Shown: piece by piece, positions 1 to 50,974 of the stretch
How positions within the stretch are numbered: the first letter of the stretch is position 1
How the letters are laid out: every line of letters begins with the position of its first letter
Assembly: GCA_965178125.1 (NCBI GenBank)
Contig: CBCXTV010000001.1
Coordinates: forward strand, 310,001-360,974
DNA length: 50,974 nucleotides
Direction of reading: 5' to 3'
DNA from: Bilabrum cf. latius
Taxonomy: Eukaryota
Notes under the pieces: generated by a model
Told to the model about the DNA's origin: nothing
What the model saw: only the letters and a program-made list of their open reading frames with translations
Databases searched by the model: none
Program-made: the position numbers and the translations under genes

Positions 1-1606
1 CAGCGCCATAGGGCAGAGCGTGAAGTACCTGGCCGCTTGGCTTGGCCGGACCCCCGCCCGCCCTCCGCCGGCAGCTCCTCCCGTCCGTCCCTATGGAGGC
101 AGATCCGCGTACCCATGCTGCGGCGGGATCCTGACACAATCCGCTCCTCTTAGTGTGTGGCCGTGGGGCATGAGTGGAGCAGCATCGGGCCCTCACCAGC
201 CGTGGAACGGAAGCAGCTCTCCGTGCGGCAGCTGTGCGATGCACAGACCTCGTCCCAAAGATACGGATCCATTTTGCCGTCTTCCCGCGCATACTGCATC
301 GCTCTGCAAAACTGCATTGCGCAGTGGATCCCCGAGCGTCGACTGCCAATAGCAGGCGGCCTCGCAAGGCCTTCATGGACGCAGGATTTGGGCTTCTTCA
401 TCGTAAATTTGGGGTCTGCTCAGCGCGCGAAAATTCCAACGCTTCAAAATGATCCGGACGTCGCGAGAAGGGAACTCGTTGCTTGCTCACCTGTGCGGAG
501 GGGTTGGATGCCCGATGTGCTAAAGAGAGGATACTGTCCGTCGGCGTTCTCTCTTCACCTTGTGCGGAAGGGTTGGGTGCCTGATTTCAGACAGAGAAGG
601 TCTCGTCCGTTGGGAGCGCTTAGGAATACTTCCGGATGGGGCGTCCAGACGCGGTCCAGGACCTCCAGCTCGTCGGGGTCAATGTCGCCCGCGCCGTCCG
701 TGCCTTTGACGCCCTCTGGATCGATGATGCCCACGATCTTTGTCATCTCGGACGACACACGTCCCAGCTGCTCTTTGGTAGTGCATTACCTCATTGACCC
801 CGAAGCGTTGAATATTTAATGAAGACCCTTCGGAAGCTGACGAAGTTTGTCAGCTTGTCGGAGCGCAGCCTGGGTCCTTGTCAACAAACATGGAGGGTTT
901 CGGGGCGGATTTCCAGCGTTCCGCCTTGATATCGAGTGCACCTCGAGGTCGGGATCGAAGCGGGGCGGGCGGTTCGTCATCCTCTGTGATACGCTTAGGA
1001 GGCGCCGACTTGATGCCCACCTTGTCCCCCAATCACTCCAGACGTAACTGGGGAACTCTACCCGTCGTGGGCCGGGTACGCCTCCGAATCCCACGCGAGC
1101 CGTTCCCCACGGCGCACCGATAAGCGCCGCTGCAAGCGTACCAAGAGGGGCGTACCAAGAGGTGCTTCCTTCGCTCGGCAGTGTGGCACTTCAAGCAGTA
1201 GAATGTGCCACTCCCAGCACGTAGGTGGAGTTTGCGAGCTGCCGGCCGACATGCTCGTGTGGTGACCTCCGGCGCACCGATAAGTGCCGCTGCAAGCGCA
1301 CCAATACTACTTCGCTTGGGAGCGTGGCACTTTAAGCAATGCAGTGCGCCGGTTTTCGTGCACGCCCAGTCGCGCGGACGCCGCAGGTGGCTTGGCGGTA
1401 GGATAGAATTAGTGGCGGGTCGGTTTTGCATGTCTTCCCTCTCCTCTTGATATGGTACACAAAGGCAAGAGCCTGACGATGCAGACGGAACTCCTGGATT
1501 TCACCGCCACATTCCTAGTCAAGACAGCCCTCGACTAAACAGACGCCGAGTTATCTTGAGCAGCATCCCACGACGCAGTGATGTGGACGGCAAGGGTGAT
1601 GCCATG

Positions 1607-4420
1607 CTTTCCGGGCCTCCCATGTGACCGCTTTTTGCGTACCGAAACACTTTCCGAGGTCGACGCCCCGGCGGAGCACGCCGGCGCGGCGGCAAGCGTC
1701 GATGTTGCGGGCGGCCCAGCCATGAGGTACATGATCAAGTACGCGGAAAGCACGCAGAGCGTCGTCAATCCGTTCGTGAGCCGCGAGTTCCAAAAGGTCT
1801 TCGAGCACATCCGCCCGGAAAGCACGCAGAGCATCGTCAATCCGTTCGTGAGCCGCGAGTTCCAGAAGGTCTTCGAGCACATCCCCCCGGAAAGCACGCA
1901 GAGCATCGTCAATCCGTTCGTGAGCCGCGAATTCCAAAAGGTCTTCGAGCACATCCCCCGGATGATGTCGAGCATGCGGACGCCCTGCTCCGGATGATGT
2001 CGGCCATGCGGACGCTCTTCCCAGACCTTGCGCGGCAGCGGGACGAAAATGGAGCTCTCCCTGCACCGCAAGCACGCCGGAAACCTGGTGCACTTCCACG
2101 TATGCATGACGGACTCCGAGAGGTCGCATCGTTGTCGCGTGGCGGAGGATTTCATTTGGGCCGGCAGCAGGCCGAATGTCGTGTACGGCTTTTAGGTACC
2201 GAACCCGAGCTCCCGGCAGCAGCGCAGGCGGCATGCTTGGGGCGGCACGTGGATCTTCGACGACGCCATTACGCTAAGCGATTGCGGGTCGAGGGTGCAG
2301 ATCGGCGCGCCGCAGTCGAAGCTCTTGGCGATGGTCGTGCCCCGGAAGTCGGGCCAGGGCATTCTCCGAGTCTCTTTGCCGATGATGTCTGAGGAGAAAC
2401 CGTCCGAGAGCATTGCTGTTTCCTTGGGAGACGGCCGCAATCTTCGTGGGCGTCAAGGCGCCGGTAATATGGGAAACGAGGGCGGCATGTTGGCGCGCGA
2501 GGTCGACGCCCCGGCGGAGCACGCCGGCGCGGCGGCAAGCGTCGATGTTGCGGGCGGCCCAGCCATGAGGCACATGATCAAGTACGCGGAAAGCACGCAG
2601 AGCGTTGTCAATCCGTTCGTGAGCCGCGAGTTCCAAAAGGTCTTCGAGCACATCCCCCCGGAAAGCACGCAGAGCGTCGTCAATCCGTTCGTGAGCCGCG
2701 AGTTCCAGAAGGTCTTCGAGCACATCCCCCCGGAAAGCACGCAGAGCATCGTCAATCCGTTCGTGAGCCGCGAGTTCCAAAAGGTCTTCGAGCACATCCC
2801 CCGGATGATGTCGAGCATGCGGACGCCCTGCTCCGGATGATGTCGGCCATGCGGACGCTCTTCCCAGACCTTGCGCGGCAGCGGGACGAAAATGGAGCTC
2901 TCCCTGCACCGCAAGCACGCCGGAAACCTGGTGCACTTCCACGTATGCATGACGGACTCCGAGAGGTCGCATCGTTGTCGCGTGGCGGAGGATTTCATTT
3001 GGGCCGGCAGCAGGCCGAATGTCGTGTACGACGTATGGTCAGACGCAGCCGCTTGGAAGGCGGGTGGCGGCGTGGCAGACGGGAAGGATGTCGGAACCTG
3101 GGGTTCATGGAAGACGCCTGCGAAGTCGTCATGGGGGGAGCCGTACGTGCCGTGGCAGGTCGCGCCGGAGCCGGCGGAGGAGGCGACATGGACTTGCAAC
3201 GCGTGCCAGGGCCTAAGCCCCGGTCAGAGTACTTCAAGAAGTGGAAGGACTGGATCCAACCAGTTTGCCGGGTGTGTTGCGACAAGTTCGACAACGCGAC
3301 GCCGTGGTGGGTGAGGTGCAAGAACTGCAAAAACGAGTATCCGGCGTACCGATTTCCCCAGAACCGCCGGAAGAAGGAGAACCTGCGCTATTTCTTCCCT
3401 GAGGACTGGTGCGCGAAGTGCCTGGTTGCGCGTGGCTGGAGTCTCCATGATGTCCGTTCCTCTGCGGGTGAAGCGAAGCGTTGGGTGCCAAAAGCTGGCG
3501 CGAATACCGGTGACGGCGACAACGACGCTCGTGCTCCCGCACGCGACGAGCCTCCTGCAGGAGGCGCCGCCTCCTGCAGCAACGCCGTGCGTCAGAGTCC
3601 TTCGCGTGACGAGGCCTTGGATGACATCAACCGGGCCATGGAGCTTCTCCGGAATGCGGAGAAATTCATCTCCGCGATGCCATCGTGCATGCAGTGTGCG
3701 GTGCAGGACCAGTTGATGCAGGGCATCGTCAAAGACCAGGCCCTCTTGGATATCTTCTCCGGCAAGATAACGGACTGGATCAAATACCATCCGGCCACTC
3801 TTGGGGCGATCCAATCCCATCGAAACGCATGGCTGTGGGCTGAGAACCACACGCCGACGGAATGGCTCATGGTTGTCGAGGATGATATCGAACCTCGCGA
3901 AGCATGCGTGGATCGGCTACTCGTAGTTCTTCACGCCATCGCGAAAACCCCAAGGTGACGCAGATGGCCATGTTAGCGGGGTCAGAAGCACCGAGAATGG
4001 TCAGCCTCCAGCGCGGAAACTCCACCTCCATCCACAACTGCGAGCGCCTCTTGGACGTGCGGACCTATCCGGCGCACTGGGTAGACAACACATTTGTGGT
4101 CCCCTACCACGTCGGCATGGGCCTAAAGTGGTATCTCATCAGCCCGGAGGGGAGGAAGGCGCTCCTGAAGATGCGGATCCCGAACCGAAGCTTCGAACGC
4201 TGCGTCTGGCGCCGCCTCTTCGACACGTTCCACGCCGGCGAAACCTCGAGTTTTGGCATCAAGATCGTGTCGCGGCCAGGCTGTACGACGGCGGCAAGAA
4301 GACGGAGAAGGAGGATGCTCACGGTATCGCCCTGATCATCTGCACGACTTCGTGGGGCTCCATGACGTAACGGCGAGCGAGAACATTGACTGGTGGCGTG
4401 GCTGGAGGATCTCGGGAACA
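1607..4420 (+). pseudogene. Mosaic of fragments of the element's own genes
   Basis: Consecutive pieces match rep, the GT25 gene, ORF18271 and ORF23036, with scattered substitutions, frameshifts and stops. Confidence 0.85.
1744..1960 (+). repeat. 3 x 72-bp tandem repeat derived from the GT gene (~10725-10797); the triplet recurs at ~2587-2803
   Basis: cggaaagcacgcag starts at 1744, 1816 and 1888; encodes ESTQSxVNPFVSREFQKVFEHIxP. Confidence 0.9.
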
Positions 4421-4725
4421 CACGGCGGGCGAGCCGTTTTTCAAAAGGAGCACGGGTCCTTCGGGACGCCATTTCACTTACGGCGGGCGAGCCGTTTTCC
4501 GAATGGTGCGGGGGTCCTACTGATGCACACGGCGATCGCTGGTTCACTCACGGCGGACACACGGCGGGCGAGCCGTTTTTCAAAAGGAGCACGGGTCCTT
4601 CGGGACGCCATTTCACTTACGGCGGGCGAGCCGTTTTCCGAATGGTGCGGGGGTCCTACTGATGCACACGGCGATCGCTGGTTCACTCACGGCGGGCGAG
4701 CCGTTTTCCGAATGGTGCGGAGTCC
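4421..4725. repeat. Array of five ACGGC-gggcga-GCCGT-tttt hairpin repeats
   Basis: Copies at 4422, 4480, 4561, 4619 and 4689 with spacers in A-B-A-B order. Confidence 0.85.
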
Positions 4726-5040
4726 TCCAGATGACCACGGTGATGGGTGGCAGCATGTCATAGGCGCGCCGTCGGAAGCTTCCCCTTCGAGTGCTGCCTA
4801 AAACTGAGAAACCTGGAGATCCTAGCATCGTATGGAGGCAAGAGGTAACACCTTGGGGTCCGTTCTCCGCTTCAATTCCTGTCCCAAATCCGATTCCCAT
4901 TTCGAGACCGAAAAAGGTGACCCGGAAAACGACGGTACTTATTTCTGAACCGTTTTCCGGACGCTTTCCGGGCCTCCCATGTGACCGCTTTTTGCGTACC
5001 GAAACACGTTCCGCGCGTGAGGAGCAGATGCGGGGATTTC

Positions 5041-5700
5041 GCCAAAAATGGCCGATCCGCACAAGGAATTTAAGTTGCGGCGACACAGCTCGGACCCCGG
5101 CTTTTTTTTGGCTGTTTCGGGGCCCCAAGAGGGCTCCCGGCCCCAAAAAGAGCGTTTTCGGGGGGCTCGGAAGGGGACCCCCCAGGATTTGGCCAAAAAT
5201 GGCCGATCCACACAAGGACTTTAAGTTGCGGCGACACAGTTCGGGCCCCGGTTTGTTTTTGCGGTTTGGGGGCCCCGAGAGGGCTCCCGGCCCCAAAAAG
5301 GGCAAAACGCGAGGTTGTGGTGGAAAAAATGGGCCCCAGGCAGCCCCCAAACGACGCAAAACGCCACGTTGTGGTGGATTTTAGAGCCCCTAAATCGCCC
5401 AAAAAAGACGCAAAACGCCACGTTGTGGTGGATTTTAGAGCCCCTAAATCGCCCCAAAGAGACGCAAAACGCCACGTTGTAGTGGATTTTAGAGCCCCTA
5501 AACCGCCCTAAAAAGACGCAAAACGCCACGTTGTGGTGTTTTTTTTTTTGAGCGTTTTGGGGGGGCCCGGAAGGGGACCCCCCCAGATTTGGCCCAAAAT
5601 GGCCGATCCACACAAGGAATTTAAGTTGCGGCGACACAGTTCGGGCCCCGGGGTTTGTTTTGCTGTTTGGGGGCCCCAAGAGGGCTCCCGGGAGGCCCTA
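5041..5700. repeat. Complex minisatellite: 54-bp units nested in a larger repeat
   Basis: gacgcaaaacgccacgttgt at 5353, 5407, 5461 and 5515; the aaaatggccgatcc...taagttgcggcgacacag block occurs three times. Confidence 0.9.
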
Positions 5701-8686
5701 GAGTGGCCCTTCTCCGCTTCAATTCCTGTCCCAAATCCGATTCCCATTTCGAGACCGAAAAAGGTGACCCGGAAAACGACGGTACTCTCCGTCACTCCAT
5801 CTGGCGGCGAAAATTGCCTCAGTTTCCGGTCCCCGATTCCGGGCCCAAGGACCCCCGAAATTCCCGATTCCGCGCAGTGCCGAAAGCTCGACATAAACCA
5901 CAAACACGACACACAACACAACACGATAGCGCCTCCCCACGCGCGGGATTGGGTCCTTCCGCTCGCTGCATGTGAGCTGCAGTGTGTTCTTGCCGGGAAT
6001 GTCACTGGAAGTCGCGCTGCAGTCTGCTCAGGGCGCCTTATGACCATGAAGGCGTCTCAGCACCCGCGACGGCAAGAGGGGGCACGCACGACGTTGCGAA
6101 GCACCCGCCCTGGGTGAAGAAACTGCGTATCCACAGGAGTCACGTTCAGTTGCGCGAGAATTGGAAAGGCGGGGTAACTGGTGCAGAGGAGCTTGTTCGC
6201 AGCGCGGCTTCCACCAGCGCCGCTGACGATAAGATGCATCGGTCTCGGTACATGAGTCGGCACGGTGTTGCGTGATTGACTTCACGATGCGGGAGTGTGC
6301 AGCCTTCCGCAGCGGGAGAATTGTATCTCCCCACGACCGCCGAAAAAAAAAAAAAAAAAGGCTATGCTGGACTCGTTCCAGGGAAGGCTATGCGATGAGT
6401 ATCTCTAGGCGCTTTCCGGAAGACCCACCCACTACACGCTGGTCAGCCCTCCCAAGCGGGAGTGAACCGCGGAGCCGCGGGCCCGTGAGCGCTGCTGCTA
6501 CGATCATTTCTGCCCGTTTGACTCTCGCCCACTCTTGCCGTGACCAAAGACGCGCAGATCCTTATGACGCATGACACCTCGTCGAGGTGTCGAGACTGCC
6601 TCACATTCCCGTTACGGAGACCCACAGCACTGCGACAACGAAATCGGTCACGAAGAGAGCAAGAGGCCGCGCACCTGAGCATCACAAAAACCCCGAGAGA
6701 CATAAACAACACCGTACCGTGAAGTCCCTGCGACGAGGGGATGCTAAGCGGCTCCCACGGCGGCTCCTCTGCGGGAGAAGCTGCCGCAGACCTCGAGATG
6801 GGATGCACATGATTGCGAAGATTGCGGAACTCGTCCGAAGCCGGTCGCACGAGGGTCACAGCGAATGGAGGCATATCTTTGAAATAGAGTCTGCGTGCAA
6901 AGCAGCATTCCAAACGATCGTCCGCATTCTTCCGAGCAAATCCTTGGGAGCACACATCCTGCGGACGACATCTCTTTTCTATCCACCCCAGCGTACTCCC
7001 CGCGCACACTTCTCGCGAATGATTGAGAATTCTGTGCGGCACATGTAATATCAGGCTACCATGATACGCGGAATGGCGTGCTATTGCTCGCACGTTCGTG
7101 CGCCCCCTTCCGAATGCGCTTACCACATCACTATGTTCGTCGGCAACCGTATACACCGTAGGGGTCTTCCCTCCGACACCAAGCGTACACGACTGGCCGT
7201 AATAGCGCAGCGTAGATGTTTCGGACGTCGCCCAGGACAAGTGTCGACGCCCGGTTCGTCACGATCACTACGTGTGCACTTCACTCACCGCCCTCCAGCC
7301 GCTAGACTTCTTTTGGAACGCGACATCCTACGACGCGCTATGACACGTAGCCGTAAACCGCAGACGGCCTCGCGTTCACTGCTTGCAGCGCAAGTGCGTG
7401 AACAAGAACCGCCCGCGTGGCACACCTTCGCAGGCGCGGAAGACAAAAAGTTCCTTCTAAGCTTGTATTCGGGTCCGAAAGCCAAATTCCACTTCGGGGT
7501 CGAGAAGGGCGACCCGGGAAATCACCGTACGCTCTGTGAATCCATTTCCCGGGGAAAGTCCCCGAGTTCCCGCTACCCGGTCCCAGGCCCAGCGACCCAG
7601 GAAAGTTCCCGTCCCCCCGCATGCGGAAACCTCCCACGAAGCACGCCCACCTCACGCTTCACACGCAAAAGTCCAGGAGTCAAATCCATTCCGGACCCAG
7701 CAGTTCACCCCCCGTGACGATTGGGAAAGGCTCTTGCACACACCTTCTCGTCCGAGCAGTCTATGGAGCACACGCCTGTCTTCGTTGCCTTTTCCGGCCA
7801 AAAATGCAGGGAGTTCGAAGGGGAAGTAGCAAACGCGGAAGACCGCTTTCGAAACGCAGGTGCTCAGGGAAAAACAACCAGAGCGTCCCTGATCCTCGGC
7901 AGAGCCGTCCAGGAGGGACGGGCACGGACGGGCATCGCAGATCTTGCAGCGCCACCATTCGCCGGGATGGGCGACCGGACGAGGGCGACCACAAGTACGT
8001 AGCGTGCGACGTCCGTCAGTCGCCATGTTGCGCTCATTCGCTTTCGCGGCACGACTTCCAGGGCCGGCCTTACTCACTCCTCGGAGTCCGCGTGTGGATT
8101 CTCCCCTGCGCACGATCTGCCGCTCTAGATGCTACACAAAGATCCCGCTCGGATGACCCCCTCTGTGCATTCTGCAAGATTTTACGCGCCTCCATTCAAT
8201 GCGCGAAGCATGCACCGCAGCAGTCTGAGTCCGGTGACCACCTTCAATAGCGTGGGACAAATTCCGTCCGCGATGTGCATTCGGGCATGCTCCCCTTTCC
8301 GAGTCTCTGTGACCCGTAGTGCGTCCGCGGCCAACGACTCAGGACTCCACGATGGTACGCACGAGTTGCATTCCTTGCACGAAGCGTGCGGAGAGAAAGC
8401 GATGCTCAGACATCGAGGCGCTTGGAGGGTCTGCACACGACATGCTTCGAGAGGCCATGCAAACATGCGAAACCAGAACTGAGGTTCCTCATCGTTCCTG
8501 CTGTCGAGCGCTCAATTGGGGCATCGGATCAGGACGAAGCTCGCGAAGAGAGGGCGCGGGTGTCCCCATCCAAAAATCCGCCGCCTTCAAGGCTCATGTT
8601 CCCGGATCCTGCATTCGCGAGTTTCGGGAGCAGAAGTGCAAGATCGCCGCTGGACACACAGCGCATGCCATTTCCCGTCTCTGGAG

Positions 8687-11248
8687 ATGTCGGGCTTCCA
8701 GGCGCAATTCGGACACCATCGCCAGGACCTCGGGAAGATGACATGTCTGCTGATCTGCAGGGAAGAGTCCCGCTTCGAGGAGTGGCGACAAAAAAAAGGG
8801 GCGCGAGAACTCCACGAGCACATGGGAGCGGTCCTTCGGCTCCCCAATCCAGTGTTTCCGCAGACCGACAGGGACCCAGATGGACGCGACATCGTCAAAG
8901 ACCAGGCCCTCTTGGATATCTTCTCCGGCAAGATAACGGACTGGAGCAAATACAATCCGGCCACTGTTGGGGCGATCCAATCCCATCGAAACGCATGGCT
9001 GTGGGCTGAGAACCACACGCCGACGGAATGGCTCATGGTTGTCGAAGATGATATCGAACCTCGCGAAGCATGCGTGGATCGGCTACTCGTAGTTCTTCAC
9101 GCCATCGCGAAAAACCCCAAGGTGACGCAGATGGCCATGTTAGCGGGGTCAGAAGCACCGAGAATGGTCACCCTCCAGCGCGAAAACTCCACCTCCATCC
9201 ACAATTGCGAGCGCCTCTTGGACGTGCGGACCTATCCGGCGCACTGGGTAGACAACACATTTGTGGTCCCCTACCACGTCGGCATGGGCCTAAAGTGGTA
9301 TCTCATCAGCCCGGAGGGGAGGAAGGCGCTCCTGAAGATGCGGATCCCGAACCGAAGCTTCGAACGCTGCGTCTGGCGCCGCCTCTTCGACACGTTCCAA
9401 GGGCCGGTATGGAAGTGGGGAGATTGCCTCCGCATGACATCTGTGCTGGCAGCCAGCCCGGTCCTCGCATCGACTCCCGAGAGCATGGACACGGAGTGGG
9501 GGGGCTCGGGACGACGAAGTGCGGATGCAGGGCACAGTATGAAACCGTACATAATGATCGACCCGAGTGACGACTGGACTCTTGGCGAGCGATTAAACAC
9601 ATTGTCCGTCGTGATGTCCGTGTGCGCGGCCCTGAGTTGGGGGGTTGTCCTCGTCTGGGAAAAAACAGAGCGCGTGCCCATCTCCTACGAAGACTTGTGC
9701 GGTGTTCACGAGCACGCCGGCGAAACCAACACGTTCGTCCACCTCCTCCAGGACAAACGCGGCGGGTCGTATTCGTACTTCCTGAGGTACGGAGACATCC
9801 GCATCCACGTGGTGCAGCCGATGATGTGCATCCCCACCCTCGACAGAATGCTCGACATGGTAGCCATGAAGAGGCCCAAGATGAACACCCTGCCTCCCTT
9901 GAAATGGCAGACCGCTCGATGGATCCAAGTCAAGCAGAAGTGGATCGATAAACTCCACACGGAGATGCCGGGGGCCGAGCTGCCCTCATGGCTGGAGTGG
10001 CCACCCTCAACCCACGCGCTTGTCCTCTGCGACGACAGGGACTTGGCGGCGCATTGCCTCGAGGGGAGATGCCAAGAGGAGCAGCAGGAGTGGATGAACG
10101 GCGGGAAGGACAACAGCATCCAGTACTACATCCTTGAGGCAAAGCAGGCGCTGCAGAACGAGTTGGAAGACATCCTAAAGGGGGACAGCAGCTCGCGCCT
10201 CGTCGTGATCCGCATGACAACCAAACCGCTGGGACAGGTCTGGGTGGACATGATGAAGCACCTCACGAAGCAGTTCAGGGAGCGCATCATAACGCCAACG
10301 TTCCTCCTCCCGAAAATGATCCCCAAAAGGAGGCACGACGAGAAGAACCCGAGTGATGATTGGATTACTTGGGGAGCATCCTTGGCGAAAACCGTGGGCC
10401 TCCTCACGCTCATACCTCCGATGCAAGTGCACTATCCCATCATGAGCTGGACCGTGGCCTGGAACCACTTCATGTTTAAGGGCAGGACTGCCACGGACAC
10501 CGTGATCCCAGACGTCATCCGAACTCTGTACGCTCCGCACAAGAGCAACAGGAAGCAGCTCCTCAAGAACGGCCCGCTGTGCCAGACGAGGCGCGCCGTG
10601 CTGGACTCGCCCGCACTGCGGGACATTGCGAACAACTACTCAAGGGCCAAGGACAAGACCTATAACCTCTTGAGTTATTCCAAATGGTTTGCCGAGGAAG
10701 CCATGTGGCACATGATCAAGTACGCGGAAAGCACGCAGTGCATCGTCGACCCGTTCGTGAGCCGCCAGTGCCAAAAGGTCTTCGAGCACATCCCCTCGGA
10801 CGACATCGGCCATGCGGACGCCCGGCTCCGGTACAACCTTCAGGATGCCGACGACCGAGGTTACCGCTTCAACGCGGGGCATCTCTACACCGCGGTGCAG
10901 GGCATCAAAACGGTGAACATCGCATACAACAAGTGGCTCACCGAGCAGGCACAGAGTCATTCCGAATGGAGCTGGGGCAAAACGTTCATCAAGCTTGTGA
11001 TCAACCAGTGGCGGCAGCAGCAGGGCAGTGAGCCGTATGACGTGGACGAGGAGGAGTACGTGAGCCTTCCGCGGACCTTCCACGGGAATTCGTTGAAGCT
11101 CGCGAGGAGCGTAAGCCACAAGGACACGAGATCCTGCTCCAGATCGTCCTCATCCTATTCCAGGTCGCCCTCCACCAACAGGACTGAGGCACAGCCTTCG
11201 AAGAGAGCGCGCCTGACCCCGGCACCCGGCGTAAAGCACGAGCCCTGA
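8687..11248 (+). CDS. Large protein with an N-terminal GT25-like glycosyltransferase domain
   Basis: GAIQSHRNAW...WLMVVEDDIE...WYLISPEGRKALL matches GT25 signatures (GCxxSHxxxW, hEDD, YhhSxxGAxxLL). ORF is open from 8516; first ATG is 8687. Confidence 0.7.
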   Translation: MSGFQAQFGHHRQDLGKMTCLLICREESRFEEWRQKKGARELHEHMGAVLRLPNPVFPQTDRDPDGRDIVKDQALLDIFSGKITDWSKYNPATVGAIQSHRNAWLWAENHTPTEWLMVVEDDIEPREACVDRLLVVLHAIAKNPKVTQMAMLAGSEAPRMVTLQRENSTSIHNCERLLDVRTYPAHWVDNTFVVPYHVGMGLKWYLISPEGRKALLKMRIPNRSFERCVWRRLFDTFQGPVWKWGDCLRMTSVLAASPVLASTPESMDTEWGGSGRRSADAGHSMKPYIMIDPSDDWTLGERLNTLSVVMSVCAALSWGVVLVWEKTERVPISYEDLCGVHEHAGETNTFVHLLQDKRGGSYSYFLRYGDIRIHVVQPMMCIPTLDRMLDMVAMKRPKMNTLPPLKWQTARWIQVKQKWIDKLHTEMPGAELPSWLEWPPSTHALVLCDDRDLAAHCLEGRCQEEQQEWMNGGKDNSIQYYILEAKQALQNELEDILKGDSSSRLVVIRMTTKPLGQVWVDMMKHLTKQFRERIITPTFLLPKMIPKRRHDEKNPSDDWITWGASLAKTVGLLTLIPPMQVHYPIMSWTVAWNHFMFKGRTATDTVIPDVIRTLYAPHKSNRKQLLKNGPLCQTRRAVLDSPALRDIANNYSRAKDKTYNLLSYSKWFAEEAMWHMIKYAESTQCIVDPFVSRQCQKVFEHIPSDDIGHADARLRYNLQDADDRGYRFNAGHLYTAVQGIKTVNIAYNKWLTEQAQSHSEWSWGKTFIKLVINQWRQQQGSEPYDVDEEEYVSLPRTFHGNSLKLARSVSHKDTRSCSRSSSSYSRSPSTNRTEAQPSKRARLTPAPGVKHEP

Positions 11249-12122
11249 CGACGAAATGCCGCGGAACAGCGCGTTGCGAGGAGACAAAGCTCCGCAGGCA
11301 ACAGCAGAAGGCCGCCGAGCGCCGGAGTTGGAGGGTCACATAGTTCCATCGGTCCCATTCTCTCCGGAAGTCGCATAGCACGTGGAGATCCGCATGCTCT
11401 CGGTGCATGAACGCTGGCAGCACGCAGTGCCAAAGTCGCAAAGCGCTTCAGAGTCACAAGTCCAGAAGTTCTTCTGCCAATGTGTGTCCTCTTCCCGCTC
11501 ATGTGTGCATCCTCGGAGGAAGTCTGGAGATGACAGGACCCAGCACGCACCACATCAGAAGTCCTTTTTTAAAGCGGCATCGTCAGACAAAAATCTGGAA
11601 CGCCCTTCCGCAAAAAAGAGTGCTGCCCACAGAAAAAAGGGAAACACCTGAGGCCCCAGAAGCCAAAGGGAGGACCGCGAAGGACGCAGTTTCGAGGTCA
11701 CACTTTCCGGGACCAGTTTTGAGCCCAAAAAGGGGTACACAAGAGGAAAACACGATGCGGGAGGCTTGAAATTGTCACCGAAAACGGGCCCAAAATTGGG
11801 ACCCCTTTTTCGCAAATTTCGCAGCATCCAGACGACCCAGAAAGGCTTTCCCAGGCGCCGCCTCGAAGCTCACCTTCTCGCATGCAACCATGACGCAGCC
11901 CCACCTCCTCATGCAGACGCGTCTGAGAGACCCCGCAGTGGAACTTCTCCCATTCTGCGCAGGAAGCACTTCAGTCTACAAGGACCCGCGCACTTCTTAC
12001 CGCACCACCTCCATGTGAAAGCACTTCTCGCGGAGTTTTTTTCGGGCCCAGGAATACAGCAACTGCCAGAAGCTTCGCACAGAAAAGCAGCCCACTCAGG
12101 AAGCAAACTCACTGCACACCCC

Positions 12123-12593
12123 ATGGCGAGCGACGCAGAACCGGAGGACGCAATGCGGCTCGACTCCCCTAGAGATGCGGATGCAGCGGCGCCACCCGAA
12201 GCGACGGAGGCAGGATCACAGAAACCAGATCATGCGCAGCAGTTCTTCGAGGAGCCCTGCCCGAAAGACGGACACATGGAAGCGCTAGAGAAGACCGCCA
12301 AGACGGACGAACCTGGCGACACACCCTTGTTCGTCGACAAGTGGACGGCAGCGATCACACGCCTTACCGAGGAGCGCAAGGCTCTCAAGCTCGAGCAGCG
12401 GGCTAAAACGAAGGCCATCCGCAAAACCATCCGGCAGAAAAGGCGCACCATGAAGAACGCCAAAAAACTCACAGACGACGAGCTCGCCCAAATCGTGCTA
12501 GACAGGAAGATCTTGCAGTTGGTGCAAAAAGAAGAGATCGCAGCACGCAGCTCCGCCAACTCCTCAACGAGCCAGGCGAAGTCGACCTTGTGA
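12123..12593 (+). CDS. Small protein with an acidic N-terminus and a basic coiled-coil C-terminus
   Basis: MASDAEPED...LTEERKALKLEQRAKTKAIRKTIRQKRRTMKNAKKLTDDELAQIVL. Protein-like composition. Start placed at an internal ATG of ORF 11766-12593. Confidence 0.6.
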   Translation: MASDAEPEDAMRLDSPRDADAAAPPEATEAGSQKPDHAQQFFEEPCPKDGHMEALEKTAKTDEPGDTPLFVDKWTAAITRLTEERKALKLEQRAKTKAIRKTIRQKRRTMKNAKKLTDDELAQIVLDRKILQLVQKEEIAARSSANSSTSQAKSTL

Positions 12594-13015
12594 GAAGCGC
12601 TTCCCGTGTTCAGAGAACCGAGGATTACAGATAGACCCCGCGTCACAGAAGCCATCGCAAGAGGGCAGAGCGTCAAGTACAGCGCAGTCTTGACGGACAC
12701 AGATAGCCCGAGCAGCACAAAGCAGCGGATGCGGCTGCCCAGCGGAGTCGCGCACTCGGACAGCATACACGGGACGTGCTGGCAGAAATCACTCAGTCCG
12801 CGAGCACCGTCGTCAAGAGCACGGGAGGGGCAGACTCGACATGCACAACTTTGAAAAACGGGAGGGGCACGAAAGGAAGACAAATTTGGCATTAATCCTT
12901 GATTACCCCCGCCCCCCCGTAGAATCAGAGCGAGGAGATATGCTCGGAAGGTCCGGGGGGCAGTCGCAGAAAAGTGCACGCGAAAATAAGAGGAAAGGAG
13001 ACCCCCCAAACCCAC

Positions 13016-13166
13016 GTAGTGCGATCCTGGGTGGTACCCTCTAAGGTACTAAGAATCCTTCCCCCGAAAATCGCACTACATCGGTCCCTGGCGTCGGGGA
13101 AAGCGGAAAAAAGGGGAGCACTACCGTGAACAAATCCTGCATTTTACAGGAAAATCGGAGCACTAC
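13016..13166. promoter_or_regulatory. Candidate rolling-circle origin: stem-loop plus GCACTAC iterons
   Basis: GTAGTGCGAT (13016-13025) and ATCGCACTAC (13070-13079) form a perfect inverted repeat enclosing GTACC-ctctaa-GGTAC. GCACTAC recurs at 13118 and 13160. Lies upstream of rep. Confidence 0.45.
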
Positions 13167-13216
13167 GTGTCAAAAACTGGGGGTTTTTGAGGTTTTTTTC
13201 CAGAAAAACGGCATTT

Positions 13217-13425
13217 GGGGCCAACTGTCGGTTGTGGCCATACGCGTTGTGGCGTCGAGTCCGCGATCTCGTTGATTATGGCTTGAAAAACTATGACGGA
13301 AGCCACTGAGGGTGGTAAGTACTTCCAAAGGTGGAATCATGTGTACATTGCTTGCTCGATTTCAGCCACGTGCGCAAAAAACGGCCTCGATTTCGGTGCT
13401 GTTTTCGCCCCCGAAAAGCGAGCAC
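13217..13425 (+). ncRNA. Putative structured RNA cassette present only in copy 1
   Basis: Nested helices with multiple G-U pairs plus a 3' hairpin. Replaces an unrelated 209-bp segment found in copy 2 (39042-39250). Confidence 0.5.
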
Positions 13426-13768
13426 GATGCCCTCGAACGTCGTGTCTCATGTGGTATTCGCCGGTTTCTATGTTCGAGAAGGCGGTCGGTCGGTCATCCT
13501 CTCTGGCAGGCTCCGAAGTGCGTTTGTGATCGTGCTAATTGCAACGCCATGCTTTCCTTCGTTGGCTTCGAGAATCCTTCCCTCGGAAGCGGTACTACCT
13601 CGCCCAGGGCGGCACGAGCTGCAGACTCAGCTGCCTCGGTGCTCATGTGTGTCCCGTGTCAGCAGTTTCGGTGTTACGAACAGCAAGGATTCTGGGCATT
13701 GCGTGTCGGAGGCAAGTGTTCTATCTTGAGGCATTCCGCGATTCGTCGAAGGATTATTTGCGCAAATA

Positions 13769-16054
13769 ATGTCGGCTCCGTTCAAGGGCGAAACGATGAG
13801 TTTGTCTGTTGCCGAGTCGCTGAAGTCCCGAGTCGCATCCTGCTCCTGGGATCCCGCGTGGGTTTCCGCGAGCTGCGTGCCGTGCGATGGCCTCCCCACA
13901 AGCCAGGAGTCAGAAGCGTCCACGACGGCGACCTCTGCTTTGTTAGGGGTGTCCGAGGCGTCCCCAACGTGCTCGTGTGGCCTCGGTGTCTCCAATTCGG
14001 TGGCTGCAGCGCGCGCGGCCGCTGTCCCGAGTTTTGGCTTTGACGATGCGGAGAACGACTTCGACGCCAGTCTCGACATGATTGAGGCCTCATGCGAGGT
14101 CGCATGCGAGGCAGAATGCGAGGGCGATCCGGGAGCCTGCTTGTTGTCCCACGGCAAGTCGAGCGGTCAGTGGCAGATCGGCGTAGTGGGTGAACGAGTC
14201 CTTTATGAGGGCCTCAGCGTTGAGGGCGACATTCCTGGCCGCGTTGCTGCCTCCGAAGCGCTCGCCGCGGGTGTCATCAATTTGGAACCCCCGTCAGAGG
14301 AAGTACTTTTGCCGGTGCAGCTTCTGCGGAGTAGTCAAGGTTACCGTGGGGTTCTGCCCATCGAGGATTCTGCGCCCGATGCGAGGGGGCGACCGCAGAT
14401 GCTCATGCTTCCCGATTTCGTGCCCCCCGTGAAGAGGCGGCGTCTTCGGCAGAAGTGCGACCCTGCTGAGGGCGATGCAGCACCGAGTCTTGCGGCTCAT
14501 CTCGGACCTCCGCCCGCGGCTCGTGCCGCGGCCGGAGCGTCTGGGCCGCAGCGCTCGACTGGAAGGCCTTCGACTCGTCCTATTGATAGTGTCATCTATC
14601 GTCTCCTGCGGGTTTTCCCTGACGATTTCAAGTTGGCGTTTCCGGCGTCGGTGTCACACCAGCGGAAGCGGTGCCTCATCAGGGAGGCGCTTCGCAATGT
14701 ACCCGGTGACCGCATGTGCATCTTGAAAGACTGGGCTGCGGGGGCGGAGGACACTCCTTGCCAGCTTCGTTTCGAGGAGCTCTTCCCGGAGCTTGCGCGG
14801 CAGCGGGACGAAGTTGTGAGGAATCCGGGATCGCATTCAGTGCCCGTGGGCGAGATTGTGCCTGCGTCCGACAAGAACACGAGGCGGGGAAGGGCCGTGA
14901 TGCTTACCTTTCACGGTCGCTGGGGTGTCGAAAAGGAGCCTGTGCGCGACATCATGTCGGCATCCGTGGCAAGGGGCGTCCTGAGGCGATTGGTTCTCGC
15001 GTCTCCGTTCTATGTGGAGCTTTGGGCCACCTTCAAGGCATGGGCGCAGGACATCGCGCGGCGGATGATGTGGCCTCAGCTGTCCATGAAAATGGAGCTC
15101 TCCCTGCACCGCAAGCACGCCGCAAACTTGGTGCACTTCCACGTATGCATGACGGATTCCGAGAAGTCGCATCGTTGTCGCGTGGCGGAGGATTTCATGT
15201 GGGCCGGCAGCAGGCCGAATGTCGTCTACGGCTCCGGGCGGTCAGCGAAAGCGCAGGAACGTGGCGCGTCGGAGTTACACTATTATTGTCAAGCTCCCAA
15301 AGTCGGTGCGCTGCTTTGCGCCACGAACTACCGAGCCGGACGCGATTTCGTCGTCAATGGTAAGTTCGTGCACGCGTTGTTCGCACGCTTCAAAATGGAT
15401 CCGGACGTCGCGAGAAGGGAACTCGTGGCGTATCGGTGTCGGGACGCCGAGAACTTAGTGCGCGCCATCGACTTCCACATACAGAATGCCGCGGAGAGGA
15501 GAGAGGTGTGCGCGCAGGCCGCGGTGCACGTAGTGACGAAGCTCCGCCCCTTTAAGGTGGTGCCCGAAGTCGAGAAGTGGCGCGAGAGCTATCGTCAGGA
15601 GTGGTTCGCGCACATGCGCTTCAAGTTCCTTGTCTTGGTGGGGGACTCCCGGTTCGGGAAGACAGTGTACGCGCGGAATCTCTTCGGGAGCGAAAGGACT
15701 CTTGTTGTGAACTGTCAGGGCAGTGTGGAACCTCCGCTCCGTGGCTTCGATCGAAGTCGGCATGTGGCCATTGTGTTCGACGAGGCAAATGCCCTGTGGG
15801 TCGTCAACAACAAACAGGTCTTTCAGGCTGGCCTTGACCCCTCCCTGCTCGGCCAGAGCAAGACGAACAGCCTCGCATACTCTGTGTGGCTCCACGGTAT
15901 CGCCCTGATCATCTGCACGAATTCGTGGGGCTCTGACGTGACGGAGTCGGTGGACCGCGAGTGGCTTGACAACAACTGTACGAAAGTGGAGGTGAAAGAT
16001 CGGCTCTACTTCGACGAGGACTTGTTGTCTCTCACGGATGTGCAGAAGAGCTGA
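13769..16054 (+). CDS. rep: CRESS-type replication initiator: HUH endonuclease + SF3 helicase, with a long low-complexity N-terminal extension
   Basis: Motifs in canonical order: motif I VMLTF (~14897), motif II VHFHV (~15131), motif III HYYCQAPK (~15278), Walker A GDSRFGKT (~15641), Walker B IVFDE, motif C IICTN. Confidence 0.9.
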   Translation: MSAPFKGETMSLSVAESLKSRVASCSWDPAWVSASCVPCDGLPTSQESEASTTATSALLGVSEASPTCSCGLGVSNSVAAARAAAVPSFGFDDAENDFDASLDMIEASCEVACEAECEGDPGACLLSHGKSSGQWQIGVVGERVLYEGLSVEGDIPGRVAASEALAAGVINLEPPSEEVLLPVQLLRSSQGYRGVLPIEDSAPDARGRPQMLMLPDFVPPVKRRRLRQKCDPAEGDAAPSLAAHLGPPPAARAAAGASGPQRSTGRPSTRPIDSVIYRLLRVFPDDFKLAFPASVSHQRKRCLIREALRNVPGDRMCILKDWAAGAEDTPCQLRFEELFPELARQRDEVVRNPGSHSVPVGEIVPASDKNTRRGRAVMLTFHGRWGVEKEPVRDIMSASVARGVLRRLVLASPFYVELWATFKAWAQDIARRMMWPQLSMKMELSLHRKHAANLVHFHVCMTDSEKSHRCRVAEDFMWAGSRPNVVYGSGRSAKAQERGASELHYYCQAPKVGALLCATNYRAGRDFVVNGKFVHALFARFKMDPDVARRELVAYRCRDAENLVRAIDFHIQNAAERREVCAQAAVHVVTKLRPFKVVPEVEKWRESYRQEWFAHMRFKFLVLVGDSRFGKTVYARNLFGSERTLVVNCQGSVEPPLRGFDRSRHVAIVFDEANALWVVNNKQVFQAGLDPSLLGQSKTNSLAYSVWLHGIALIICTNSWGSDVTESVDREWLDNNCTKVEVKDRLYFDEDLLSLTDVQKS

Positions 16055-16458
16055 CGCCGGCCGCTGAGGTTTTCAGTCCGGTTCACACGAGCGCCGGAGC
16101 CGCAGCGGCAGCCGCTTCGGTGCTCCTGAAGGTCTAATGTCCTCAATGCGTTTCGTGTGCAAAAAGGATGTGATTTCTACATGGGGGCATTCCGCAAGTT
16201 TCATGTGGTCCGTCGCGTTCGTCCGGGGGAGTGCTTGCCTAGTATTGGGAGCTTGCCTGACACACACACACGTGGCACCCAGCCTGATGGGTTGCAAGTG
16301 TGTGTGTGTCTCCGCAGTGCCGCGGTTGGGACCCGGCGGGTCGTTTGCTTTTACGTCGCCGCGTCGCGCGCCGACGAGACATTTCTTGGTCTCAGAAGCC
16401 TCTGCTTCCGGTAGGCGCGCCGTGTACGCTCGCGGGCCGAAGGTGGGTGCGTTGCTTG

Positions 16459-17151
16459 ATGGCCTACGTCGGTATCGCCGATGCACCGTATGTGCCCGTG
16501 GTTGCCGCGTCGACCTCCGAGCACGCCCCGGAGGGCGAGGTGGAGATGATGCTTGCGCCTCTTGCCGGAGATGTCGGTTTCAAGCGGCCTCGCGTGTTTC
16601 CTCCCGGTTCGCGACTTCTTCCTAAGTCGCCGGCCCATCCGGCGGTGCTCATAACAGCGCTCGGCAGTGAGGCACCCCAGGACACACAGTGCGTCGTTTG
16701 GTCGGACTCTAAGGCTTTCGACCTCGCGGAGTTTGTATGCTCTTCCTGCGGCTGCAATCGTGTCATGGCGGACCTGAATCATCGTATGCGTGATCGTCTC
16801 GTACGTCGCGTGCAGCGCACGCTTTATGCCGATGATTCTCCGTGCGGCAGGGGTGCGATTTCGTGTCGTGCTTGTCGCGAGAAGGCGCGCGACGCGGCGC
16901 CGAAGACGTCGATTATGAACGCGGCGAACAAGAAGAAGATCTCGGGAACTCTTCGCATGCAGTTGGATCTCATTGTAGAGACCGGGGAGCGGAAGGGTCA
17001 GCGTTGTACTGCGGAGAAAATTCTGACATTGGGAACGATGAAGCAGCACAGGGTTTTCGAGAGGGACCTTTACGATGAGGCATGGCGCGGGCTTGTTCGT
17101 CTGTCTGGACGCGAGGCTTGGAGCGATGACGACTCGTGGTCTCCGCGTTGA
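16459..17151 (+). CDS. Hypothetical CxxC...CxxC zinc-ribbon protein
   Basis: MAYVGIAD...CSSCGCNRVMADLN...ISCRAC; directly downstream of rep on the same strand. Confidence 0.55.
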   Translation: MAYVGIADAPYVPVVAASTSEHAPEGEVEMMLAPLAGDVGFKRPRVFPPGSRLLPKSPAHPAVLITALGSEAPQDTQCVVWSDSKAFDLAEFVCSSCGCNRVMADLNHRMRDRLVRRVQRTLYADDSPCGRGAISCRACREKARDAAPKTSIMNAANKKKISGTLRMQLDLIVETGERKGQRCTAEKILTLGTMKQHRVFERDLYDEAWRGLVRLSGREAWSDDDSWSPR

Positions 17152-17358
17152 GCTTGCGTGACGGTTTTCCCTCTTAACCTGGCCTCTTGCGTGGCGCTGC
17201 TTCCGCGTGTGGCCTGAGCGTGCGACCTGAGCGTTCGGCCTGCTGTCGCGTGTGACCTGAGCGAACGGGCGCTCGACAGTATCCCGCGTTTGTTGCTTCT
17301 GGGGTTCAAGAAACTTGTACTTTTTGGGCTGTACGGTGGTCAGTGGTGCACGGTTCGT

Positions 17359-17500
17359 TCGCAGCCTCCGCGTTGTTGGAAAGCTATGGTGGAGCATGGT
17401 TCTTTTCGCAGCCTCCGCGTTGTGATCAAGCTACGGTGGAGCATGGTTCGTGAGCATGGTTCTTTTCGCAGCCTCCGCGTTGTTGACACGTGAAAGCTAC
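17359..17500. repeat. Short tandem repeat (3 x tcgcagcctccgcgttgt with gagcatggttc linkers); also at ~43184-43325
   Basis: Copies at 17359, 17406 and 17466. Confidence 0.8.
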
Positions 17501-18270
17501 GCGAACGTGACCACACAATAGGCCATACCCCAGGTGAAATCCGGACTCGGACATCCAGACGAAACGGCATCATGCACACTGTTGAACACACAAATGACAC
17601 TGAGCTCCACCGTAACGTAACTTTCCATCACCACCTGGTTTATTTTCTCCGCGATGGCAGCTTGGCGGTGACGCTGTGTCTTCGGGCATGAAGGGGCAAA
17701 TCTTTGGTTTTTTGGGCCCTGTTTCGGTCACCGAAAAGTCGTGTGATTTCTGGCGCGCAGGAGGAGTGACGCAAGGTATTTCTGAACCGTTTTCCGGACG
17801 CTTTCCGGGCCTCCCATGTGACCGCTTTTTGCGTACCGAAACACGTTCCGCGCGTGAGGAGCAGATGCGGATCTCCGCGGGGTCCTAGTTGTGTCCTTTT
17901 TCGGGGGACGAAATCGGGCGCACTTGTCGTGCCGATTCGTGGTCGTCTCTGAGACCGGCTGCGAGTCGGGAAAGGTGCCCGGGAGATGCTCGTGTCCTTG
18001 GCTTCGTATTTCTCCGCGTATTCTTCAAACGCGGGCGCACGTCTCCTACCGATTCGTGGTCGGTTTCCGAGGCCGATCGCGAGTCGGGAAATGCGCCCGC
18101 GATGCGCTCTCGATCTCGGAAAGGGCGGGAGTCCGTTCTTGCATTCGGAATGGGCGGGGAGTTGCTTTTCCTGGGAGCATGTGCGAGATTCCTTCTCCGC
18201 GGGTCCTCTTTCGGCTTCGGCAGTCAGCAGCGCACTCTGCGGGAACGGCATTCTCCGAGTCTCTTTGCCG

Positions 18271-19278
18271 ATGATGTCTGAGGAGAAACCGTCCGAGAGC
18301 ATTGCTGTTTCCTTGGGAGACGGCCGCAATCTTCGTGGGCGTCGAGGCGCCGGTGATATGGGAAACGAGGGCGGCATGTTGGCGCGCGAGGTCGACGCCC
18401 CGGCGGAGCACGCCGGCGCGGCGGCAAGCGTCGATGATTCGGGCGGCCCCCACATCGAGAGCGGCGGCGCGGAGGCGGCGTCCACGGGGATGCTCGGAGA
18501 GGAGAGCGGCAAGGCAGCGCCGAAGGAGGACGCCGAAGACGACGGCGGCAAGAAGACGGAGGAGGAGGATGCTCGCGGCGGTGGACGTGCTGTGGTGCCC
18601 GGAGGTAATGACGACGTATGGACCGACGCAGCAGCTTGGAAGGCGGGTGGCGGCGTGGCAGCCGGGGCGGTCTCTGGCGCTGATAGCTGGGTTCTATGGG
18701 GGACCCCTGCGAAGTCGTCATGGGGGGAGACGTACGTGCCGCGGCAGGTCGCGCCGGAGCCGGCGGAGGAGGCGACATGGACTTGCAACGCGTGCCAGTG
18801 CTGCAAGCCCCGGTCGGCGTACTTCAAGAAGTGGAAGGACTGGATCCAACCAGTTTGCCGGGTGTGTTGCGACAAGTTCGACAACGCGACGCCGTGGTGG
18901 GTGTGGTGCAAGAACTGCAAAAACGAGTATCCGGCGTACCGATTTCCCCAGATCCGCCGGAAGAAGGAGAACCTGCGCTATTTCTTCCCTGAGGACTGGT
19001 GCGCGAAGTGCCTGGTTGCGCGTGGCTGGAGTCTCCATGATGTCCGTTCCTCTGCGGGTGAAGCGAAGCGTTGGGTGCCAAAAGCTGGCGCGAATACCGG
19101 TGACGGCGACAACGACGCTCGTGCTCCCGCACGCGACGAGCTTCCTGCAGGAGGCGCCGCCTCCTGCAGCAACGCCGTGCGTCAGAGTTCTTCGCGTGAC
19201 GAGGCCTTGGATGACATCAAGCGGGCCATGGAGCTTCTCCAGAATGCGGAAAGGTTCCTCCTCACGATGCCAGCGTGA
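18271..19278 (+). CDS. Hypothetical protein with an acidic disordered N-terminus and two zinc-ribbon units
   Basis: CNAC...CRVC and CKNC...CAKC pairs. Start placed at MMSEEKP inside ORF 17986-19278. Confidence 0.65.
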   Translation: MMSEEKPSESIAVSLGDGRNLRGRRGAGDMGNEGGMLAREVDAPAEHAGAAASVDDSGGPHIESGGAEAASTGMLGEESGKAAPKEDAEDDGGKKTEEEDARGGGRAVVPGGNDDVWTDAAAWKAGGGVAAGAVSGADSWVLWGTPAKSSWGETYVPRQVAPEPAEEATWTCNACQCCKPRSAYFKKWKDWIQPVCRVCCDKFDNATPWWVWCKNCKNEYPAYRFPQIRRKKENLRYFFPEDWCAKCLVARGWSLHDVRSSAGEAKRWVPKAGANTGDGDNDARAPARDELPAGGAASCSNAVRQSSSRDEALDDIKRAMELLQNAERFLLTMPA

Positions 19279-19487
19279 CGCGGGAGCTTCCCGAATGGGT
19301 CCGTCGTACTGTGAGGGCGCTCCGGAAGGAAGAGCGCGAGTGAGTCATCCTTGCGCCGAGGTGAGCGCGACGTCGGAGGAGCACGGTCGTTTGATTGGGA
19401 ACGATATGGTCGGCAGAGTGTGAAAATCCGAGTTTCTCGTGCAGGATTGGGCAGCTCTCTAGATATCTTGCCTGGGAAGGGTGTGAT

Positions 19488-20460
19488 GCGGTGGGAGCGC
19501 TTCCGCCTCACGTGGCAGACGTCCACACTTCCTGGTTCCCCGGCAGGCTGTTTGGCGAGACGGAGTGGCAAAGCATCCGCCTGCTGATTCCTACTTTGTT
19601 ACCTCGATTGTGAGCTCGGAGCTTGGGGCGGAGGATTCTGCGGGCAGCTCATGTGTGCCTAGAGTGTCATCCCGCGACCCTCTGACTTCTGTTCGTGGCT
19701 TTACCTCTTCGCGCAGGAAGATTCCTCATGAGGCAAGCCCGGTCCGAACTCGCGTGGGATGCCGTGCGCTGGTGCGGCTTCCACTCATCCCCGGGGTGGG
19801 GAGCGCTGGGTAAAGGATCGTCTGTCCCTGCAAGTTTCGATTCGGCGAGGTGCGGCAGCATGACGCGGACCGAGGTGAAGTCCTTTGTCCGCGATAGGTC
19901 GCCGCGTCGCGCGGTGGCGACCCCACAGCGCCCAAATCCCATTCCGGAGAGGGGGTGTGATGCAGTGGGAGCCCTTCCGCCTCACGTGACAGACGTTCAC
20001 ACTTCCTGGTTCCCATAAGGTCTTCAGCACAGCGCATGCGAGGCAGGCTGTTCGGCGAGACGTAGTGGCATCGCCCCCGCCTGCTCATTCCTACTTTGTT
20101 ACCTCGATTGTCAGCTTGGGGCTCGGGGGCGGCGGATTCAGCGGGCAGCTCATGTATGCTGGAGTGTCATCCCGCGACCTCTGACTTCTGTCCGTGGCTT
20201 TACCTCTTCGCGCAGGAAGATTCCTCATGAGGCAAGCCCGGTGCGAACTCCTGTGGGATGCCGTGCGCTGGTTCGGATTCCACTCATGCCCGATGTGGGG
20301 AGCGCTAGGGTAAAGGATCGTCTGTCCCTGCAAGTTTCGATTCGGCTCGAGTCAATGTGAGGAAGGAGAGGTGCGGCAGCATGACGCGGAACGAGGTGAC
20401 GTCCTTTGTCCGCGATAGGTCGCCGCGTCGCGCGGTGGCGACCCCGCAGCGCCCAAACCC
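19488..20460 (+). repeat. Diverged tandem duplication of ~470-500 bp; also at ~45313-46285
   Basis: gggtgtgatgcRgtgggagc...cagcgcccaaa occurs twice. The second copy supplies the start of ORF 20381. Confidence 0.85.
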
Positions 20461-20905
20461 CGCCCCGCCAGCGAGTCCTCACTCGACAGCGGTGTCGAAC
20501 CTGCAGCAGCGCTTCGAGAACATGCAGCAGCGTGCGGAAAGCTTGAGCGCTCAGCTGGAGTACGCCCAAAGTGTGATCAGGCTGCTCTCAGGCCTGTTGC
20601 GCGATGAGGCTCCTCGGTTCCATGCAGACTTTGATCCCGTGATTCGGCGTGCGATGTCTGGCGCAAGCGGCTCCGTTGCGGGTAGGTCTTTCCGTCTTGT
20701 GGACGGAGGCGTCATCCACGGACCTGACACAGCAGTCGCTGCTCCTCCGCGTCGTCTCATCGTTGAGGTGCGTACGGACTGGGAGATGACCGAGACTGCC
20801 TCAACTGTGCTGGATTCCTCAGGATCAGACGACATGGGTTCCGAGGACTCGCCGCCGCCGACCGTCGTCCTCCCCAGCGGCGCGGCGGGCGCCGGCGGTG
20901 CCTAG
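20381..20905 (+). CDS. Hypothetical coiled-coil protein
   Basis: MTRNEVTSFVRDRSPRR...VSNLQQRFENMQQRAESLSAQLEYAQSVIRLL heptad pattern; acidic tail. Confidence 0.55.
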   Translation: MTRNEVTSFVRDRSPRRAVATPQRPNPAPPASPHSTAVSNLQQRFENMQQRAESLSAQLEYAQSVIRLLSGLLRDEAPRFHADFDPVIRRAMSGASGSVAGRSFRLVDGGVIHGPDTAVAAPPRRLIVEVRTDWEMTETASTVLDSSGSDDMGSEDSPPPTVVLPSGAAGAGGA

Positions 20906-21479
20906 TCCTCGGCAGCTCCTGCATCGGAGCCTCCTGTCGAGATTCGATCGCGCAACGTCGTTCCTTACATTGCTTGCCGTCGCATGTGCCGGGCGGTGGT
21001 GGGTGTGCGTGTTCGCCGAAAGTTCCCGGCCTCGTCTTCCTCAGGAGAGCTCCTCGACCCGAAATTGGCAGCTCAGCGCTGCCGTGGCCGATACAGTACC
21101 CGTGCACGGCCAGTTGGCAGCTACGCGCTGCCGTTGCCAATGTCGTCCGCACGAGAGCAGAGTGGCAGCTCAGCGCAGGCGAGAAACCGCGCTCGCAATG
21201 CTGCGAGGTGTATTCAATGCTGTGCACGTGTCTATCCCTCTCCCTGGTTTTGTCTCGCTTGCGCCAGTGTGACCGCAGCAGAGCGGGTGCTTCCCGTGCG
21301 TCTTCAGCTTTGAGCACTCCTCCAGCGACAGGAAGGCATTCGCTTGCTCTCGCTCCCCGCCTGCGTCCTATCCCTCCCGGGTATCTTCAGAGGCCACAGG
21401 CAGTGCGAAGCTTGGCAGCGGGTCCGTCCGCGTCGTTTCGGCTGTGAGCGATCTTCTGCCCGGTTCCTCACGCGTCATA

Positions 21480-23081
21480 ATGTCCTCTGCTTCGGTGCCG
21501 GATCAGCTCGCACGGATCAGTAAGGAGCTGAAGTGTCTCAGAGACGCGAGACAACGGGCGCGCAATGGGCTGCGCCATCCGTGGTTGCGCGCCATGGAGG
21601 CACAGGTCGCTGAGGTTATTCGTCATCACCCCGGAGGTGGCGAGGCAGCTCTTCGAACCTATGTCTCTCGTCAGTTGCAGAGTCGACAGGTTTCCACGCG
21701 GACGGCTTCGCAGGAGGAGTTTCAAAGGCAGGTCGATGAGGAGGTCGCGCTCACCATGAGGCGCCCAGCTGAGGCGTGGCAGCGAAATCCTCTTCGCTCA
21801 TGTCATCGAGAGTCCGTGGCACGCGCAGAGGCCTTTCTCGCCGAGGCTTCTGTCGTTGCTTGGATCGACCATGTGAACGAGCAGCGTGGGTGTGCTCCAA
21901 CTGGGAACATGGTTTTCGCCATGCTTGCGAGGATGGGCGTTCGCGCGGGGAAGGACTCGGCTCGACGGCAGTGGCTCCTGCGCTTCCGTCGTCGTTGGCG
22001 GCTTCGGCATGGCCGATTGAAGAAGCAGCCCCCGGTAACACTCGATTACGTCAGACTCGCGTGTCGTGTCTTCTATCAGTGGATTGAATTCGCAGAAGCG
22101 CGAGTGCCCCCCAACCGCCGCCTCGTCTTTGTGAACTTCGATGAGTCCAGCGTGCCCTTTGCCTTTCCGGGAATGCGCGGGTACATCGCACCGAGGTCAG
22201 GAACGGAGCCCGCTTCGCTTGGTTCGCGCACGGAGCGCCTCGCCTCGAATAGCAATCGAGGATCGTACACCTTTCTGGGTTTTATTAGCGACTGCCCGGA
22301 AATCCAGCGACGACTCCCGCGTATACTCATCGGGAAGCACACGCGGCTGAGCAAGCGCTTGATGCGTGGGGCGCCGAACCAAATGGTGGACGGAATGGAA
22401 GTCTGGGCCCGAGAGAGCTCGTGGGTGACGCAGTCCCTCATGTTCGACATTCTGCGTCGGCTTTTCGCTTCTTGGATGGACATTCAGCATGAGATCTATC
22501 CAATAGTGATACTTGACTGCGCGCCCCAACACATTTCCACTGAGATTGTGAACTTCGCACACGGCCTTGGCATGGATCTCGTGTTTATTCCTGGTCGACT
22601 CACCTTCTTGCTTCAGCCGTTGGACGTTCTCGTCTTTCAGCTTCTTAAGCGCGACCTTCGGGAGACGTGGATGCAGGAGCGCTCGCGTCATGAAGCGGGT
22701 CATGTCGATGTCTCTTGCCATCTCAGGGTTGTCGCTGAGTGCACGAAGAGAGTGCTCTCGTCTGGCTCGTGGCAAGGCGCTTTCGATATGACAGGCATTA
22801 CCAGCGGCAGGCGCCGCTTGCATTCGACCCTACGGCGCTTGTTTGAGTGTGACATGGAGGACATCTCCAGCGATGCTCCGTCTGTCGACCAGCTCCGCTT
22901 CATCAGCAGTCCGCAGCAGCCTCTCCCGCACGATGCGCTCATCAACAGGGCCCCAGTCGCGTCCGGACACGGGGTCGACGGAGGCGTCCACGGTGGTAAC
23001 GCTCGCCGCGTGCCTCGTGGCCGCAGACTAAACGGATGGACCCCCCGCGATCGCGCTCACCCCTCGGCGGCCATGCCGTGA
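21480..23081 (+). CDS. pogo-family (DDE_1) transposase, DD35D
   Basis: VNFDES / ILDCAPQH / LQPLDV triad with 35 residues between the 2nd and 3rd D. WLLRFRRRW resembles the end of a CENP-B-type HTH. First ATG is 21480; the ORF is open from 21444. Confidence 0.85.
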   Translation: MSSASVPDQLARISKELKCLRDARQRARNGLRHPWLRAMEAQVAEVIRHHPGGGEAALRTYVSRQLQSRQVSTRTASQEEFQRQVDEEVALTMRRPAEAWQRNPLRSCHRESVARAEAFLAEASVVAWIDHVNEQRGCAPTGNMVFAMLARMGVRAGKDSARRQWLLRFRRRWRLRHGRLKKQPPVTLDYVRLACRVFYQWIEFAEARVPPNRRLVFVNFDESSVPFAFPGMRGYIAPRSGTEPASLGSRTERLASNSNRGSYTFLGFISDCPEIQRRLPRILIGKHTRLSKRLMRGAPNQMVDGMEVWARESSWVTQSLMFDILRRLFASWMDIQHEIYPIVILDCAPQHISTEIVNFAHGLGMDLVFIPGRLTFLLQPLDVLVFQLLKRDLRETWMQERSRHEAGHVDVSCHLRVVAECTKRVLSSGSWQGAFDMTGITSGRRRLHSTLRRLFECDMEDISSDAPSVDQLRFISSPQQPLPHDALINRAPVASGHGVDGGVHGGNARRVPRGRRLNGWTPRDRAHPSAAMP

Positions 23082-24100
23082 CCTCGACCACGACCATGTC
23101 AGGGGCGAACGCGACTTCGTCAACCTCGAGCACGACCATCCCAGCGGCGAAGGCGGCTTCCTCGATGGGATCCCTGACCCCGACGAAGCTTCCCCGACCT
23201 CGGCCACGTGAACCTGCAGGCGCATTCTTGCCCGATGTGCCCGCGCAGGTGGCGGCCTGCACGGCGTGGGCGCCACCGTTTCGTCGACCAGACAGCTCAG
23301 CCACTCCGGCGACGCGCGAGGCGGCAACGTCCACGTGCATCAATCCGTGGACCGCTCTCTCCTGGTATCCGACACCACCGCAGCCGACGGACCCCCCTTC
23401 CGACAGGCCTCGCGAGGTACCGAACCGGAGCTCCCGGCAGCAGCGCAGGCGTCATGCTTGGGGCGGCACGTGGGTGTTCGACGACGCCATTACGCTCAGC
23501 GATTGCGGGTCGAGGGTGCAGATCGACGCGCCGCAGTCGAAGCTCTTGGCGATGGTCGTGCCCCGGAAGTCGGGCCAGTGGATTCCTCGTAGGCTGCGCT
23601 CGCGTACGATCTGGTATTTGGCTGGGGAGCAGTCGGCCGTGATCACCAACCTCAAGTGCCAGGCCTGCAGTCGGGTCAAGCACGCGGACAGCTTCAACCC
23701 GAAGAGCTTGCGTCGGGCTCAGTACTCGTTGCTGCATTCCCTGTGGCCCGGCTACATACGACGTACCGAGCGGTCTATTTGGTGCACGCAGTGTGCGGTG
23801 GAGGACCAGTTGATGCAGGGCAACTTTCCGGACGGCTACTGTTTCCGGATCCGCGCCACACTCGAAATTTGCCATCAAGATCGCGTCGCGGCCAAGCTGT
23901 TTGCAGTGCACGACAGTAACGCTCTCTTCGAGCAGATCCCGCTGAGCTCCCGTGCGGCCATGGACGTGGCGGAGCAGTTGCGCCGATACTGGCAGGATGC
24001 CGTGTCCTCAGACGGCCAGAGCAACATCTTCCACAGCGACCACGTTTCGACAGACGACGACTCTGAGTTCGCACCGGGCGGACCGGAGAGCGTGCCGTGA
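23036..24100 (+). CDS. Hypothetical protein with a Pro/Ser/Thr-rich N-terminus and a zinc ribbon
   Basis: CQACSRVKHADSFNPKSL...IWCTQC; overlaps the 3' end of the transposase ORF by 46 nt. Confidence 0.6.
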   Translation: MDPPRSRSPLGGHAVTSTTTMSGANATSSTSSTTIPAAKAASSMGSLTPTKLPRPRPREPAGAFLPDVPAQVAACTAWAPPFRRPDSSATPATREAATSTCINPWTALSWYPTPPQPTDPPSDRPREVPNRSSRQQRRRHAWGGTWVFDDAITLSDCGSRVQIDAPQSKLLAMVVPRKSGQWIPRRLRSRTIWYLAGEQSAVITNLKCQACSRVKHADSFNPKSLRRAQYSLLHSLWPGYIRRTERSIWCTQCAVEDQLMQGNFPDGYCFRIRATLEICHQDRVAAKLFAVHDSNALFEQIPLSSRAAMDVAEQLRRYWQDAVSSDGQSNIFHSDHVSTDDDSEFAPGGPESVP

Positions 24101-24300
24101 GGGACCGCAGCGACAGTAGCGTCGCTTAGGTGAGGAGCGGGTGCCAATGCTCTTTTGAAAATGGTGTGTCGTACGTACGGCAGGAGCCGTCGGTGGGAGC
24201 GGGGCGGATCCTGCGGGAAGTCGTGGAGACTGAGGGCAGAGACTCTCGGGTCGGTCAGGGTCTCATGTAACGTGCTGTTCACCGCAGAGGTATGTGCGGA

Positions 24301-24553
24301 TCTTGGTGGATCTCTCGAGGACATGGGTGGCATACCGTTGTGCATCCGTTCCCCGGGGGGGGCGGTCGCAGAAGAGTGCACACGAAAACAAGAGGAAAGG
24401 AGACCAACCCCCCAAACCCACGTAGTGCGATCCTGGGGGGTACCCTATAAGGTACTAAGAATCCTTCTCCCGAAAATCGCACTACCTCGGGCCACAACGT
24501 CTTGGTGGATTCCTCGAGGACATGGGTGGCATACCGTTGTGCATCCGTTCCCC
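24301..24553. repeat. 54-bp direct repeats flanking a diverged copy of the candidate origin; also at 50126-50378
   Basis: tcttggtggat..tcgaggacatgggtggcataccgttgtgcatccgttcccc at 24301 and 24500; the interior resembles 12955-13084. Confidence 0.85.
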
Positions 24554-27188
24554 GTCGCTCCCTAACGTCTTCAGTGGCAGGTTCGGAAAAGACACCTCCG
24601 TAGGCACGCGACAAGTCCCGGTGAAGCGGGCTCGCACCGCGCTGGGCGGGAGATCGTGAGCGCTTAGAGGACCGGAGCTCTCGGGCGGGTGCGTGTCTCG
24701 ACAAACTCCCTCTTGACCACGGGCGGGGAACGTGTAGGGCGGAAGCTAAAGACACCGTAAGTAGCGGAGGGCTAACATTCCGTCCTTCGGTGAGAGCCAA
24801 AAGTTCGAGTCTGCGAGAGACTATTATACGAAGTTCTCCCCTCCTCATACGTGCGCATAGCCTCCTCACGCGGTAGCGCGAGCGCGGGACCCGGACCTGT
24901 CCCTGATGGGCGTGAATCTGAACCCGGCGTACTCTCCTAGTCTGTCACTTCCACGACCTTGTTGTCGCGGAACCACTTGCACGGAGAGGAACCTGTCGTT
25001 CAAGCGGGTGCAGCCGGACGCGCAGGTGTAGTGCATCGCCTTGCATATGTGCACGGCCAAGTAGATGCCGGAACCGTAGAGGTATCACACTTCCCGCGGA
25101 GCTTGGGTGGGTCTTTCGCTGCTGTCGTCTGCTCCAGAAGGTTTGCGCCAAAAACCGGAAAACTTCTAAGACAGAGGTGGGATGCCAGGAGCTCACGGTC
25201 CTGCCGGATTGGGGAGGTCCATGCCCACGCGAGCCGGGTACGCGTCCAAATCAACGCACAGAGCGGGAGCTGACGGCGCCAAGGACGCTCACTGTCAGGC
25301 ACACACAACGCGGAAACCACAGAATTCGTCATTTCGCGTTCAAAGCCTGCCAACGACGTGGTGCTTGGCGAAATGTGGTGGGTGGCGAAGATGTGGTACT
25401 TCGCCGTGCCTTTCTCTATGACGGCCAAGCGTGCACTCGCCATCGCGCTCGGACGCCACAGGAAGAGATCCCAGCACGCAGCTCCGCCGCCTCATCCAGG
25501 AGTAAGGCGAAGTCGAATCGTGAATAGCGCTTCGCACCTTCACAGAGCCGAGGATCACAGATAGGCCCCGCCTCACAGAACCCAGCGCCATAGGGCAGAG
25601 CGTGAAGTACCTGGCCGCTTGGCTTGGCCGGACCCCCGCCCGCCCTCCGCCGGCAGCTCCTCCCGTCCGTCCCTATGGAGGCAGATCCGCGTACCCATGC
25701 TGCGGCGGGATCCTGACACAATCCGCTCCTCTTAGTGTGTGGCCGTGGGGCATGAGTGGAGCAGCATCGGGCCCTCACCAGCCGTGGAACGGAAGCAGCT
25801 CTCCGTGCGGCAGCTGTGCGATGCACAGACCTCGTCCCAAAGATACGGATCCATTTTGCCGTCTTCCCGCGCATACTGCATCGCTCTGCAAAACTGCATT
25901 GCGCAGTGGATCCCCGAGCGTCGACTGCCAATAGCAGGCGGCCTCGCAAGGCCTTCATGGACGCAGGATTTGGGCTTCTTCATCGTAAATTTGGGGTCTG
26001 CTCAGCGCGCGAAAATTCCAACGCTTCAAAATGATCCGGACGTCGCGAGAAGGGAACTCGTTGCTTGCTCACCTGTGCGGAGGGGTTGGATGCCCGATGT
26101 GCTAAAGAGAGGATACTGTCCGTCGGCGTTCTCTCTTCACCTTGTGCGGAAGGGTTGGGTGCCTGATTTCAGACAGAGAAGGTCTCGTCCGTTGGGAGCG
26201 CTTAGGAATACTTCCGGATGGGGCGTCCAGACGCGGTCCAGGACCTCCAGCTCGTCGGGGTCAATGTCGCCCGCGCCGTCCGTGCCTTTGACGCCCTCTG
26301 GATCGATGATGCCCACGATCTTTGTCATCTCGGACGACACACGTCCCAGCTGCTCTTTGGTAGTGCATTACCTCATTGACCCCGAAGCGTTGAATATTTA
26401 ATGAAGACCCTTCGGAAGCTGACGAAGTTTGTCAGCTTGTCGGAGCGCAGCCTGGGTCCTTGTCAACAAACATGGAGGGTTTCGGGGCGGATTTCCAGCG
26501 TTCCGCCTTGATATCGAGTGCACCTCGAGGTCGGGATCGAAGCGGGGCGGGCGGTTCGTCATCCTCTGTGATACGCTTAGGAGGCGCCGACTTGATGCCC
26601 ACCTTGTCCCCCAATCACTCCAGACGTAACTGGGGAACTCTACCCGTCGTGGGCCGGGTACGCCTCCGAATCCCACGCGAGCCGTTCCCCACGGCGCACC
26701 GATAAGCGCCGCTGCAAGCGTACCAAGAGGGGCGTACCAAGAGGTGCTTCCTTCGCTCGGCAGTGTGGCACTTCAAGCAGTAGAATGTGCCACTCCCAGC
26801 ACGTAGGTGGAGTTTGCGAGCTGCCGGCCGACATGCTCGTGTGGTGACCTCCGGCGCACCGATAAGTGCCGCTGCAAGCGCACCAATACTACTTCGCTTG
26901 GGAGCGTGGCACTTTAAGCAATGCAGTGCGCCGGTTTTCGTGCACGCCCAGTCGCGCGGACGCCGCAGGTGGCTTGGCGGTAGGATAGAATTAGTGGCGG
27001 GTCGGTTTTGCATGTCTTCCCTCTCCTCTTGATATGGTACACAAAGGCAAGAGCCTGACGATGCAGACGGAACTCCTGGATTTCACCGCCACATTCCTAG
27101 TCAAGACAGCCCTCGACTAAACAGACGCCGAGTTATCTTGAGCAGCATCCCACGACGCAGTGATGTGGACGGCAAGGGTGATGCCATG

Positions 27189-30002
27189 CTTTCCGGGCCT
27201 CCCATGTGACCGCTTTTTGCGTACCGAAACACTTTCCGAGGTCGACGCCCCGGCGGAGCACGCCGGCGCGGCGGCAAGCGTCGATGTTGCGGGCGGCCCA
27301 GCCATGAGGTACATGATCAAGTACGCGGAAAGCACGCAGAGCGTCGTCAATCCGTTCGTGAGCCGCGAGTTCCAAAAGGTCTTCGAGCACATCCGCCCGG
27401 AAAGCACGCAGAGCATCGTCAATCCGTTCGTGAGCCGCGAGTTCCAGAAGGTCTTCGAGCACATCCCCCCGGAAAGCACGCAGAGCATCGTCAATCCGTT
27501 CGTGAGCCGCGAATTCCAAAAGGTCTTCGAGCACATCCCCCGGATGATGTCGAGCATGCGGACGCCCTGCTCCGGATGATGTCGGCCATGCGGACGCTCT
27601 TCCCAGACCTTGCGCGGCAGCGGGACGAAAATGGAGCTCTCCCTGCACCGCAAGCACGCCGGAAACCTGGTGCACTTCCACGTATGCATGACGGACTCCG
27701 AGAGGTCGCATCGTTGTCGCGTGGCGGAGGATTTCATTTGGGCCGGCAGCAGGCCGAATGTCGTGTACGGCTTTTAGGTACCGAACCCGAGCTCCCGGCA
27801 GCAGCGCAGGCGGCATGCTTGGGGCGGCACGTGGATCTTCGACGACGCCATTACGCTAAGCGATTGCGGGTCGAGGGTGCAGATCGGCGCGCCGCAGTCG
27901 AAGCTCTTGGCGATGGTCGTGCCCCGGAAGTCGGGCCAGGGCATTCTCCGAGTCTCTTTGCCGATGATGTCTGAGGAGAAACCGTCCGAGAGCATTGCTG
28001 TTTCCTTGGGAGACGGCCGCAATCTTCGTGGGCGTCAAGGCGCCGGTAATATGGGAAACGAGGGCGGCATGTTGGCGCGCGAGGTCGACGCCCCGGCGGA
28101 GCACGCCGGCGCGGCGGCAAGCGTCGATGTTGCGGGCGGCCCAGCCATGAGGCACATGATCAAGTACGCGGAAAGCACGCAGAGCGTTGTCAATCCGTTC
28201 GTGAGCCGCGAGTTCCAAAAGGTCTTCGAGCACATCCCCCCGGAAAGCACGCAGAGCGTCGTCAATCCGTTCGTGAGCCGCGAGTTCCAGAAGGTCTTCG
28301 AGCACATCCCCCCGGAAAGCACGCAGAGCATCGTCAATCCGTTCGTGAGCCGCGAGTTCCAAAAGGTCTTCGAGCACATCCCCCGGATGATGTCGAGCAT
28401 GCGGACGCCCTGCTCCGGATGATGTCGGCCATGCGGACGCTCTTCCCAGACCTTGCGCGGCAGCGGGACGAAAATGGAGCTCTCCCTGCACCGCAAGCAC
28501 GCCGGAAACCTGGTGCACTTCCACGTATGCATGACGGACTCCGAGAGGTCGCATCGTTGTCGCGTGGCGGAGGATTTCATTTGGGCCGGCAGCAGGCCGA
28601 ATGTCGTGTACGACGTATGGTCAGACGCAGCCGCTTGGAAGGCGGGTGGCGGCGTGGCAGACGGGAAGGATGTCGGAACCTGGGGTTCATGGAAGACGCC
28701 TGCGAAGTCGTCATGGGGGGAGCCGTACGTGCCGTGGCAGGTCGCGCCGGAGCCGGCGGAGGAGGCGACATGGACTTGCAACGCGTGCCAGGGCCTAAGC
28801 CCCGGTCAGAGTACTTCAAGAAGTGGAAGGACTGGATCCAACCAGTTTGCCGGGTGTGTTGCGACAAGTTCGACAACGCGACGCCGTGGTGGGTGAGGTG
28901 CAAGAACTGCAAAAACGAGTATCCGGCGTACCGATTTCCCCAGAACCGCCGGAAGAAGGAGAACCTGCGCTATTTCTTCCCTGAGGACTGGTGCGCGAAG
29001 TGCCTGGTTGCGCGTGGCTGGAGTCTCCATGATGTCCGTTCCTCTGCGGGTGAAGCGAAGCGTTGGGTGCCAAAAGCTGGCGCGAATACCGGTGACGGCG
29101 ACAACGACGCTCGTGCTCCCGCACGCGACGAGCCTCCTGCAGGAGGCGCCGCCTCCTGCAGCAACGCCGTGCGTCAGAGTCCTTCGCGTGACGAGGCCTT
29201 GGATGACATCAACCGGGCCATGGAGCTTCTCCGGAATGCGGAGAAATTCATCTCCGCGATGCCATCGTGCATGCAGTGTGCGGTGCAGGACCAGTTGATG
29301 CAGGGCATCGTCAAAGACCAGGCCCTCTTGGATATCTTCTCCGGCAAGATAACGGACTGGATCAAATACCATCCGGCCACTCTTGGGGCGATCCAATCCC
29401 ATCGAAACGCATGGCTGTGGGCTGAGAACCACACGCCGACGGAATGGCTCATGGTTGTCGAGGATGATATCGAACCTCGCGAAGCATGCGTGGATCGGCT
29501 ACTCGTAGTTCTTCACGCCATCGCGAAAACCCCAAGGTGACGCAGATGGCCATGTTAGCGGGGTCAGAAGCACCGAGAATGGTCAGCCTCCAGCGCGGAA
29601 ACTCCACCTCCATCCACAACTGCGAGCGCCTCTTGGACGTGCGGACCTATCCGGCGCACTGGGTAGACAACACATTTGTGGTCCCCTACCACGTCGGCAT
29701 GGGCCTAAAGTGGTATCTCATCAGCCCGGAGGGGAGGAAGGCGCTCCTGAAGATGCGGATCCCGAACCGAAGCTTCGAACGCTGCGTCTGGCGCCGCCTC
29801 TTCGACACGTTCCACGCCGGCGAAACCTCGAGTTTTGGCATCAAGATCGTGTCGCGGCCAGGCTGTACGACGGCGGCAAGAAGACGGAGAAGGAGGATGC
29901 TCACGGTATCGCCCTGATCATCTGCACGACTTCGTGGGGCTCCATGACGTAACGGCGAGCGAGAACATTGACTGGTGGCGTGGCTGGAGGATCTCGGGAA
30001 CA
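27189..30002 (+). pseudogene. Self-fragment mosaic, copy 2
   Basis: Same as copy 1 at offset 25582. Confidence 0.85.
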
Positions 30003-30307
30003 CACGGCGGGCGAGCCGTTTTTCAAAAGGAGCACGGGTCCTTCGGGACGCCATTTCACTTACGGCGGGCGAGCCGTTTTCCGAATGGTGCGGGGGTCCT
30101 ACTGATGCACACGGCGATCGCTGGTTCACTCACGGCGGACACACGGCGGGCGAGCCGTTTTTCAAAAGGAGCACGGGTCCTTCGGGACGCCATTTCACTT
30201 ACGGCGGGCGAGCCGTTTTCCGAATGGTGCGGGGGTCCTACTGATGCACACGGCGATCGCTGGTTCACTCACGGCGGGCGAGCCGTTTTCCGAATGGTGC
30301 GGAGTCC
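30003..30307. repeat. Hairpin repeat array, copy 2
   Basis: Same as copy 1. Confidence 0.85.
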
Positions 30308-30622
30308 TCCAGATGACCACGGTGATGGGTGGCAGCATGTCATAGGCGCGCCGTCGGAAGCTTCCCCTTCGAGTGCTGCCTAAAACTGAGAAACCTGGAG
30401 ATCCTAGCATCGTATGGAGGCAAGAGGTAACACCTTGGGGTCCGTTCTCCGCTTCAATTCCTGTCCCAAATCCGATTCCCATTTCGAAACCGAAAAAGGT
30501 GACCCGGAAAACGACGGTACTTATTTCTGAACCGTTTTCCGGACGCTTTCCGGGCCTCCCATGTGACCGCTTTTTGCGTACCGAAACACGTTCCGCGCGT
30601 GAGGAGCAGATGCGGGGATTTC

Positions 30623-31528
30623 GCCAAAAATGGCCGATCCGCACAAGGAATTTAAGTTGCGGCGACACAGCTCGGACCCCGGCTTTTTTTTGGCTGTTTC
30701 GGGGCCCCAAGAGGGCTCCCGGCCCCAAAAAGGGCAAAACGCGAGGTTGTGGTGGAAAAAATGGGCCCCAAGGAGCCCCCAAACGACGCAAAACGCCACG
30801 TTGTGGTGGATTTTAGAGCCCCTAAATCGCCCAAAAAAGACGCAAAACGCCACGTGGTGGTGGATTTTAGAGCCCCTAAATCGCCAAAAAAGACGCAAAA
30901 CGCCACGTTGTAGTGGATTTTAGAGCCCCTAAATCGCCCAAAAAAGACGCAAAACGCCACGTTGTGGTGTTTTTTTTGAGCGTTTTCGGGGGGCTCGGAA
31001 GGGGACCCCCCCAGGATTTGGCCAAAAATGGCCGATCCACACAAGGACTTTAAGTTGCGGCGACACAGTTCGGGCCCCGGTTTGTTTTTGCGGTTTGGGG
31101 GCCCCGAGAGGGCTCCCGGCCCCAAAAAGGGCAAAACGCGAGGTTGTGGTGGAAAAAATGGGCCCCAGGCAGCCCCCAAACGACGCAAAACGCCACGTTG
31201 TGGTGGATTTTAGAGCCCCTAAATCGCCCAAAAAAGACGCAAAACGCCACGTTGTGGTGGATTTTAGAGCCCCTAAATCGCCCCAAAGAGACGCAAAACG
31301 CCACGTTGTAGTGGATTTTAGAGCCCCTAAACCGCCCTAAAAAGACGCAAAACGCCACGTTGTGGTGTTTTTTTTTTGAGCGTTTTGGGGGGGCCCGGAA
31401 GGGGACCCCCCCAGATTTGGCCCAAAATGGCCGATCCACACAAGGAATTTAAGTTGCGGCGACACAGTTCGGGCCCCGGGGTTTGTTTTGCTGTTTGGGG
31501 GCCCCAAGAGGGCTCCCGGGAGGCCCTA
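30623..31528. repeat. Complex minisatellite, copy 2 (~246 bp longer)
   Basis: Extra block of 54-bp units at ~30732-30977. Confidence 0.9.
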
Positions 31529-34508
31529 GAGTGGCCCTTCTCCGCTTCAATTCCTGTCCCAAATCCGATTCCCATTTCGAGACCGAAAAAGGTGACCCGG
31601 AAAACGACGGTACTCTCCGTCACTCCATCTGGCGGCGAAAATTGCCTCAGTTTCCGGTCCCCGATTCCGGGCCCAAGGACCCCCGAAATTCCCGATTCCG
31701 CGCAGTGCCGAAAGCTCGACATAAACCACAAACACGACACACAACACAACACGATAGCGCCTCCCCACGCGCGGGATTGGGTCCTTCCGCTCGCTGCATG
31801 TGAGCTGCAGTGTGTTCTTGCCGGGAATGTCACTGGAAGTCGCGCTGCAGTCTGCTCAGGGCGCCTTATGACCATGAAGGCGTCTCAGCACCCGCGACGG
31901 CAAGAGGGGGCACGCACGACGTTGCGAAGCACCCGCCCTGGGTGAAGAAACTGCGTATCCACAGGAGTCACGTTCAGTTGCGCGAGAATTGGAAAGGCGG
32001 GGTAACTGGTGCAGAGGAGCTTGTTCGCAGCGCGGCTTCCACCAGCGCCGCTGACGATAAGATGCATCGGTCTCGGTACATGAGTCGGCACGGTGTTGCG
32101 TGATTGACTTCACGATGCGGGAGTGTGCAGCCTTCCGCAGCGGGAGAATTGTATCTCCCCACGACCGCCGAAAAAAAAAAAGGCTATGCTGGACTCGTTC
32201 CAGGGAAGGCTATGCGATGAGTATCTCTAGGCGCTTTCCGGAAGACCCACCCACTACACGCTGGTCAGCCCTCCCAAGCGGGAGTGAACCGCGGAGCCGC
32301 GGGCCCGTGAGCGCTGCTGCTACGATCATTTCTGCCCGTTTGACTCTCGCCCACTCTTGCCGTGACCAAAGACGCGCAGATCCTTATGACGCATGACACC
32401 TCGTCGAGGTGTCGAGACTGCCTCACATTCCCGTTACGGAGACCCACAGCACTGCGACAACGAAATCGGTCACGAAGAGAGCAAGAGGCCGCGCACCTGA
32501 GCATCACAAAAACCCCGAGAGACATAAACAACACCGTACCGTGAAGTCCCTGCGACGAGGGGATGCTAAGCGGCTCCCACGGCGGCTCCTCTGCGGGAGA
32601 AGCTGCCGCAGACCTCGAGATGGGATGCACATGATTGCGAAGATTGCGGAACTCGTCCGAAGCCGGTCGCACGAGGGTCACAGCGAATGGAGGCATATCT
32701 TTGAAATAGAGTCTGCGTGCAAAGCAGCATTCCAAACGATCGTCCGCATTCTTCCGAGCAAATCCTTGGGAGCACACATCCTGCGGACGACATCTCTTTT
32801 CTATCCACCCCAGCGTACTCCCCGCGCACACTTCTCGCGAATGATTGAGAATTCTGTGCGGCACATGTAATATCAGGCTACCATGATACGCGGAATGGCG
32901 TGCTATTGCTCGCACGTTCGTGCGCCCCCTTCCGAATGCGCTTACCACATCACTATGTTCGTCGGCAACCGTATACACCGTAGGGGTCTTCCCTCCGACA
33001 CCAAGCGTACACGACTGGCCGTAATAGCGCAGCGTAGATGTTTCGGACGTCGCCCAGGACAAGTGTCGACGCCCGGTTCGTCACGATCACTACGTGTGCA
33101 CTTCACTCACCGCCCTCCAGCCGCTAGACTTCTTTTGGAACGCGACATCCTACGACGCGCTATGACACGTAGCCGTAAACCGCAGACGGCCTCGCGTTCA
33201 CTGCTTGCAGCGCAAGTGCGTGAACAAGAACCGCCCGCGTGGCACACCTTCGCAGGCGCGGAAGACAAAAAGTTCCTTCTAAGCTTGTATTCGGGTCCGA
33301 AAGCCAAATTCCACTTCGGGGTCGAGAAGGGCGACCCGGGAAATCACCGTACGCTCTGTGAATCCATTTCCCGGGGAAAGTCCCCGAGTTCCCGCTACCC
33401 GGTCCCAGGCCCAGCGACCCAGGAAAGTTCCCGTCCCCCCGCATGCGGAAACCTCCCACGAAGCACGCCCACCTCACGCTTCACACGCAAAAGTCCAGGA
33501 GTCAAATCCATTCCGGACCCAGCAGTTCACCCCCCGTGACGATTGGGAAAGGCTCTTGCACACACCTTCTCGTCCGAGCAGTCTATGGAGCACACGCCTG
33601 TCTTCGTTGCCTTTTCCGGCCAAAAATGCAGGGAGTTCGAAGGGGAAGTAGCAAACGCGGAAGACCGCTTTCGAAACGCAGGTGCTCAGGGAAAAACAAC
33701 CAGAGCGTCCCTGATCCTCGGCAGAGCCGTCCAGGAGGGACGGGCACGGACGGGCATCGCAGATCTTGCAGCGCCACCATTCGCCGGGATGGGCGACCGG
33801 ACGAGGGCGACCACAAGTACGTAGCGTGCGACGTCCGTCAGTCGCCATGTTGCGCTCATTCGCTTTCGCGGCACGACTTCCAGGGCCGGCCTTACTCACT
33901 CCTCGGAGTCCGCGTGTGGATTCTCCCCTGCGCACGATCTGCCGCTCTAGATGCTACACAAAGATCCCGCTCGGATGACCCCCTCTGTGCATTCTGCAAG
34001 ATTTTACGCGCCTCCATTCAATGCGCGAAGCATGCACCGCAGCAGTCTGAGTCCGGTGACCACCTTCAATAGCGTGGGACAAATTCCGTCCGCGATGTGC
34101 ATTCGGGCATGCTCCCCTTTCCGAGTCTCTGTGACCCGTAGTGCGTCCGCGGCCAACGACTCAGGACTCCACGATGGTACGCACGAGTTGCATTCCTTGC
34201 ACGAAGCGTGCGGAGAGAAAGCGATGCTCAGACATCGAGGCGCTTGGAGGGTCTGCACACGACATGCTTCGAGAGGCCATGCAAACATGCGAAACCAGAA
34301 CTGAGGTTCCTCATCGTTCCTGCTGTCGAGCGCTCAATTGGGGCATCGGATCAGGACGAAGCTCGCGAAGAGAGGGCGCGGGTGTCCCCATCCAAAAATC
34401 CGCCGCCTTCAAGGCTCATGTTCCCGGATCCTGCATTCGCGAGTTTCGGGAGCAGAAGTGCAAGATCGCCGCTGGACACACAGCGCATGCCATTTCCCGT
34501 CTCTGGAG

Positions 34509-37070
34509 ATGTCGGGCTTCCAGGCGCAATTCGGACACCATCGCCAGGACCTCGGGAAGATGACATGTCTGCTGATCTGCAGGGAAGAGTCCCGCTTCGA
34601 GGAGTGGCGACAAAAAAAAGGGGCGCGAGAACTCCACGAGCACATGGGAGCGGTCCTTCGGCTCCCCAATCCAGTGTTTCCGCAGACCGACAGGGACCCA
34701 GATGGACGCGACATCGTCAAAGACCAGGCCCTCTTGGATATCTTCTCCGGCAAGATAACGGACTGGAGCAAATACAATCCGGCCACTGTTGGGGCGATCC
34801 AATCCCATCGAAACGCATGGCTGTGGGCTGAGAACCACACGCCGACGGAATGGCTCATGGTTGTCGAAGATGATATCGAACCTCGCGAAGCATGCGTGGA
34901 TCGGCTACTCGTAGTTCTTCACGCCATCGCGAAAAACCCCAAGGTGACGCAGATGGCCATGTTAGCGGGGTCAGAAGCACCGAGAATGGTCACCCTCCAG
35001 CGCGAAAACTCCACCTCCATCCACAATTGCGAGCGCCTCTTGGACGTGCGGACCTATCCGGCGCACTGGGTAGACAACACATTTGTGGTCCCCTACCACG
35101 TCGGCATGGGCCTAAAGTGGTATCTCATCAGCCCGGAGGGGAGGAAGGCGCTCCTGAAGATGCGGATCCCGAACCGAAGCTTCGAACGCTGCGTCTGGCG
35201 CCGCCTCTTCGACACGTTCCAAGGGCCGGTATGGAAGTGGGGAGATTGCCTCCGCATGACATCTGTGCTGGCAGCCAGCCCGGTCCTCGCATCGACTCCC
35301 GAGAGCATGGACACGGAGTGGGGGGGCTCGGGACGACGAAGTGCGGATGCAGGGCACAGTATGAAACCGTACATAATGATCGACCCGAGTGACGACTGGA
35401 CTCTTGGCGAGCGATTAAACACATTGTCCGTCGTGATGTCCGTGTGCGCGGCCCTGAGTTGGGGGGTTGTCCTCGTCTGGGAAAAAACAGAGCGCGTGCC
35501 CATCTCCTACGAAGACTTGTGCGGTGTTCACGAGCACGCCGGCGAAACCAACACGTTCGTCCACCTCCTCCAGGACAAACGCGGCGGGTCGTATTCGTAC
35601 TTCCTGAGGTACGGAGACATCCGCATCCACGTGGTGCAGCCGATGATGTGCATCCCCACCCTCGACAGAATGCTCGACATGGTAGCCATGAAGAGGCCCA
35701 AGATGAACACCCTGCCTCCCTTGAAATGGCAGACCGCTCGATGGATCCAAGTCAAGCAGAAGTGGATCGATAAACTCCACACGGAGATGCCGGGGGCCGA
35801 GCTGCCCTCATGGCTGGAGTGGCCACCCTCAACCCACGCGCTTGTCCTCTGCGACGACAGGGACTTGGCGGCGCATTGCCTCGAGGGGAGATGCCAAGAG
35901 GAGCAGCAGGAGTGGATGAACGGCGGGAAGGACAACAGCATCCAGTACTACATCCTTGAGGCAAAGCAGGCGCTGCAGAACGAGTTGGAAGACATCCTAA
36001 AGGGGGACAGCAGCTCGCGCCTCGTCGTGATCCGCATGACAACCAAACCGCTGGGACAGGTCTGGGTGGACATGATGAAGCACCTCACGAAGCAGTTCAG
36101 GGAGCGCATCATAACGCCAACGTTCCTCCTCCCGAAAATGATCCCCAAAAGGAGGCACGACGAGAAGAACCCGAGTGATGATTGGATTACTTGGGGAGCA
36201 TCCTTGGCGAAAACCGTGGGCCTCCTCACGCTCATACCTCCGATGCAAGTGCACTATCCCATCATGAGCTGGACCGTGGCCTGGAACCACTTCATGTTTA
36301 AGGGCAGGACTGCCACGGACACCGTGATCCCAGACGTCATCCGAACTCTGTACGCTCCGCACAAGAGCAACAGGAAGCAGCTCCTCAAGAACGGCCCGCT
36401 GTGCCAGACGAGGCGCGCCGTGCTGGACTCGCCCGCACTGCGGGACATTGCGAACAACTACTCAAGGGCCAAGGACAAGACCTATAACCTCTTGAGTTAT
36501 TCCAAATGGTTTGCCGAGGAAGCCATGTGGCACATGATCAAGTACGCGGAAAGCACGCAGTGCATCGTCGACCCGTTCGTGAGCCGCCAGTGCCAAAAGG
36601 TCTTCGAGCACATCCCCTCGGACGACATCGGCCATGCGGACGCCCGGCTCCGGTACAACCTTCAGGATGCCGACGACCGAGGTTACCGCTTCAACGCGGG
36701 GCATCTCTACACCGCGGTGCAGGGCATCAAAACGGTGAACATCGCATACAACAAGTGGCTCACCGAGCAGGCACAGAGTCATTCCGAATGGAGCTGGGGC
36801 AAAACGTTCATCAAGCTTGTGATCAACCAGTGGCGGCAGCAGCAGGGCAGTGAGCCGTATGACGTGGACGAGGAGGAGTACGTGAGCCTTCCGCGGACCT
36901 TCCACGGGAATTCGTTGAAGCTCGCGAGGAGCGTAAGCCACAAGGACACGAGATCCTGCTCCAGATCGTCCTCATCCTATTCCAGGTCGCCCTCCACCAA
37001 CAGGACTGAGGCACAGCCTTCGAAGAGAGCGCGCCTGACCCCGGCACCCGGCGTAAAGCACGAGCCCTGA
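34509..37070 (+). CDS. GT25-like protein, copy 2
   Basis: Same translation as copy 1. Confidence 0.7.
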   Translation: MSGFQAQFGHHRQDLGKMTCLLICREESRFEEWRQKKGARELHEHMGAVLRLPNPVFPQTDRDPDGRDIVKDQALLDIFSGKITDWSKYNPATVGAIQSHRNAWLWAENHTPTEWLMVVEDDIEPREACVDRLLVVLHAIAKNPKVTQMAMLAGSEAPRMVTLQRENSTSIHNCERLLDVRTYPAHWVDNTFVVPYHVGMGLKWYLISPEGRKALLKMRIPNRSFERCVWRRLFDTFQGPVWKWGDCLRMTSVLAASPVLASTPESMDTEWGGSGRRSADAGHSMKPYIMIDPSDDWTLGERLNTLSVVMSVCAALSWGVVLVWEKTERVPISYEDLCGVHEHAGETNTFVHLLQDKRGGSYSYFLRYGDIRIHVVQPMMCIPTLDRMLDMVAMKRPKMNTLPPLKWQTARWIQVKQKWIDKLHTEMPGAELPSWLEWPPSTHALVLCDDRDLAAHCLEGRCQEEQQEWMNGGKDNSIQYYILEAKQALQNELEDILKGDSSSRLVVIRMTTKPLGQVWVDMMKHLTKQFRERIITPTFLLPKMIPKRRHDEKNPSDDWITWGASLAKTVGLLTLIPPMQVHYPIMSWTVAWNHFMFKGRTATDTVIPDVIRTLYAPHKSNRKQLLKNGPLCQTRRAVLDSPALRDIANNYSRAKDKTYNLLSYSKWFAEEAMWHMIKYAESTQCIVDPFVSRQCQKVFEHIPSDDIGHADARLRYNLQDADDRGYRFNAGHLYTAVQGIKTVNIAYNKWLTEQAQSHSEWSWGKTFIKLVINQWRQQQGSEPYDVDEEEYVSLPRTFHGNSLKLARSVSHKDTRSCSRSSSSYSRSPSTNRTEAQPSKRARLTPAPGVKHEP

Positions 37071-37944
37071 CGACGAAATGCCGCGGAACAGCGCGTTGCG
37101 AGGAGACAAAGCTCCGCAGGCAACAGCAGAAGGCCGCCGAGCGCCGGAGTTGGAGGGTCACATAGTTCCATCGGTCCCATTCTCTCCGGAAGTCGCATAG
37201 CACGTGGAGATCCGCATGCTCTCGGTGCATGAACGCTGGCAGCACGCAGTGCCAAAGTCGCAAAGCGCTTCAGAGTCACAAGTCCAGAAGTTCTTCTGCC
37301 AATGTGTGTCCTCTTCCCGCTCATGTGTGCATCCTCGGAGGAAGTCTGGAGATGACAGGACCCAGCACGCACCACATCAGAAGTCCTTTTTTAAAGCGGC
37401 ATCGTCAGACAAAAATCTGGAACGCCCTTCCGCAAAAAAGAGTGCTGCCCACAGAAAAAAGGGAAACACCTGAGGCCCCAGAAGCCAAAGGGAGGACCGC
37501 GAAGGACGCAGTTTCGAGGTCACACTTTCCGGGACCAGTTTTGAGCCCAAAAAGGGGTACACAAGAGGAAAACACGATGCGGGAGGCTTGAAATTGTCAC
37601 CGAAAACGGGCCCAAAATTGGGACCCCTTTTTCGCAAATTTCGCAGCATCCAGACGACCCAGAAAGGCTTTCCCAGGCGCCGCCTCGAAGCTCACCTTCT
37701 CGCATGCAACCATGACGCAGCCCCACCTCCTCATGCAGACGCGTCTGAGAGACCCCGCAGTGGAACTTCTCCCATTCTGCGCAGGAAGCACTTCAGTCTA
37801 CAAGGACCCGCGCACTTCTTACCGCACCACCTCCATGTGAAAGCACTTCTCGCGGAGTTTTTTTCGGGCCCAGGAATACAGCAACTGCCAGAAGCTTCGC
37901 ACAGAAAAGCAGCCCACTCAGGAAGCAAACTCACTGCACACCCC

Positions 37945-38415
37945 ATGGCGAGCGACGCAGAACCGGAGGACGCAATGCGGCTCGACTCCCCTAGAGATGC
38001 GGATGCAGCGGCGCCACCCGAAGCGACGGAGGCAGGATCACAGAAACCAGATCATGCGCAGCAGTTCTTCGAGGAGCCCTGCCCGAAAGACGGACACATG
38101 GAAGCGCTAGAGAAGACCGCCAAGACGGACGAACCTGGCGACACACCCTTGTTCGTCGACAAGTGGACGGCAGCGATCACACGCCTTACCGAGGAGCGCA
38201 AGGCTCTCAAGCTCGAGCAGCGGGCTAAAACGAAGGCCATCCGCAAAACCATCCGGCAGAAAAGGCGCACCATGAAGAACGCCAAAAAACTCACAGACGA
38301 CGAGCTCGCCCAAATCGTGCTAGACAGGAAGATCTTGCAGTTGGTGCAAAAAGAAGAGATCGCAGCACGCAGCTCCGCCAACTCCTCAACGAGCCAGGCG
38401 AAGTCGACCTTGTGA
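37945..38415 (+). CDS. Basic coiled-coil protein, copy 2
   Basis: Same translation as copy 1. Confidence 0.6.
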   Translation: MASDAEPEDAMRLDSPRDADAAAPPEATEAGSQKPDHAQQFFEEPCPKDGHMEALEKTAKTDEPGDTPLFVDKWTAAITRLTEERKALKLEQRAKTKAIRKTIRQKRRTMKNAKKLTDDELAQIVLDRKILQLVQKEEIAARSSANSSTSQAKSTL

Positions 38416-38839
38416 GAAGCGCTTCCCGTGTTCAGAGAACCGAGGATTACAGATAGACCCCGCGTCACAGAAGCCATCGCAAGAGGGCAGAGCGTCAAGT
38501 ACAGCGCAGTCTTGACGGACACAGATAGCCCGAGCAGCACAAAGCAGCGGATGCGGCTGCCCAGCGGAGTCGCGCACTCGGACAGCATACACGGGACGTG
38601 CTGGCAGAAATCACTCAGTCCGCGAGCACCGTCGTCAAGAGCACGGGAGGGGCAGACTCGACATGCACAACTTTGAAAAACGGGAGGGGCACGAAAGGAA
38701 GACAAATTTGGCATTAATCCTTGATTACCCCCGCCCCCCCCCGTAGAATCAGAGCGAGGAGATATGCTCGGAAGGTCCGGGGGGCAGTCGCAGAAAAGTG
38801 CACGCGAAAATAAGAGGAAAGGAGACCCCCCAAACCCAC

Positions 38840-39084
38840 GTAGTGCGATCCTGGGTGGTACCCTCTAAGGTACTAAGAATCCTTCCCCCGAAAATCGCAC
38901 TACATCGGTCCCTGGCGTCGGGGAAAGCGGAAAAAAGGGGAGCACTACCGTGAAACAATCCTGCATTTTACAGGAAAATCGGAGCACTACGTGTCAAAAA
39001 CTGGGGGTTTTTGAGGTTTTTTTTCCAGAAAAACGGCATTTTTTTATGTAAAAACCGCGCGAAACGAGCACTACCGAGCACTAC
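38840..39084. promoter_or_regulatory. Candidate origin, copy 2, with two extra GCACTAC iterons
   Basis: Same stem-loop; additional gaGCACTAC at 39068 and 39078. Confidence 0.45.
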
Positions 39085-39593
39085 ATCGCCTCCTCCAGTC
39101 GTGTTTCGCATTTTTTTCGCTGGCCGAAAATGTCTCCGAAGGCGCTGCCTCGAGGGGGGGTTCCGATGGCTGATTTTGGGCGTTCTGTTGTCGATTTCGC
39201 GTGCATTTCAGGTTGTCGGCGAGGCCTTTTTGGCGTATGTCGCAGGTTCGGATGCCCTCGAACGTCGTGTCTCATGTGGTATTCGCCGGTTTCTATGTTC
39301 GAGAAGGCGGTCGGTCGGTCATCCTCTCTGGCAGGCTCCGAAGTGCGTTTGTGATCGTGCTAATTGCAACGCCATGCTTTCCTTCGTTGGCTTCGAGAAT
39401 CCTTCCCTCGGAAGCGGTACTACCTCGCCCAGGGCGGCACGAGCTGCAGACTCAGCTGCCTCGGTGCTCATGTGTGTCCCGTGTCAGCAGTTTCGGTGTT
39501 ACGAACAGCAAGGATTCTGGGCATTGCGTGTCGGAGGCAAGTGTTCTATCTTGAGGCATTCCGCGATTCGTCGAAGGATTATTTGCGCAAATA

Positions 39594-41879
39594 ATGTCGG
39601 CTCCGTTCAAGGGCGAAACGATGAGTTTGTCTGTTGCCGAGTCGCTGAAGTCCCGAGTCGCATCCTGCTCCTGGGATCCCGCGTGGGTTTCCGCGAGCTG
39701 CGTGCCGTGCGATGGCCTCCCCACAAGCCAGGAGTCAGAAGCGTCCACGACGGCGACCTCTGCTTTGTTAGGGGTGTCCGAGGCGTCCCCAACGTGCTCG
39801 TGTGGCCTCGGTGTCTCCAATTCGGTGGCTGCAGCGCGCGCGGCCGCTGTCCCGAGTTTTGGCTTTGACGATGCGGAGAACGACTTCGACGCCAGTCTCG
39901 ACATGATTGAGGCCTCATGCGAGGTCGCATGCGAGGCAGAATGCGAGGGCGATCCGGGAGCCTGCTTGTTGTCCCACGGCAAGTCGAGCGGTCAGTGGCA
40001 GATCGGCGTAGTGGGTGAACGAGTCCTTTATGAGGGCCTCAGCGTTGAGGGCGACATTCCTGGCCGCGTTGCTGCCTCCGAAGCGCTCGCCGCGGGTGTC
40101 ATCAATTTGGAACCCCCGTCAGAGGAAGTACTTTTGCCGGTGCAGCTTCTGCGGAGTAGTCAAGGTTACCGTGGGGTTCTGCCCATCGAGGATTCTGCGC
40201 CCGATGCGAGGGGGCGACCGCAGATGCTCATGCTTCCCGATTTCGTGCCCCCCGTGAAGAGGCGGCGTCTTCGGCAGAAGTGCGACCCTGCTGAGGGCGA
40301 TGCAGCACCGAGTCTTGCGGCTCATCTCGGACCTCCGCCCGCGGCTCGTGCCGCGGCCGGAGCGTCTGGGCCGCAGCGCTCGACTGGAAGGCCTTCGACT
40401 CGTCCTATTGATAGTGTCATCTATCGTCTCCTGCGGGTTTTCCCTGACGATTTCAAGTTGGCGTTTCCGGCGTCGGTGTCACACCAGCGGAAGCGGTGCC
40501 TCATCAGGGAGGCGCTTCGCAATGTACCCGGTGACCGCATGTGCATCTTGAAAGACTGGGCTGCGGGGGCGGAGGACACTCCTTGCCAGCTTCGTTTCGA
40601 GGAGCTCTTCCCGGAGCTTGCGCGGCAGCGGGACGAAGTTGTGAGGAATCCGGGATCGCATTCAGTGCCCGTGGGCGAGATTGTGCCTGCGTCCGACAAG
40701 AACACGAGGCGGGGAAGGGCCGTGATGCTTACCTTTCACGGTCGCTGGGGTGTCGAAAAGGAGCCTGTGCGCGACATCATGTCGGCATCCGTGGCAAGGG
40801 GCGTCCTGAGGCGATTGGTTCTCGCGTCTCCGTTCTATGTGGAGCTTTGGGCCACCTTCAAGGCATGGGCGCAGGACATCGCGCGGCGGATGATGTGGCC
40901 TCAGCTGTCCATGAAAATGGAGCTCTCCCTGCACCGCAAGCACGCCGCAAACTTGGTGCACTTCCACGTATGCATGACGGATTCCGAGAAGTCGCATCGT
41001 TGTCGCGTGGCGGAGGATTTCATGTGGGCCGGCAGCAGGCCGAATGTCGTCTACGGCTCCGGGCGGTCAGCGAAAGCGCAGGAACGTGGCGCGTCGGAGT
41101 TACACTATTATTGTCAAGCTCCCAAAGTCGGTGCGCTGCTTTGCGCCACGAACTACCGAGCCGGACGCGATTTCGTCGTCAATGGTAAGTTCGTGCACGC
41201 GTTGTTCGCACGCTTCAAAATGGATCCGGACGTCGCGAGAAGGGAACTCGTGGCGTATCGGTGTCGGGACGCCGAGAACTTAGTGCGCGCCATCGACTTC
41301 CACATACAGAATGCCGCGGAGAGGAGAGAGGTGTGCGCGCAGGCCGCGGTGCACGTAGTGACGAAGCTCCGCCCCTTTAAGGTGGTGCCCGAAGTCGAGA
41401 AGTGGCGCGAGAGCTATCGTCAGGAGTGGTTCGCGCACATGCGCTTCAAGTTCCTTGTCTTGGTGGGGGACTCCCGGTTCGGGAAGACAGTGTACGCGCG
41501 GAATCTCTTCGGGAGCGAAAGGACTCTTGTTGTGAACTGTCAGGGCAGTGTGGAACCTCCGCTCCGTGGCTTCGATCGAAGTCGGCATGTGGCCATTGTG
41601 TTCGACGAGGCAAATGCCCTGTGGGTCGTCAACAACAAACAGGTCTTTCAGGCTGGCCTTGACCCCTCCCTGCTCGGCCAGAGCAAGACGAACAGCCTCG
41701 CATACTCTGTGTGGCTCCACGGTATCGCCCTGATCATCTGCACGAATTCGTGGGGCTCTGACGTGACGGAGTCGGTGGACCGCGAGTGGCTTGACAACAA
41801 CTGTACGAAAGTGGAGGTGAAAGATCGGCTCTACTTCGACGAGGACTTGTTGTCTCTCACGGATGTGCAGAAGAGCTGA
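39594..41879 (+). CDS. rep: CRESS-type Rep (HUH + SF3 helicase), copy 2
   Basis: Same translation as 13769-16054. Confidence 0.9.
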   Translation: MSAPFKGETMSLSVAESLKSRVASCSWDPAWVSASCVPCDGLPTSQESEASTTATSALLGVSEASPTCSCGLGVSNSVAAARAAAVPSFGFDDAENDFDASLDMIEASCEVACEAECEGDPGACLLSHGKSSGQWQIGVVGERVLYEGLSVEGDIPGRVAASEALAAGVINLEPPSEEVLLPVQLLRSSQGYRGVLPIEDSAPDARGRPQMLMLPDFVPPVKRRRLRQKCDPAEGDAAPSLAAHLGPPPAARAAAGASGPQRSTGRPSTRPIDSVIYRLLRVFPDDFKLAFPASVSHQRKRCLIREALRNVPGDRMCILKDWAAGAEDTPCQLRFEELFPELARQRDEVVRNPGSHSVPVGEIVPASDKNTRRGRAVMLTFHGRWGVEKEPVRDIMSASVARGVLRRLVLASPFYVELWATFKAWAQDIARRMMWPQLSMKMELSLHRKHAANLVHFHVCMTDSEKSHRCRVAEDFMWAGSRPNVVYGSGRSAKAQERGASELHYYCQAPKVGALLCATNYRAGRDFVVNGKFVHALFARFKMDPDVARRELVAYRCRDAENLVRAIDFHIQNAAERREVCAQAAVHVVTKLRPFKVVPEVEKWRESYRQEWFAHMRFKFLVLVGDSRFGKTVYARNLFGSERTLVVNCQGSVEPPLRGFDRSRHVAIVFDEANALWVVNNKQVFQAGLDPSLLGQSKTNSLAYSVWLHGIALIICTNSWGSDVTESVDREWLDNNCTKVEVKDRLYFDEDLLSLTDVQKS

Positions 41880-42283
41880 CGCCGGCCGCTGAGGTTTTCA
41901 GTCCGGTTCACACGAGCGCCGGAGCCGCAGCGGCAGCCGCTTCGGTGCTCCTGAAGGTCTAATGTCCTCAATGCGTTTCGTGTGCAAAAAGGATGTGATT
42001 TCTACATGGGGGCATTCCGCAAGTTTCATGTGGTCCGTCGCGTTCGTCCGGGGGAGTGCTTGCCTAGTATTGGGAGCTTGCCTGACACACACACACGTGG
42101 CACCCAGCCTGATGGGTTGCAAGTGTGTGTGTGTCTCCGCAGTGCCGCGGTTGGGACCCGGCGGGTCGTTTGCTTTTACGTCGCCGCGTCGCGCGCCGAC
42201 GAGACATTTCTTGGTCTCAGAAGCCTCTGCTTCCGGTAGGCGCGCCGTGTACGCTCGCGGGCCGAAGGTGGGTGCGTTGCTTG

Positions 42284-42976
42284 ATGGCCTACGTCGGTAT
42301 CGCCGATGCACCGTATGTGCCCGTGGTTGCCGCGTCGACCTCCGAGCACGCCCCGGAGGGCGAGGTGGAGATGATGCTTGCGCCTCTTGCCGGAGATGTC
42401 GGTTTCAAGCGGCCTCGCGTGTTTCCTCCCGGTTCGCGACTTCTTCCTAAGTCGCCGGCCCATCCGGCGGTGCTCATAACAGCGCTCGGCAGTGAGGCAC
42501 CCCAGGACACACAGTGCGTCGTTTGGTCGGACTCTAAGGCTTTCGACCTCGCGGAGTTTGTATGCTCTTCCTGCGGCTGCAATCGTGTCATGGCGGACCT
42601 GAATCATCGTATGCGTGATCGTCTCGTACGTCGCGTGCAGCGCACGCTTTATGCCGATGATTCTCCGTGCGGCAGGGGTGCGATTTCGTGTCGTGCTTGT
42701 CGCGAGAAGGCGCGCGACGCGGCGCCGAAGACGTCGATTATGAACGCGGCGAACAAGAAGAAGATCTCGGGAACTCTTCGCATGCAGTTGGATCTCATTG
42801 TAGAGACCGGGGAGCGGAAGGGTCAGCGTTGTACTGCGGAGAAAATTCTGACATTGGGAACGATGAAGCAGCACAGGGTTTTCGAGAGGGACCTTTACGA
42901 TGAGGCATGGCGCGGGCTTGTTCGTCTGTCTGGACGCGAGGCTTGGAGCGATGACGACTCGTGGTCTCCGCGTTGA
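42284..42976 (+). CDS. Zinc-ribbon protein, copy 2
   Basis: Same translation as copy 1. Confidence 0.55.
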   Translation: MAYVGIADAPYVPVVAASTSEHAPEGEVEMMLAPLAGDVGFKRPRVFPPGSRLLPKSPAHPAVLITALGSEAPQDTQCVVWSDSKAFDLAEFVCSSCGCNRVMADLNHRMRDRLVRRVQRTLYADDSPCGRGAISCRACREKARDAAPKTSIMNAANKKKISGTLRMQLDLIVETGERKGQRCTAEKILTLGTMKQHRVFERDLYDEAWRGLVRLSGREAWSDDDSWSPR

Positions 42977-44095
42977 GCTTGCGTGACGGTTTTCCCTCTT
43001 AACCTGGCCTCTTGCGTGGCGCTGCTTCCGCGTGTGGCCTGAGCGTGCGACCTGAGCGTTCGGCCTGCTGTCGCGTGTGACCTGAGCGAACGGGCGCTCG
43101 ACAGTATCCCGCGTTTGTTGCTTCTGGGGTTCAAGAAACTTGTACTTTTTGGGCTGTACGGTGGTCAGTGGTGCACGGTTCGTTCGCAGCCTCCGCGTTG
43201 TTGGAAAGCTATGGTGGAGCATGGTTCTTTTCGCAGCCTCCGCGTTGTGATCAAGCTACGGTGGAGCATGGTTCGTGAGCATGGTTCTTTTCGCAGCCTC
43301 CGCGTTGTTGACACGTGAAAGCTACGCGAACGTGACCACACAATAGGCCATACCCCAGGTGAAATCCGGACTCGGACATCCAGACGAAACGGCATCATGC
43401 ACACTGTTGAACACACAAATGACACTGAGCTCCACCGTAACGTAACTTTCCATCACCACCTGGTTTATTTTCTCCGCGATGGCAGCTTGGCGGTGACGCT
43501 GTGTCTTCGGGCATGAAGGGGCAAATCTTTGGTTTTTTGGGCCCTGTTTCGGTCACCGAAAAGTCGTGTGATTTCTGGCGCGCAGGAGGAGTGACGCAAG
43601 GTATTTCTGAACCGTTTTCCGGACGCTTTCCGGGCCTCCCATGTGACCGCTTTTTGCGTACCGAAACACGTTCCGCGCGTGAGGAGCAGATGCGGATCTC
43701 CGCGGGGTCCTAGTTGTGTCCTTTTTCGGGGGACGAAATCGGGCGCACTTGTCGTGCCGATTCGTGGTCGTCTCTGAGACCGGCTGCGAGTCGGGAAAGG
43801 TGCCCGGGAGATGCTCGTGTCCTTGGCTTCGTATTTCTCCGCGTATTCTTCAAACGCGGGCGCACGTCTCCTACCGATTCGTGGTCGGTTTCCGAGGCCG
43901 ATCGCGAGTCGGGAAATGCGCCCGCGATGCGCTCTCGATCTCGGAAAGGGCGGGAGTCCGTTCTTGCATTCGGAATGGGCGGGGAGTTGCTTTTCCTGGG
44001 AGCATGTGCGAGATTCCTTCTCCGCGGGTCCTCTTTCGGCTTCGGCAGTCAGCAGCGCACTCTGCGGGAACGGCATTCTCCGAGTCTCTTTGCCG

Positions 44096-45103
44096 ATGAT
44101 GTCTGAGGAGAAACCGTCCGAGAGCATTGCTGTTTCCTTGGGAGACGGCCGCAATCTTCGTGGGCGTCGAGGCGCCGGTGATATGGGAAACGAGGGCGGC
44201 ATGTTGGCGCGCGAGGTCGACGCCCCGGCGGAGCACGCCGGCGCGGCGGCAAGCGTCGATGATTCGGGCGGCCCCCACATCGAGAGCGGCGGCGCGGAGG
44301 CGGCGTCCACGGGGATGCTCGGAGAGGAGAGCGGCAAGGCAGCGCCGAAGGAGGACGCCGAAGACGACGGCGGCAAGAAGACGGAGGAGGAGGATGCTCG
44401 CGGCGGTGGACGTGCTGTGGTGCCCGGAGGTAATGACGACGTATGGACCGACGCAGCAGCTTGGAAGGCGGGTGGCGGCGTGGCAGCCGGGGCGGTCTCT
44501 GGCGCTGATAGCTGGGTTCTATGGGGGACCCCTGCGAAGTCGTCATGGGGGGAGACGTACGTGCCGCGGCAGGTCGCGCCGGAGCCGGCGGAGGAGGCGA
44601 CATGGACTTGCAACGCGTGCCAGTGCTGCAAGCCCCGGTCGGCGTACTTCAAGAAGTGGAAGGACTGGATCCAACCAGTTTGCCGGGTGTGTTGCGACAA
44701 GTTCGACAACGCGACGCCGTGGTGGGTGTGGTGCAAGAACTGCAAAAACGAGTATCCGGCGTACCGATTTCCCCAGATCCGCCGGAAGAAGGAGAACCTG
44801 CGCTATTTCTTCCCTGAGGACTGGTGCGCGAAGTGCCTGGTTGCGCGTGGCTGGAGTCTCCATGATGTCCGTTCCTCTGCGGGTGAAGCGAAGCGTTGGG
44901 TGCCAAAAGCTGGCGCGAATACCGGTGACGGCGACAACGACGCTCGTGCTCCCGCACGCGACGAGCTTCCTGCAGGAGGCGCCGCCTCCTGCAGCAACGC
45001 CGTGCGTCAGAGTTCTTCGCGTGACGAGGCCTTGGATGACATCAAGCGGGCCATGGAGCTTCTCCAGAATGCGGAAAGGTTCCTCCTCACGATGCCAGCG
45101 TGA
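44096..45103 (+). CDS. Double zinc-ribbon protein, copy 2
   Basis: Same translation as copy 1. Confidence 0.65.
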   Translation: MMSEEKPSESIAVSLGDGRNLRGRRGAGDMGNEGGMLAREVDAPAEHAGAAASVDDSGGPHIESGGAEAASTGMLGEESGKAAPKEDAEDDGGKKTEEEDARGGGRAVVPGGNDDVWTDAAAWKAGGGVAAGAVSGADSWVLWGTPAKSSWGETYVPRQVAPEPAEEATWTCNACQCCKPRSAYFKKWKDWIQPVCRVCCDKFDNATPWWVWCKNCKNEYPAYRFPQIRRKKENLRYFFPEDWCAKCLVARGWSLHDVRSSAGEAKRWVPKAGANTGDGDNDARAPARDELPAGGAASCSNAVRQSSSRDEALDDIKRAMELLQNAERFLLTMPA

Positions 45104-46205
45104 CGCGGGAGCTTCCCGAATGGGTCCGTCGTACTGTGAGGGCGCTCCGGAAGGAAGAGCGCGAGTGAGTCATCCTTGCGCCGAGGTGAGCGCGACGTCG
45201 GAGGAGCACGGTCGTTTGATTGGGAACGATATGGTCGGCAGAGTGTGAAAATCCGAGTTTCTCGTGCAGGATTGGGCAGCTCTCTAGATATCTTGCCTGG
45301 GAAGGGTGTGATGCGGTGGGAGCGCTTCCGCCTCACGTGGCAGACGTCCACACTTCCTGGTTCCCCGGCAGGCTGTTTGGCGAGACGGAGTGGCAAAGCA
45401 TCCGCCTGCTGATTCCTACTTTGTTACCTCGATTGTGAGCTCGGAGCTTGGGGCGGAGGATTCTGCGGGCAGCTCATGTGTGCCTAGAGTGTCATCCCGC
45501 GACCCTCTGACTTCTGTTCGTGGCTTTACCTCTTCGCGCAGGAAGATTCCTCATGAGGCAAGCCCGGTCCGAACTCGCGTGGGATGCCGTGCGCTGGTGC
45601 GGCTTCCACTCATCCCCGGGGTGGGGAGCGCTGGGTAAAGGATCGTCTGTCCCTGCAAGTTTCGATTCGGCGAGGTGCGGCAGCATGACGCGGACCGAGG
45701 TGAAGTCCTTTGTCCGCGATAGGTCGCCGCGTCGCGCGGTGGCGACCCCACAGCGCCCAAATCCCATTCCGGAGAGGGGGTGTGATGCAGTGGGAGCCCT
45801 TCCGCCTCACGTGACAGACGTTCACACTTCCTGGTTCCCATAAGGTCTTCAGCACAGCGCATGCGAGGCAGGCTGTTCGGCGAGACGTAGTGGCATCGCC
45901 CCCGCCTGCTCATTCCTACTTTGTTACCTCGATTGTCAGCTTGGGGCTCGGGGGCGGCGGATTCAGCGGGCAGCTCATGTATGCTGGAGTGTCATCCCGC
46001 GACCTCTGACTTCTGTCCGTGGCTTTACCTCTTCGCGCAGGAAGATTCCTCATGAGGCAAGCCCGGTGCGAACTCCTGTGGGATGCCGTGCGCTGGTTCG
46101 GATTCCACTCATGCCCGATGTGGGGAGCGCTAGGGTAAAGGATCGTCTGTCCCTGCAAGTTTCGATTCGGCTCGAGTCAATGTGAGGAAGGAGAGGTGCG
46201 GCAGC

Positions 46206-46730
46206 ATGACGCGGAACGAGGTGACGTCCTTTGTCCGCGATAGGTCGCCGCGTCGCGCGGTGGCGACCCCGCAGCGCCCAAACCCCGCCCCGCCAGCGAG
46301 TCCTCACTCGACAGCGGTGTCGAACCTGCAGCAGCGCTTCGAGAACATGCAGCAGCGTGCGGAAAGCTTGAGCGCTCAGCTGGAGTACGCCCAAAGTGTG
46401 ATCAGGCTGCTCTCAGGCCTGTTGCGCGATGAGGCTCCTCGGTTCCATGCAGACTTTGATCCCGTGATTCGGCGTGCGATGTCTGGCGCAAGCGGCTCCG
46501 TTGCGGGTAGGTCTTTCCGTCTTGTGGACGGAGGCGTCATCCACGGACCTGACACAGCAGTCGCTGCTCCTCCGCGTCGTCTCATCGTTGAGGTGCGTAC
46601 GGACTGGGAGATGACCGAGACTGCCTCAACTGTGCTGGATTCCTCAGGATCAGACGACATGGGTTCCGAGGACTCGCCGCCGCCGACCGTCGTCCTCCCC
46701 AGCGGCGCGGCGGGCGCCGGCGGTGCCTAG
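46206..46730 (+). CDS. Coiled-coil protein, copy 2
   Basis: Same translation as copy 1. Confidence 0.55.
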   Translation: MTRNEVTSFVRDRSPRRAVATPQRPNPAPPASPHSTAVSNLQQRFENMQQRAESLSAQLEYAQSVIRLLSGLLRDEAPRFHADFDPVIRRAMSGASGSVAGRSFRLVDGGVIHGPDTAVAAPPRRLIVEVRTDWEMTETASTVLDSSGSDDMGSEDSPPPTVVLPSGAAGAGGA

Positions 46731-47304
46731 TCCTCGGCAGCTCCTGCATCGGAGCCTCCTGTCGAGATTCGATCGCGCAACGTCGTTCCTTACATTGCTT
46801 GCCGTCGCATGTGCCGGGCGGTGGTGGGTGTGCGTGTTCGCCGAAAGTTCCCGGCCTCGTCTTCCTCAGGAGAGCTCCTCGACCCGAAATTGGCAGCTCA
46901 GCGCTGCCGTGGCCGATACAGTACCCGTGCACGGCCAGTTGGCAGCTACGCGCTGCCGTTGCCAATGTCGTCCGCACGAGAGCAGAGTGGCAGCTCAGCG
47001 CAGGCGAGAAACCGCGCTCGCAATGCTGCGAGGTGTATTCAATGCTGTGCACGTGTCTATCCCTCTCCCTGGTTTTGTCTCGCTTGCGCCAGTGTGACCG
47101 CAGCAGAGCGGGTGCTTCCCGTGCGTCTTCAGCTTTGAGCACTCCTCCAGCGACAGGAAGGCATTCGCTTGCTCTCGCTCCCCGCCTGCGTCCTATCCCT
47201 CCCGGGTATCTTCAGAGGCCACAGGCAGTGCGAAGCTTGGCAGCGGGTCCGTCCGCGTCGTTTCGGCTGTGAGCGATCTTCTGCCCGGTTCCTCACGCGT
47301 CATA

Positions 47305-48906
47305 ATGTCCTCTGCTTCGGTGCCGGATCAGCTCGCACGGATCAGTAAGGAGCTGAAGTGTCTCAGAGACGCGAGACAACGGGCGCGCAATGGGCTGCGC
47401 CATCCGTGGTTGCGCGCCATGGAGGCACAGGTCGCTGAGGTTATTCGTCATCACCCCGGAGGTGGCGAGGCAGCTCTTCGAACCTATGTCTCTCGTCAGT
47501 TGCAGAGTCGACAGGTTTCCACGCGGACGGCTTCGCAGGAGGAGTTTCAAAGGCAGGTCGATGAGGAGGTCGCGCTCACCATGAGGCGCCCAGCTGAGGC
47601 GTGGCAGCGAAATCCTCTTCGCTCATGTCATCGAGAGTCCGTGGCACGCGCAGAGGCCTTTCTCGCCGAGGCTTCTGTCGTTGCTTGGATCGACCATGTG
47701 AACGAGCAGCGTGGGTGTGCTCCAACTGGGAACATGGTTTTCGCCATGCTTGCGAGGATGGGCGTTCGCGCGGGGAAGGACTCGGCTCGACGGCAGTGGC
47801 TCCTGCGCTTCCGTCGTCGTTGGCGGCTTCGGCATGGCCGATTGAAGAAGCAGCCCCCGGTAACACTCGATTACGTCAGACTCGCGTGTCGTGTCTTCTA
47901 TCAGTGGATTGAATTCGCAGAAGCGCGAGTGCCCCCCAACCGCCGCCTCGTCTTTGTGAACTTCGATGAGTCCAGCGTGCCCTTTGCCTTTCCGGGAATG
48001 CGCGGGTACATCGCACCGAGGTCAGGAACGGAGCCCGCTTCGCTTGGTTCGCGCACGGAGCGCCTCGCCTCGAATAGCAATCGAGGATCGTACACCTTTC
48101 TGGGTTTTATTAGCGACTGCCCGGAAATCCAGCGACGACTCCCGCGTATACTCATCGGGAAGCACACGCGGCTGAGCAAGCGCTTGATGCGTGGGGCGCC
48201 GAACCAAATGGTGGACGGAATGGAAGTCTGGGCCCGAGAGAGCTCGTGGGTGACGCAGTCCCTCATGTTCGACATTCTGCGTCGGCTTTTCGCTTCTTGG
48301 ATGGACATTCAGCATGAGATCTATCCAATAGTGATACTTGACTGCGCGCCCCAACACATTTCCACTGAGATTGTGAACTTCGCACACGGCCTTGGCATGG
48401 ATCTCGTGTTTATTCCTGGTCGACTCACCTTCTTGCTTCAGCCGTTGGACGTTCTCGTCTTTCAGCTTCTTAAGCGCGACCTTCGGGAGACGTGGATGCA
48501 GGAGCGCTCGCGTCATGAAGCGGGTCATGTCGATGTCTCTTGCCATCTCAGGGTTGTCGCTGAGTGCACGAAGAGAGTGCTCTCGTCTGGCTCGTGGCAA
48601 GGCGCTTTCGATATGACAGGCATTACCAGCGGCAGGCGCCGCTTGCATTCGACCCTACGGCGCTTGTTTGAGTGTGACATGGAGGACATCTCCAGCGATG
48701 CTCCGTCTGTCGACCAGCTCCGCTTCATCAGCAGTCCGCAGCAGCCTCTCCCGCACGATGCGCTCATCAACAGGGCCCCAGTCGCGTCCGGACACGGGGT
48801 CGACGGAGGCGTCCACGGTGGTAACGCTCGCCGCGTGCCTCGTGGCCGCAGACTAAACGGATGGACCCCCCGCGATCGCGCTCACCCCTCGGCGGCCATG
48901 CCGTGA
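47305..48906 (+). CDS. pogo-family DD35D transposase, copy 2
   Basis: Same translation as copy 1. Confidence 0.85.
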   Translation: MSSASVPDQLARISKELKCLRDARQRARNGLRHPWLRAMEAQVAEVIRHHPGGGEAALRTYVSRQLQSRQVSTRTASQEEFQRQVDEEVALTMRRPAEAWQRNPLRSCHRESVARAEAFLAEASVVAWIDHVNEQRGCAPTGNMVFAMLARMGVRAGKDSARRQWLLRFRRRWRLRHGRLKKQPPVTLDYVRLACRVFYQWIEFAEARVPPNRRLVFVNFDESSVPFAFPGMRGYIAPRSGTEPASLGSRTERLASNSNRGSYTFLGFISDCPEIQRRLPRILIGKHTRLSKRLMRGAPNQMVDGMEVWARESSWVTQSLMFDILRRLFASWMDIQHEIYPIVILDCAPQHISTEIVNFAHGLGMDLVFIPGRLTFLLQPLDVLVFQLLKRDLRETWMQERSRHEAGHVDVSCHLRVVAECTKRVLSSGSWQGAFDMTGITSGRRRLHSTLRRLFECDMEDISSDAPSVDQLRFISSPQQPLPHDALINRAPVASGHGVDGGVHGGNARRVPRGRRLNGWTPRDRAHPSAAMP

Positions 48907-49925
48907 CCTCGACCACGACCATGTCAGGGGCGAACGCGACTTCGTCAACCTCGAGCACGACCATCCCAGCGGCGAACGCGGCTTCCTCGATGGGATCCCT
49001 GACCCCGACGAAGCTTCCCCGACCTCGGCCACGTGAACCTGCAGGCGCATTCTTGCCCGATGTGCCCGCGCAGGTGGCGGCCTGCACGGCGTGGGCGCCA
49101 CCGTTTCGTCGACCAGACAGCTCAGCCACTCCGGCGACGCGCGAGGCGGCAACGTCCACGTGCATCAATCCGTGGACCGCTCTCTCCTGGTATCCGACAC
49201 CACCGCAGCCGACGGACCCCCCTTCCGACAGGCCTCGCGAGGTACCGAACCGGAGCTCCCGGCAGCAGCGCAGGCGTCATGCTTGGGGCGGCACGTGGGT
49301 GTTCGACGACGCCATTACGCTCAGCGATTGCGGGTCGAGGGTGCAGATCGACGCGCCGCAGTCGAAGCTCTTGGCGATGGTCGTGCCCCGGAAGTCGGGC
49401 CAGTGGATTCCTCGTAGGCTGCGCTCGCGTACGATCTGGTATTTGGCTGGGGAGCAGTCGGCCGTGATCACCAACCTCAAGTGCCAGGCCTGCAGTCGGG
49501 TCAAGCACGCGGACAGCTTCAACCCGAAGAGCTTGCGTCGGGCTCAGTACTCGTTGCTGCATTCCCTGTGGCCCGGCTACATACGACGTACCGAGCGGTC
49601 TATTTGGTGCACGCAGTGTGCGGTGGAGGACCAGTTGATGCAGGGCAACTTTCCGGACGGCTACTGTTTCCGGATCCGCGCCACACTCGAAATTTGCCAT
49701 CAAGATCGCGTCGCGGCCAAGCTGTTTGCAGTGCACGACAGTAACGCTCTCTTCGAGCAGATCCCGCTGAGCTCCCGTGCGGCCATGGACGTGGCGGAGC
49801 AGTTGCGCCGATACTGGCAGGATGCCGTGTCCTCAGACGGCCAGAGCAACATCTTCCACAGCGACCACGTTTCGACAGACGACGACTCTGAGTTCGCACC
49901 GGGCGGACCGGAGAGCGTGCCGTGA
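48861..49925 (+). CDS. Zinc-ribbon protein, copy 2
   Basis: Same as copy 1 except AAKAA > AANAA. Confidence 0.6.
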   Translation: MDPPRSRSPLGGHAVTSTTTMSGANATSSTSSTTIPAANAASSMGSLTPTKLPRPRPREPAGAFLPDVPAQVAACTAWAPPFRRPDSSATPATREAATSTCINPWTALSWYPTPPQPTDPPSDRPREVPNRSSRQQRRRHAWGGTWVFDDAITLSDCGSRVQIDAPQSKLLAMVVPRKSGQWIPRRLRSRTIWYLAGEQSAVITNLKCQACSRVKHADSFNPKSLRRAQYSLLHSLWPGYIRRTERSIWCTQCAVEDQLMQGNFPDGYCFRIRATLEICHQDRVAAKLFAVHDSNALFEQIPLSSRAAMDVAEQLRRYWQDAVSSDGQSNIFHSDHVSTDDDSEFAPGGPESVP

Positions 49926-50974
49926 GGGACCGCAGCGACAGTAGCGTCGCTTAGGTGAGGAGCGGGTGCCAATGCTCTTTTGAAAATGGTGTGTCGTACG
50001 TACGGCAGGAGCCGTCGGTGGGAGCGGGGCGGATCCTGCGGGAAGTCGTGGAGACTGAGGGCAGAGACTCTCGGGTCGGTCAGGGTCTCATGTAACGTGC
50101 TGTTCACCGCAGAGGTATGTGCGGATCTTGGTGGATCTCTCGAGGACATGGGTGGCATACCGTTGTGCATCCGTTCCCCGGGGGGGGCGGTCGCAGAAGA
50201 GTGCACACGAAAACAAGAGGAAAGGAGACCAACCCCCCAAACCCACGTAGTGCGATCCTGGGGGGTACCCTATAAGGTACTAAGAATCCTTCTCCCGAAA
50301 ATCGCACTACCTCGGGCCACAACGTCTTGGTGGATTCCTCGAGGACATGGGTGGCATACCGTTGTGCATCCGTTCCCCGTCGCTCCCTAACGTCTTCAGT
50401 GGCAGGTTCGGAAAAGACACCTCCGTAGGCACGCGACAAGTCCCGGTGAAGCGGGCTCGCACCGCGCTGGGCGGGAGATCGTGAGCGCTTAGAGGACCGG
50501 AGCTCTCGGGCGGGTGCGTGTCTCGACAAACTCCCTCTTGACCACGGGCGGGGAACGTGTAGGGCGGAAGCTAAAGACACCGTAAGTAGCGGAGGGCTAA
50601 CATTCCGTCCTTCGGTGAGAGCCAAAAGTTCGAGTCTGCGAGAGACTATTATACGAAGTTCTCCCCTCCTCATACGTGCGCATAGCCTCCTCACGCGGTA
50701 GCGCGAGCGCGGGACCCGGACCTGTCCCTGATGGGCGTGAATCTGAACCCGGCGTACTCTCCTAGTCTGTCACTTCCACGACCTTGTTGTCGCGGAACCA
50801 CTTGCACGGAGAGGAACCTGTCGTTCAAGCGGGTGCAGCCGGACGCGCAGGTGTAGTGCATCGCCTTGCATATGTGCACGGCCAAGTAGATGCCGGAACC
50901 GTAGAGGTATCACACTTCCCGCGGAGCTTGGGTGGGTCTTTCGCTGCTGTCGTCTGCTCCAGAAGGTTTGCGCC

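Follow-up and report, generated by a model that had tools for sequence, protein, structure and literature searches.

A probable template-switching patchwork of an element's own gene fragments beside the repeats of an undescribed Rep and DDE transposase element

Patchworks made by template switching have precedents in defective viral DNAs, in plant mitochondria and in transposons that pick up genes of their host. Plant mitochondrial chimeric ORFs often begin with a resident gene's 5' region, and we know of no general sense-only or coding-only bias among the mitochondrial chimeras. Defective DNAs of rolling-circle replicons retain the origin plus rearranged pieces of the genome, and defective (interfering) DNAs are separate molecules. 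Small-RNA source loci of the piRNA-cluster type are built from transposon fragments. For Pack-TIRs, the cited account gives microhomology of 1-36 bp (median 2 bp) at one breakpoint or more in 67.6% of its cases (PMC8277862). Replitrons, as the cited account presents them, are elements of 2-4 kb whose sole recognised domain is a Rep without helicase, usually with HUQ and a GYxxK motif (PMC10288648).

The window analysed here, that is, the whole stretch of 50,974 nucleotides to which all positions refer, contains a 25.6-25.8 kb unit about twice in tandem. Five supported ORFs, all on the plus strand, cover about a third of this unit. The element is undescribed and encodes a Rep and a DDE transposase; its pogo-type DDE_1 domain, low gene density and protein composition suggest that it may be of eukaryote type, and no profile library recognises the family of related elements. 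Within the unit, BLASTN of 1501-4600 against the window revealed a mosaic at 1606-4373. Its pieces are all plus-strand and match donors in four of the ORFs, and in one upstream sequence that we call the leader, at 87-98% identity (Table 1).

The mosaic resembles Pack-MULEs, Pack-TIRs and Helitrons in being a patchwork of gene fragments in a mobile element, with short-microhomology joins that are explained in those elements by a change of template while gaps are filled or DNA is replicated; the median microhomology is 2 in both the mosaic and the Pack-TIRs of the cited account (PMC8277862). However, the donors of those elements are host genes elsewhere, whereas the donors of the mosaic all lie in its own 25.8 kb unit, and the mosaic sits inside an apparently autonomous element. 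While RepHel of Helitrons has two catalytic Tyr residues and a Pif1-type helicase, in the Rep of our element a single Tyr is conserved, alongside a P-loop domain, and, unlike in Pack-type elements, no convincing terminal inverted repeats flank its transposase. We also considered and rejected membership in the Replitrons, given the 25.6-25.8 kb unit and a Rep with HFH and a P-loop domain. Chimeric insertions and ORFs of plant mitochondria are closer in one respect, being mosaics of the replicon's own sequences in which self fragments are fused downstream of a resident gene's 5' region, much as the leader copy here precedes ORF5, GT, Rep and ORF6 pieces. Nevertheless, we found no organelle sign: the GC content is 60%, the genes are those of a Rep, a transposase and a GT-like protein, and 1-26500 holds no tRNA, rRNA or other Rfam family (Rfam gathering thresholds, ARAGORN). 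Like defective rolling-circle DNAs, the mosaic is rearranged, deleted and made of parental sequence only, beside possibly cis-acting repeats and with direct copies at its ends, but it is embedded in every full-length unit, inherited and up to 12% diverged. By functional analogy only, it may also be likened to piRNA-cluster-type loci, since many mobile-element gene fragments are gathered at one locus, although it lies within the element rather than the host genome and its fragments are sense to the genes. A literature search returned no self-derived mosaic of this kind, which is weak evidence for its absence from print.

Table 1. Mosaic pieces, donor genes and neighbouring features (window positions)
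Feature	Position	Strand	Donor, identity or remark
Truncated leader copy, 5' mosaic edge	1606-1656	+	donor 17800-17850, 98% over 51 nt
ORF5 piece, block 1	1655-1717	+	donor 18387-18449, 97%
GT C-terminal piece, 72-nt unit x3	1718-1993	+	donor 10699-10831, 88-91%
Back-jump GT piece, block 1	1991-2015	+	donor 10797-10821
Rep piece a	2014-2047	+	donor 14779-14812, 94%
Rep piece b, HUH motif inside	2045-2190	+	donor 15088-15233, 96%
ORF6 piece a	2194-2364 (2194-2357 up to next piece)	+	donor 23415-23585, 95%
ORF5 piece a, longer, opens block 2	2358-2560	+	donor 18247-18449, 98%
ORF5 piece b, Cys-rich domain to last codon ahead of donor stop	3028-3687	+	donor 18611-19277, 93.6%
ORF6 piece b	3685-3725	+	donor 23782-23822, 95%
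GT N-terminal piece	3724-4232	+	donor 8890-9399, 98.4%
GT mid piece	4231-4245	+	donor 9713-9727, 15/15 exact
ORF6 piece c	4245-4284	+	donor 23861-23900, 87.5%
ORF5 piece c	4285-4324	+	donor 18539-18578 (or to 18574), 95%
Rep piece c, helicase motif C, 3' mosaic edge	4320-4373	+	donor 15893-15944, 92.6%
Older decayed Rep-derived stretch, outside mosaic	272-483	+	Rep residues 506-554
Repeat-rich flank	4418-5033	+	139-bp x2 tandem, 58-nt sub-repeats, CCGTTTTCCG cluster, full leader 4940-5033
Donor GT	8516-11248	+	910-codon ORF; 836 aa from M75 in close variant
Donor Rep	13769-16054	+	761 aa; HUH motif (HFH), conserved Tyr/Lys motif, Walker A/B
Donor ORF5	17986-19278	+	430 aa, C-terminal half Cys-rich
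DDE_1 transposase ORF	21444-23081	+	PF03184, E = 2e-11
Donor ORF6	23036-24100	+	354 aa; homologue P0032, 65% identical
Second mosaic copy, second tandem unit	27188-29955	+	100% identity across compared span

Among the donors, the Rep could be characterised best. In an alignment of the window Rep with 11 homologues, H456, H458, H504, Y506, K511, G630-K631-T632, D671-E672 and N718 are invariant in all 12, and the order of motifs (HUH, Tyr/Lys, Walker A/B, motif C) fits that of CRESS-type proteins, which combine an HUH endonuclease with a superfamily 3 helicase. Y506 is the sole invariant Tyr of the motif III region, its neighbouring Tyr being variable, and Walker A/B and a TN motif are present; no Pfam Rep family was detected in any of the 12 members scanned. 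The glycosyltransferase label of GT is weakly supported by sequence comparison, GT25 having been matched by 2 of 8 homologues (E = 0.005 at best) and a weak match to the glucosyltransferase phrog_854 (E = 0.0013) being the only result for the five proteins searched against PHROGs. PDB sequence and profile searches with GT and Rep gave no match, nor did a blastn of 8516-16054 against plasmids. ORF5 and ORF6 share no similarity, and we rejected the idea that they are paralogues. When 20 long ORFs, 8 mosaic ORFs and 96 other stop-to-stop frames were scanned with Pfam, the transposase ORF alone gave a match above the curated cut-off, to DDE_1.

The first-pass annotation had described the region as a scrapbook of the element's own gene fragments, all sense-oriented, slightly diverged and including none from the transposase. 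BLASTN recovered every donor that it had named, and each of these points held; the transposase is alone among the five supported ORFs in having contributed no piece. The extent given there, to 4420, has to be shortened, as the mosaic stops at 4373, no donor was found for 4374-4417, and a 139-bp x2 tandem repeat of its own occupies 4418-4695. The span 1718-2013, read earlier as a GT piece with a triplication, indeed contains the triplication (TRF period 72, 3.1 copies), but the apparent filler at 1991-2015 is a back-jump within GT. The frame 0 translation of block 1 (1655-2190) follows the native frames of its donors. At the join of Rep piece b to ORF6 piece a, the only one with untemplated filler, 3 nt (TTT) were added, which creates a TAG stop at 2191-2193. 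Block 2 (2358-3030) consists of ORF5 piece a followed by the GT and Rep pieces of block 1 again, with 2498-3030 duplicating 1655-2187 at 99.06% over 533 nt and an offset of 843 bp. Further downstream, ORF5 piece b has undergone 5 indel events, the GT N-terminal piece is the youngest, diverging by 1.4% and lacking 1 nt at 3944, and ORF6 piece c, ORF5 piece c and Rep piece c share one frame (4245-4373). In the decayed stretch outside the mosaic, DNA identity survives only at 439-482, which matches 15385-15429 at 95.6%.

Each of the 15 independent pieces is in sense orientation (0.5^15 = 3e-5), and 14 of them fall wholly within four ORFs that make up 33% of the remaining unit (P = 2e-6). Inverted copies were not found, the sole inverted match being a 25-28-nt palindrome inherited from ORF5. 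Self-derived pieces are confined to 272-4373, with 0 in five other non-coding stretches. In the second tandem unit, 27083-30182 equals 1501-4600 at 100% identity (BLASTN against the window), and 4906 is the sole mismatch between 1-5150 and that unit. A chance origin is excluded because BLASTN E-values go down to 0, and an assembly chimera because the pieces are 1.4-12.5% off their donors and the same joins recur in the predicted proteins of other sequences. We also rejected the reading of the mosaic as a single colinear second gene set in decay: the order of the pieces would need at least 6 wraps around the unit, which is no better than random.

The joins support template switching, as the first-pass annotation had proposed after noticing short microhomologies at several of them. 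Microhomology of at least 2 nt was found at 9 of the 15 unique joins, against 15.6% expected (P = 1e-4; median 2 nt), and 5 of the 15 jumps span at most 600 nt (P = 1e-3 against the whole unit; the excess is weak, with P = 0.09, when only the four ORFs can serve as landing sites). One excursion leaves ORF6 at 23822, passes through two GT pieces and regains ORF6 at 23861. The donor of the 72-nt unit is flanked on both sides by CGGA, as would suit slippage. Divergence is uneven among the pieces (1.4-10.4%; chi-square 30.3, df 6, P = 3e-5). Moreover, mismatch density is 6.0% within 40-60 nt of the joins and 2.7-3.3% beyond (Fisher P 1e-4 to 2e-3), or 4.8% versus 2.9% without the pieces of the 72-nt GT unit (P = 0.04), an excess that could equally be caused by the short pieces being older. 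Together with the use of a single strand, we consider that these marks support template switching well. Excess breakpoint microhomology, nearby templated segments and a return to the template are also features of the FoSTeS/MMBIR type. Rep- or transposase-specific joining was rejected, as no motif is common to the joins, and so was a reading of the leader/ORF5 join as a splice site, its boundaries not being GT..AG.

The mosaic is not private to this window. An exhaustive protein search yielded further chimeric ORFs, some with identical joins and others rearranged. P0030 has the Rep/ORF6 join in common with the mosaic, with K where the mosaic has its TAG stop; P0029 and P0027 share the joins of blocks 1 and 2 but have frameshifts of their own; and P0026, P0031 and P0033 contain the same pieces, longer or rearranged, and have the same mosaic-specific substitutions. 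In P0026 an ORF5 piece adjoins a 58-nt repeat also found in the flank of the window, and in P0031 an ORF6 piece is joined to sequence resembling 21007-21418, a part of the window without any supported gene. The mosaic matches the donors of a 99%-identical variant, and not the window's own, at three amino-acid sites; at the GT site among these, the GT-family consensus favours S as the ancestral residue. The mosaic is thus inherited, as both the same joins elsewhere and these three sites indicate, the order of events resting on comparison of the relatives at the protein level. The first-pass annotation had reasoned that a lack of equivalent mosaics in related elements, along with no transcription or small RNAs, would reduce the locus to one-off replication debris; instead, the shared and rearranged chimeras in other sequences imply a patchwork that is inherited and still being remodelled. 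A scan of genome contigs added one contig of 1,859 bp with a Rep 27% identical, without context.

Downstream, the mosaic is bordered by the repeat-rich flank, whose full 94-nt leader copy is 100% identical to that at 17777-17870, upstream of ORF5. We counted 18 occurrences of the motif CCGTTTTCCG in the window, where 5.5 were expected; 0 of 100 shuffles reached 18. We propose, as a guess from these repeats, that the flank may be cis-acting, as an origin or a promoter. The CRESS-type nonanucleotide NANTATTAC had 0 matches, and repeats and leader fold no better than shuffles. As a clue to the host, a dinoflagellate spliced-leader motif had 0 matches with up to 2 mismatches allowed.

Considering all the above results, we believe that the locus is probably a patchwork, inherited and in essence non-coding, which arose as microhomology-mediated template switching (copy choice) recurred. 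We infer from its sequence that a DNA polymerase moving along one strand of the element would have switched templates repeatedly, whether through fork stalling, break-induced replication or slippage on a rolling-circle concatemer. The nascent strand would quit one gene and, with 0-4 nt of homology, re-prime in another on the same strand; at times the landing point would be merely a few hundred bases off, and once it would be back on the original template. Later layers would comprise the 72-nt slippage triplication between the CGGA repeats, the 843-bp segmental duplication, and insertions of one piece into another, for example that of the young GT piece into an older ORF6 piece. The product, adjoining the putative cis-acting repeats of an origin-like region to which it may be linked, would then be inherited with the element and drift near-neutrally, with rearrangement from lineage to lineage. 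Three features are nevertheless not predicted for neutral replication debris, namely the near-restriction of the pieces to coding sequence, the frame bias and the lack of stop-creating substitutions; the sense orientation of every piece would not be expected of random debris either.

These features raise the question of whether the mosaic is, or recently was, translated into one or more chimeric proteins, for instance trans-dominant or regulatory ones, with selection on the frame shaping the joins that survive. The donor reading frame is retained at 10 of 14 scored joins (P = 0.008 against a composition-corrected null of 0.364), ORF5 piece b is fused exactly ahead of its donor's stop codon, and a stop-to-stop frame of 214 codons (2196-2837) keeps three donors in their native frames up to 2802. 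In addition, 0 of 88 unique substitutions create a donor-frame stop (1.7-3.4 expected, P = 0.03-0.18), P0030 is open over the Rep/ORF6 join, and a gene leader copy opens the mosaic, with an ATG at 1599. Both duplication lengths, 72 and 843 nt, are multiples of three. On the other hand, frame 0 is interrupted by three stops (1995, 2191 and 2838) and the pieces contain four net frame-breaking indels. The 88 substitutions (59 non-synonymous, 29 synonymous) are even over codon positions (30:26:32) and remove conserved Cys and Trp residues, and P0027, P0029 and P0031 are frameshifted at differing places. The fragments fall below whole-domain size, the Rep piece having HUH without motifs I and III, and no mosaic ORF reaches a Pfam cut-off (PUF, BNR_6 and DUF5060 in two of them fell below). 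Comparison of fragments with donors, a dN/dS test suggested by the first-pass annotation, gave an omega of ~0.6-0.76 (donor and mosaic lineages pooled). Such near-neutral substitution and the differently broken frames of the relatives argue against a conserved protein, and we hold translation to be quite unlikely. A role at the RNA level seems less likely still: aberrant or antisense transcripts, with 40-660-nt matches to four of the five genes, might act by RNA interference or as a sponge and so set copy number or expression. The first-pass annotation had likewise thought of a possible small-RNA or decoy locus, or of a gene-conversion reservoir. The mosaic is a single locus, covers four genes at 87-98% identity, and persists and is remodelled in several lineages. 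But it offers no inverted copies for hairpins, and its persistence is equally expected of neutral DNA in an element of which the five supported ORFs occupy just about a third.

The sense-only pieces could alternatively stem from mRNA, if a reverse transcriptase or RNA-templated repair had switched between transcripts and the cDNA mosaic had then been inserted. This would suit the origin of 14 of the 15 pieces in ORFs, the fifteenth being a putative 5' leader at the 5' edge of the mosaic, and the plus-strand orientation of all five ORFs. Yet we regard it as very doubtful: the Pfam scans of the unit (20 long ORFs, 8 mosaic ORFs and 96 stop-to-stop frames) found no reverse transcriptase, the 3' edge has no poly(A) tract, the join in P0031 uses sequence like 21007-21418, and tandem slippage and segmental duplication are DNA-level events. 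Introns, whose loss would have been telling, do not show in the donor ORFs, which the pieces follow colinearly. A defective, satellite-like sub-replicon, either recombined into the element or still releasable at direct leader copies by recombination or Rep, is also unlikely, if rather less so than the three rivals of template switching weighed above. The first-pass annotation had listed a captured defective derivative among its options, which receives some support from a module of 3,357 bp (1606-4962) that comprises the mosaic and the neighbouring repeats, including the CCGTTTTCCG cluster and the tandem repeats, between direct leader copies at 1606-1656 and 4963-5013. The 58-nt repeat beside the ORF5 piece of P0026 would fit as well, and so would the retention of an origin by defective rolling-circle DNAs. 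However, a three-copy alignment showed that the left leader copy is truncated, its upstream half being absent; no nick-site motif or hairpin was found for the module; and the decayed Rep piece at 272-483 lies outside it.

Compared with the known patchworks, what sets this template-switch patchwork apart is that it draws on its carrier's own genes only, that it is sense-only and almost coding-only, that it has a bias toward keeping the frame, and that it is inherited and remodelled in related elements. It is tempting, but to our mind a long shot, to see in it a selected self-regulatory organ of a new eukaryote-type Rep and DDE element, placed beside cis-acting repeats and sampling the element's own coding sequence in sense and mostly in frame, whose aberrant RNAs or chimeric polypeptides might throttle those genes or titrate host defences. 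Were this true, its signatures would be the frame bias, the coding-only sampling, the absence of stop-creating substitutions and the persistence over lineages. Mechanistic biases would tell us at what places, such as transcribed DNA, and in what manner templates are switched when elements of this kind replicate, whereas selected ones would make the locus a regulator of the element's own making.

We found that positions 1606-4373 (the mosaic) are assembled from same-strand pieces of the element's own genes. The first-pass annotation had set the span at 1607-4420; the donors it named were all recovered by BLASTN, on the plus strand throughout and at 87.5-98.4% identity, and, as it had observed, none of the pieces is transposase-derived. 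Two gaps proved to be templated as well, 1991-2015 by a back-jump to GT 10797-10821 and 4231-4245 by GT 9713-9727. An identical copy of the mosaic lies at 27188-29955 in the second tandem unit. Beyond the mosaic, a Rep-derived stretch at 272-483 is older and decayed, and none of the unit's five other non-coding stretches held self-derived pieces.

The window (50,974 bp, 60% GC) carries one unit about twice, head to tail: 1-5150 matches 25583-30732 at 99.98% (offset 25,582 bp), 5150-13216 matches 30978-39041 (25,828 bp) and 13426-25149 matches 39251-50974 (25,825 bp). Such a shift in offset along the unit speaks for a genuine dimer or array, or else for a mixed population, rather than for a simple circular-assembly artefact. 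The unit size is reproducible, since GT at 99% and ORF5 at 96% identity were found on a 25,927-bp contig of another data set. The copies also carry 209-bp segments of equal length (13217-13425 and 39042-39250) between identical flanks; these are unrelated in both orientations, with an alignment score not above shuffles, and the swap is a cassette-like replacement. Between 5150-5540 and 30732-31520 the copies are 246 bp apart in length, in and next to a tandem repeat of 54 nt (4.6 copies, 5290-5538), and a direct repeat of ~400 bp (19542-19940 and 20042-20461; 87% identity, 25 gaps) separates ORF5 from the transposase gene.

A GC3 scan and Pfam supported five genes per unit, all on the plus strand; 96 further frames gave no Pfam match over the curated cut-off, and no tRNA genes or Rfam families were found in 1-26500. 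Judged by its genes and their low density, the unit looks eukaryote-type.

Genes of the unit and features adjoining the mosaic
Feature	Position	Strand	Support or location
GT, 910-codon ORF (label from the first-pass annotation)	8516-11248	+	GC3 scan
Rep, 761 aa	13769-16054	+	GC3 scan
ORF5	17986-19278	+	GC3 scan
DDE_1 transposase	21444-23081	+	PF03184, E = 2e-11
ORF6	23036-24100	+	GC3 scan
139-bp x2 tandem repeat with 58-nt sub-repeats			directly 3' of mosaic
CCGTTTTCCG cluster	4492-4959 and 30074-30541		directly 3' of mosaic
Full 94-nt leader copy	4940-5033		directly 3' of mosaic

Rep carries HFH, H-x-Y-x-Q-x-x-K and Walker A/B with a TN motif, invariant in 12/12 aligned sequences, and matched no Pfam or PDB Rep. 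We rejected a Replitron transposase, a type that, according to PMC10288648, has no helicase and resides in elements of 2-4 kb. In 185,579 species genomes of bacteria and archaea, the sole Rep relative (27% identity) lies on L001 1-1859 (PIVT01000289.1), a 1.9 kb contig belonging to a MAG with a Proteobacteria label, which is probably a contaminant from a eukaryote or a eukaryote's element. A search of proteins of 418-1332 aa returned no near-identical Rep for the sister 25,927-bp variant (best 53%), whose Rep may be split, shortened or absent. GT25 matched in 2/8 GT homologues (E = 0.005) and phrog_854 matched GT (E = 0.0013), which lends weak support to the glycosyltransferase label. ORF5 is hypervariable at 18650-18710: a 12-aa insertion and altered flanking residues set the close variant P0025 apart, and the mosaic copy differs again through compensating +1/-6/-1 indels. 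GC3 drops to 0.66 in the transposase ORF, against 0.72-0.78 in the four donor genes. This ORF overlaps the ORF6 start by 46 nt, and no clear inverted repeats were found around it.

The junction check proposed in the first-pass annotation gave donor overlaps of 2, 0, 4, 3, 2, 3, TTT filler (3 nt), 0, 3, 3, 2, 2, ~1, 0 and 1 nt at the 15 unique joins. The microhomology it had reported holds, with at least 2 nt at 9/15 against 15.6% expected (P = 1e-4). Five of the 15 jumps span no more than 600 nt (P = 1e-3 relative to the whole unit, 0.09 with landing confined to the four ORFs), and one excursion leaves ORF6 at 23822, crosses two GT segments and returns to ORF6 at 23861. The 72-nt unit, present in three copies in the GT C-terminal piece (GT72), has CGGA at both borders in the donor, as slippage predicts. 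Mismatches are roughly two times denser within 40-60 nt of joins (6.0% vs 2.7-3.3% farther off; Fisher P 1e-4 to 2e-3), also with the GT72 pieces left out (4.8% vs 2.9%, P = 0.04), an excess that a greater age of the short pieces could equally produce. The microhomology, jumps and slippage are marks of replicative template switching, the origin first put forward. PMC8277862 reports such marks under gap-filling and fork-stalling models for gene capture by transposons, and PMC3698917 for plant mitochondrial chimeras.

All independent pieces are sense-oriented (15/15, 3e-5), and 14/15 fall wholly within the four ORFs, which account for 33% of what is left of the unit (P = 2e-6); the fifteenth is 51 nt of the 94-nt leader. 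The donor reading frame is kept at 10/14 scored joins (P = 0.008), against a null of 0.35-0.43 (mean 0.364) for microhomology in 3-periodic sequence. Both duplications, of 72 and 843 nt, are divisible by three, and an ORF5 piece is fused immediately ahead of the donor stop codon. Such sense-only, coding-only and in-frame biases are beyond what plain debris predicts. Stop-creating substitutions numbered 0 vs 1.7-3.4 expected, at a P of only 0.03-0.18.

Because of the coding-only and in-frame biases, three rival explanations stay alive. That the mosaic is a translated chimera is unlikely: of 88 unique substitutions, 59 are non-synonymous and 29 synonymous (codon positions 30:26:32), and the dN/dS comparison suggested earlier gave an omega of 0.6-0.76 with donor and mosaic lineages pooled. 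Polarised through the close variant, the GT N-terminal piece acquired four non-synonymous changes and a frameshift in the mosaic lineage; four net frame-breaking indels lie within pieces, and frame 0 is stopped at 1995, 2191 and 2838. This pattern counts against a conserved protein. Copying from an RNA template and a role as a regulatory RNA locus draw on the same biases, and we regard each as slightly more doubtful still. A sub-replicon, compatible with template switching, is also improbable, if a shade less so than the chimera.

The mosaic appears to be layered in time. Divergence from the donors is 1.4% for the GT N-terminal piece, 2.0% and 5.0% for the first and second ORF5 pieces, 3.7% and 12.5% for the first and third ORF6 pieces, 4.1% for the second Rep piece and 8.8-10.5% for GT72; it is heterogeneous among the seven pieces of at least 100 nt (chi-square 30.3, df 6, P = 3e-5), two of which are repeats of one piece. 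The GT N-terminal piece, the youngest, is nested in an older ORF6 piece, and the 843-bp duplication (1655-2187 = 2498-3030, 99.06%) is a late event.

The first-pass annotation had also called for a comparison with related elements, and equivalent mosaics were found. An exhaustive HMMER search of 1.84 billion representative proteins with the chimeric frame 2196-2837 gave 13 matches (E <=0.001), of which we mapped the eight best (P0026-P0033) and three weaker ones back on the unit. Chimeric ORFs account for seven of the eight best, and P0032 is a genuine homologue of ORF6 (65% identity). The other five matches are weak, and the three of them that were mapped, P0034, P0036 and P0037, are unrelated tandem-repeat proteins aligning to the GT72 repeat. 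P0029, P0027 and P0028 are near-identical versions of blocks 1 and 2 of the mosaic (1655-2190 and 2358-3030), the first two with frameshifts of their own. P0030 shares the Rep/TTT/ORF6 join, with K instead of TAG and donor-like residues at two sites. P0026 keeps the mosaic-specific substitutions of the first ORF5 piece, which there extends further at both ends, begins in the 58-nt repeat and is succeeded by tiny pieces of GT and ORF5. P0033 combines the mosaic's Rep motif C piece with a single GT72 unit and a piece from the ORF6 N terminus. P0031 fuses a longer first ORF6 piece to 21007-21418-like sequence, joined directly to ORF6 23408 onward, an arrangement expected with the transposase absent. 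These ORFs come from gene callers, so they give no evidence of expression. At three sites the mosaic agrees with the close variant's donors, while the window's own donors differ. The shared joins, the rearranged versions and this agreement indicate that the patchwork predates these lineages and was inherited, and that it is still being cut and re-pasted.

Within one mismatch, CCGTTTTCCG occurs 18 times in the window vs 5.5 expected, with 6/9 sites per unit in the cluster and others in the leader; it could be an iteron or transcription-factor site. A second intact leader, 100% identical and 12.8 kb away, occupies 17777-17870, 116 nt ahead of the start codon of ORF5. A leader piece at the mosaic start and a full copy 3' of the mosaic thus place direct leader copies on both sides of 1606-4962. 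Within the copied leader part, the initial 10 nt (GCTTTCCGGG) correspond to the GT 72-nt repeat boundary in reverse complement. We propose that the region 3' of the mosaic is a fragile, cis-acting, fork-stalling site; neither a nick-site motif nor an unusual fold was found in the flanking repeats and leader.

This kind of rearrangement is already known, and the element family that carries it has no description in the literature searched. The most likely reading, and in our judgement probably the right one, is that the mosaic is an inherited, near-neutral patchwork. Serial microhomology-mediated template switching along one strand would have built it, and duplication and remodelling would have followed.

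Follow-up and report, generated by a model that had tools for sequence, protein, structure and literature searches.

The stretch of DNA analysed here, which we call the window (50,974 nt), consists of two tandem copies of a Rep-encoding unit of ~25.6 kb, in which a patchwork of ~2.2 kb (2194-4373 in the first copy) was copied from the element's own genes through at least 10 separate non-homologous joins. All the pieces of this patchwork are in the sense orientation of their donor genes, and the reading frame is kept across the joins more often than microhomology between the donors predicts. Our tentative reading is that serial non-homologous joins may have been filtered for translatability, and that the copy found in the window has since decayed.

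A patchwork of the element's own genes

The patchwork is tiled in full by 11-13 pieces with 87-99% identity to their donors, four long + strand ORFs (G1, G2, G3 and G5) within the same ~25.6-kb unit (Table 1), and every piece of at least 14 nt maps onto the unit's own genes. In the BLAST tiling, the donors follow each other along 2194-4373 in the order G5, G3, G1, G2, G2, G3, G5, G1, G1, G5, G3, G2, all in + orientation, and a copy-model Viterbi parse in which both strands were permitted gave the same result. Two of the pieces, S4 (16 nt) and S10 (15 nt), match their donors only marginally (E 0.03-0.1) and are lost under a stricter jump penalty. The second tandem copy of the patchwork is identical to the first, and the patchwork predates the tandem duplication of the unit. 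Its sources were diverged members of the family and not the gene copies that now lie in the same unit: the mosaic-type residues E, R and EKFISAMPS are also carried by P0013, an independent G3-like protein of 84% identity, and the mosaic-type S and G by P0014, a G1-like protein.

Table 1. Features of the patchwork, its duplicates and the donor genes, in window coordinates (a slash separates the two pieces of a join)
Feature	Position	Strand	Source or match	Observations
Block A, upstream partial duplicate of the patchwork (BLAST, Viterbi parse)	1606..2190	+	G3-upstream piece (17800-17850), G3 18387-18449, G1 10699-10831 (72-nt unit x3), G1 10806-10821, G2 14779-14812, G2 15088-15233	1655-2187 vs 2498-3030: 99.06% match
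Join A5/S1	2191..2195	+		3-nt filler TTT; TAG stop 2193-2195; donor phases agree
S1	2194..2357	+	G5 23415-23578	96.3% identical
S2	2358..2560	+	G3 18247-18449	98.0%; in phase with S1 and S3
S3	2561..2836	+	G1 10699-10831	~90%; 72-nt (24-codon) unit x3, the third with a 1-nt deletion in the C run near 2802
S4	2833..2858	+	G1 10806-10821	32-nt tandem duplication of the S3 end (period 2801 to 2833); out of phase on both sides
S5	2857..2890	+	G2 (Rep) 14779-14812	Out of phase with S6; offsets within G2 differ by 278 nt
S6	2888..3030	+	G2 15088-15230	Rep residues ~441-488 including HUH motif HFH; in-frame ATG 2892-2894; head of in-phase block III
S7	3028..3687	+	G3 18611-19277	Residues 210-430, ending at base 2 of the G3 stop codon; indel-rich patch 3084-3112 (net -6); 1-nt deletion at 3213
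S8	3685..3725	+	G5 23782-23822	In phase on both sides
S9	3724..4232	+	G1 8890-9399	Residues 126-294; 98-99% identical; 1-nt deletion at 3944, in an A run
S10	4231..4245	+	G1 9713-9727	Exact 15-nt match, marginal (E 0.097); in phase with S9, out of phase with S11
S11	4245..4284	+	G5 23861-23900	87%
S12	4285..4324	+	G3 18539-18578	In phase on both sides
S13	4320..4373	+	G2 15893-15944	Rep helicase motif C region, HGIALIICT; +2 insertion at 4361; TAA stop 4368-4370
Second tandem patchwork copy	27776..29955	+		Identical to the first copy
G1	8516..11248	+		910 aa; no Pfam match
G2	13769..16054	+		761 aa; Rep with HUH, YxxK, Walker A/B, SF3-helicase-like fold
G3	17986..19278	+		430 aa; C-terminal half Cys-rich
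G5	23036..24100	+		354 aa; no family match

The pieces show two further biases, in orientation and in coding origin. All 11 of the 11 templated pieces are + in a parse that permitted both strands (p ~0.0005), and 10 of the 11 independent pieces come from ORFs, against an ORF share of 43% in the donor space (p=0.0016). The sole piece from outside an ORF lies 136-186 nt upstream of the G3 ATG. All the long ORFs of the unit are on one strand. Its non-genic part contains many further dispersed direct repeats.

The reading frame across the joins

An earlier sequence-only reading of the region had quoted peptides that run across joins, all of which are present in the sequence, and had estimated that about 9 of 12 joins are in phase. 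The excess is borne out and the exact count is slightly lower, with 8 of the 12 joins inside 2195..4372 in phase, or 9/13 once the join at the left edge is included. The in-phase joins are A5/S1 (2190/2194), S1/S2, S2/S3, S6/S7, S7/S8, S8/S9, S9/S10, S11/S12 and S12/S13, and the frame is broken at S3/S4 (the 32-nt tandem duplication), S4/S5, S5/S6 and S10/S11. Other treatments of the places of S4 and S10 give 8/11 or 9/11. The binomial tail is 0.0088 (p0=1/3) or 0.019 (p0=0.37) for 9/13 joins and 0.019 or 0.036, respectively, for 8/12, while a Poisson-binomial calculation with join-specific nulls, in which the tandem duplication is left out (9/12 joins), gives 0.008-0.009; these values are nominally significant, for about a dozen events that were spotted post hoc.

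The longest in-phase block, which we term block III (2888-4245), begins one codon ahead of an ATG and contains four in-phase joins in succession (0.37^4=0.019). Within it, the stop codon of G3 (TGA 19276-19278) is cut by the S7/S8 join; the stop is thereby lost, and the frame runs on into the next piece. Both the ATG and the clipped stop were noticed after the fact.

The sequence-only reading had proposed, as one of two accounts, that microhomology in codon-biased DNA favours in-phase switches, and this proves insufficient. The null built from microhomology and homeology between the donor genes puts only 0.35-0.41 of the joins in phase, against 0.69-0.75 observed (p ~0.01-0.04), and microhomology does not, therefore, account for the excess. 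In the same way, the k-mers shared among donor ORFs are in phase in 0.35 (k=1) to 0.46 (k=7) of cases, and the simulated joins do not reproduce the observed rate, since the join-specific nulls (mean 0.365-0.375) are well under it.

The nature of the joins

The BLAST-aligned overlaps at the joins are of 7, 0, 2, 3, 3, 3, 2, 2, 1, 0 and 5 nt, with mismatches inside the two longest. There is also one 3-nt filler, and the in-register identity that flanks the joins is near chance. Such short microhomologies and small fillers between templated pieces are those of MMBIR/FoSTeS-like template switching. Described cases of this process commonly show pieces in mixed orientations, which are absent here, as all the pieces of the patchwork are +. 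No GT..AG of the splice type was found by eye on the donor sides of the joins. Inspection by eye of the 12 joins likewise gave no common motif except ACGACG, which starts the right-hand piece at S6/S7 and at S11/S12, and site-specific joining of the Rep or transposase type was rejected, as the joins share no motif besides ACGACG at these two.

Lesions and constraint

The sequence-only reading had spoken of a few frameshifts and one stop in the region, and this is confirmed. Single nucleotides are deleted near 2802, 3213 and 3944, two are inserted at 4361 (+2), and the stop lies at 2193-2195. The patchwork copy of the window thus carries four frameshifting indels, and both tandem copies are alike in this respect. 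No uninterrupted ORF spans the joins. The longest ORF that starts with an ATG runs from 2837 to 3958 (373 aa), and its frame departs from that of the donors over S6 and a portion of S7. In fact, no single ORF can ever have crossed the region, because of the four out-of-phase joins and of the TAG at the left-edge join.

The 60 substitutions between the mosaic and its donors are spread 20/20/20 over the codon positions, and 17 of them are synonymous (28%, with 23% expected under random mutation), so no purifying selection at the codon level is visible in them. These substitutions say little about the mosaic lineage itself, since the sources are largely other alleles. A search of 5.8 billion predicted proteins for a chimeric protein with the architecture of the patchwork found none in the bands 205-653 aa and 135-433 aa; the matches were only G3-like and G1-like proteins (P0012, P0013, P0014).

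The patchwork in other sequencing runs

The stretch is present, in whole or in part, in 18 of the 24 runs listed, from 14 studies, none of these 18 being recorded as RNA, and joins of the patchwork are also found in runs of other studies. In particular, contigs of run X5 bridge S7/S8, and contigs of runs X5 and X8 bridge S11/S12 and S12/S13. A contig of run X8 bridges S3/S4 and S4/S5 as well, and it cannot be assigned to 2194-4373, as block A also carries both joins.

The indels near 2802, 3213 and 3944 are the majority form among the contigs of run X1. In run X5, the only contigs that cover 3156-3374 and 3724-4105 are devoid of the frameshifts at 3213 and 3944, and their depth is about twice that of the mosaic-only contigs. 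This is consistent with a mosaic copy in which block III would be open over these two intervals, the contigs being unphased.

Rearrangement is frequent, as the very many variant contigs and alternative joints among the 9,686 contigs placed in run X1 show. The extra joints found in other runs are in phase in 5/8 cases overall and in 1/4 of the joints between genes, as computed by hand from offsets, with joints that have intervening undetermined letters left out. Those in phase are 2519>3133(+G), 3362>3841(+T), 3362>2391(+TC), 3362>3215(+TC) and 4320>3030(+GA), of which four of the five lie within G3 and three have a depth of 5-11, against a summed depth of ~500,000. Those out of phase are 3160>2659(+A), 2232>1807(+G) and 2232>1810(+GACC), the last two of which may be one join in two alignments.

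The origin of the patchwork

The explanation that we favour, tentatively, is that of serial non-homologous joins filtered for translatability. The template would have been a circular form of the Rep-replicon or a concatemer with its units head to tail, on which forward switches of template or, to the same effect, deletions would have given rise to the joins; in this topology all the pieces are automatically co-oriented. The filter would have acted at formation, so that in-frame fusions of sense-strand coding pieces into open chimeric ORFs would be those that persisted. The outcome would be two or three chimeric ORFs and not one polyprotein: a block I at 2196-2840, a block III from the ATG at 2892 to ~4335, which would unite a Rep HUH fragment, the C-terminal half of G3, 13 aa of G5 and residues 126-294 of G1, and a block IV that would be short. 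Such a filter could act on a protein with a regulatory or dominant-negative role, or on no more than the shielding from decay that a transcript gains when it is translated. The lineage of the window would no longer maintain the chimeric ORFs, which would be decaying in it.

This retains only part of the other account given in the sequence-only reading, that of past selection for a chimeric polyprotein. A single polyprotein never existed, the mosaic-donor substitutions show no constraint at the codon level and four frameshifting indels are present, but the coding-only pieces, the ATG that heads block III, the clipped G3 stop and the run X5 contigs devoid of two of the frameshifts fit a filter for translatability. 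If this filter is real, the patchwork would be a compact natural case of gene birth by shuffling inside a mobile replicon, and a Rep-encoding element may make truncated and fused forms of its own proteins, which would be candidate self-regulators. One 2.2-kb stretch lets the starting material, the joining and the later decay be read together, with the parent genes a few kb off. If the filter is not real, the stretch keeps its value as a clean record of how a rolling-circle-type replicon switched templates serially with little homology.

A bolder version, which we regard as improbable, would make of the region a locus of self-tinkering, next to the non-genic, repeat-rich part of the element, in which sense-strand fragments of the element's own genes would be joined in frame repeatedly. 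The new chimeric proteins, such as that of block III with its Rep HUH fragment, the Cys-rich half of G3 and the domain from G1, would then serve as dominant-negative or decoy subunits in the replication of the element or the control of its copy number, and the openness of the ORFs would vary by isolate.

The reading that comes close behind the translatability filter, and which is possible if somewhat doubtful, is that the patchwork is neutral scrap left by serial illegitimate switches or deletions on a concatemeric or circular replicon, with a content that was never selected. The co-orientation would then come from the topology, the phase excess would be noise with a slight contribution of codon periodicity, and the coding origin would reflect a more compact ancestor. 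This is in agreement with overlaps of 0-7 nt whose flanking identity is at chance level, with substitutions that look neutral, with the four frameshifting indels, with the four out-of-phase joins and the junctional stop, with the many other direct repeats scattered over non-genic sequence of the unit, with the frequent rearrangement in run X1 and with p values of only 0.01-0.04. However, the microhomology and homeology null gives 0.35-0.41 and not 0.69, and 10/11 pieces come from ORFs that fill 43% of the donor space. A far more compact ancestor is not supported, as a 13-kb circular relative is itself about half ORF, and one would have to accept further coincidences in the ATG that opens the longest series of in-phase joins and in the clipping of the stop.

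An origin from transcripts, or one coupled to transcription, with no selection on the frame and with phase agreement by chance, seems unlikely. According to this reasoning, only sense-strand genic sequence is represented because the pieces were copied from mRNAs, or because breaks and switches are concentrated in transcribed genes. It would suit the fact that all the pieces are sense and that all are derived from ORFs but one, a possible 5' UTR piece ahead of the G3 ATG, as well as the location of the unit's long ORFs on a single strand. On the other hand, no reverse transcriptase is found among the ORFs scanned, the 3' edge has no poly(A) remnant, the donor sides of the joins lack GT..AG by eye, and the 9/13 joins in phase, the ATG and the clipped stop are left unexplained.

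Less likely again is a mechanistic bias of phase, in which the sites of break and re-entry would be tied to codon position, for instance through the preference of a nuclease or polymerase on period-3 DNA. The donor ORFs do have a strongly period-3 composition (the GC content of G1 by codon position is 0.56/0.44/0.77), and ACGACG opens two of the right-hand pieces, but the left ends of the in-phase joins are spread over codon positions 1, 2 and 3 with none preferred, the 12 joins have no common motif by eye, and the k-mer and window nulls, which capture period-3 effects, reach only 0.35-0.46. Finally, a chimeric mis-assembly of a high-copy repeat family is very improbable: the family is indeed of very high copy number and variable in run X1, and the 1-nt deletions sit in homopolymer runs, but the tandem copies are identical across the region, short-read contigs of other studies (X5 records 21 and 23; X8 records 28 and 32) bridge several joins with zero differences, the stretch or part of it recurs in 18 of the 24 listed runs, from 14 studies, and the majority of X1 contigs have the window's form at 3213 and 3944.

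Comparison with known systems

Mosaics built from an element's own genes through short-homology recombination or copy-choice are known as chimeric ORFs in plant mitochondria and, in RNA viruses and rolling-circle viruses, as genomes that are defective or rearranged. Some of them are translated and some interfere with the parent, and their in-frame status is usually known since a protein or a phenotype drew attention to them. The patchwork described here was found free of such ascertainment. It resembles defective genomes in that it is derived from its parent by deletion or rearrangement, but it does not form a separate, shortened, helper-dependent molecule, as it lies within both full-length units together with all the donor genes.

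The 'tinkering loci' of Drosophila are reported to be defined loci that gather duplicated gene fragments, unite unrelated genes and yield composite proto-genes (bioRxiv 10.64898/2026.08.09.743762). The likeness lies in the defined locus, the accumulation of fragments and the joining of unrelated genes. In Drosophila, however, the fragments are those of host genes, brought together by ectopic recombination at transposons in an animal genome, whereas those of the patchwork come from the four genes of the carrying element itself and are found within 2.8 kb, all sense and mostly in phase, as read from sequence alone. In bacteria, gene fusions born from deletions are reported, in which distant fragments are fused into new ORFs (bioRxiv 10.64898/2026.01.05.697752). 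Successive deletions along units arrayed head to tail would yield exactly such a co-oriented patchwork; here, in contrast, many successive joins are found at one place, in a eukaryote-like element of low density, and the product is now broken.

The abstract and outline of the Replitron report present high-copy eukaryotic HUH-Rep transposons whose Y1 Rep is related to the Reps of CRESS-DNA viruses, and whose transposases combine the Rep with an oligomerisation domain, without a fused helicase (PMC10288648). The element of the window is likewise a high-copy eukaryotic one that encodes a Y1 Rep, but G2 has a Walker A/B half that is SF3-helicase-like, which sets it apart from the helicase-free Replitrons (PMC10288648). 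Self-derived patchworks are not mentioned in that abstract or outline (PMC10288648). G2 was also rejected as a RepHel protein, being SF3-like and not Pif1-like. Helitrons and Pack-MULEs are mobile elements that carry co-transcribed fragments of several captured host genes, whereas the carrying element here re-uses genes of its own. On in-frame self-mosaics and on this family of elements, the literature gave only analogues.

The carrying element and its genes

The carrying element (25.6 kb, with a CRESS-like Rep that has an SF3 helicase and with a DDE_1 protein) seems to be undescribed. Rfam and tRNA scans of the ~25.6-kb unit gave no matches, a 21-nt spliced-leader motif of dinoflagellates was not found with up to 3 mismatches, and the inverted repeats in 4300-8600 include no convincing origin hairpin. 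No match to the element was found by tblastn in plasmids and phages, the Rep was not found in IMG/VR with single-sequence and alignment patterns, and the sole match in prokaryote genomes is one 1.9-kb MAG contig. Metagenomes contain 36 related loci at 26-46% identity; none of the 14 loci of at least 3.5 kb has, on self-comparison, a comparable self-derived patchwork, so that these relatives supply no independent test. Aquatic metagenomes include 13-kb circular relatives, and the ORFs of at least 150 aa in the one that is about half ORF total ~6.5 kb.

No Rep or SF3-helicase Pfam family was found for G2 or for its 11 homologues, a few of which have sub-threshold matches to generic AAA families (AAA_24, AAA_22; best E 0.087), and no PDB sequence matches G2 up to E=1. 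Gemini_AL1, RNA_helicase and Viral_Rep are found only on its feature-based Atlas neighbours. In the alignment, H456 and H458 of motif II (HUH, which is HFH in the window) are invariant in 12/12 sequences, as are Y506, Q508 and K511 of motif III (YxxK, HYYCQAPK), whose single Tyr is presumably the catalytic one, and G630, K631 and T632 of Walker A (GxSxxGKT) and D671 and E672 of Walker B. The AlphaFold model of G2 has a mean pLDDT of 85.7, and its top Foldseek matches are AAV-2 Rep68 (E 1.7e-8), the Vientovirus Rep, B19V NS1 and papillomavirus E1. G2 thus appears to combine the features of a HUH (Y1) Rep with those of a C-terminal SF3 helicase, of the CRESS/parvovirus type.

For residues 110-420 of G1, a feature-based comparison gives a faint lead to glycosyltransferase family 25 (GT25-like). 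G3 has a 99% identical counterpart in P0012, a 442-aa protein that is encoded on a public contig of 25,927 bp.

A patchwork of fragments from genes of the element itself

The region 1606-4373 was tiled onto the rest of the unit by BLAST with short words, and it is covered nearly gap-free by matches elsewhere in the unit. A copy-model Viterbi parse, in which any position and either strand could serve as template, gives the same segmentation with all templated pieces in + orientation, and tblastn with the donor proteins agrees with this tiling. The piece ranges of the patchwork are BLAST-aligned on both sides, so that neighbours overlap by microhomology, and identity to the donor varies by piece from 87% to 99%. 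The patchwork is identical in both tandem copies of the unit and is thus older than the unit duplication. Block A (1606-2190), immediately upstream, is a partial duplicate (1655-2187 vs 2498-3030, 99.06%) that opens with 51 nt copied from the stretch 136-186 nt before the G3 ATG. A lone 44-nt piece of Rep gene sequence, 96-98% identical to its source at 15385-15429, also lies at 439-482, 1.1 kb upstream of the patchwork.

Long ORFs of the unit and pieces of the patchwork, the latter as aligned by BLAST
Feature	Position	Strand	Nature or source
G1	8516-11248	+	codon-periodic ORF
G2	13769-16054	+	codon-periodic ORF
G3	17986-19278	+	codon-periodic ORF
G4	21444-23081	+	codon-periodic ORF; Pfam DDE_1
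G5	23036-24100	+	codon-periodic ORF
S1	2194-2364	+	G5 23415-23585
S2	2358-2560	+	G3 18247-18449
S3	2561-2836	+	G1 10699-10831, 72-nt unit x3
S4	2833-2858	+	G1, 32-nt local tandem duplication
S5	2857-2890	+	G2 14779-14812
S6	2888-3030	+	G2 15088-15230
S7	3028-3687	+	G3 18611-19277
S8	3685-3725	+	G5 23782-23822
S9	3724-4232	+	G1 8890-9399
S10	4231-4245	+	G1 9713-9727 (15 nt)
S11	4245-4284	+	G5 23861-23900
S12	4285-4324	+	G3 18539-18578
S13	4320-4373	+	G2 15893-15944

Most joins keep the reading phase

Join phase was computed locally, from donor ORF starts and local alignment offsets, and nine joins are in phase while four are out of phase. The sequence-only reading had counted about 9 of 12; the excess holds, the exact count being 8 of 12 within the coordinates of the patchwork and 9 of 13 with the left-edge join, and all five of the peptide joins that it quoted are present. 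S4 and S10 are marginal matches, lost at a stricter jump penalty, and when they are left out 8 or 9 of 11 joins are in phase, according to how the filler is scored. The frameshifts and the one stop were also correctly seen: the blocks of the window copy are broken by four frameshifting indels (one nucleotide lost near each of 2802, 3213 and 3944, two gained at 4361), which fall within pieces, and TAG 2193-2195 sits on a join. This junctional TAG and the four out-of-phase joins rule out the single selected polyprotein that had been proposed.

The longest in-phase run, termed block III, spans S6-S10 (2888-4245) and has an in-frame ATG at 2892, one codon after its start. The S7-S8 join of this run cuts through the stop codon of G3 (TGA 19276-19278, S7 ending at 19277), so the stop is lost and reading runs on into G5 and G1 sequence. 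Without its two 1-nt deletions, block III would read from 2892 to TGA 4333-4335, about 480 codons by phase arithmetic only. Both the ATG and the clipped stop codon were spotted post hoc.

Chance, microhomology and a possible filter on the joins

Among the four donor ORFs, the same-phase share of shared k-mers is 0.349 (k=1), 0.384 (k=3), 0.421 (k=5) and 0.465 (k=7). Adjoining pieces overlap by 0-7 nt as aligned, with mismatches within the two longest overlaps, and the in-register identity around most joins is nothing unusual. A join-specific null, built from position pairs with equal or better in-register identity in windows of +-4 to +-15 nt, gives in-phase fractions of 0.34-0.41 (mean 0.365-0.375). 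Microhomology, the other origin suggested from sequence, therefore does not reproduce the in-frame rate by either measure. For the 12 joins other than the tandem duplication, at least 9 in phase has a Poisson-binomial probability of 0.008-0.009, and other counting schemes give binomial tails of 0.009 to 0.057 under nulls of 1/3 to 0.40, for what is a small sample and a pattern singled out after the fact.

Two other biases accompany that of phase. The distinct pieces are co-oriented in 11 of 11 cases (p ~0.0005 if orientation were random), and 10 of the 11 independent pieces derive from ORFs, codon-periodic ORFs being 43% of the donor space (p=0.0016; 11/13, p=0.003, with two extra pieces outside the patchwork). 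A filter of the joins for translatable fusions would account for all these biases at once, and it is the reading that we tentatively prefer, at somewhat less than an even chance. Such a filter would have yielded not one polyprotein but two or three ORF-like blocks, which the lineage of the window must then have let decay. The next most likely reading, not far behind, is neutral scrap plus chance. A purely neutral origin accounts for co-orientation, which jumps in the forward direction along a head-to-tail concatemer or circular template would produce without selection; every other dispersed repeat in the unit is direct too. Such an origin leaves the coding-only origin and the phase excess unexplained, however, unless a far more compact ancestor plus luck is assumed. 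Derivation of the pieces from transcripts, which we consider improbable, accounts for their sense orientation and genic source but not for their phase, and a mechanistic phase bias of some unknown kind has a smaller chance still.

Substitutions and their sources

The 60 piece-donor substitutions are distributed 20/20/20 over the codon positions, and 17 of them are synonymous, where random mutation expects 22.7%. Related proteins share residues with the patchwork. P0012, a G3 of another assembly (99% identical), sides with it against the window G3 at two sites; P0013, an independent G3-like protein (84% identical), has E, R and the C-terminal EKFISAMPS in common with it; and P0014, a frameshifted G1-like protein, carries S and G as the patchwork does. 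The pieces thus stem from different alleles within a variable and partly decayed family, and the piece-donor differences are, to judge from these residues, more than mere patchwork decay. With such sources, the even spread of the substitutions, which by itself speaks against a maintained protein, is hardly informative on constraint in the patchwork. The window G3, the patchwork and P0012 also differ by in-frame indels in a hypervariable patch of G3 (18660-18700; patchwork 3084-3112), within which P0012 has a 12-aa insertion.

The patchwork in other sequencing runs

The stretch or parts of it were found in 18 of 24 listed runs, from 14 studies and under many organism labels, with none of these runs recorded as RNA, and joins were checked in contigs of four runs aligned to the window. 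That the patchwork is an artefact is very improbable: run X5 bridges S7-S8 (record 21), and S11-S12 and S12-S13 are bridged both in X5 (record 23) and in run X8 (record 32). X5 record 21 extends 30 nt beyond S8-S9, 1 nt below the bridging threshold. X8 record 28 bridges S3-S4 and S4-S5, and it is unassignable to 2194-4373 because block A has these two joins too.

At 3213 and 3944, the majority form in run X1 is that of the window, and X5 and X8 have solely deletion-free forms. The X5 depths (236-297 for deletion-free contigs vs 128-178 for mosaic-only contigs) would fit sequence common to donor and patchwork, i.e. a patchwork copy with an open block III, as far as unphased contig depth can suggest. 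In run X12, a contig contiguous like the G3 gene has patchwork-type sequence across 3028-3313, which again indicates other G3 alleles as sources.

In the X1 sample, the abundance and variability of the element family are extreme: 9,686 contigs aligned on the 3.6 kb of 1400-5000, and their depths add up to several hundred thousand. These contigs show many alternative joints, one of which (3160>2659, with an additional A) is shared by two runs, and rearranged copies are, by these contig and joint numbers, numerous. Of the scorable extra joints, 5/8 are in phase, and 1/4 of the inter-gene ones, by hand arithmetic and with two of those four being maybe one join.

Comparison with known systems

Analogues include the chimeric ORFs of plant mitochondria, defective viral genomes and Helitron or Pack-MULE capture. 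Among the nearest are Drosophila fragment-accumulating loci that yield composite proto-genes (bioRxiv 10.64898/2026.08.09.743762) and deletion-born fusions in bacteria (bioRxiv 10.64898/2026.01.05.697752). Here, in contrast, a mobile replicon recycles only its own genes, and the pieces are sense-oriented, mostly in frame and gathered at one site inside a full-length element. In the literature consulted, mainly titles and abstracts, neither an in-frame patchwork of such self-derived kind nor the element family itself was found described.

The carrying unit

In the window a unit of ~25.6 kb stands twice, head to tail (99.98% identity for 1-5150 vs 25583-30732, 99.84-99.99% for the remainder). 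The two copies differ in length near 5150 (246 bp) and at 13216-13426, and the G+C of the window is ~0.6 along the whole length. Each unit has five long ORFs, all on the + strand and of codon-periodic composition. G4 matches Pfam DDE_1 (2.2e-11), and G1, G2, G3 and G5 gave no Pfam family match. G4 and G5, which share 46 nt read in different frames, might be one frameshift-interrupted gene or two genes.

The 'Rep HUH' label first given to G2 is upheld by motif and fold, though no curated sequence family matched. Its HUH, YxxK, Walker A and Walker B positions are invariant between G2 and 11 homologues (30-53% identity) among metagenome-derived proteins, and the structures closest to a model of its C-terminal 392 residues (mean pLDDT 85.7) are AAV-2 Rep68, a Vientovirus Rep and SF3 helicases. 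No Rep relatives were found in the IMG/VR, phage and plasmid collections, and the prokaryote genomes searched gave a single match, one 1.9-kb MAG contig. The carrying element combines a CRESS-like HUH+SF3 Rep and a Pfam DDE_1 protein, with long ORFs all on the same strand (unit 1-25582); a 13-kb circular metagenome relative (L012, 1-13155, 99-bp terminal overlap) has Rep and DDE_1 on one strand. Identification as a Replitron was rejected by the feature given in the abstract of PMC10288648, the absence of a fused helicase.

Repeats and modules elsewhere in the unit

Directly downstream of the patchwork, 4418-4750 holds two exact copies of a 139-bp unit and diverged 58-bp subrepeats, with ACGGCGGGCGAGCCGTTTT-like motifs in each repeat. 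These repeats resemble iterons, but an origin hairpin was not identified. A 54-bp tandem array (4.6 copies) lies at 5290-5538 and 30722-31373. Intergenic dispersed direct repeats, 82-91% identical, pair 19542-19940 with 20042-20461, 12531-12650 with 25462-25580, and 12955-13084 with 24357-24490; except for short palindromes, the unit has no inverted copies anywhere. A possible promoter or leader module is the sequence upstream of G3 (17777-17870), of which 94 nt reappear unchanged at 4940-5033 and 51 nt at 1606-1656, the head of block A. Finally, an 80-nt module of the non-genic region is present in two or three copies (4860-4939, 5707-5786 and about 7480-7560), the first two being 98.8% identical, and one of its frames reads ...FETEKGDPENDGT...

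Follow-up and report, generated by a model that had tools for sequence, protein, structure and literature searches.

Origins of replication in Rep-encoding single-stranded DNA (ssDNA) viruses are described, in passages of PMC3187698, as recombination hot-spots; the same source describes concatemers that arise through copy-choice strand switches and origin-bearing common regions that get replaced. The locus analyzed here, which lies in a window of 50,974 nt (the window being the whole stretch of DNA that was analyzed), resembles origin-proximal recombination in geminiviruses, circoviruses and nanoviruses in that iteron-like repeats and an origin-like hairpin adjoin the event, which lies upstream of a rep gene encoding an HUH endonuclease and an SF3 helicase. 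It also resembles recombination in Rep-encoding ssDNA viruses in that the molecule is seen as a concatemer, for which copy-choice switching has been proposed (PMC3187698). In contrast, the known exchanges of common regions bring in a cognate origin via flanking homology, while the incoming block here carries no repeat and no origin hairpin and lacks flanking homology. At 25.7 kb the element is also several times as large as a typical genome among these Rep-encoding circular ssDNA viruses.

Two other kinds of system are close enough to be compared. Templated insertions made by MMBIR/FoSTeS or by polymerase-theta end joining do not preserve length. The event described here is like them in that sequence from another place fills a deletion and both joins show microhomology of 2-3 nt, but in the assembled record it preserves length exactly. 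Contigs made of multimers or concatenated variants of small circular replicons arise in long-read or mixed-strain assemblies, and the record is like these in holding about 1.98 units with few differing sites, mostly in homopolymer lengths. Such multimers explain the two copies; they do not explain an unrelated, length-matched block of 209 nt. In its workings the event is comparable to recombination beside the origins of Rep-encoding replicons and to the templated insertions made at repaired breaks; as a feature of the record it is real, and it is of a known kind.

Two copies of a unit and a length-matched block

The window (1-50974) comprises about 1.98 head-to-tail copies of a unit of 25.6-25.8 kb with 60% G+C. 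Positions 1-5150 align with 25583-30732 with a single mismatch, positions 5150-13216 align with 30978-39041 over 8071 columns with 2 mismatches and 5 gap openings, and positions 13426-25149 align with 39251-50974 over 11,724 nt with one mismatch. Left and right of 13217-13425 alike, the offset from copy to copy is 25825, and the two blocks enclosed by these alignments, 209 nt each, are unrelated. The features of this region are as follows.

13217-13425, no strand assigned: the patch in copy 1, judged from public runs to be natural sequence of another locus
39042-39250, no strand assigned: the native block of copy 2, with a tandem pair of GAGCACTAC
13116-13124 and 13158-13166 (span 13116-13166), + strand: the GAGCACTAC repeats kept in copy 1 (9-mer match)
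38940 and 38982, + strand: the same two GAGCACTAC repeats in copy 2
39066-39074 and 39076-39084, + strand: the extra tandem GAGCACTAC pair within the native copy-2 block
13016-13079, no strand assigned: hairpin module with a perfect 10-bp stem, GTAGTGCGAT/ATCGCACTAC; ssDNA z -3.88
24422-24485, no strand assigned: duplicate of the hairpin module; ssDNA z -3.58
38840-38903 and 50247-50310, no strand assigned: the hairpin module in the second unit

The initial annotation had reported these block coordinates, the constant offset and the lack of relationship between the blocks, and all three proved exact, both in the alignments on either side and in the comparison of the blocks themselves. In the same register the blocks are 24.4% identical. 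Their global alignment scores were -26 (forward) and -35 (reverse-complement), compared to a mean of -23.7 (sd 6.5) for 300 shuffles, and their local scores were 12 (forward) and 14 (reverse-complement), compared to a shuffle mean of 11.0 and a maximum of 18. Scores within the shuffle range in both orientations rule out an inversion, a shuffle or a diverged homologue. The base composition (A46 C50 G61 T52 in the copy-1 block, A33 C52 G61 T63 in the copy-2 block) bears out the count of 46 vs 33 A on which the annotation had likewise argued against inversion and shuffling. An invertible segment or shufflon was rejected on the differing composition together with the reverse-complement scores, and insertion of a MITE or IS was rejected since no inverted repeat pairs the block ends, 209 nt were replaced and none added, and the natural flanks extend past both ends of the patch. 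No frame is open across 13217-13425. BLASTN of the larger region 12600-16100 against plasmids gave no match, and an exact search with 31 nt taken at the invariant patch end gave nothing in viral, metagenome and genome contig collections.

The patch aside, the differences between the two copies are 2 substitutions, a single tandem-repeat count and six changes in base-run length, five of them in homopolymers of at least 6 and the other a paired shift (A2CA3/A3CA2). In copy 2 the tandem array, whose periods are 54 and 397 nt, is 246 nt longer (30732-30978 vs 5150), a difference in copy number between units. The run changes lie at 5177 (C6/C7), 5539 (T11/T10), 6343 (A17/A11), 12911 (C7/C9), 13131 (A2CA3/A3CA2) and 13192 (T7/T8); every small indel between the copies is a run-length change of this sort, resembling long-read consensus noise or slippage, and at 13131 and 13192 the public contigs show both run-length states. 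Under a uniform rate the small differences seemed clustered on the left side of the patch (P = 4e-5), an effect that was gone after correction for homopolymer density (P = 0.13). In another public assembly an identical Rep and an identical transposase occur together on one contig of 25,927 bp, which is compatible with a circular monomer of about the size of the unit.

The window contains 6 occurrences of the GAGCACTAC repeat where 0.17 would be expected, a count reached by none of 100 shuffles; all are on the + strand and before rep. There are two in copy 1 and four in copy 2, and the patch contains none. The proposal that the copy-2 version continues the local iterons was borne out by the two further GAGCACTAC at 39066 and 39076, and the slot does lie between a candidate origin and rep, with the hairpin and repeats on one side and a genuine rep on the other. 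The patch costs copy 1 two of its four Rep-proximal repeats and adds no repeat, open frame or unusual hairpin. The hairpin module, which ends 137 nt left of the patch, is present twice per unit within a 134-nt repeat of 91% identity, and its inverted stem arms contain GCACTAC. This module at 13016-13079 is a better origin candidate than the patch and may be the true origin. The nonanucleotide motif of CRESS-type origins is of the TATTAC type; no such motif was found in the unit, and the hairpin module is also without the canonical nonanucleotide. The patch was rejected as a CRESS-type virion-strand origin, having neither a nonanucleotide stem-loop nor GAGCACTAC.

Folding of the patch as RNA and as DNA

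The initial annotation had read the patch as a foreign structured ncRNA, or as a module like a single-strand origin, from nested helices followed by a separate hairpin ending exactly at the right junction. As drawn, the structure is sound: all 53 of the 53 listed pairs are standard, lie where they were placed and can form, and the hairpin is present.

13396-13425, + strand: terminal hairpin of the patch, -9.1 kcal/mol, as described but unremarkable

The reading that the patch is a long structured + strand ncRNA or a single-strand origin can draw on these pairs and on a minimum free energy (MFE) that is lower on the + strand (-66.1 kcal/mol) than on the - strand (-56.8). However, the proposed structure has an energy of -49.6 kcal/mol, which is 16.5 kcal/mol weaker than the MFE, and the MFE itself is that of ordinary sequence. 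Folded as RNA, the + strand of the patch gave z -0.18 against dinucleotide shuffles (mean -65.35, sd 4.25), with 87 of the 200 shuffles equal or better, and the - strand gave z -0.28, with 70 of 200 equal or better. Folded as DNA, the + strand gave z -1.21 (21 of 200 shuffles equal or better) and the - strand z -0.96 (29 of 200). The single-strand origin of rolling-circle plasmids was rejected as a model on these two DNA values, with no extensive ssDNA structure on either strand. Moreover, 73% of the 209-nt segments of the unit match or beat the fold of the patch, making it a below-average folder in the element; the terminal hairpin is matched or beaten by 11.5% of the 8599 30-nt segments of the unit, and in a scan of intergenic stretches the best hairpins in the patch were 7-pair stems with one mismatch.

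Sequence families and natural variation gave the same answer. No Rfam family matched anywhere in the window at gathering score, and in lax mode the sole match in 13100-13550 was ST7-AS2_2, at 14.8 bits vs a gathering score of 45 (E 0.46). BLASTN of the 209 nt against plasmids, phages and E. coli genomes gave no match. The public contigs hold 19 natural variant positions in the patch, 7 of them within the proposed helices; six of these break a pair, one turns G-U into G-C, and none is accompanied by a change of the partner, a weak test in that phase is known for one X4 contig only. The patch is neither an RNA gene nor a folding module. Since its fold is no better than that of shuffles, the RNA call is refuted on the terms that the annotation had itself set, and with z values close to zero on both strands, no Rfam family and helix variants that break pairs in 6 of 7 cases without compensation, we regard a structured ncRNA or single-strand origin as extremely improbable. 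In itself the finding is of small consequence, beyond striking a false candidate from the possible new structured RNAs.

Source of the patch and how it may have arisen

Public sequencing runs were searched with 12700-13950. Of 24 runs listed, 15 hold part of this stretch and 10 hold at least half of its words (best share 0.83), the holders coming from 11 studies. Contigs of four runs from three studies, designated X1, X2, X4 and X7, were aligned to 12700-13950. Donor contigs match the window over 13214-13427 and part from it beyond these positions. Loose ends at 13214 show the patch behind a left flank other than the window's in X1 (6 contigs), X2 (4) and X4 (1); a second left variant has its loose ends at 13222, in one contig each of X1 and X4. 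A different right flank, with loose ends at 13427, was found in X1 (6 contigs), X4 (2) and X7 (2). With up to 3 mismatches allowed, the donor flanks, left and right, are absent from the window. In X4, the full patch depth of 27.8 is made up of two contigs of 266 nt, one with a depth of 12.7 and 1 difference and the other with 15.1 and 16 differences; both have other flanks, and the depth of the element's flank is 151 (contig depths are sums over contigs and were used only for the X4 accounting). These alignments show the patch to be a piece cut from a longer natural sequence, whose locus is a different one and is found together with the element in public samples.

The right flank of the window was found joined to the copy-2 block instead. 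Loose ends before 13426 reproduce the last 30 nt of that block (39221-39250) exactly in X4, where the loose end has 210 letters, and in X7, where it has 71; in X2 (5 contigs) they read a close variant of the block end. The join of the copy-2 block to the window's right flank is thus present in 3 of the 4 runs examined, from 3 studies. By this join and by its repeats the copy-2 block is the native one, its arrangement being found elsewhere; to the initial annotation it had already looked native, from the repeats that continue into it. The wider claim made there, that a foreign structured module had replaced native sequence, divides: the patch is foreign by its other flanks in public contigs, but it folds as shuffles do, and the structured ncRNA or single-strand origin falls away. 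The copy-1 junctions were crossed by none of the 32 contig pieces listed (5130 more exist) under a criterion of 31 letters on each side, and contigs drop rare variants. Since the window differs from the majority letter in all four runs at 13032 and 13676, none of the four is clearly its source; with no crossing among the listed pieces this is not proof of absence, and the copy-1 join is unconfirmed outside the record. An ORF crossing the right junction gave no match in public assemblies; junction-crossing ORFs are not on record there, and such ORFs may never have been called. One copy in the record is chimeric, and this is relevant to the annotation of the element's origin region.

At both edges of the patch the window and the donor contigs share a few nucleotides.

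13214-13216, no strand assigned: left junction, TTT present in the donor contigs as in the left flank of the window, a 3-nt microhomology
13426-13427, no strand assigned: right junction, GA present in the donor contigs as in the right flank of the window, a 2-nt microhomology

TTT and GA at the joins are the signature of microhomology-guided template switching, be it in a cell or in an amplification reaction. We tentatively favor a physical recombinant molecule in which the patch came from two template switches at these short microhomologies, an account that we hold to be quite possible while stopping just short of calling it probable. The switches, at TTT on the left and at GA on the right, would have taken place during rolling-circle or repair synthesis, and the net event would be a deletion with a templated insertion beside the origin. 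The patched copy, with two of its four Rep-proximal repeats lost and no recognizable gain, would most likely be neutral or defective, a variant that travels in a multimer or within a mixed population. Homologous or in-register exchange between diverged regions was rejected, since the immediate donor flanks do not align in register with those of the window (3/22 on the right and 10/30 on the left, counted by eye). If the join is biological, Rep-encoding replicons would gain one more example of recombination beside the origin, here in a variant lacking half of its Rep-proximal repeats. Two independent switches, however, would not be expected to exchange 209 nt for exactly 209 nt; the equal length would have to be a coincidence, of about one in a few hundred (an estimate, not computed), and the absence of the copy-1 junctions from the 32 public contig pieces also tells against this account. 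The initial annotation had itself allowed for an artificial or assembly-level substitution on account of the length match. Exact length and a constant offset would be expected by design if, after assembly, 209 letters had been exchanged in silico by coordinate for 209 from the same data set; the block is also an arbitrary piece of a longer sequence whose natural flanks run on at both sides, and it has no end features of its own. A blind exchange, on the other hand, would match the neighboring 3 nt at the left edge and 2 nt at the right edge about once in 1000 times with equal base frequencies (somewhat oftener in a T-rich context), and would not need a donor from the same biological samples as the element, and we consider such an exchange distinctly unlikely. 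By rough arithmetic the coincidence in length and the coincidence in microhomology are both about one in several hundred to a thousand, and with sizes so similar neither settles the origin of the patch.

The microhomology at both joins suits template switching by a polymerase in vitro equally well, and the patch could have been put into copy 1 by a technical step of library making or assembly and not in a cell, whether by template switching in whole-genome or rolling-circle amplification, by a chimeric read in a low-coverage consensus or by a wrong path in the assembly graph. The record is almost a dimer whose copies otherwise differ mainly in run lengths, a pattern typical of unpolished long-read consensus, and the copy-1 junctions are in no listed public contig while the copy-2 right junction is in 3 of the 4 runs. 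Against this, no step in an assembler or polisher is known to us by which 209 unrelated bases would be exchanged in register, graph paths require k-mer overlaps far exceeding 3 and 2 nt, ligation chimeras link the ends of fragments and do not make internal patches, and the small differences are not clustered near the patch once homopolymers are allowed for. We find a technical chimera rather unlikely. A functional exchange of an origin module, by which copy 1 would have taken a control segment from a sibling replicon and altered Rep specificity or rep expression, would suit the position of the slot, between an origin-like hairpin with repeats and rep, and the co-occurrence of patch and element in all 4 runs examined, at about a tenth of the element's depth or more. 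The replacement of common regions among begomovirus and nanovirus components offers it a model, documented in passages of PMC3187698. The patch itself speaks against it: there is no GAGCACTAC in it, none of its hairpins surpasses what 11% of random segments attain, it has no significant similarity to the element, its sole 13-nt likeness to the repeat context, at the patch end, is at chance level by our estimate, and the donor flanks are unlike those of the element. We judge this exchange highly improbable. The patch could also be a real and recurrent variant, by which a giant 25.7-kb eukaryote Rep-encoding episome or virus swaps the segment from its origin repeats to rep with sequence of a companion replicon or of the host through a length-preserving template switch. 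If so, an iteron-depleted copy would persist only in a heterodimer or beside a helper copy, and we find such a variant very unlikely.

The Rep protein and its carrier

The carrier is more interesting than the patch: a 25.7-kb unit that encodes a pogo-like transposase and a CRESS-like Rep, the latter belonging to a family that numbers at least 1312 proteins and has no Pfam coverage.

13769-16054, + strand: rep ORF, 761 aa, HUH endonuclease and SF3 helicase by conservation and predicted structure
39594-41879: second copy of rep

An exhaustive protein search found at least 1312 homologues of Rep at E <=0.001, with a best identity of 44%; a word-indexed protein search missed Rep even though the exact protein was in the collection. 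In an alignment of 43 sequences (the query and 42 of the 150 listed homologues), no variation is seen at H456, H458, Y506, K511, G630, E672 and N718, and conservation reaches at least 90% at K631, T632 and D671. Rep thus carries the HUH motif, the catalytic Tyr motif and the SF3 Walker A, Walker B and motif C, together with a matching fold. The AlphaFold model has a confident core at about 370-750, with pLDDT mostly above 90. Compared to solved structures, the model matched AAV2 Rep68 (E 4.2e-7), the Rep of a Vientovirus (a redondovirus; E 2.7e-6) and B19 NS1, and among predicted viral proteins it matched the Reps of CRESS-DNA viruses, from E 7.9e-13. Rep itself matched no Pfam family at E <=0.1 (the Viral_Rep, Gemini_AL1 and RNA_helicase models among those searched), and 1 of the 43 family members matched Gemini_AL1_M (E 0.0012). 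The family was not reached by a sequence search of the PDB, and Rep-based locus searches in viral contigs and metagenome contigs found no relative. On this conservation and the predicted fold, the neighboring rep is a real gene and its protein is CRESS-like, and we leave it outside any named family.

The 370 N-terminal residues of Rep are predicted to be disordered and include a KRRRL stretch, which we take to resemble a nuclear localization signal. Most of the ten Rep relatives that were looked up lie on contigs of 2.5-10 kb, against which the 25.7-kb carrier is unusually large. The ORF at 21444-23081 (and at 47269-48906) encodes a transposase domain of the DDE_1 (pogo/Tigger) type (E 2.2e-11), a family that is mainly eukaryotic. 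A Rep relative with 43% identity and a transposase relative with 50% are both given 14,535 bp as their longest contig, which suggests that the pairing of Rep and transposase is conserved in a related element. Pfam gave no match for 10 of the 11 next-longest frames of the unit. Internal duplications of 140-670 nt with 87-99% identity run throughout the unit, some of them within long ORFs; they include those at 1655-3030, 3028-3687/18611-19277, 3724-4232/8890-9399 and 19542-20461.
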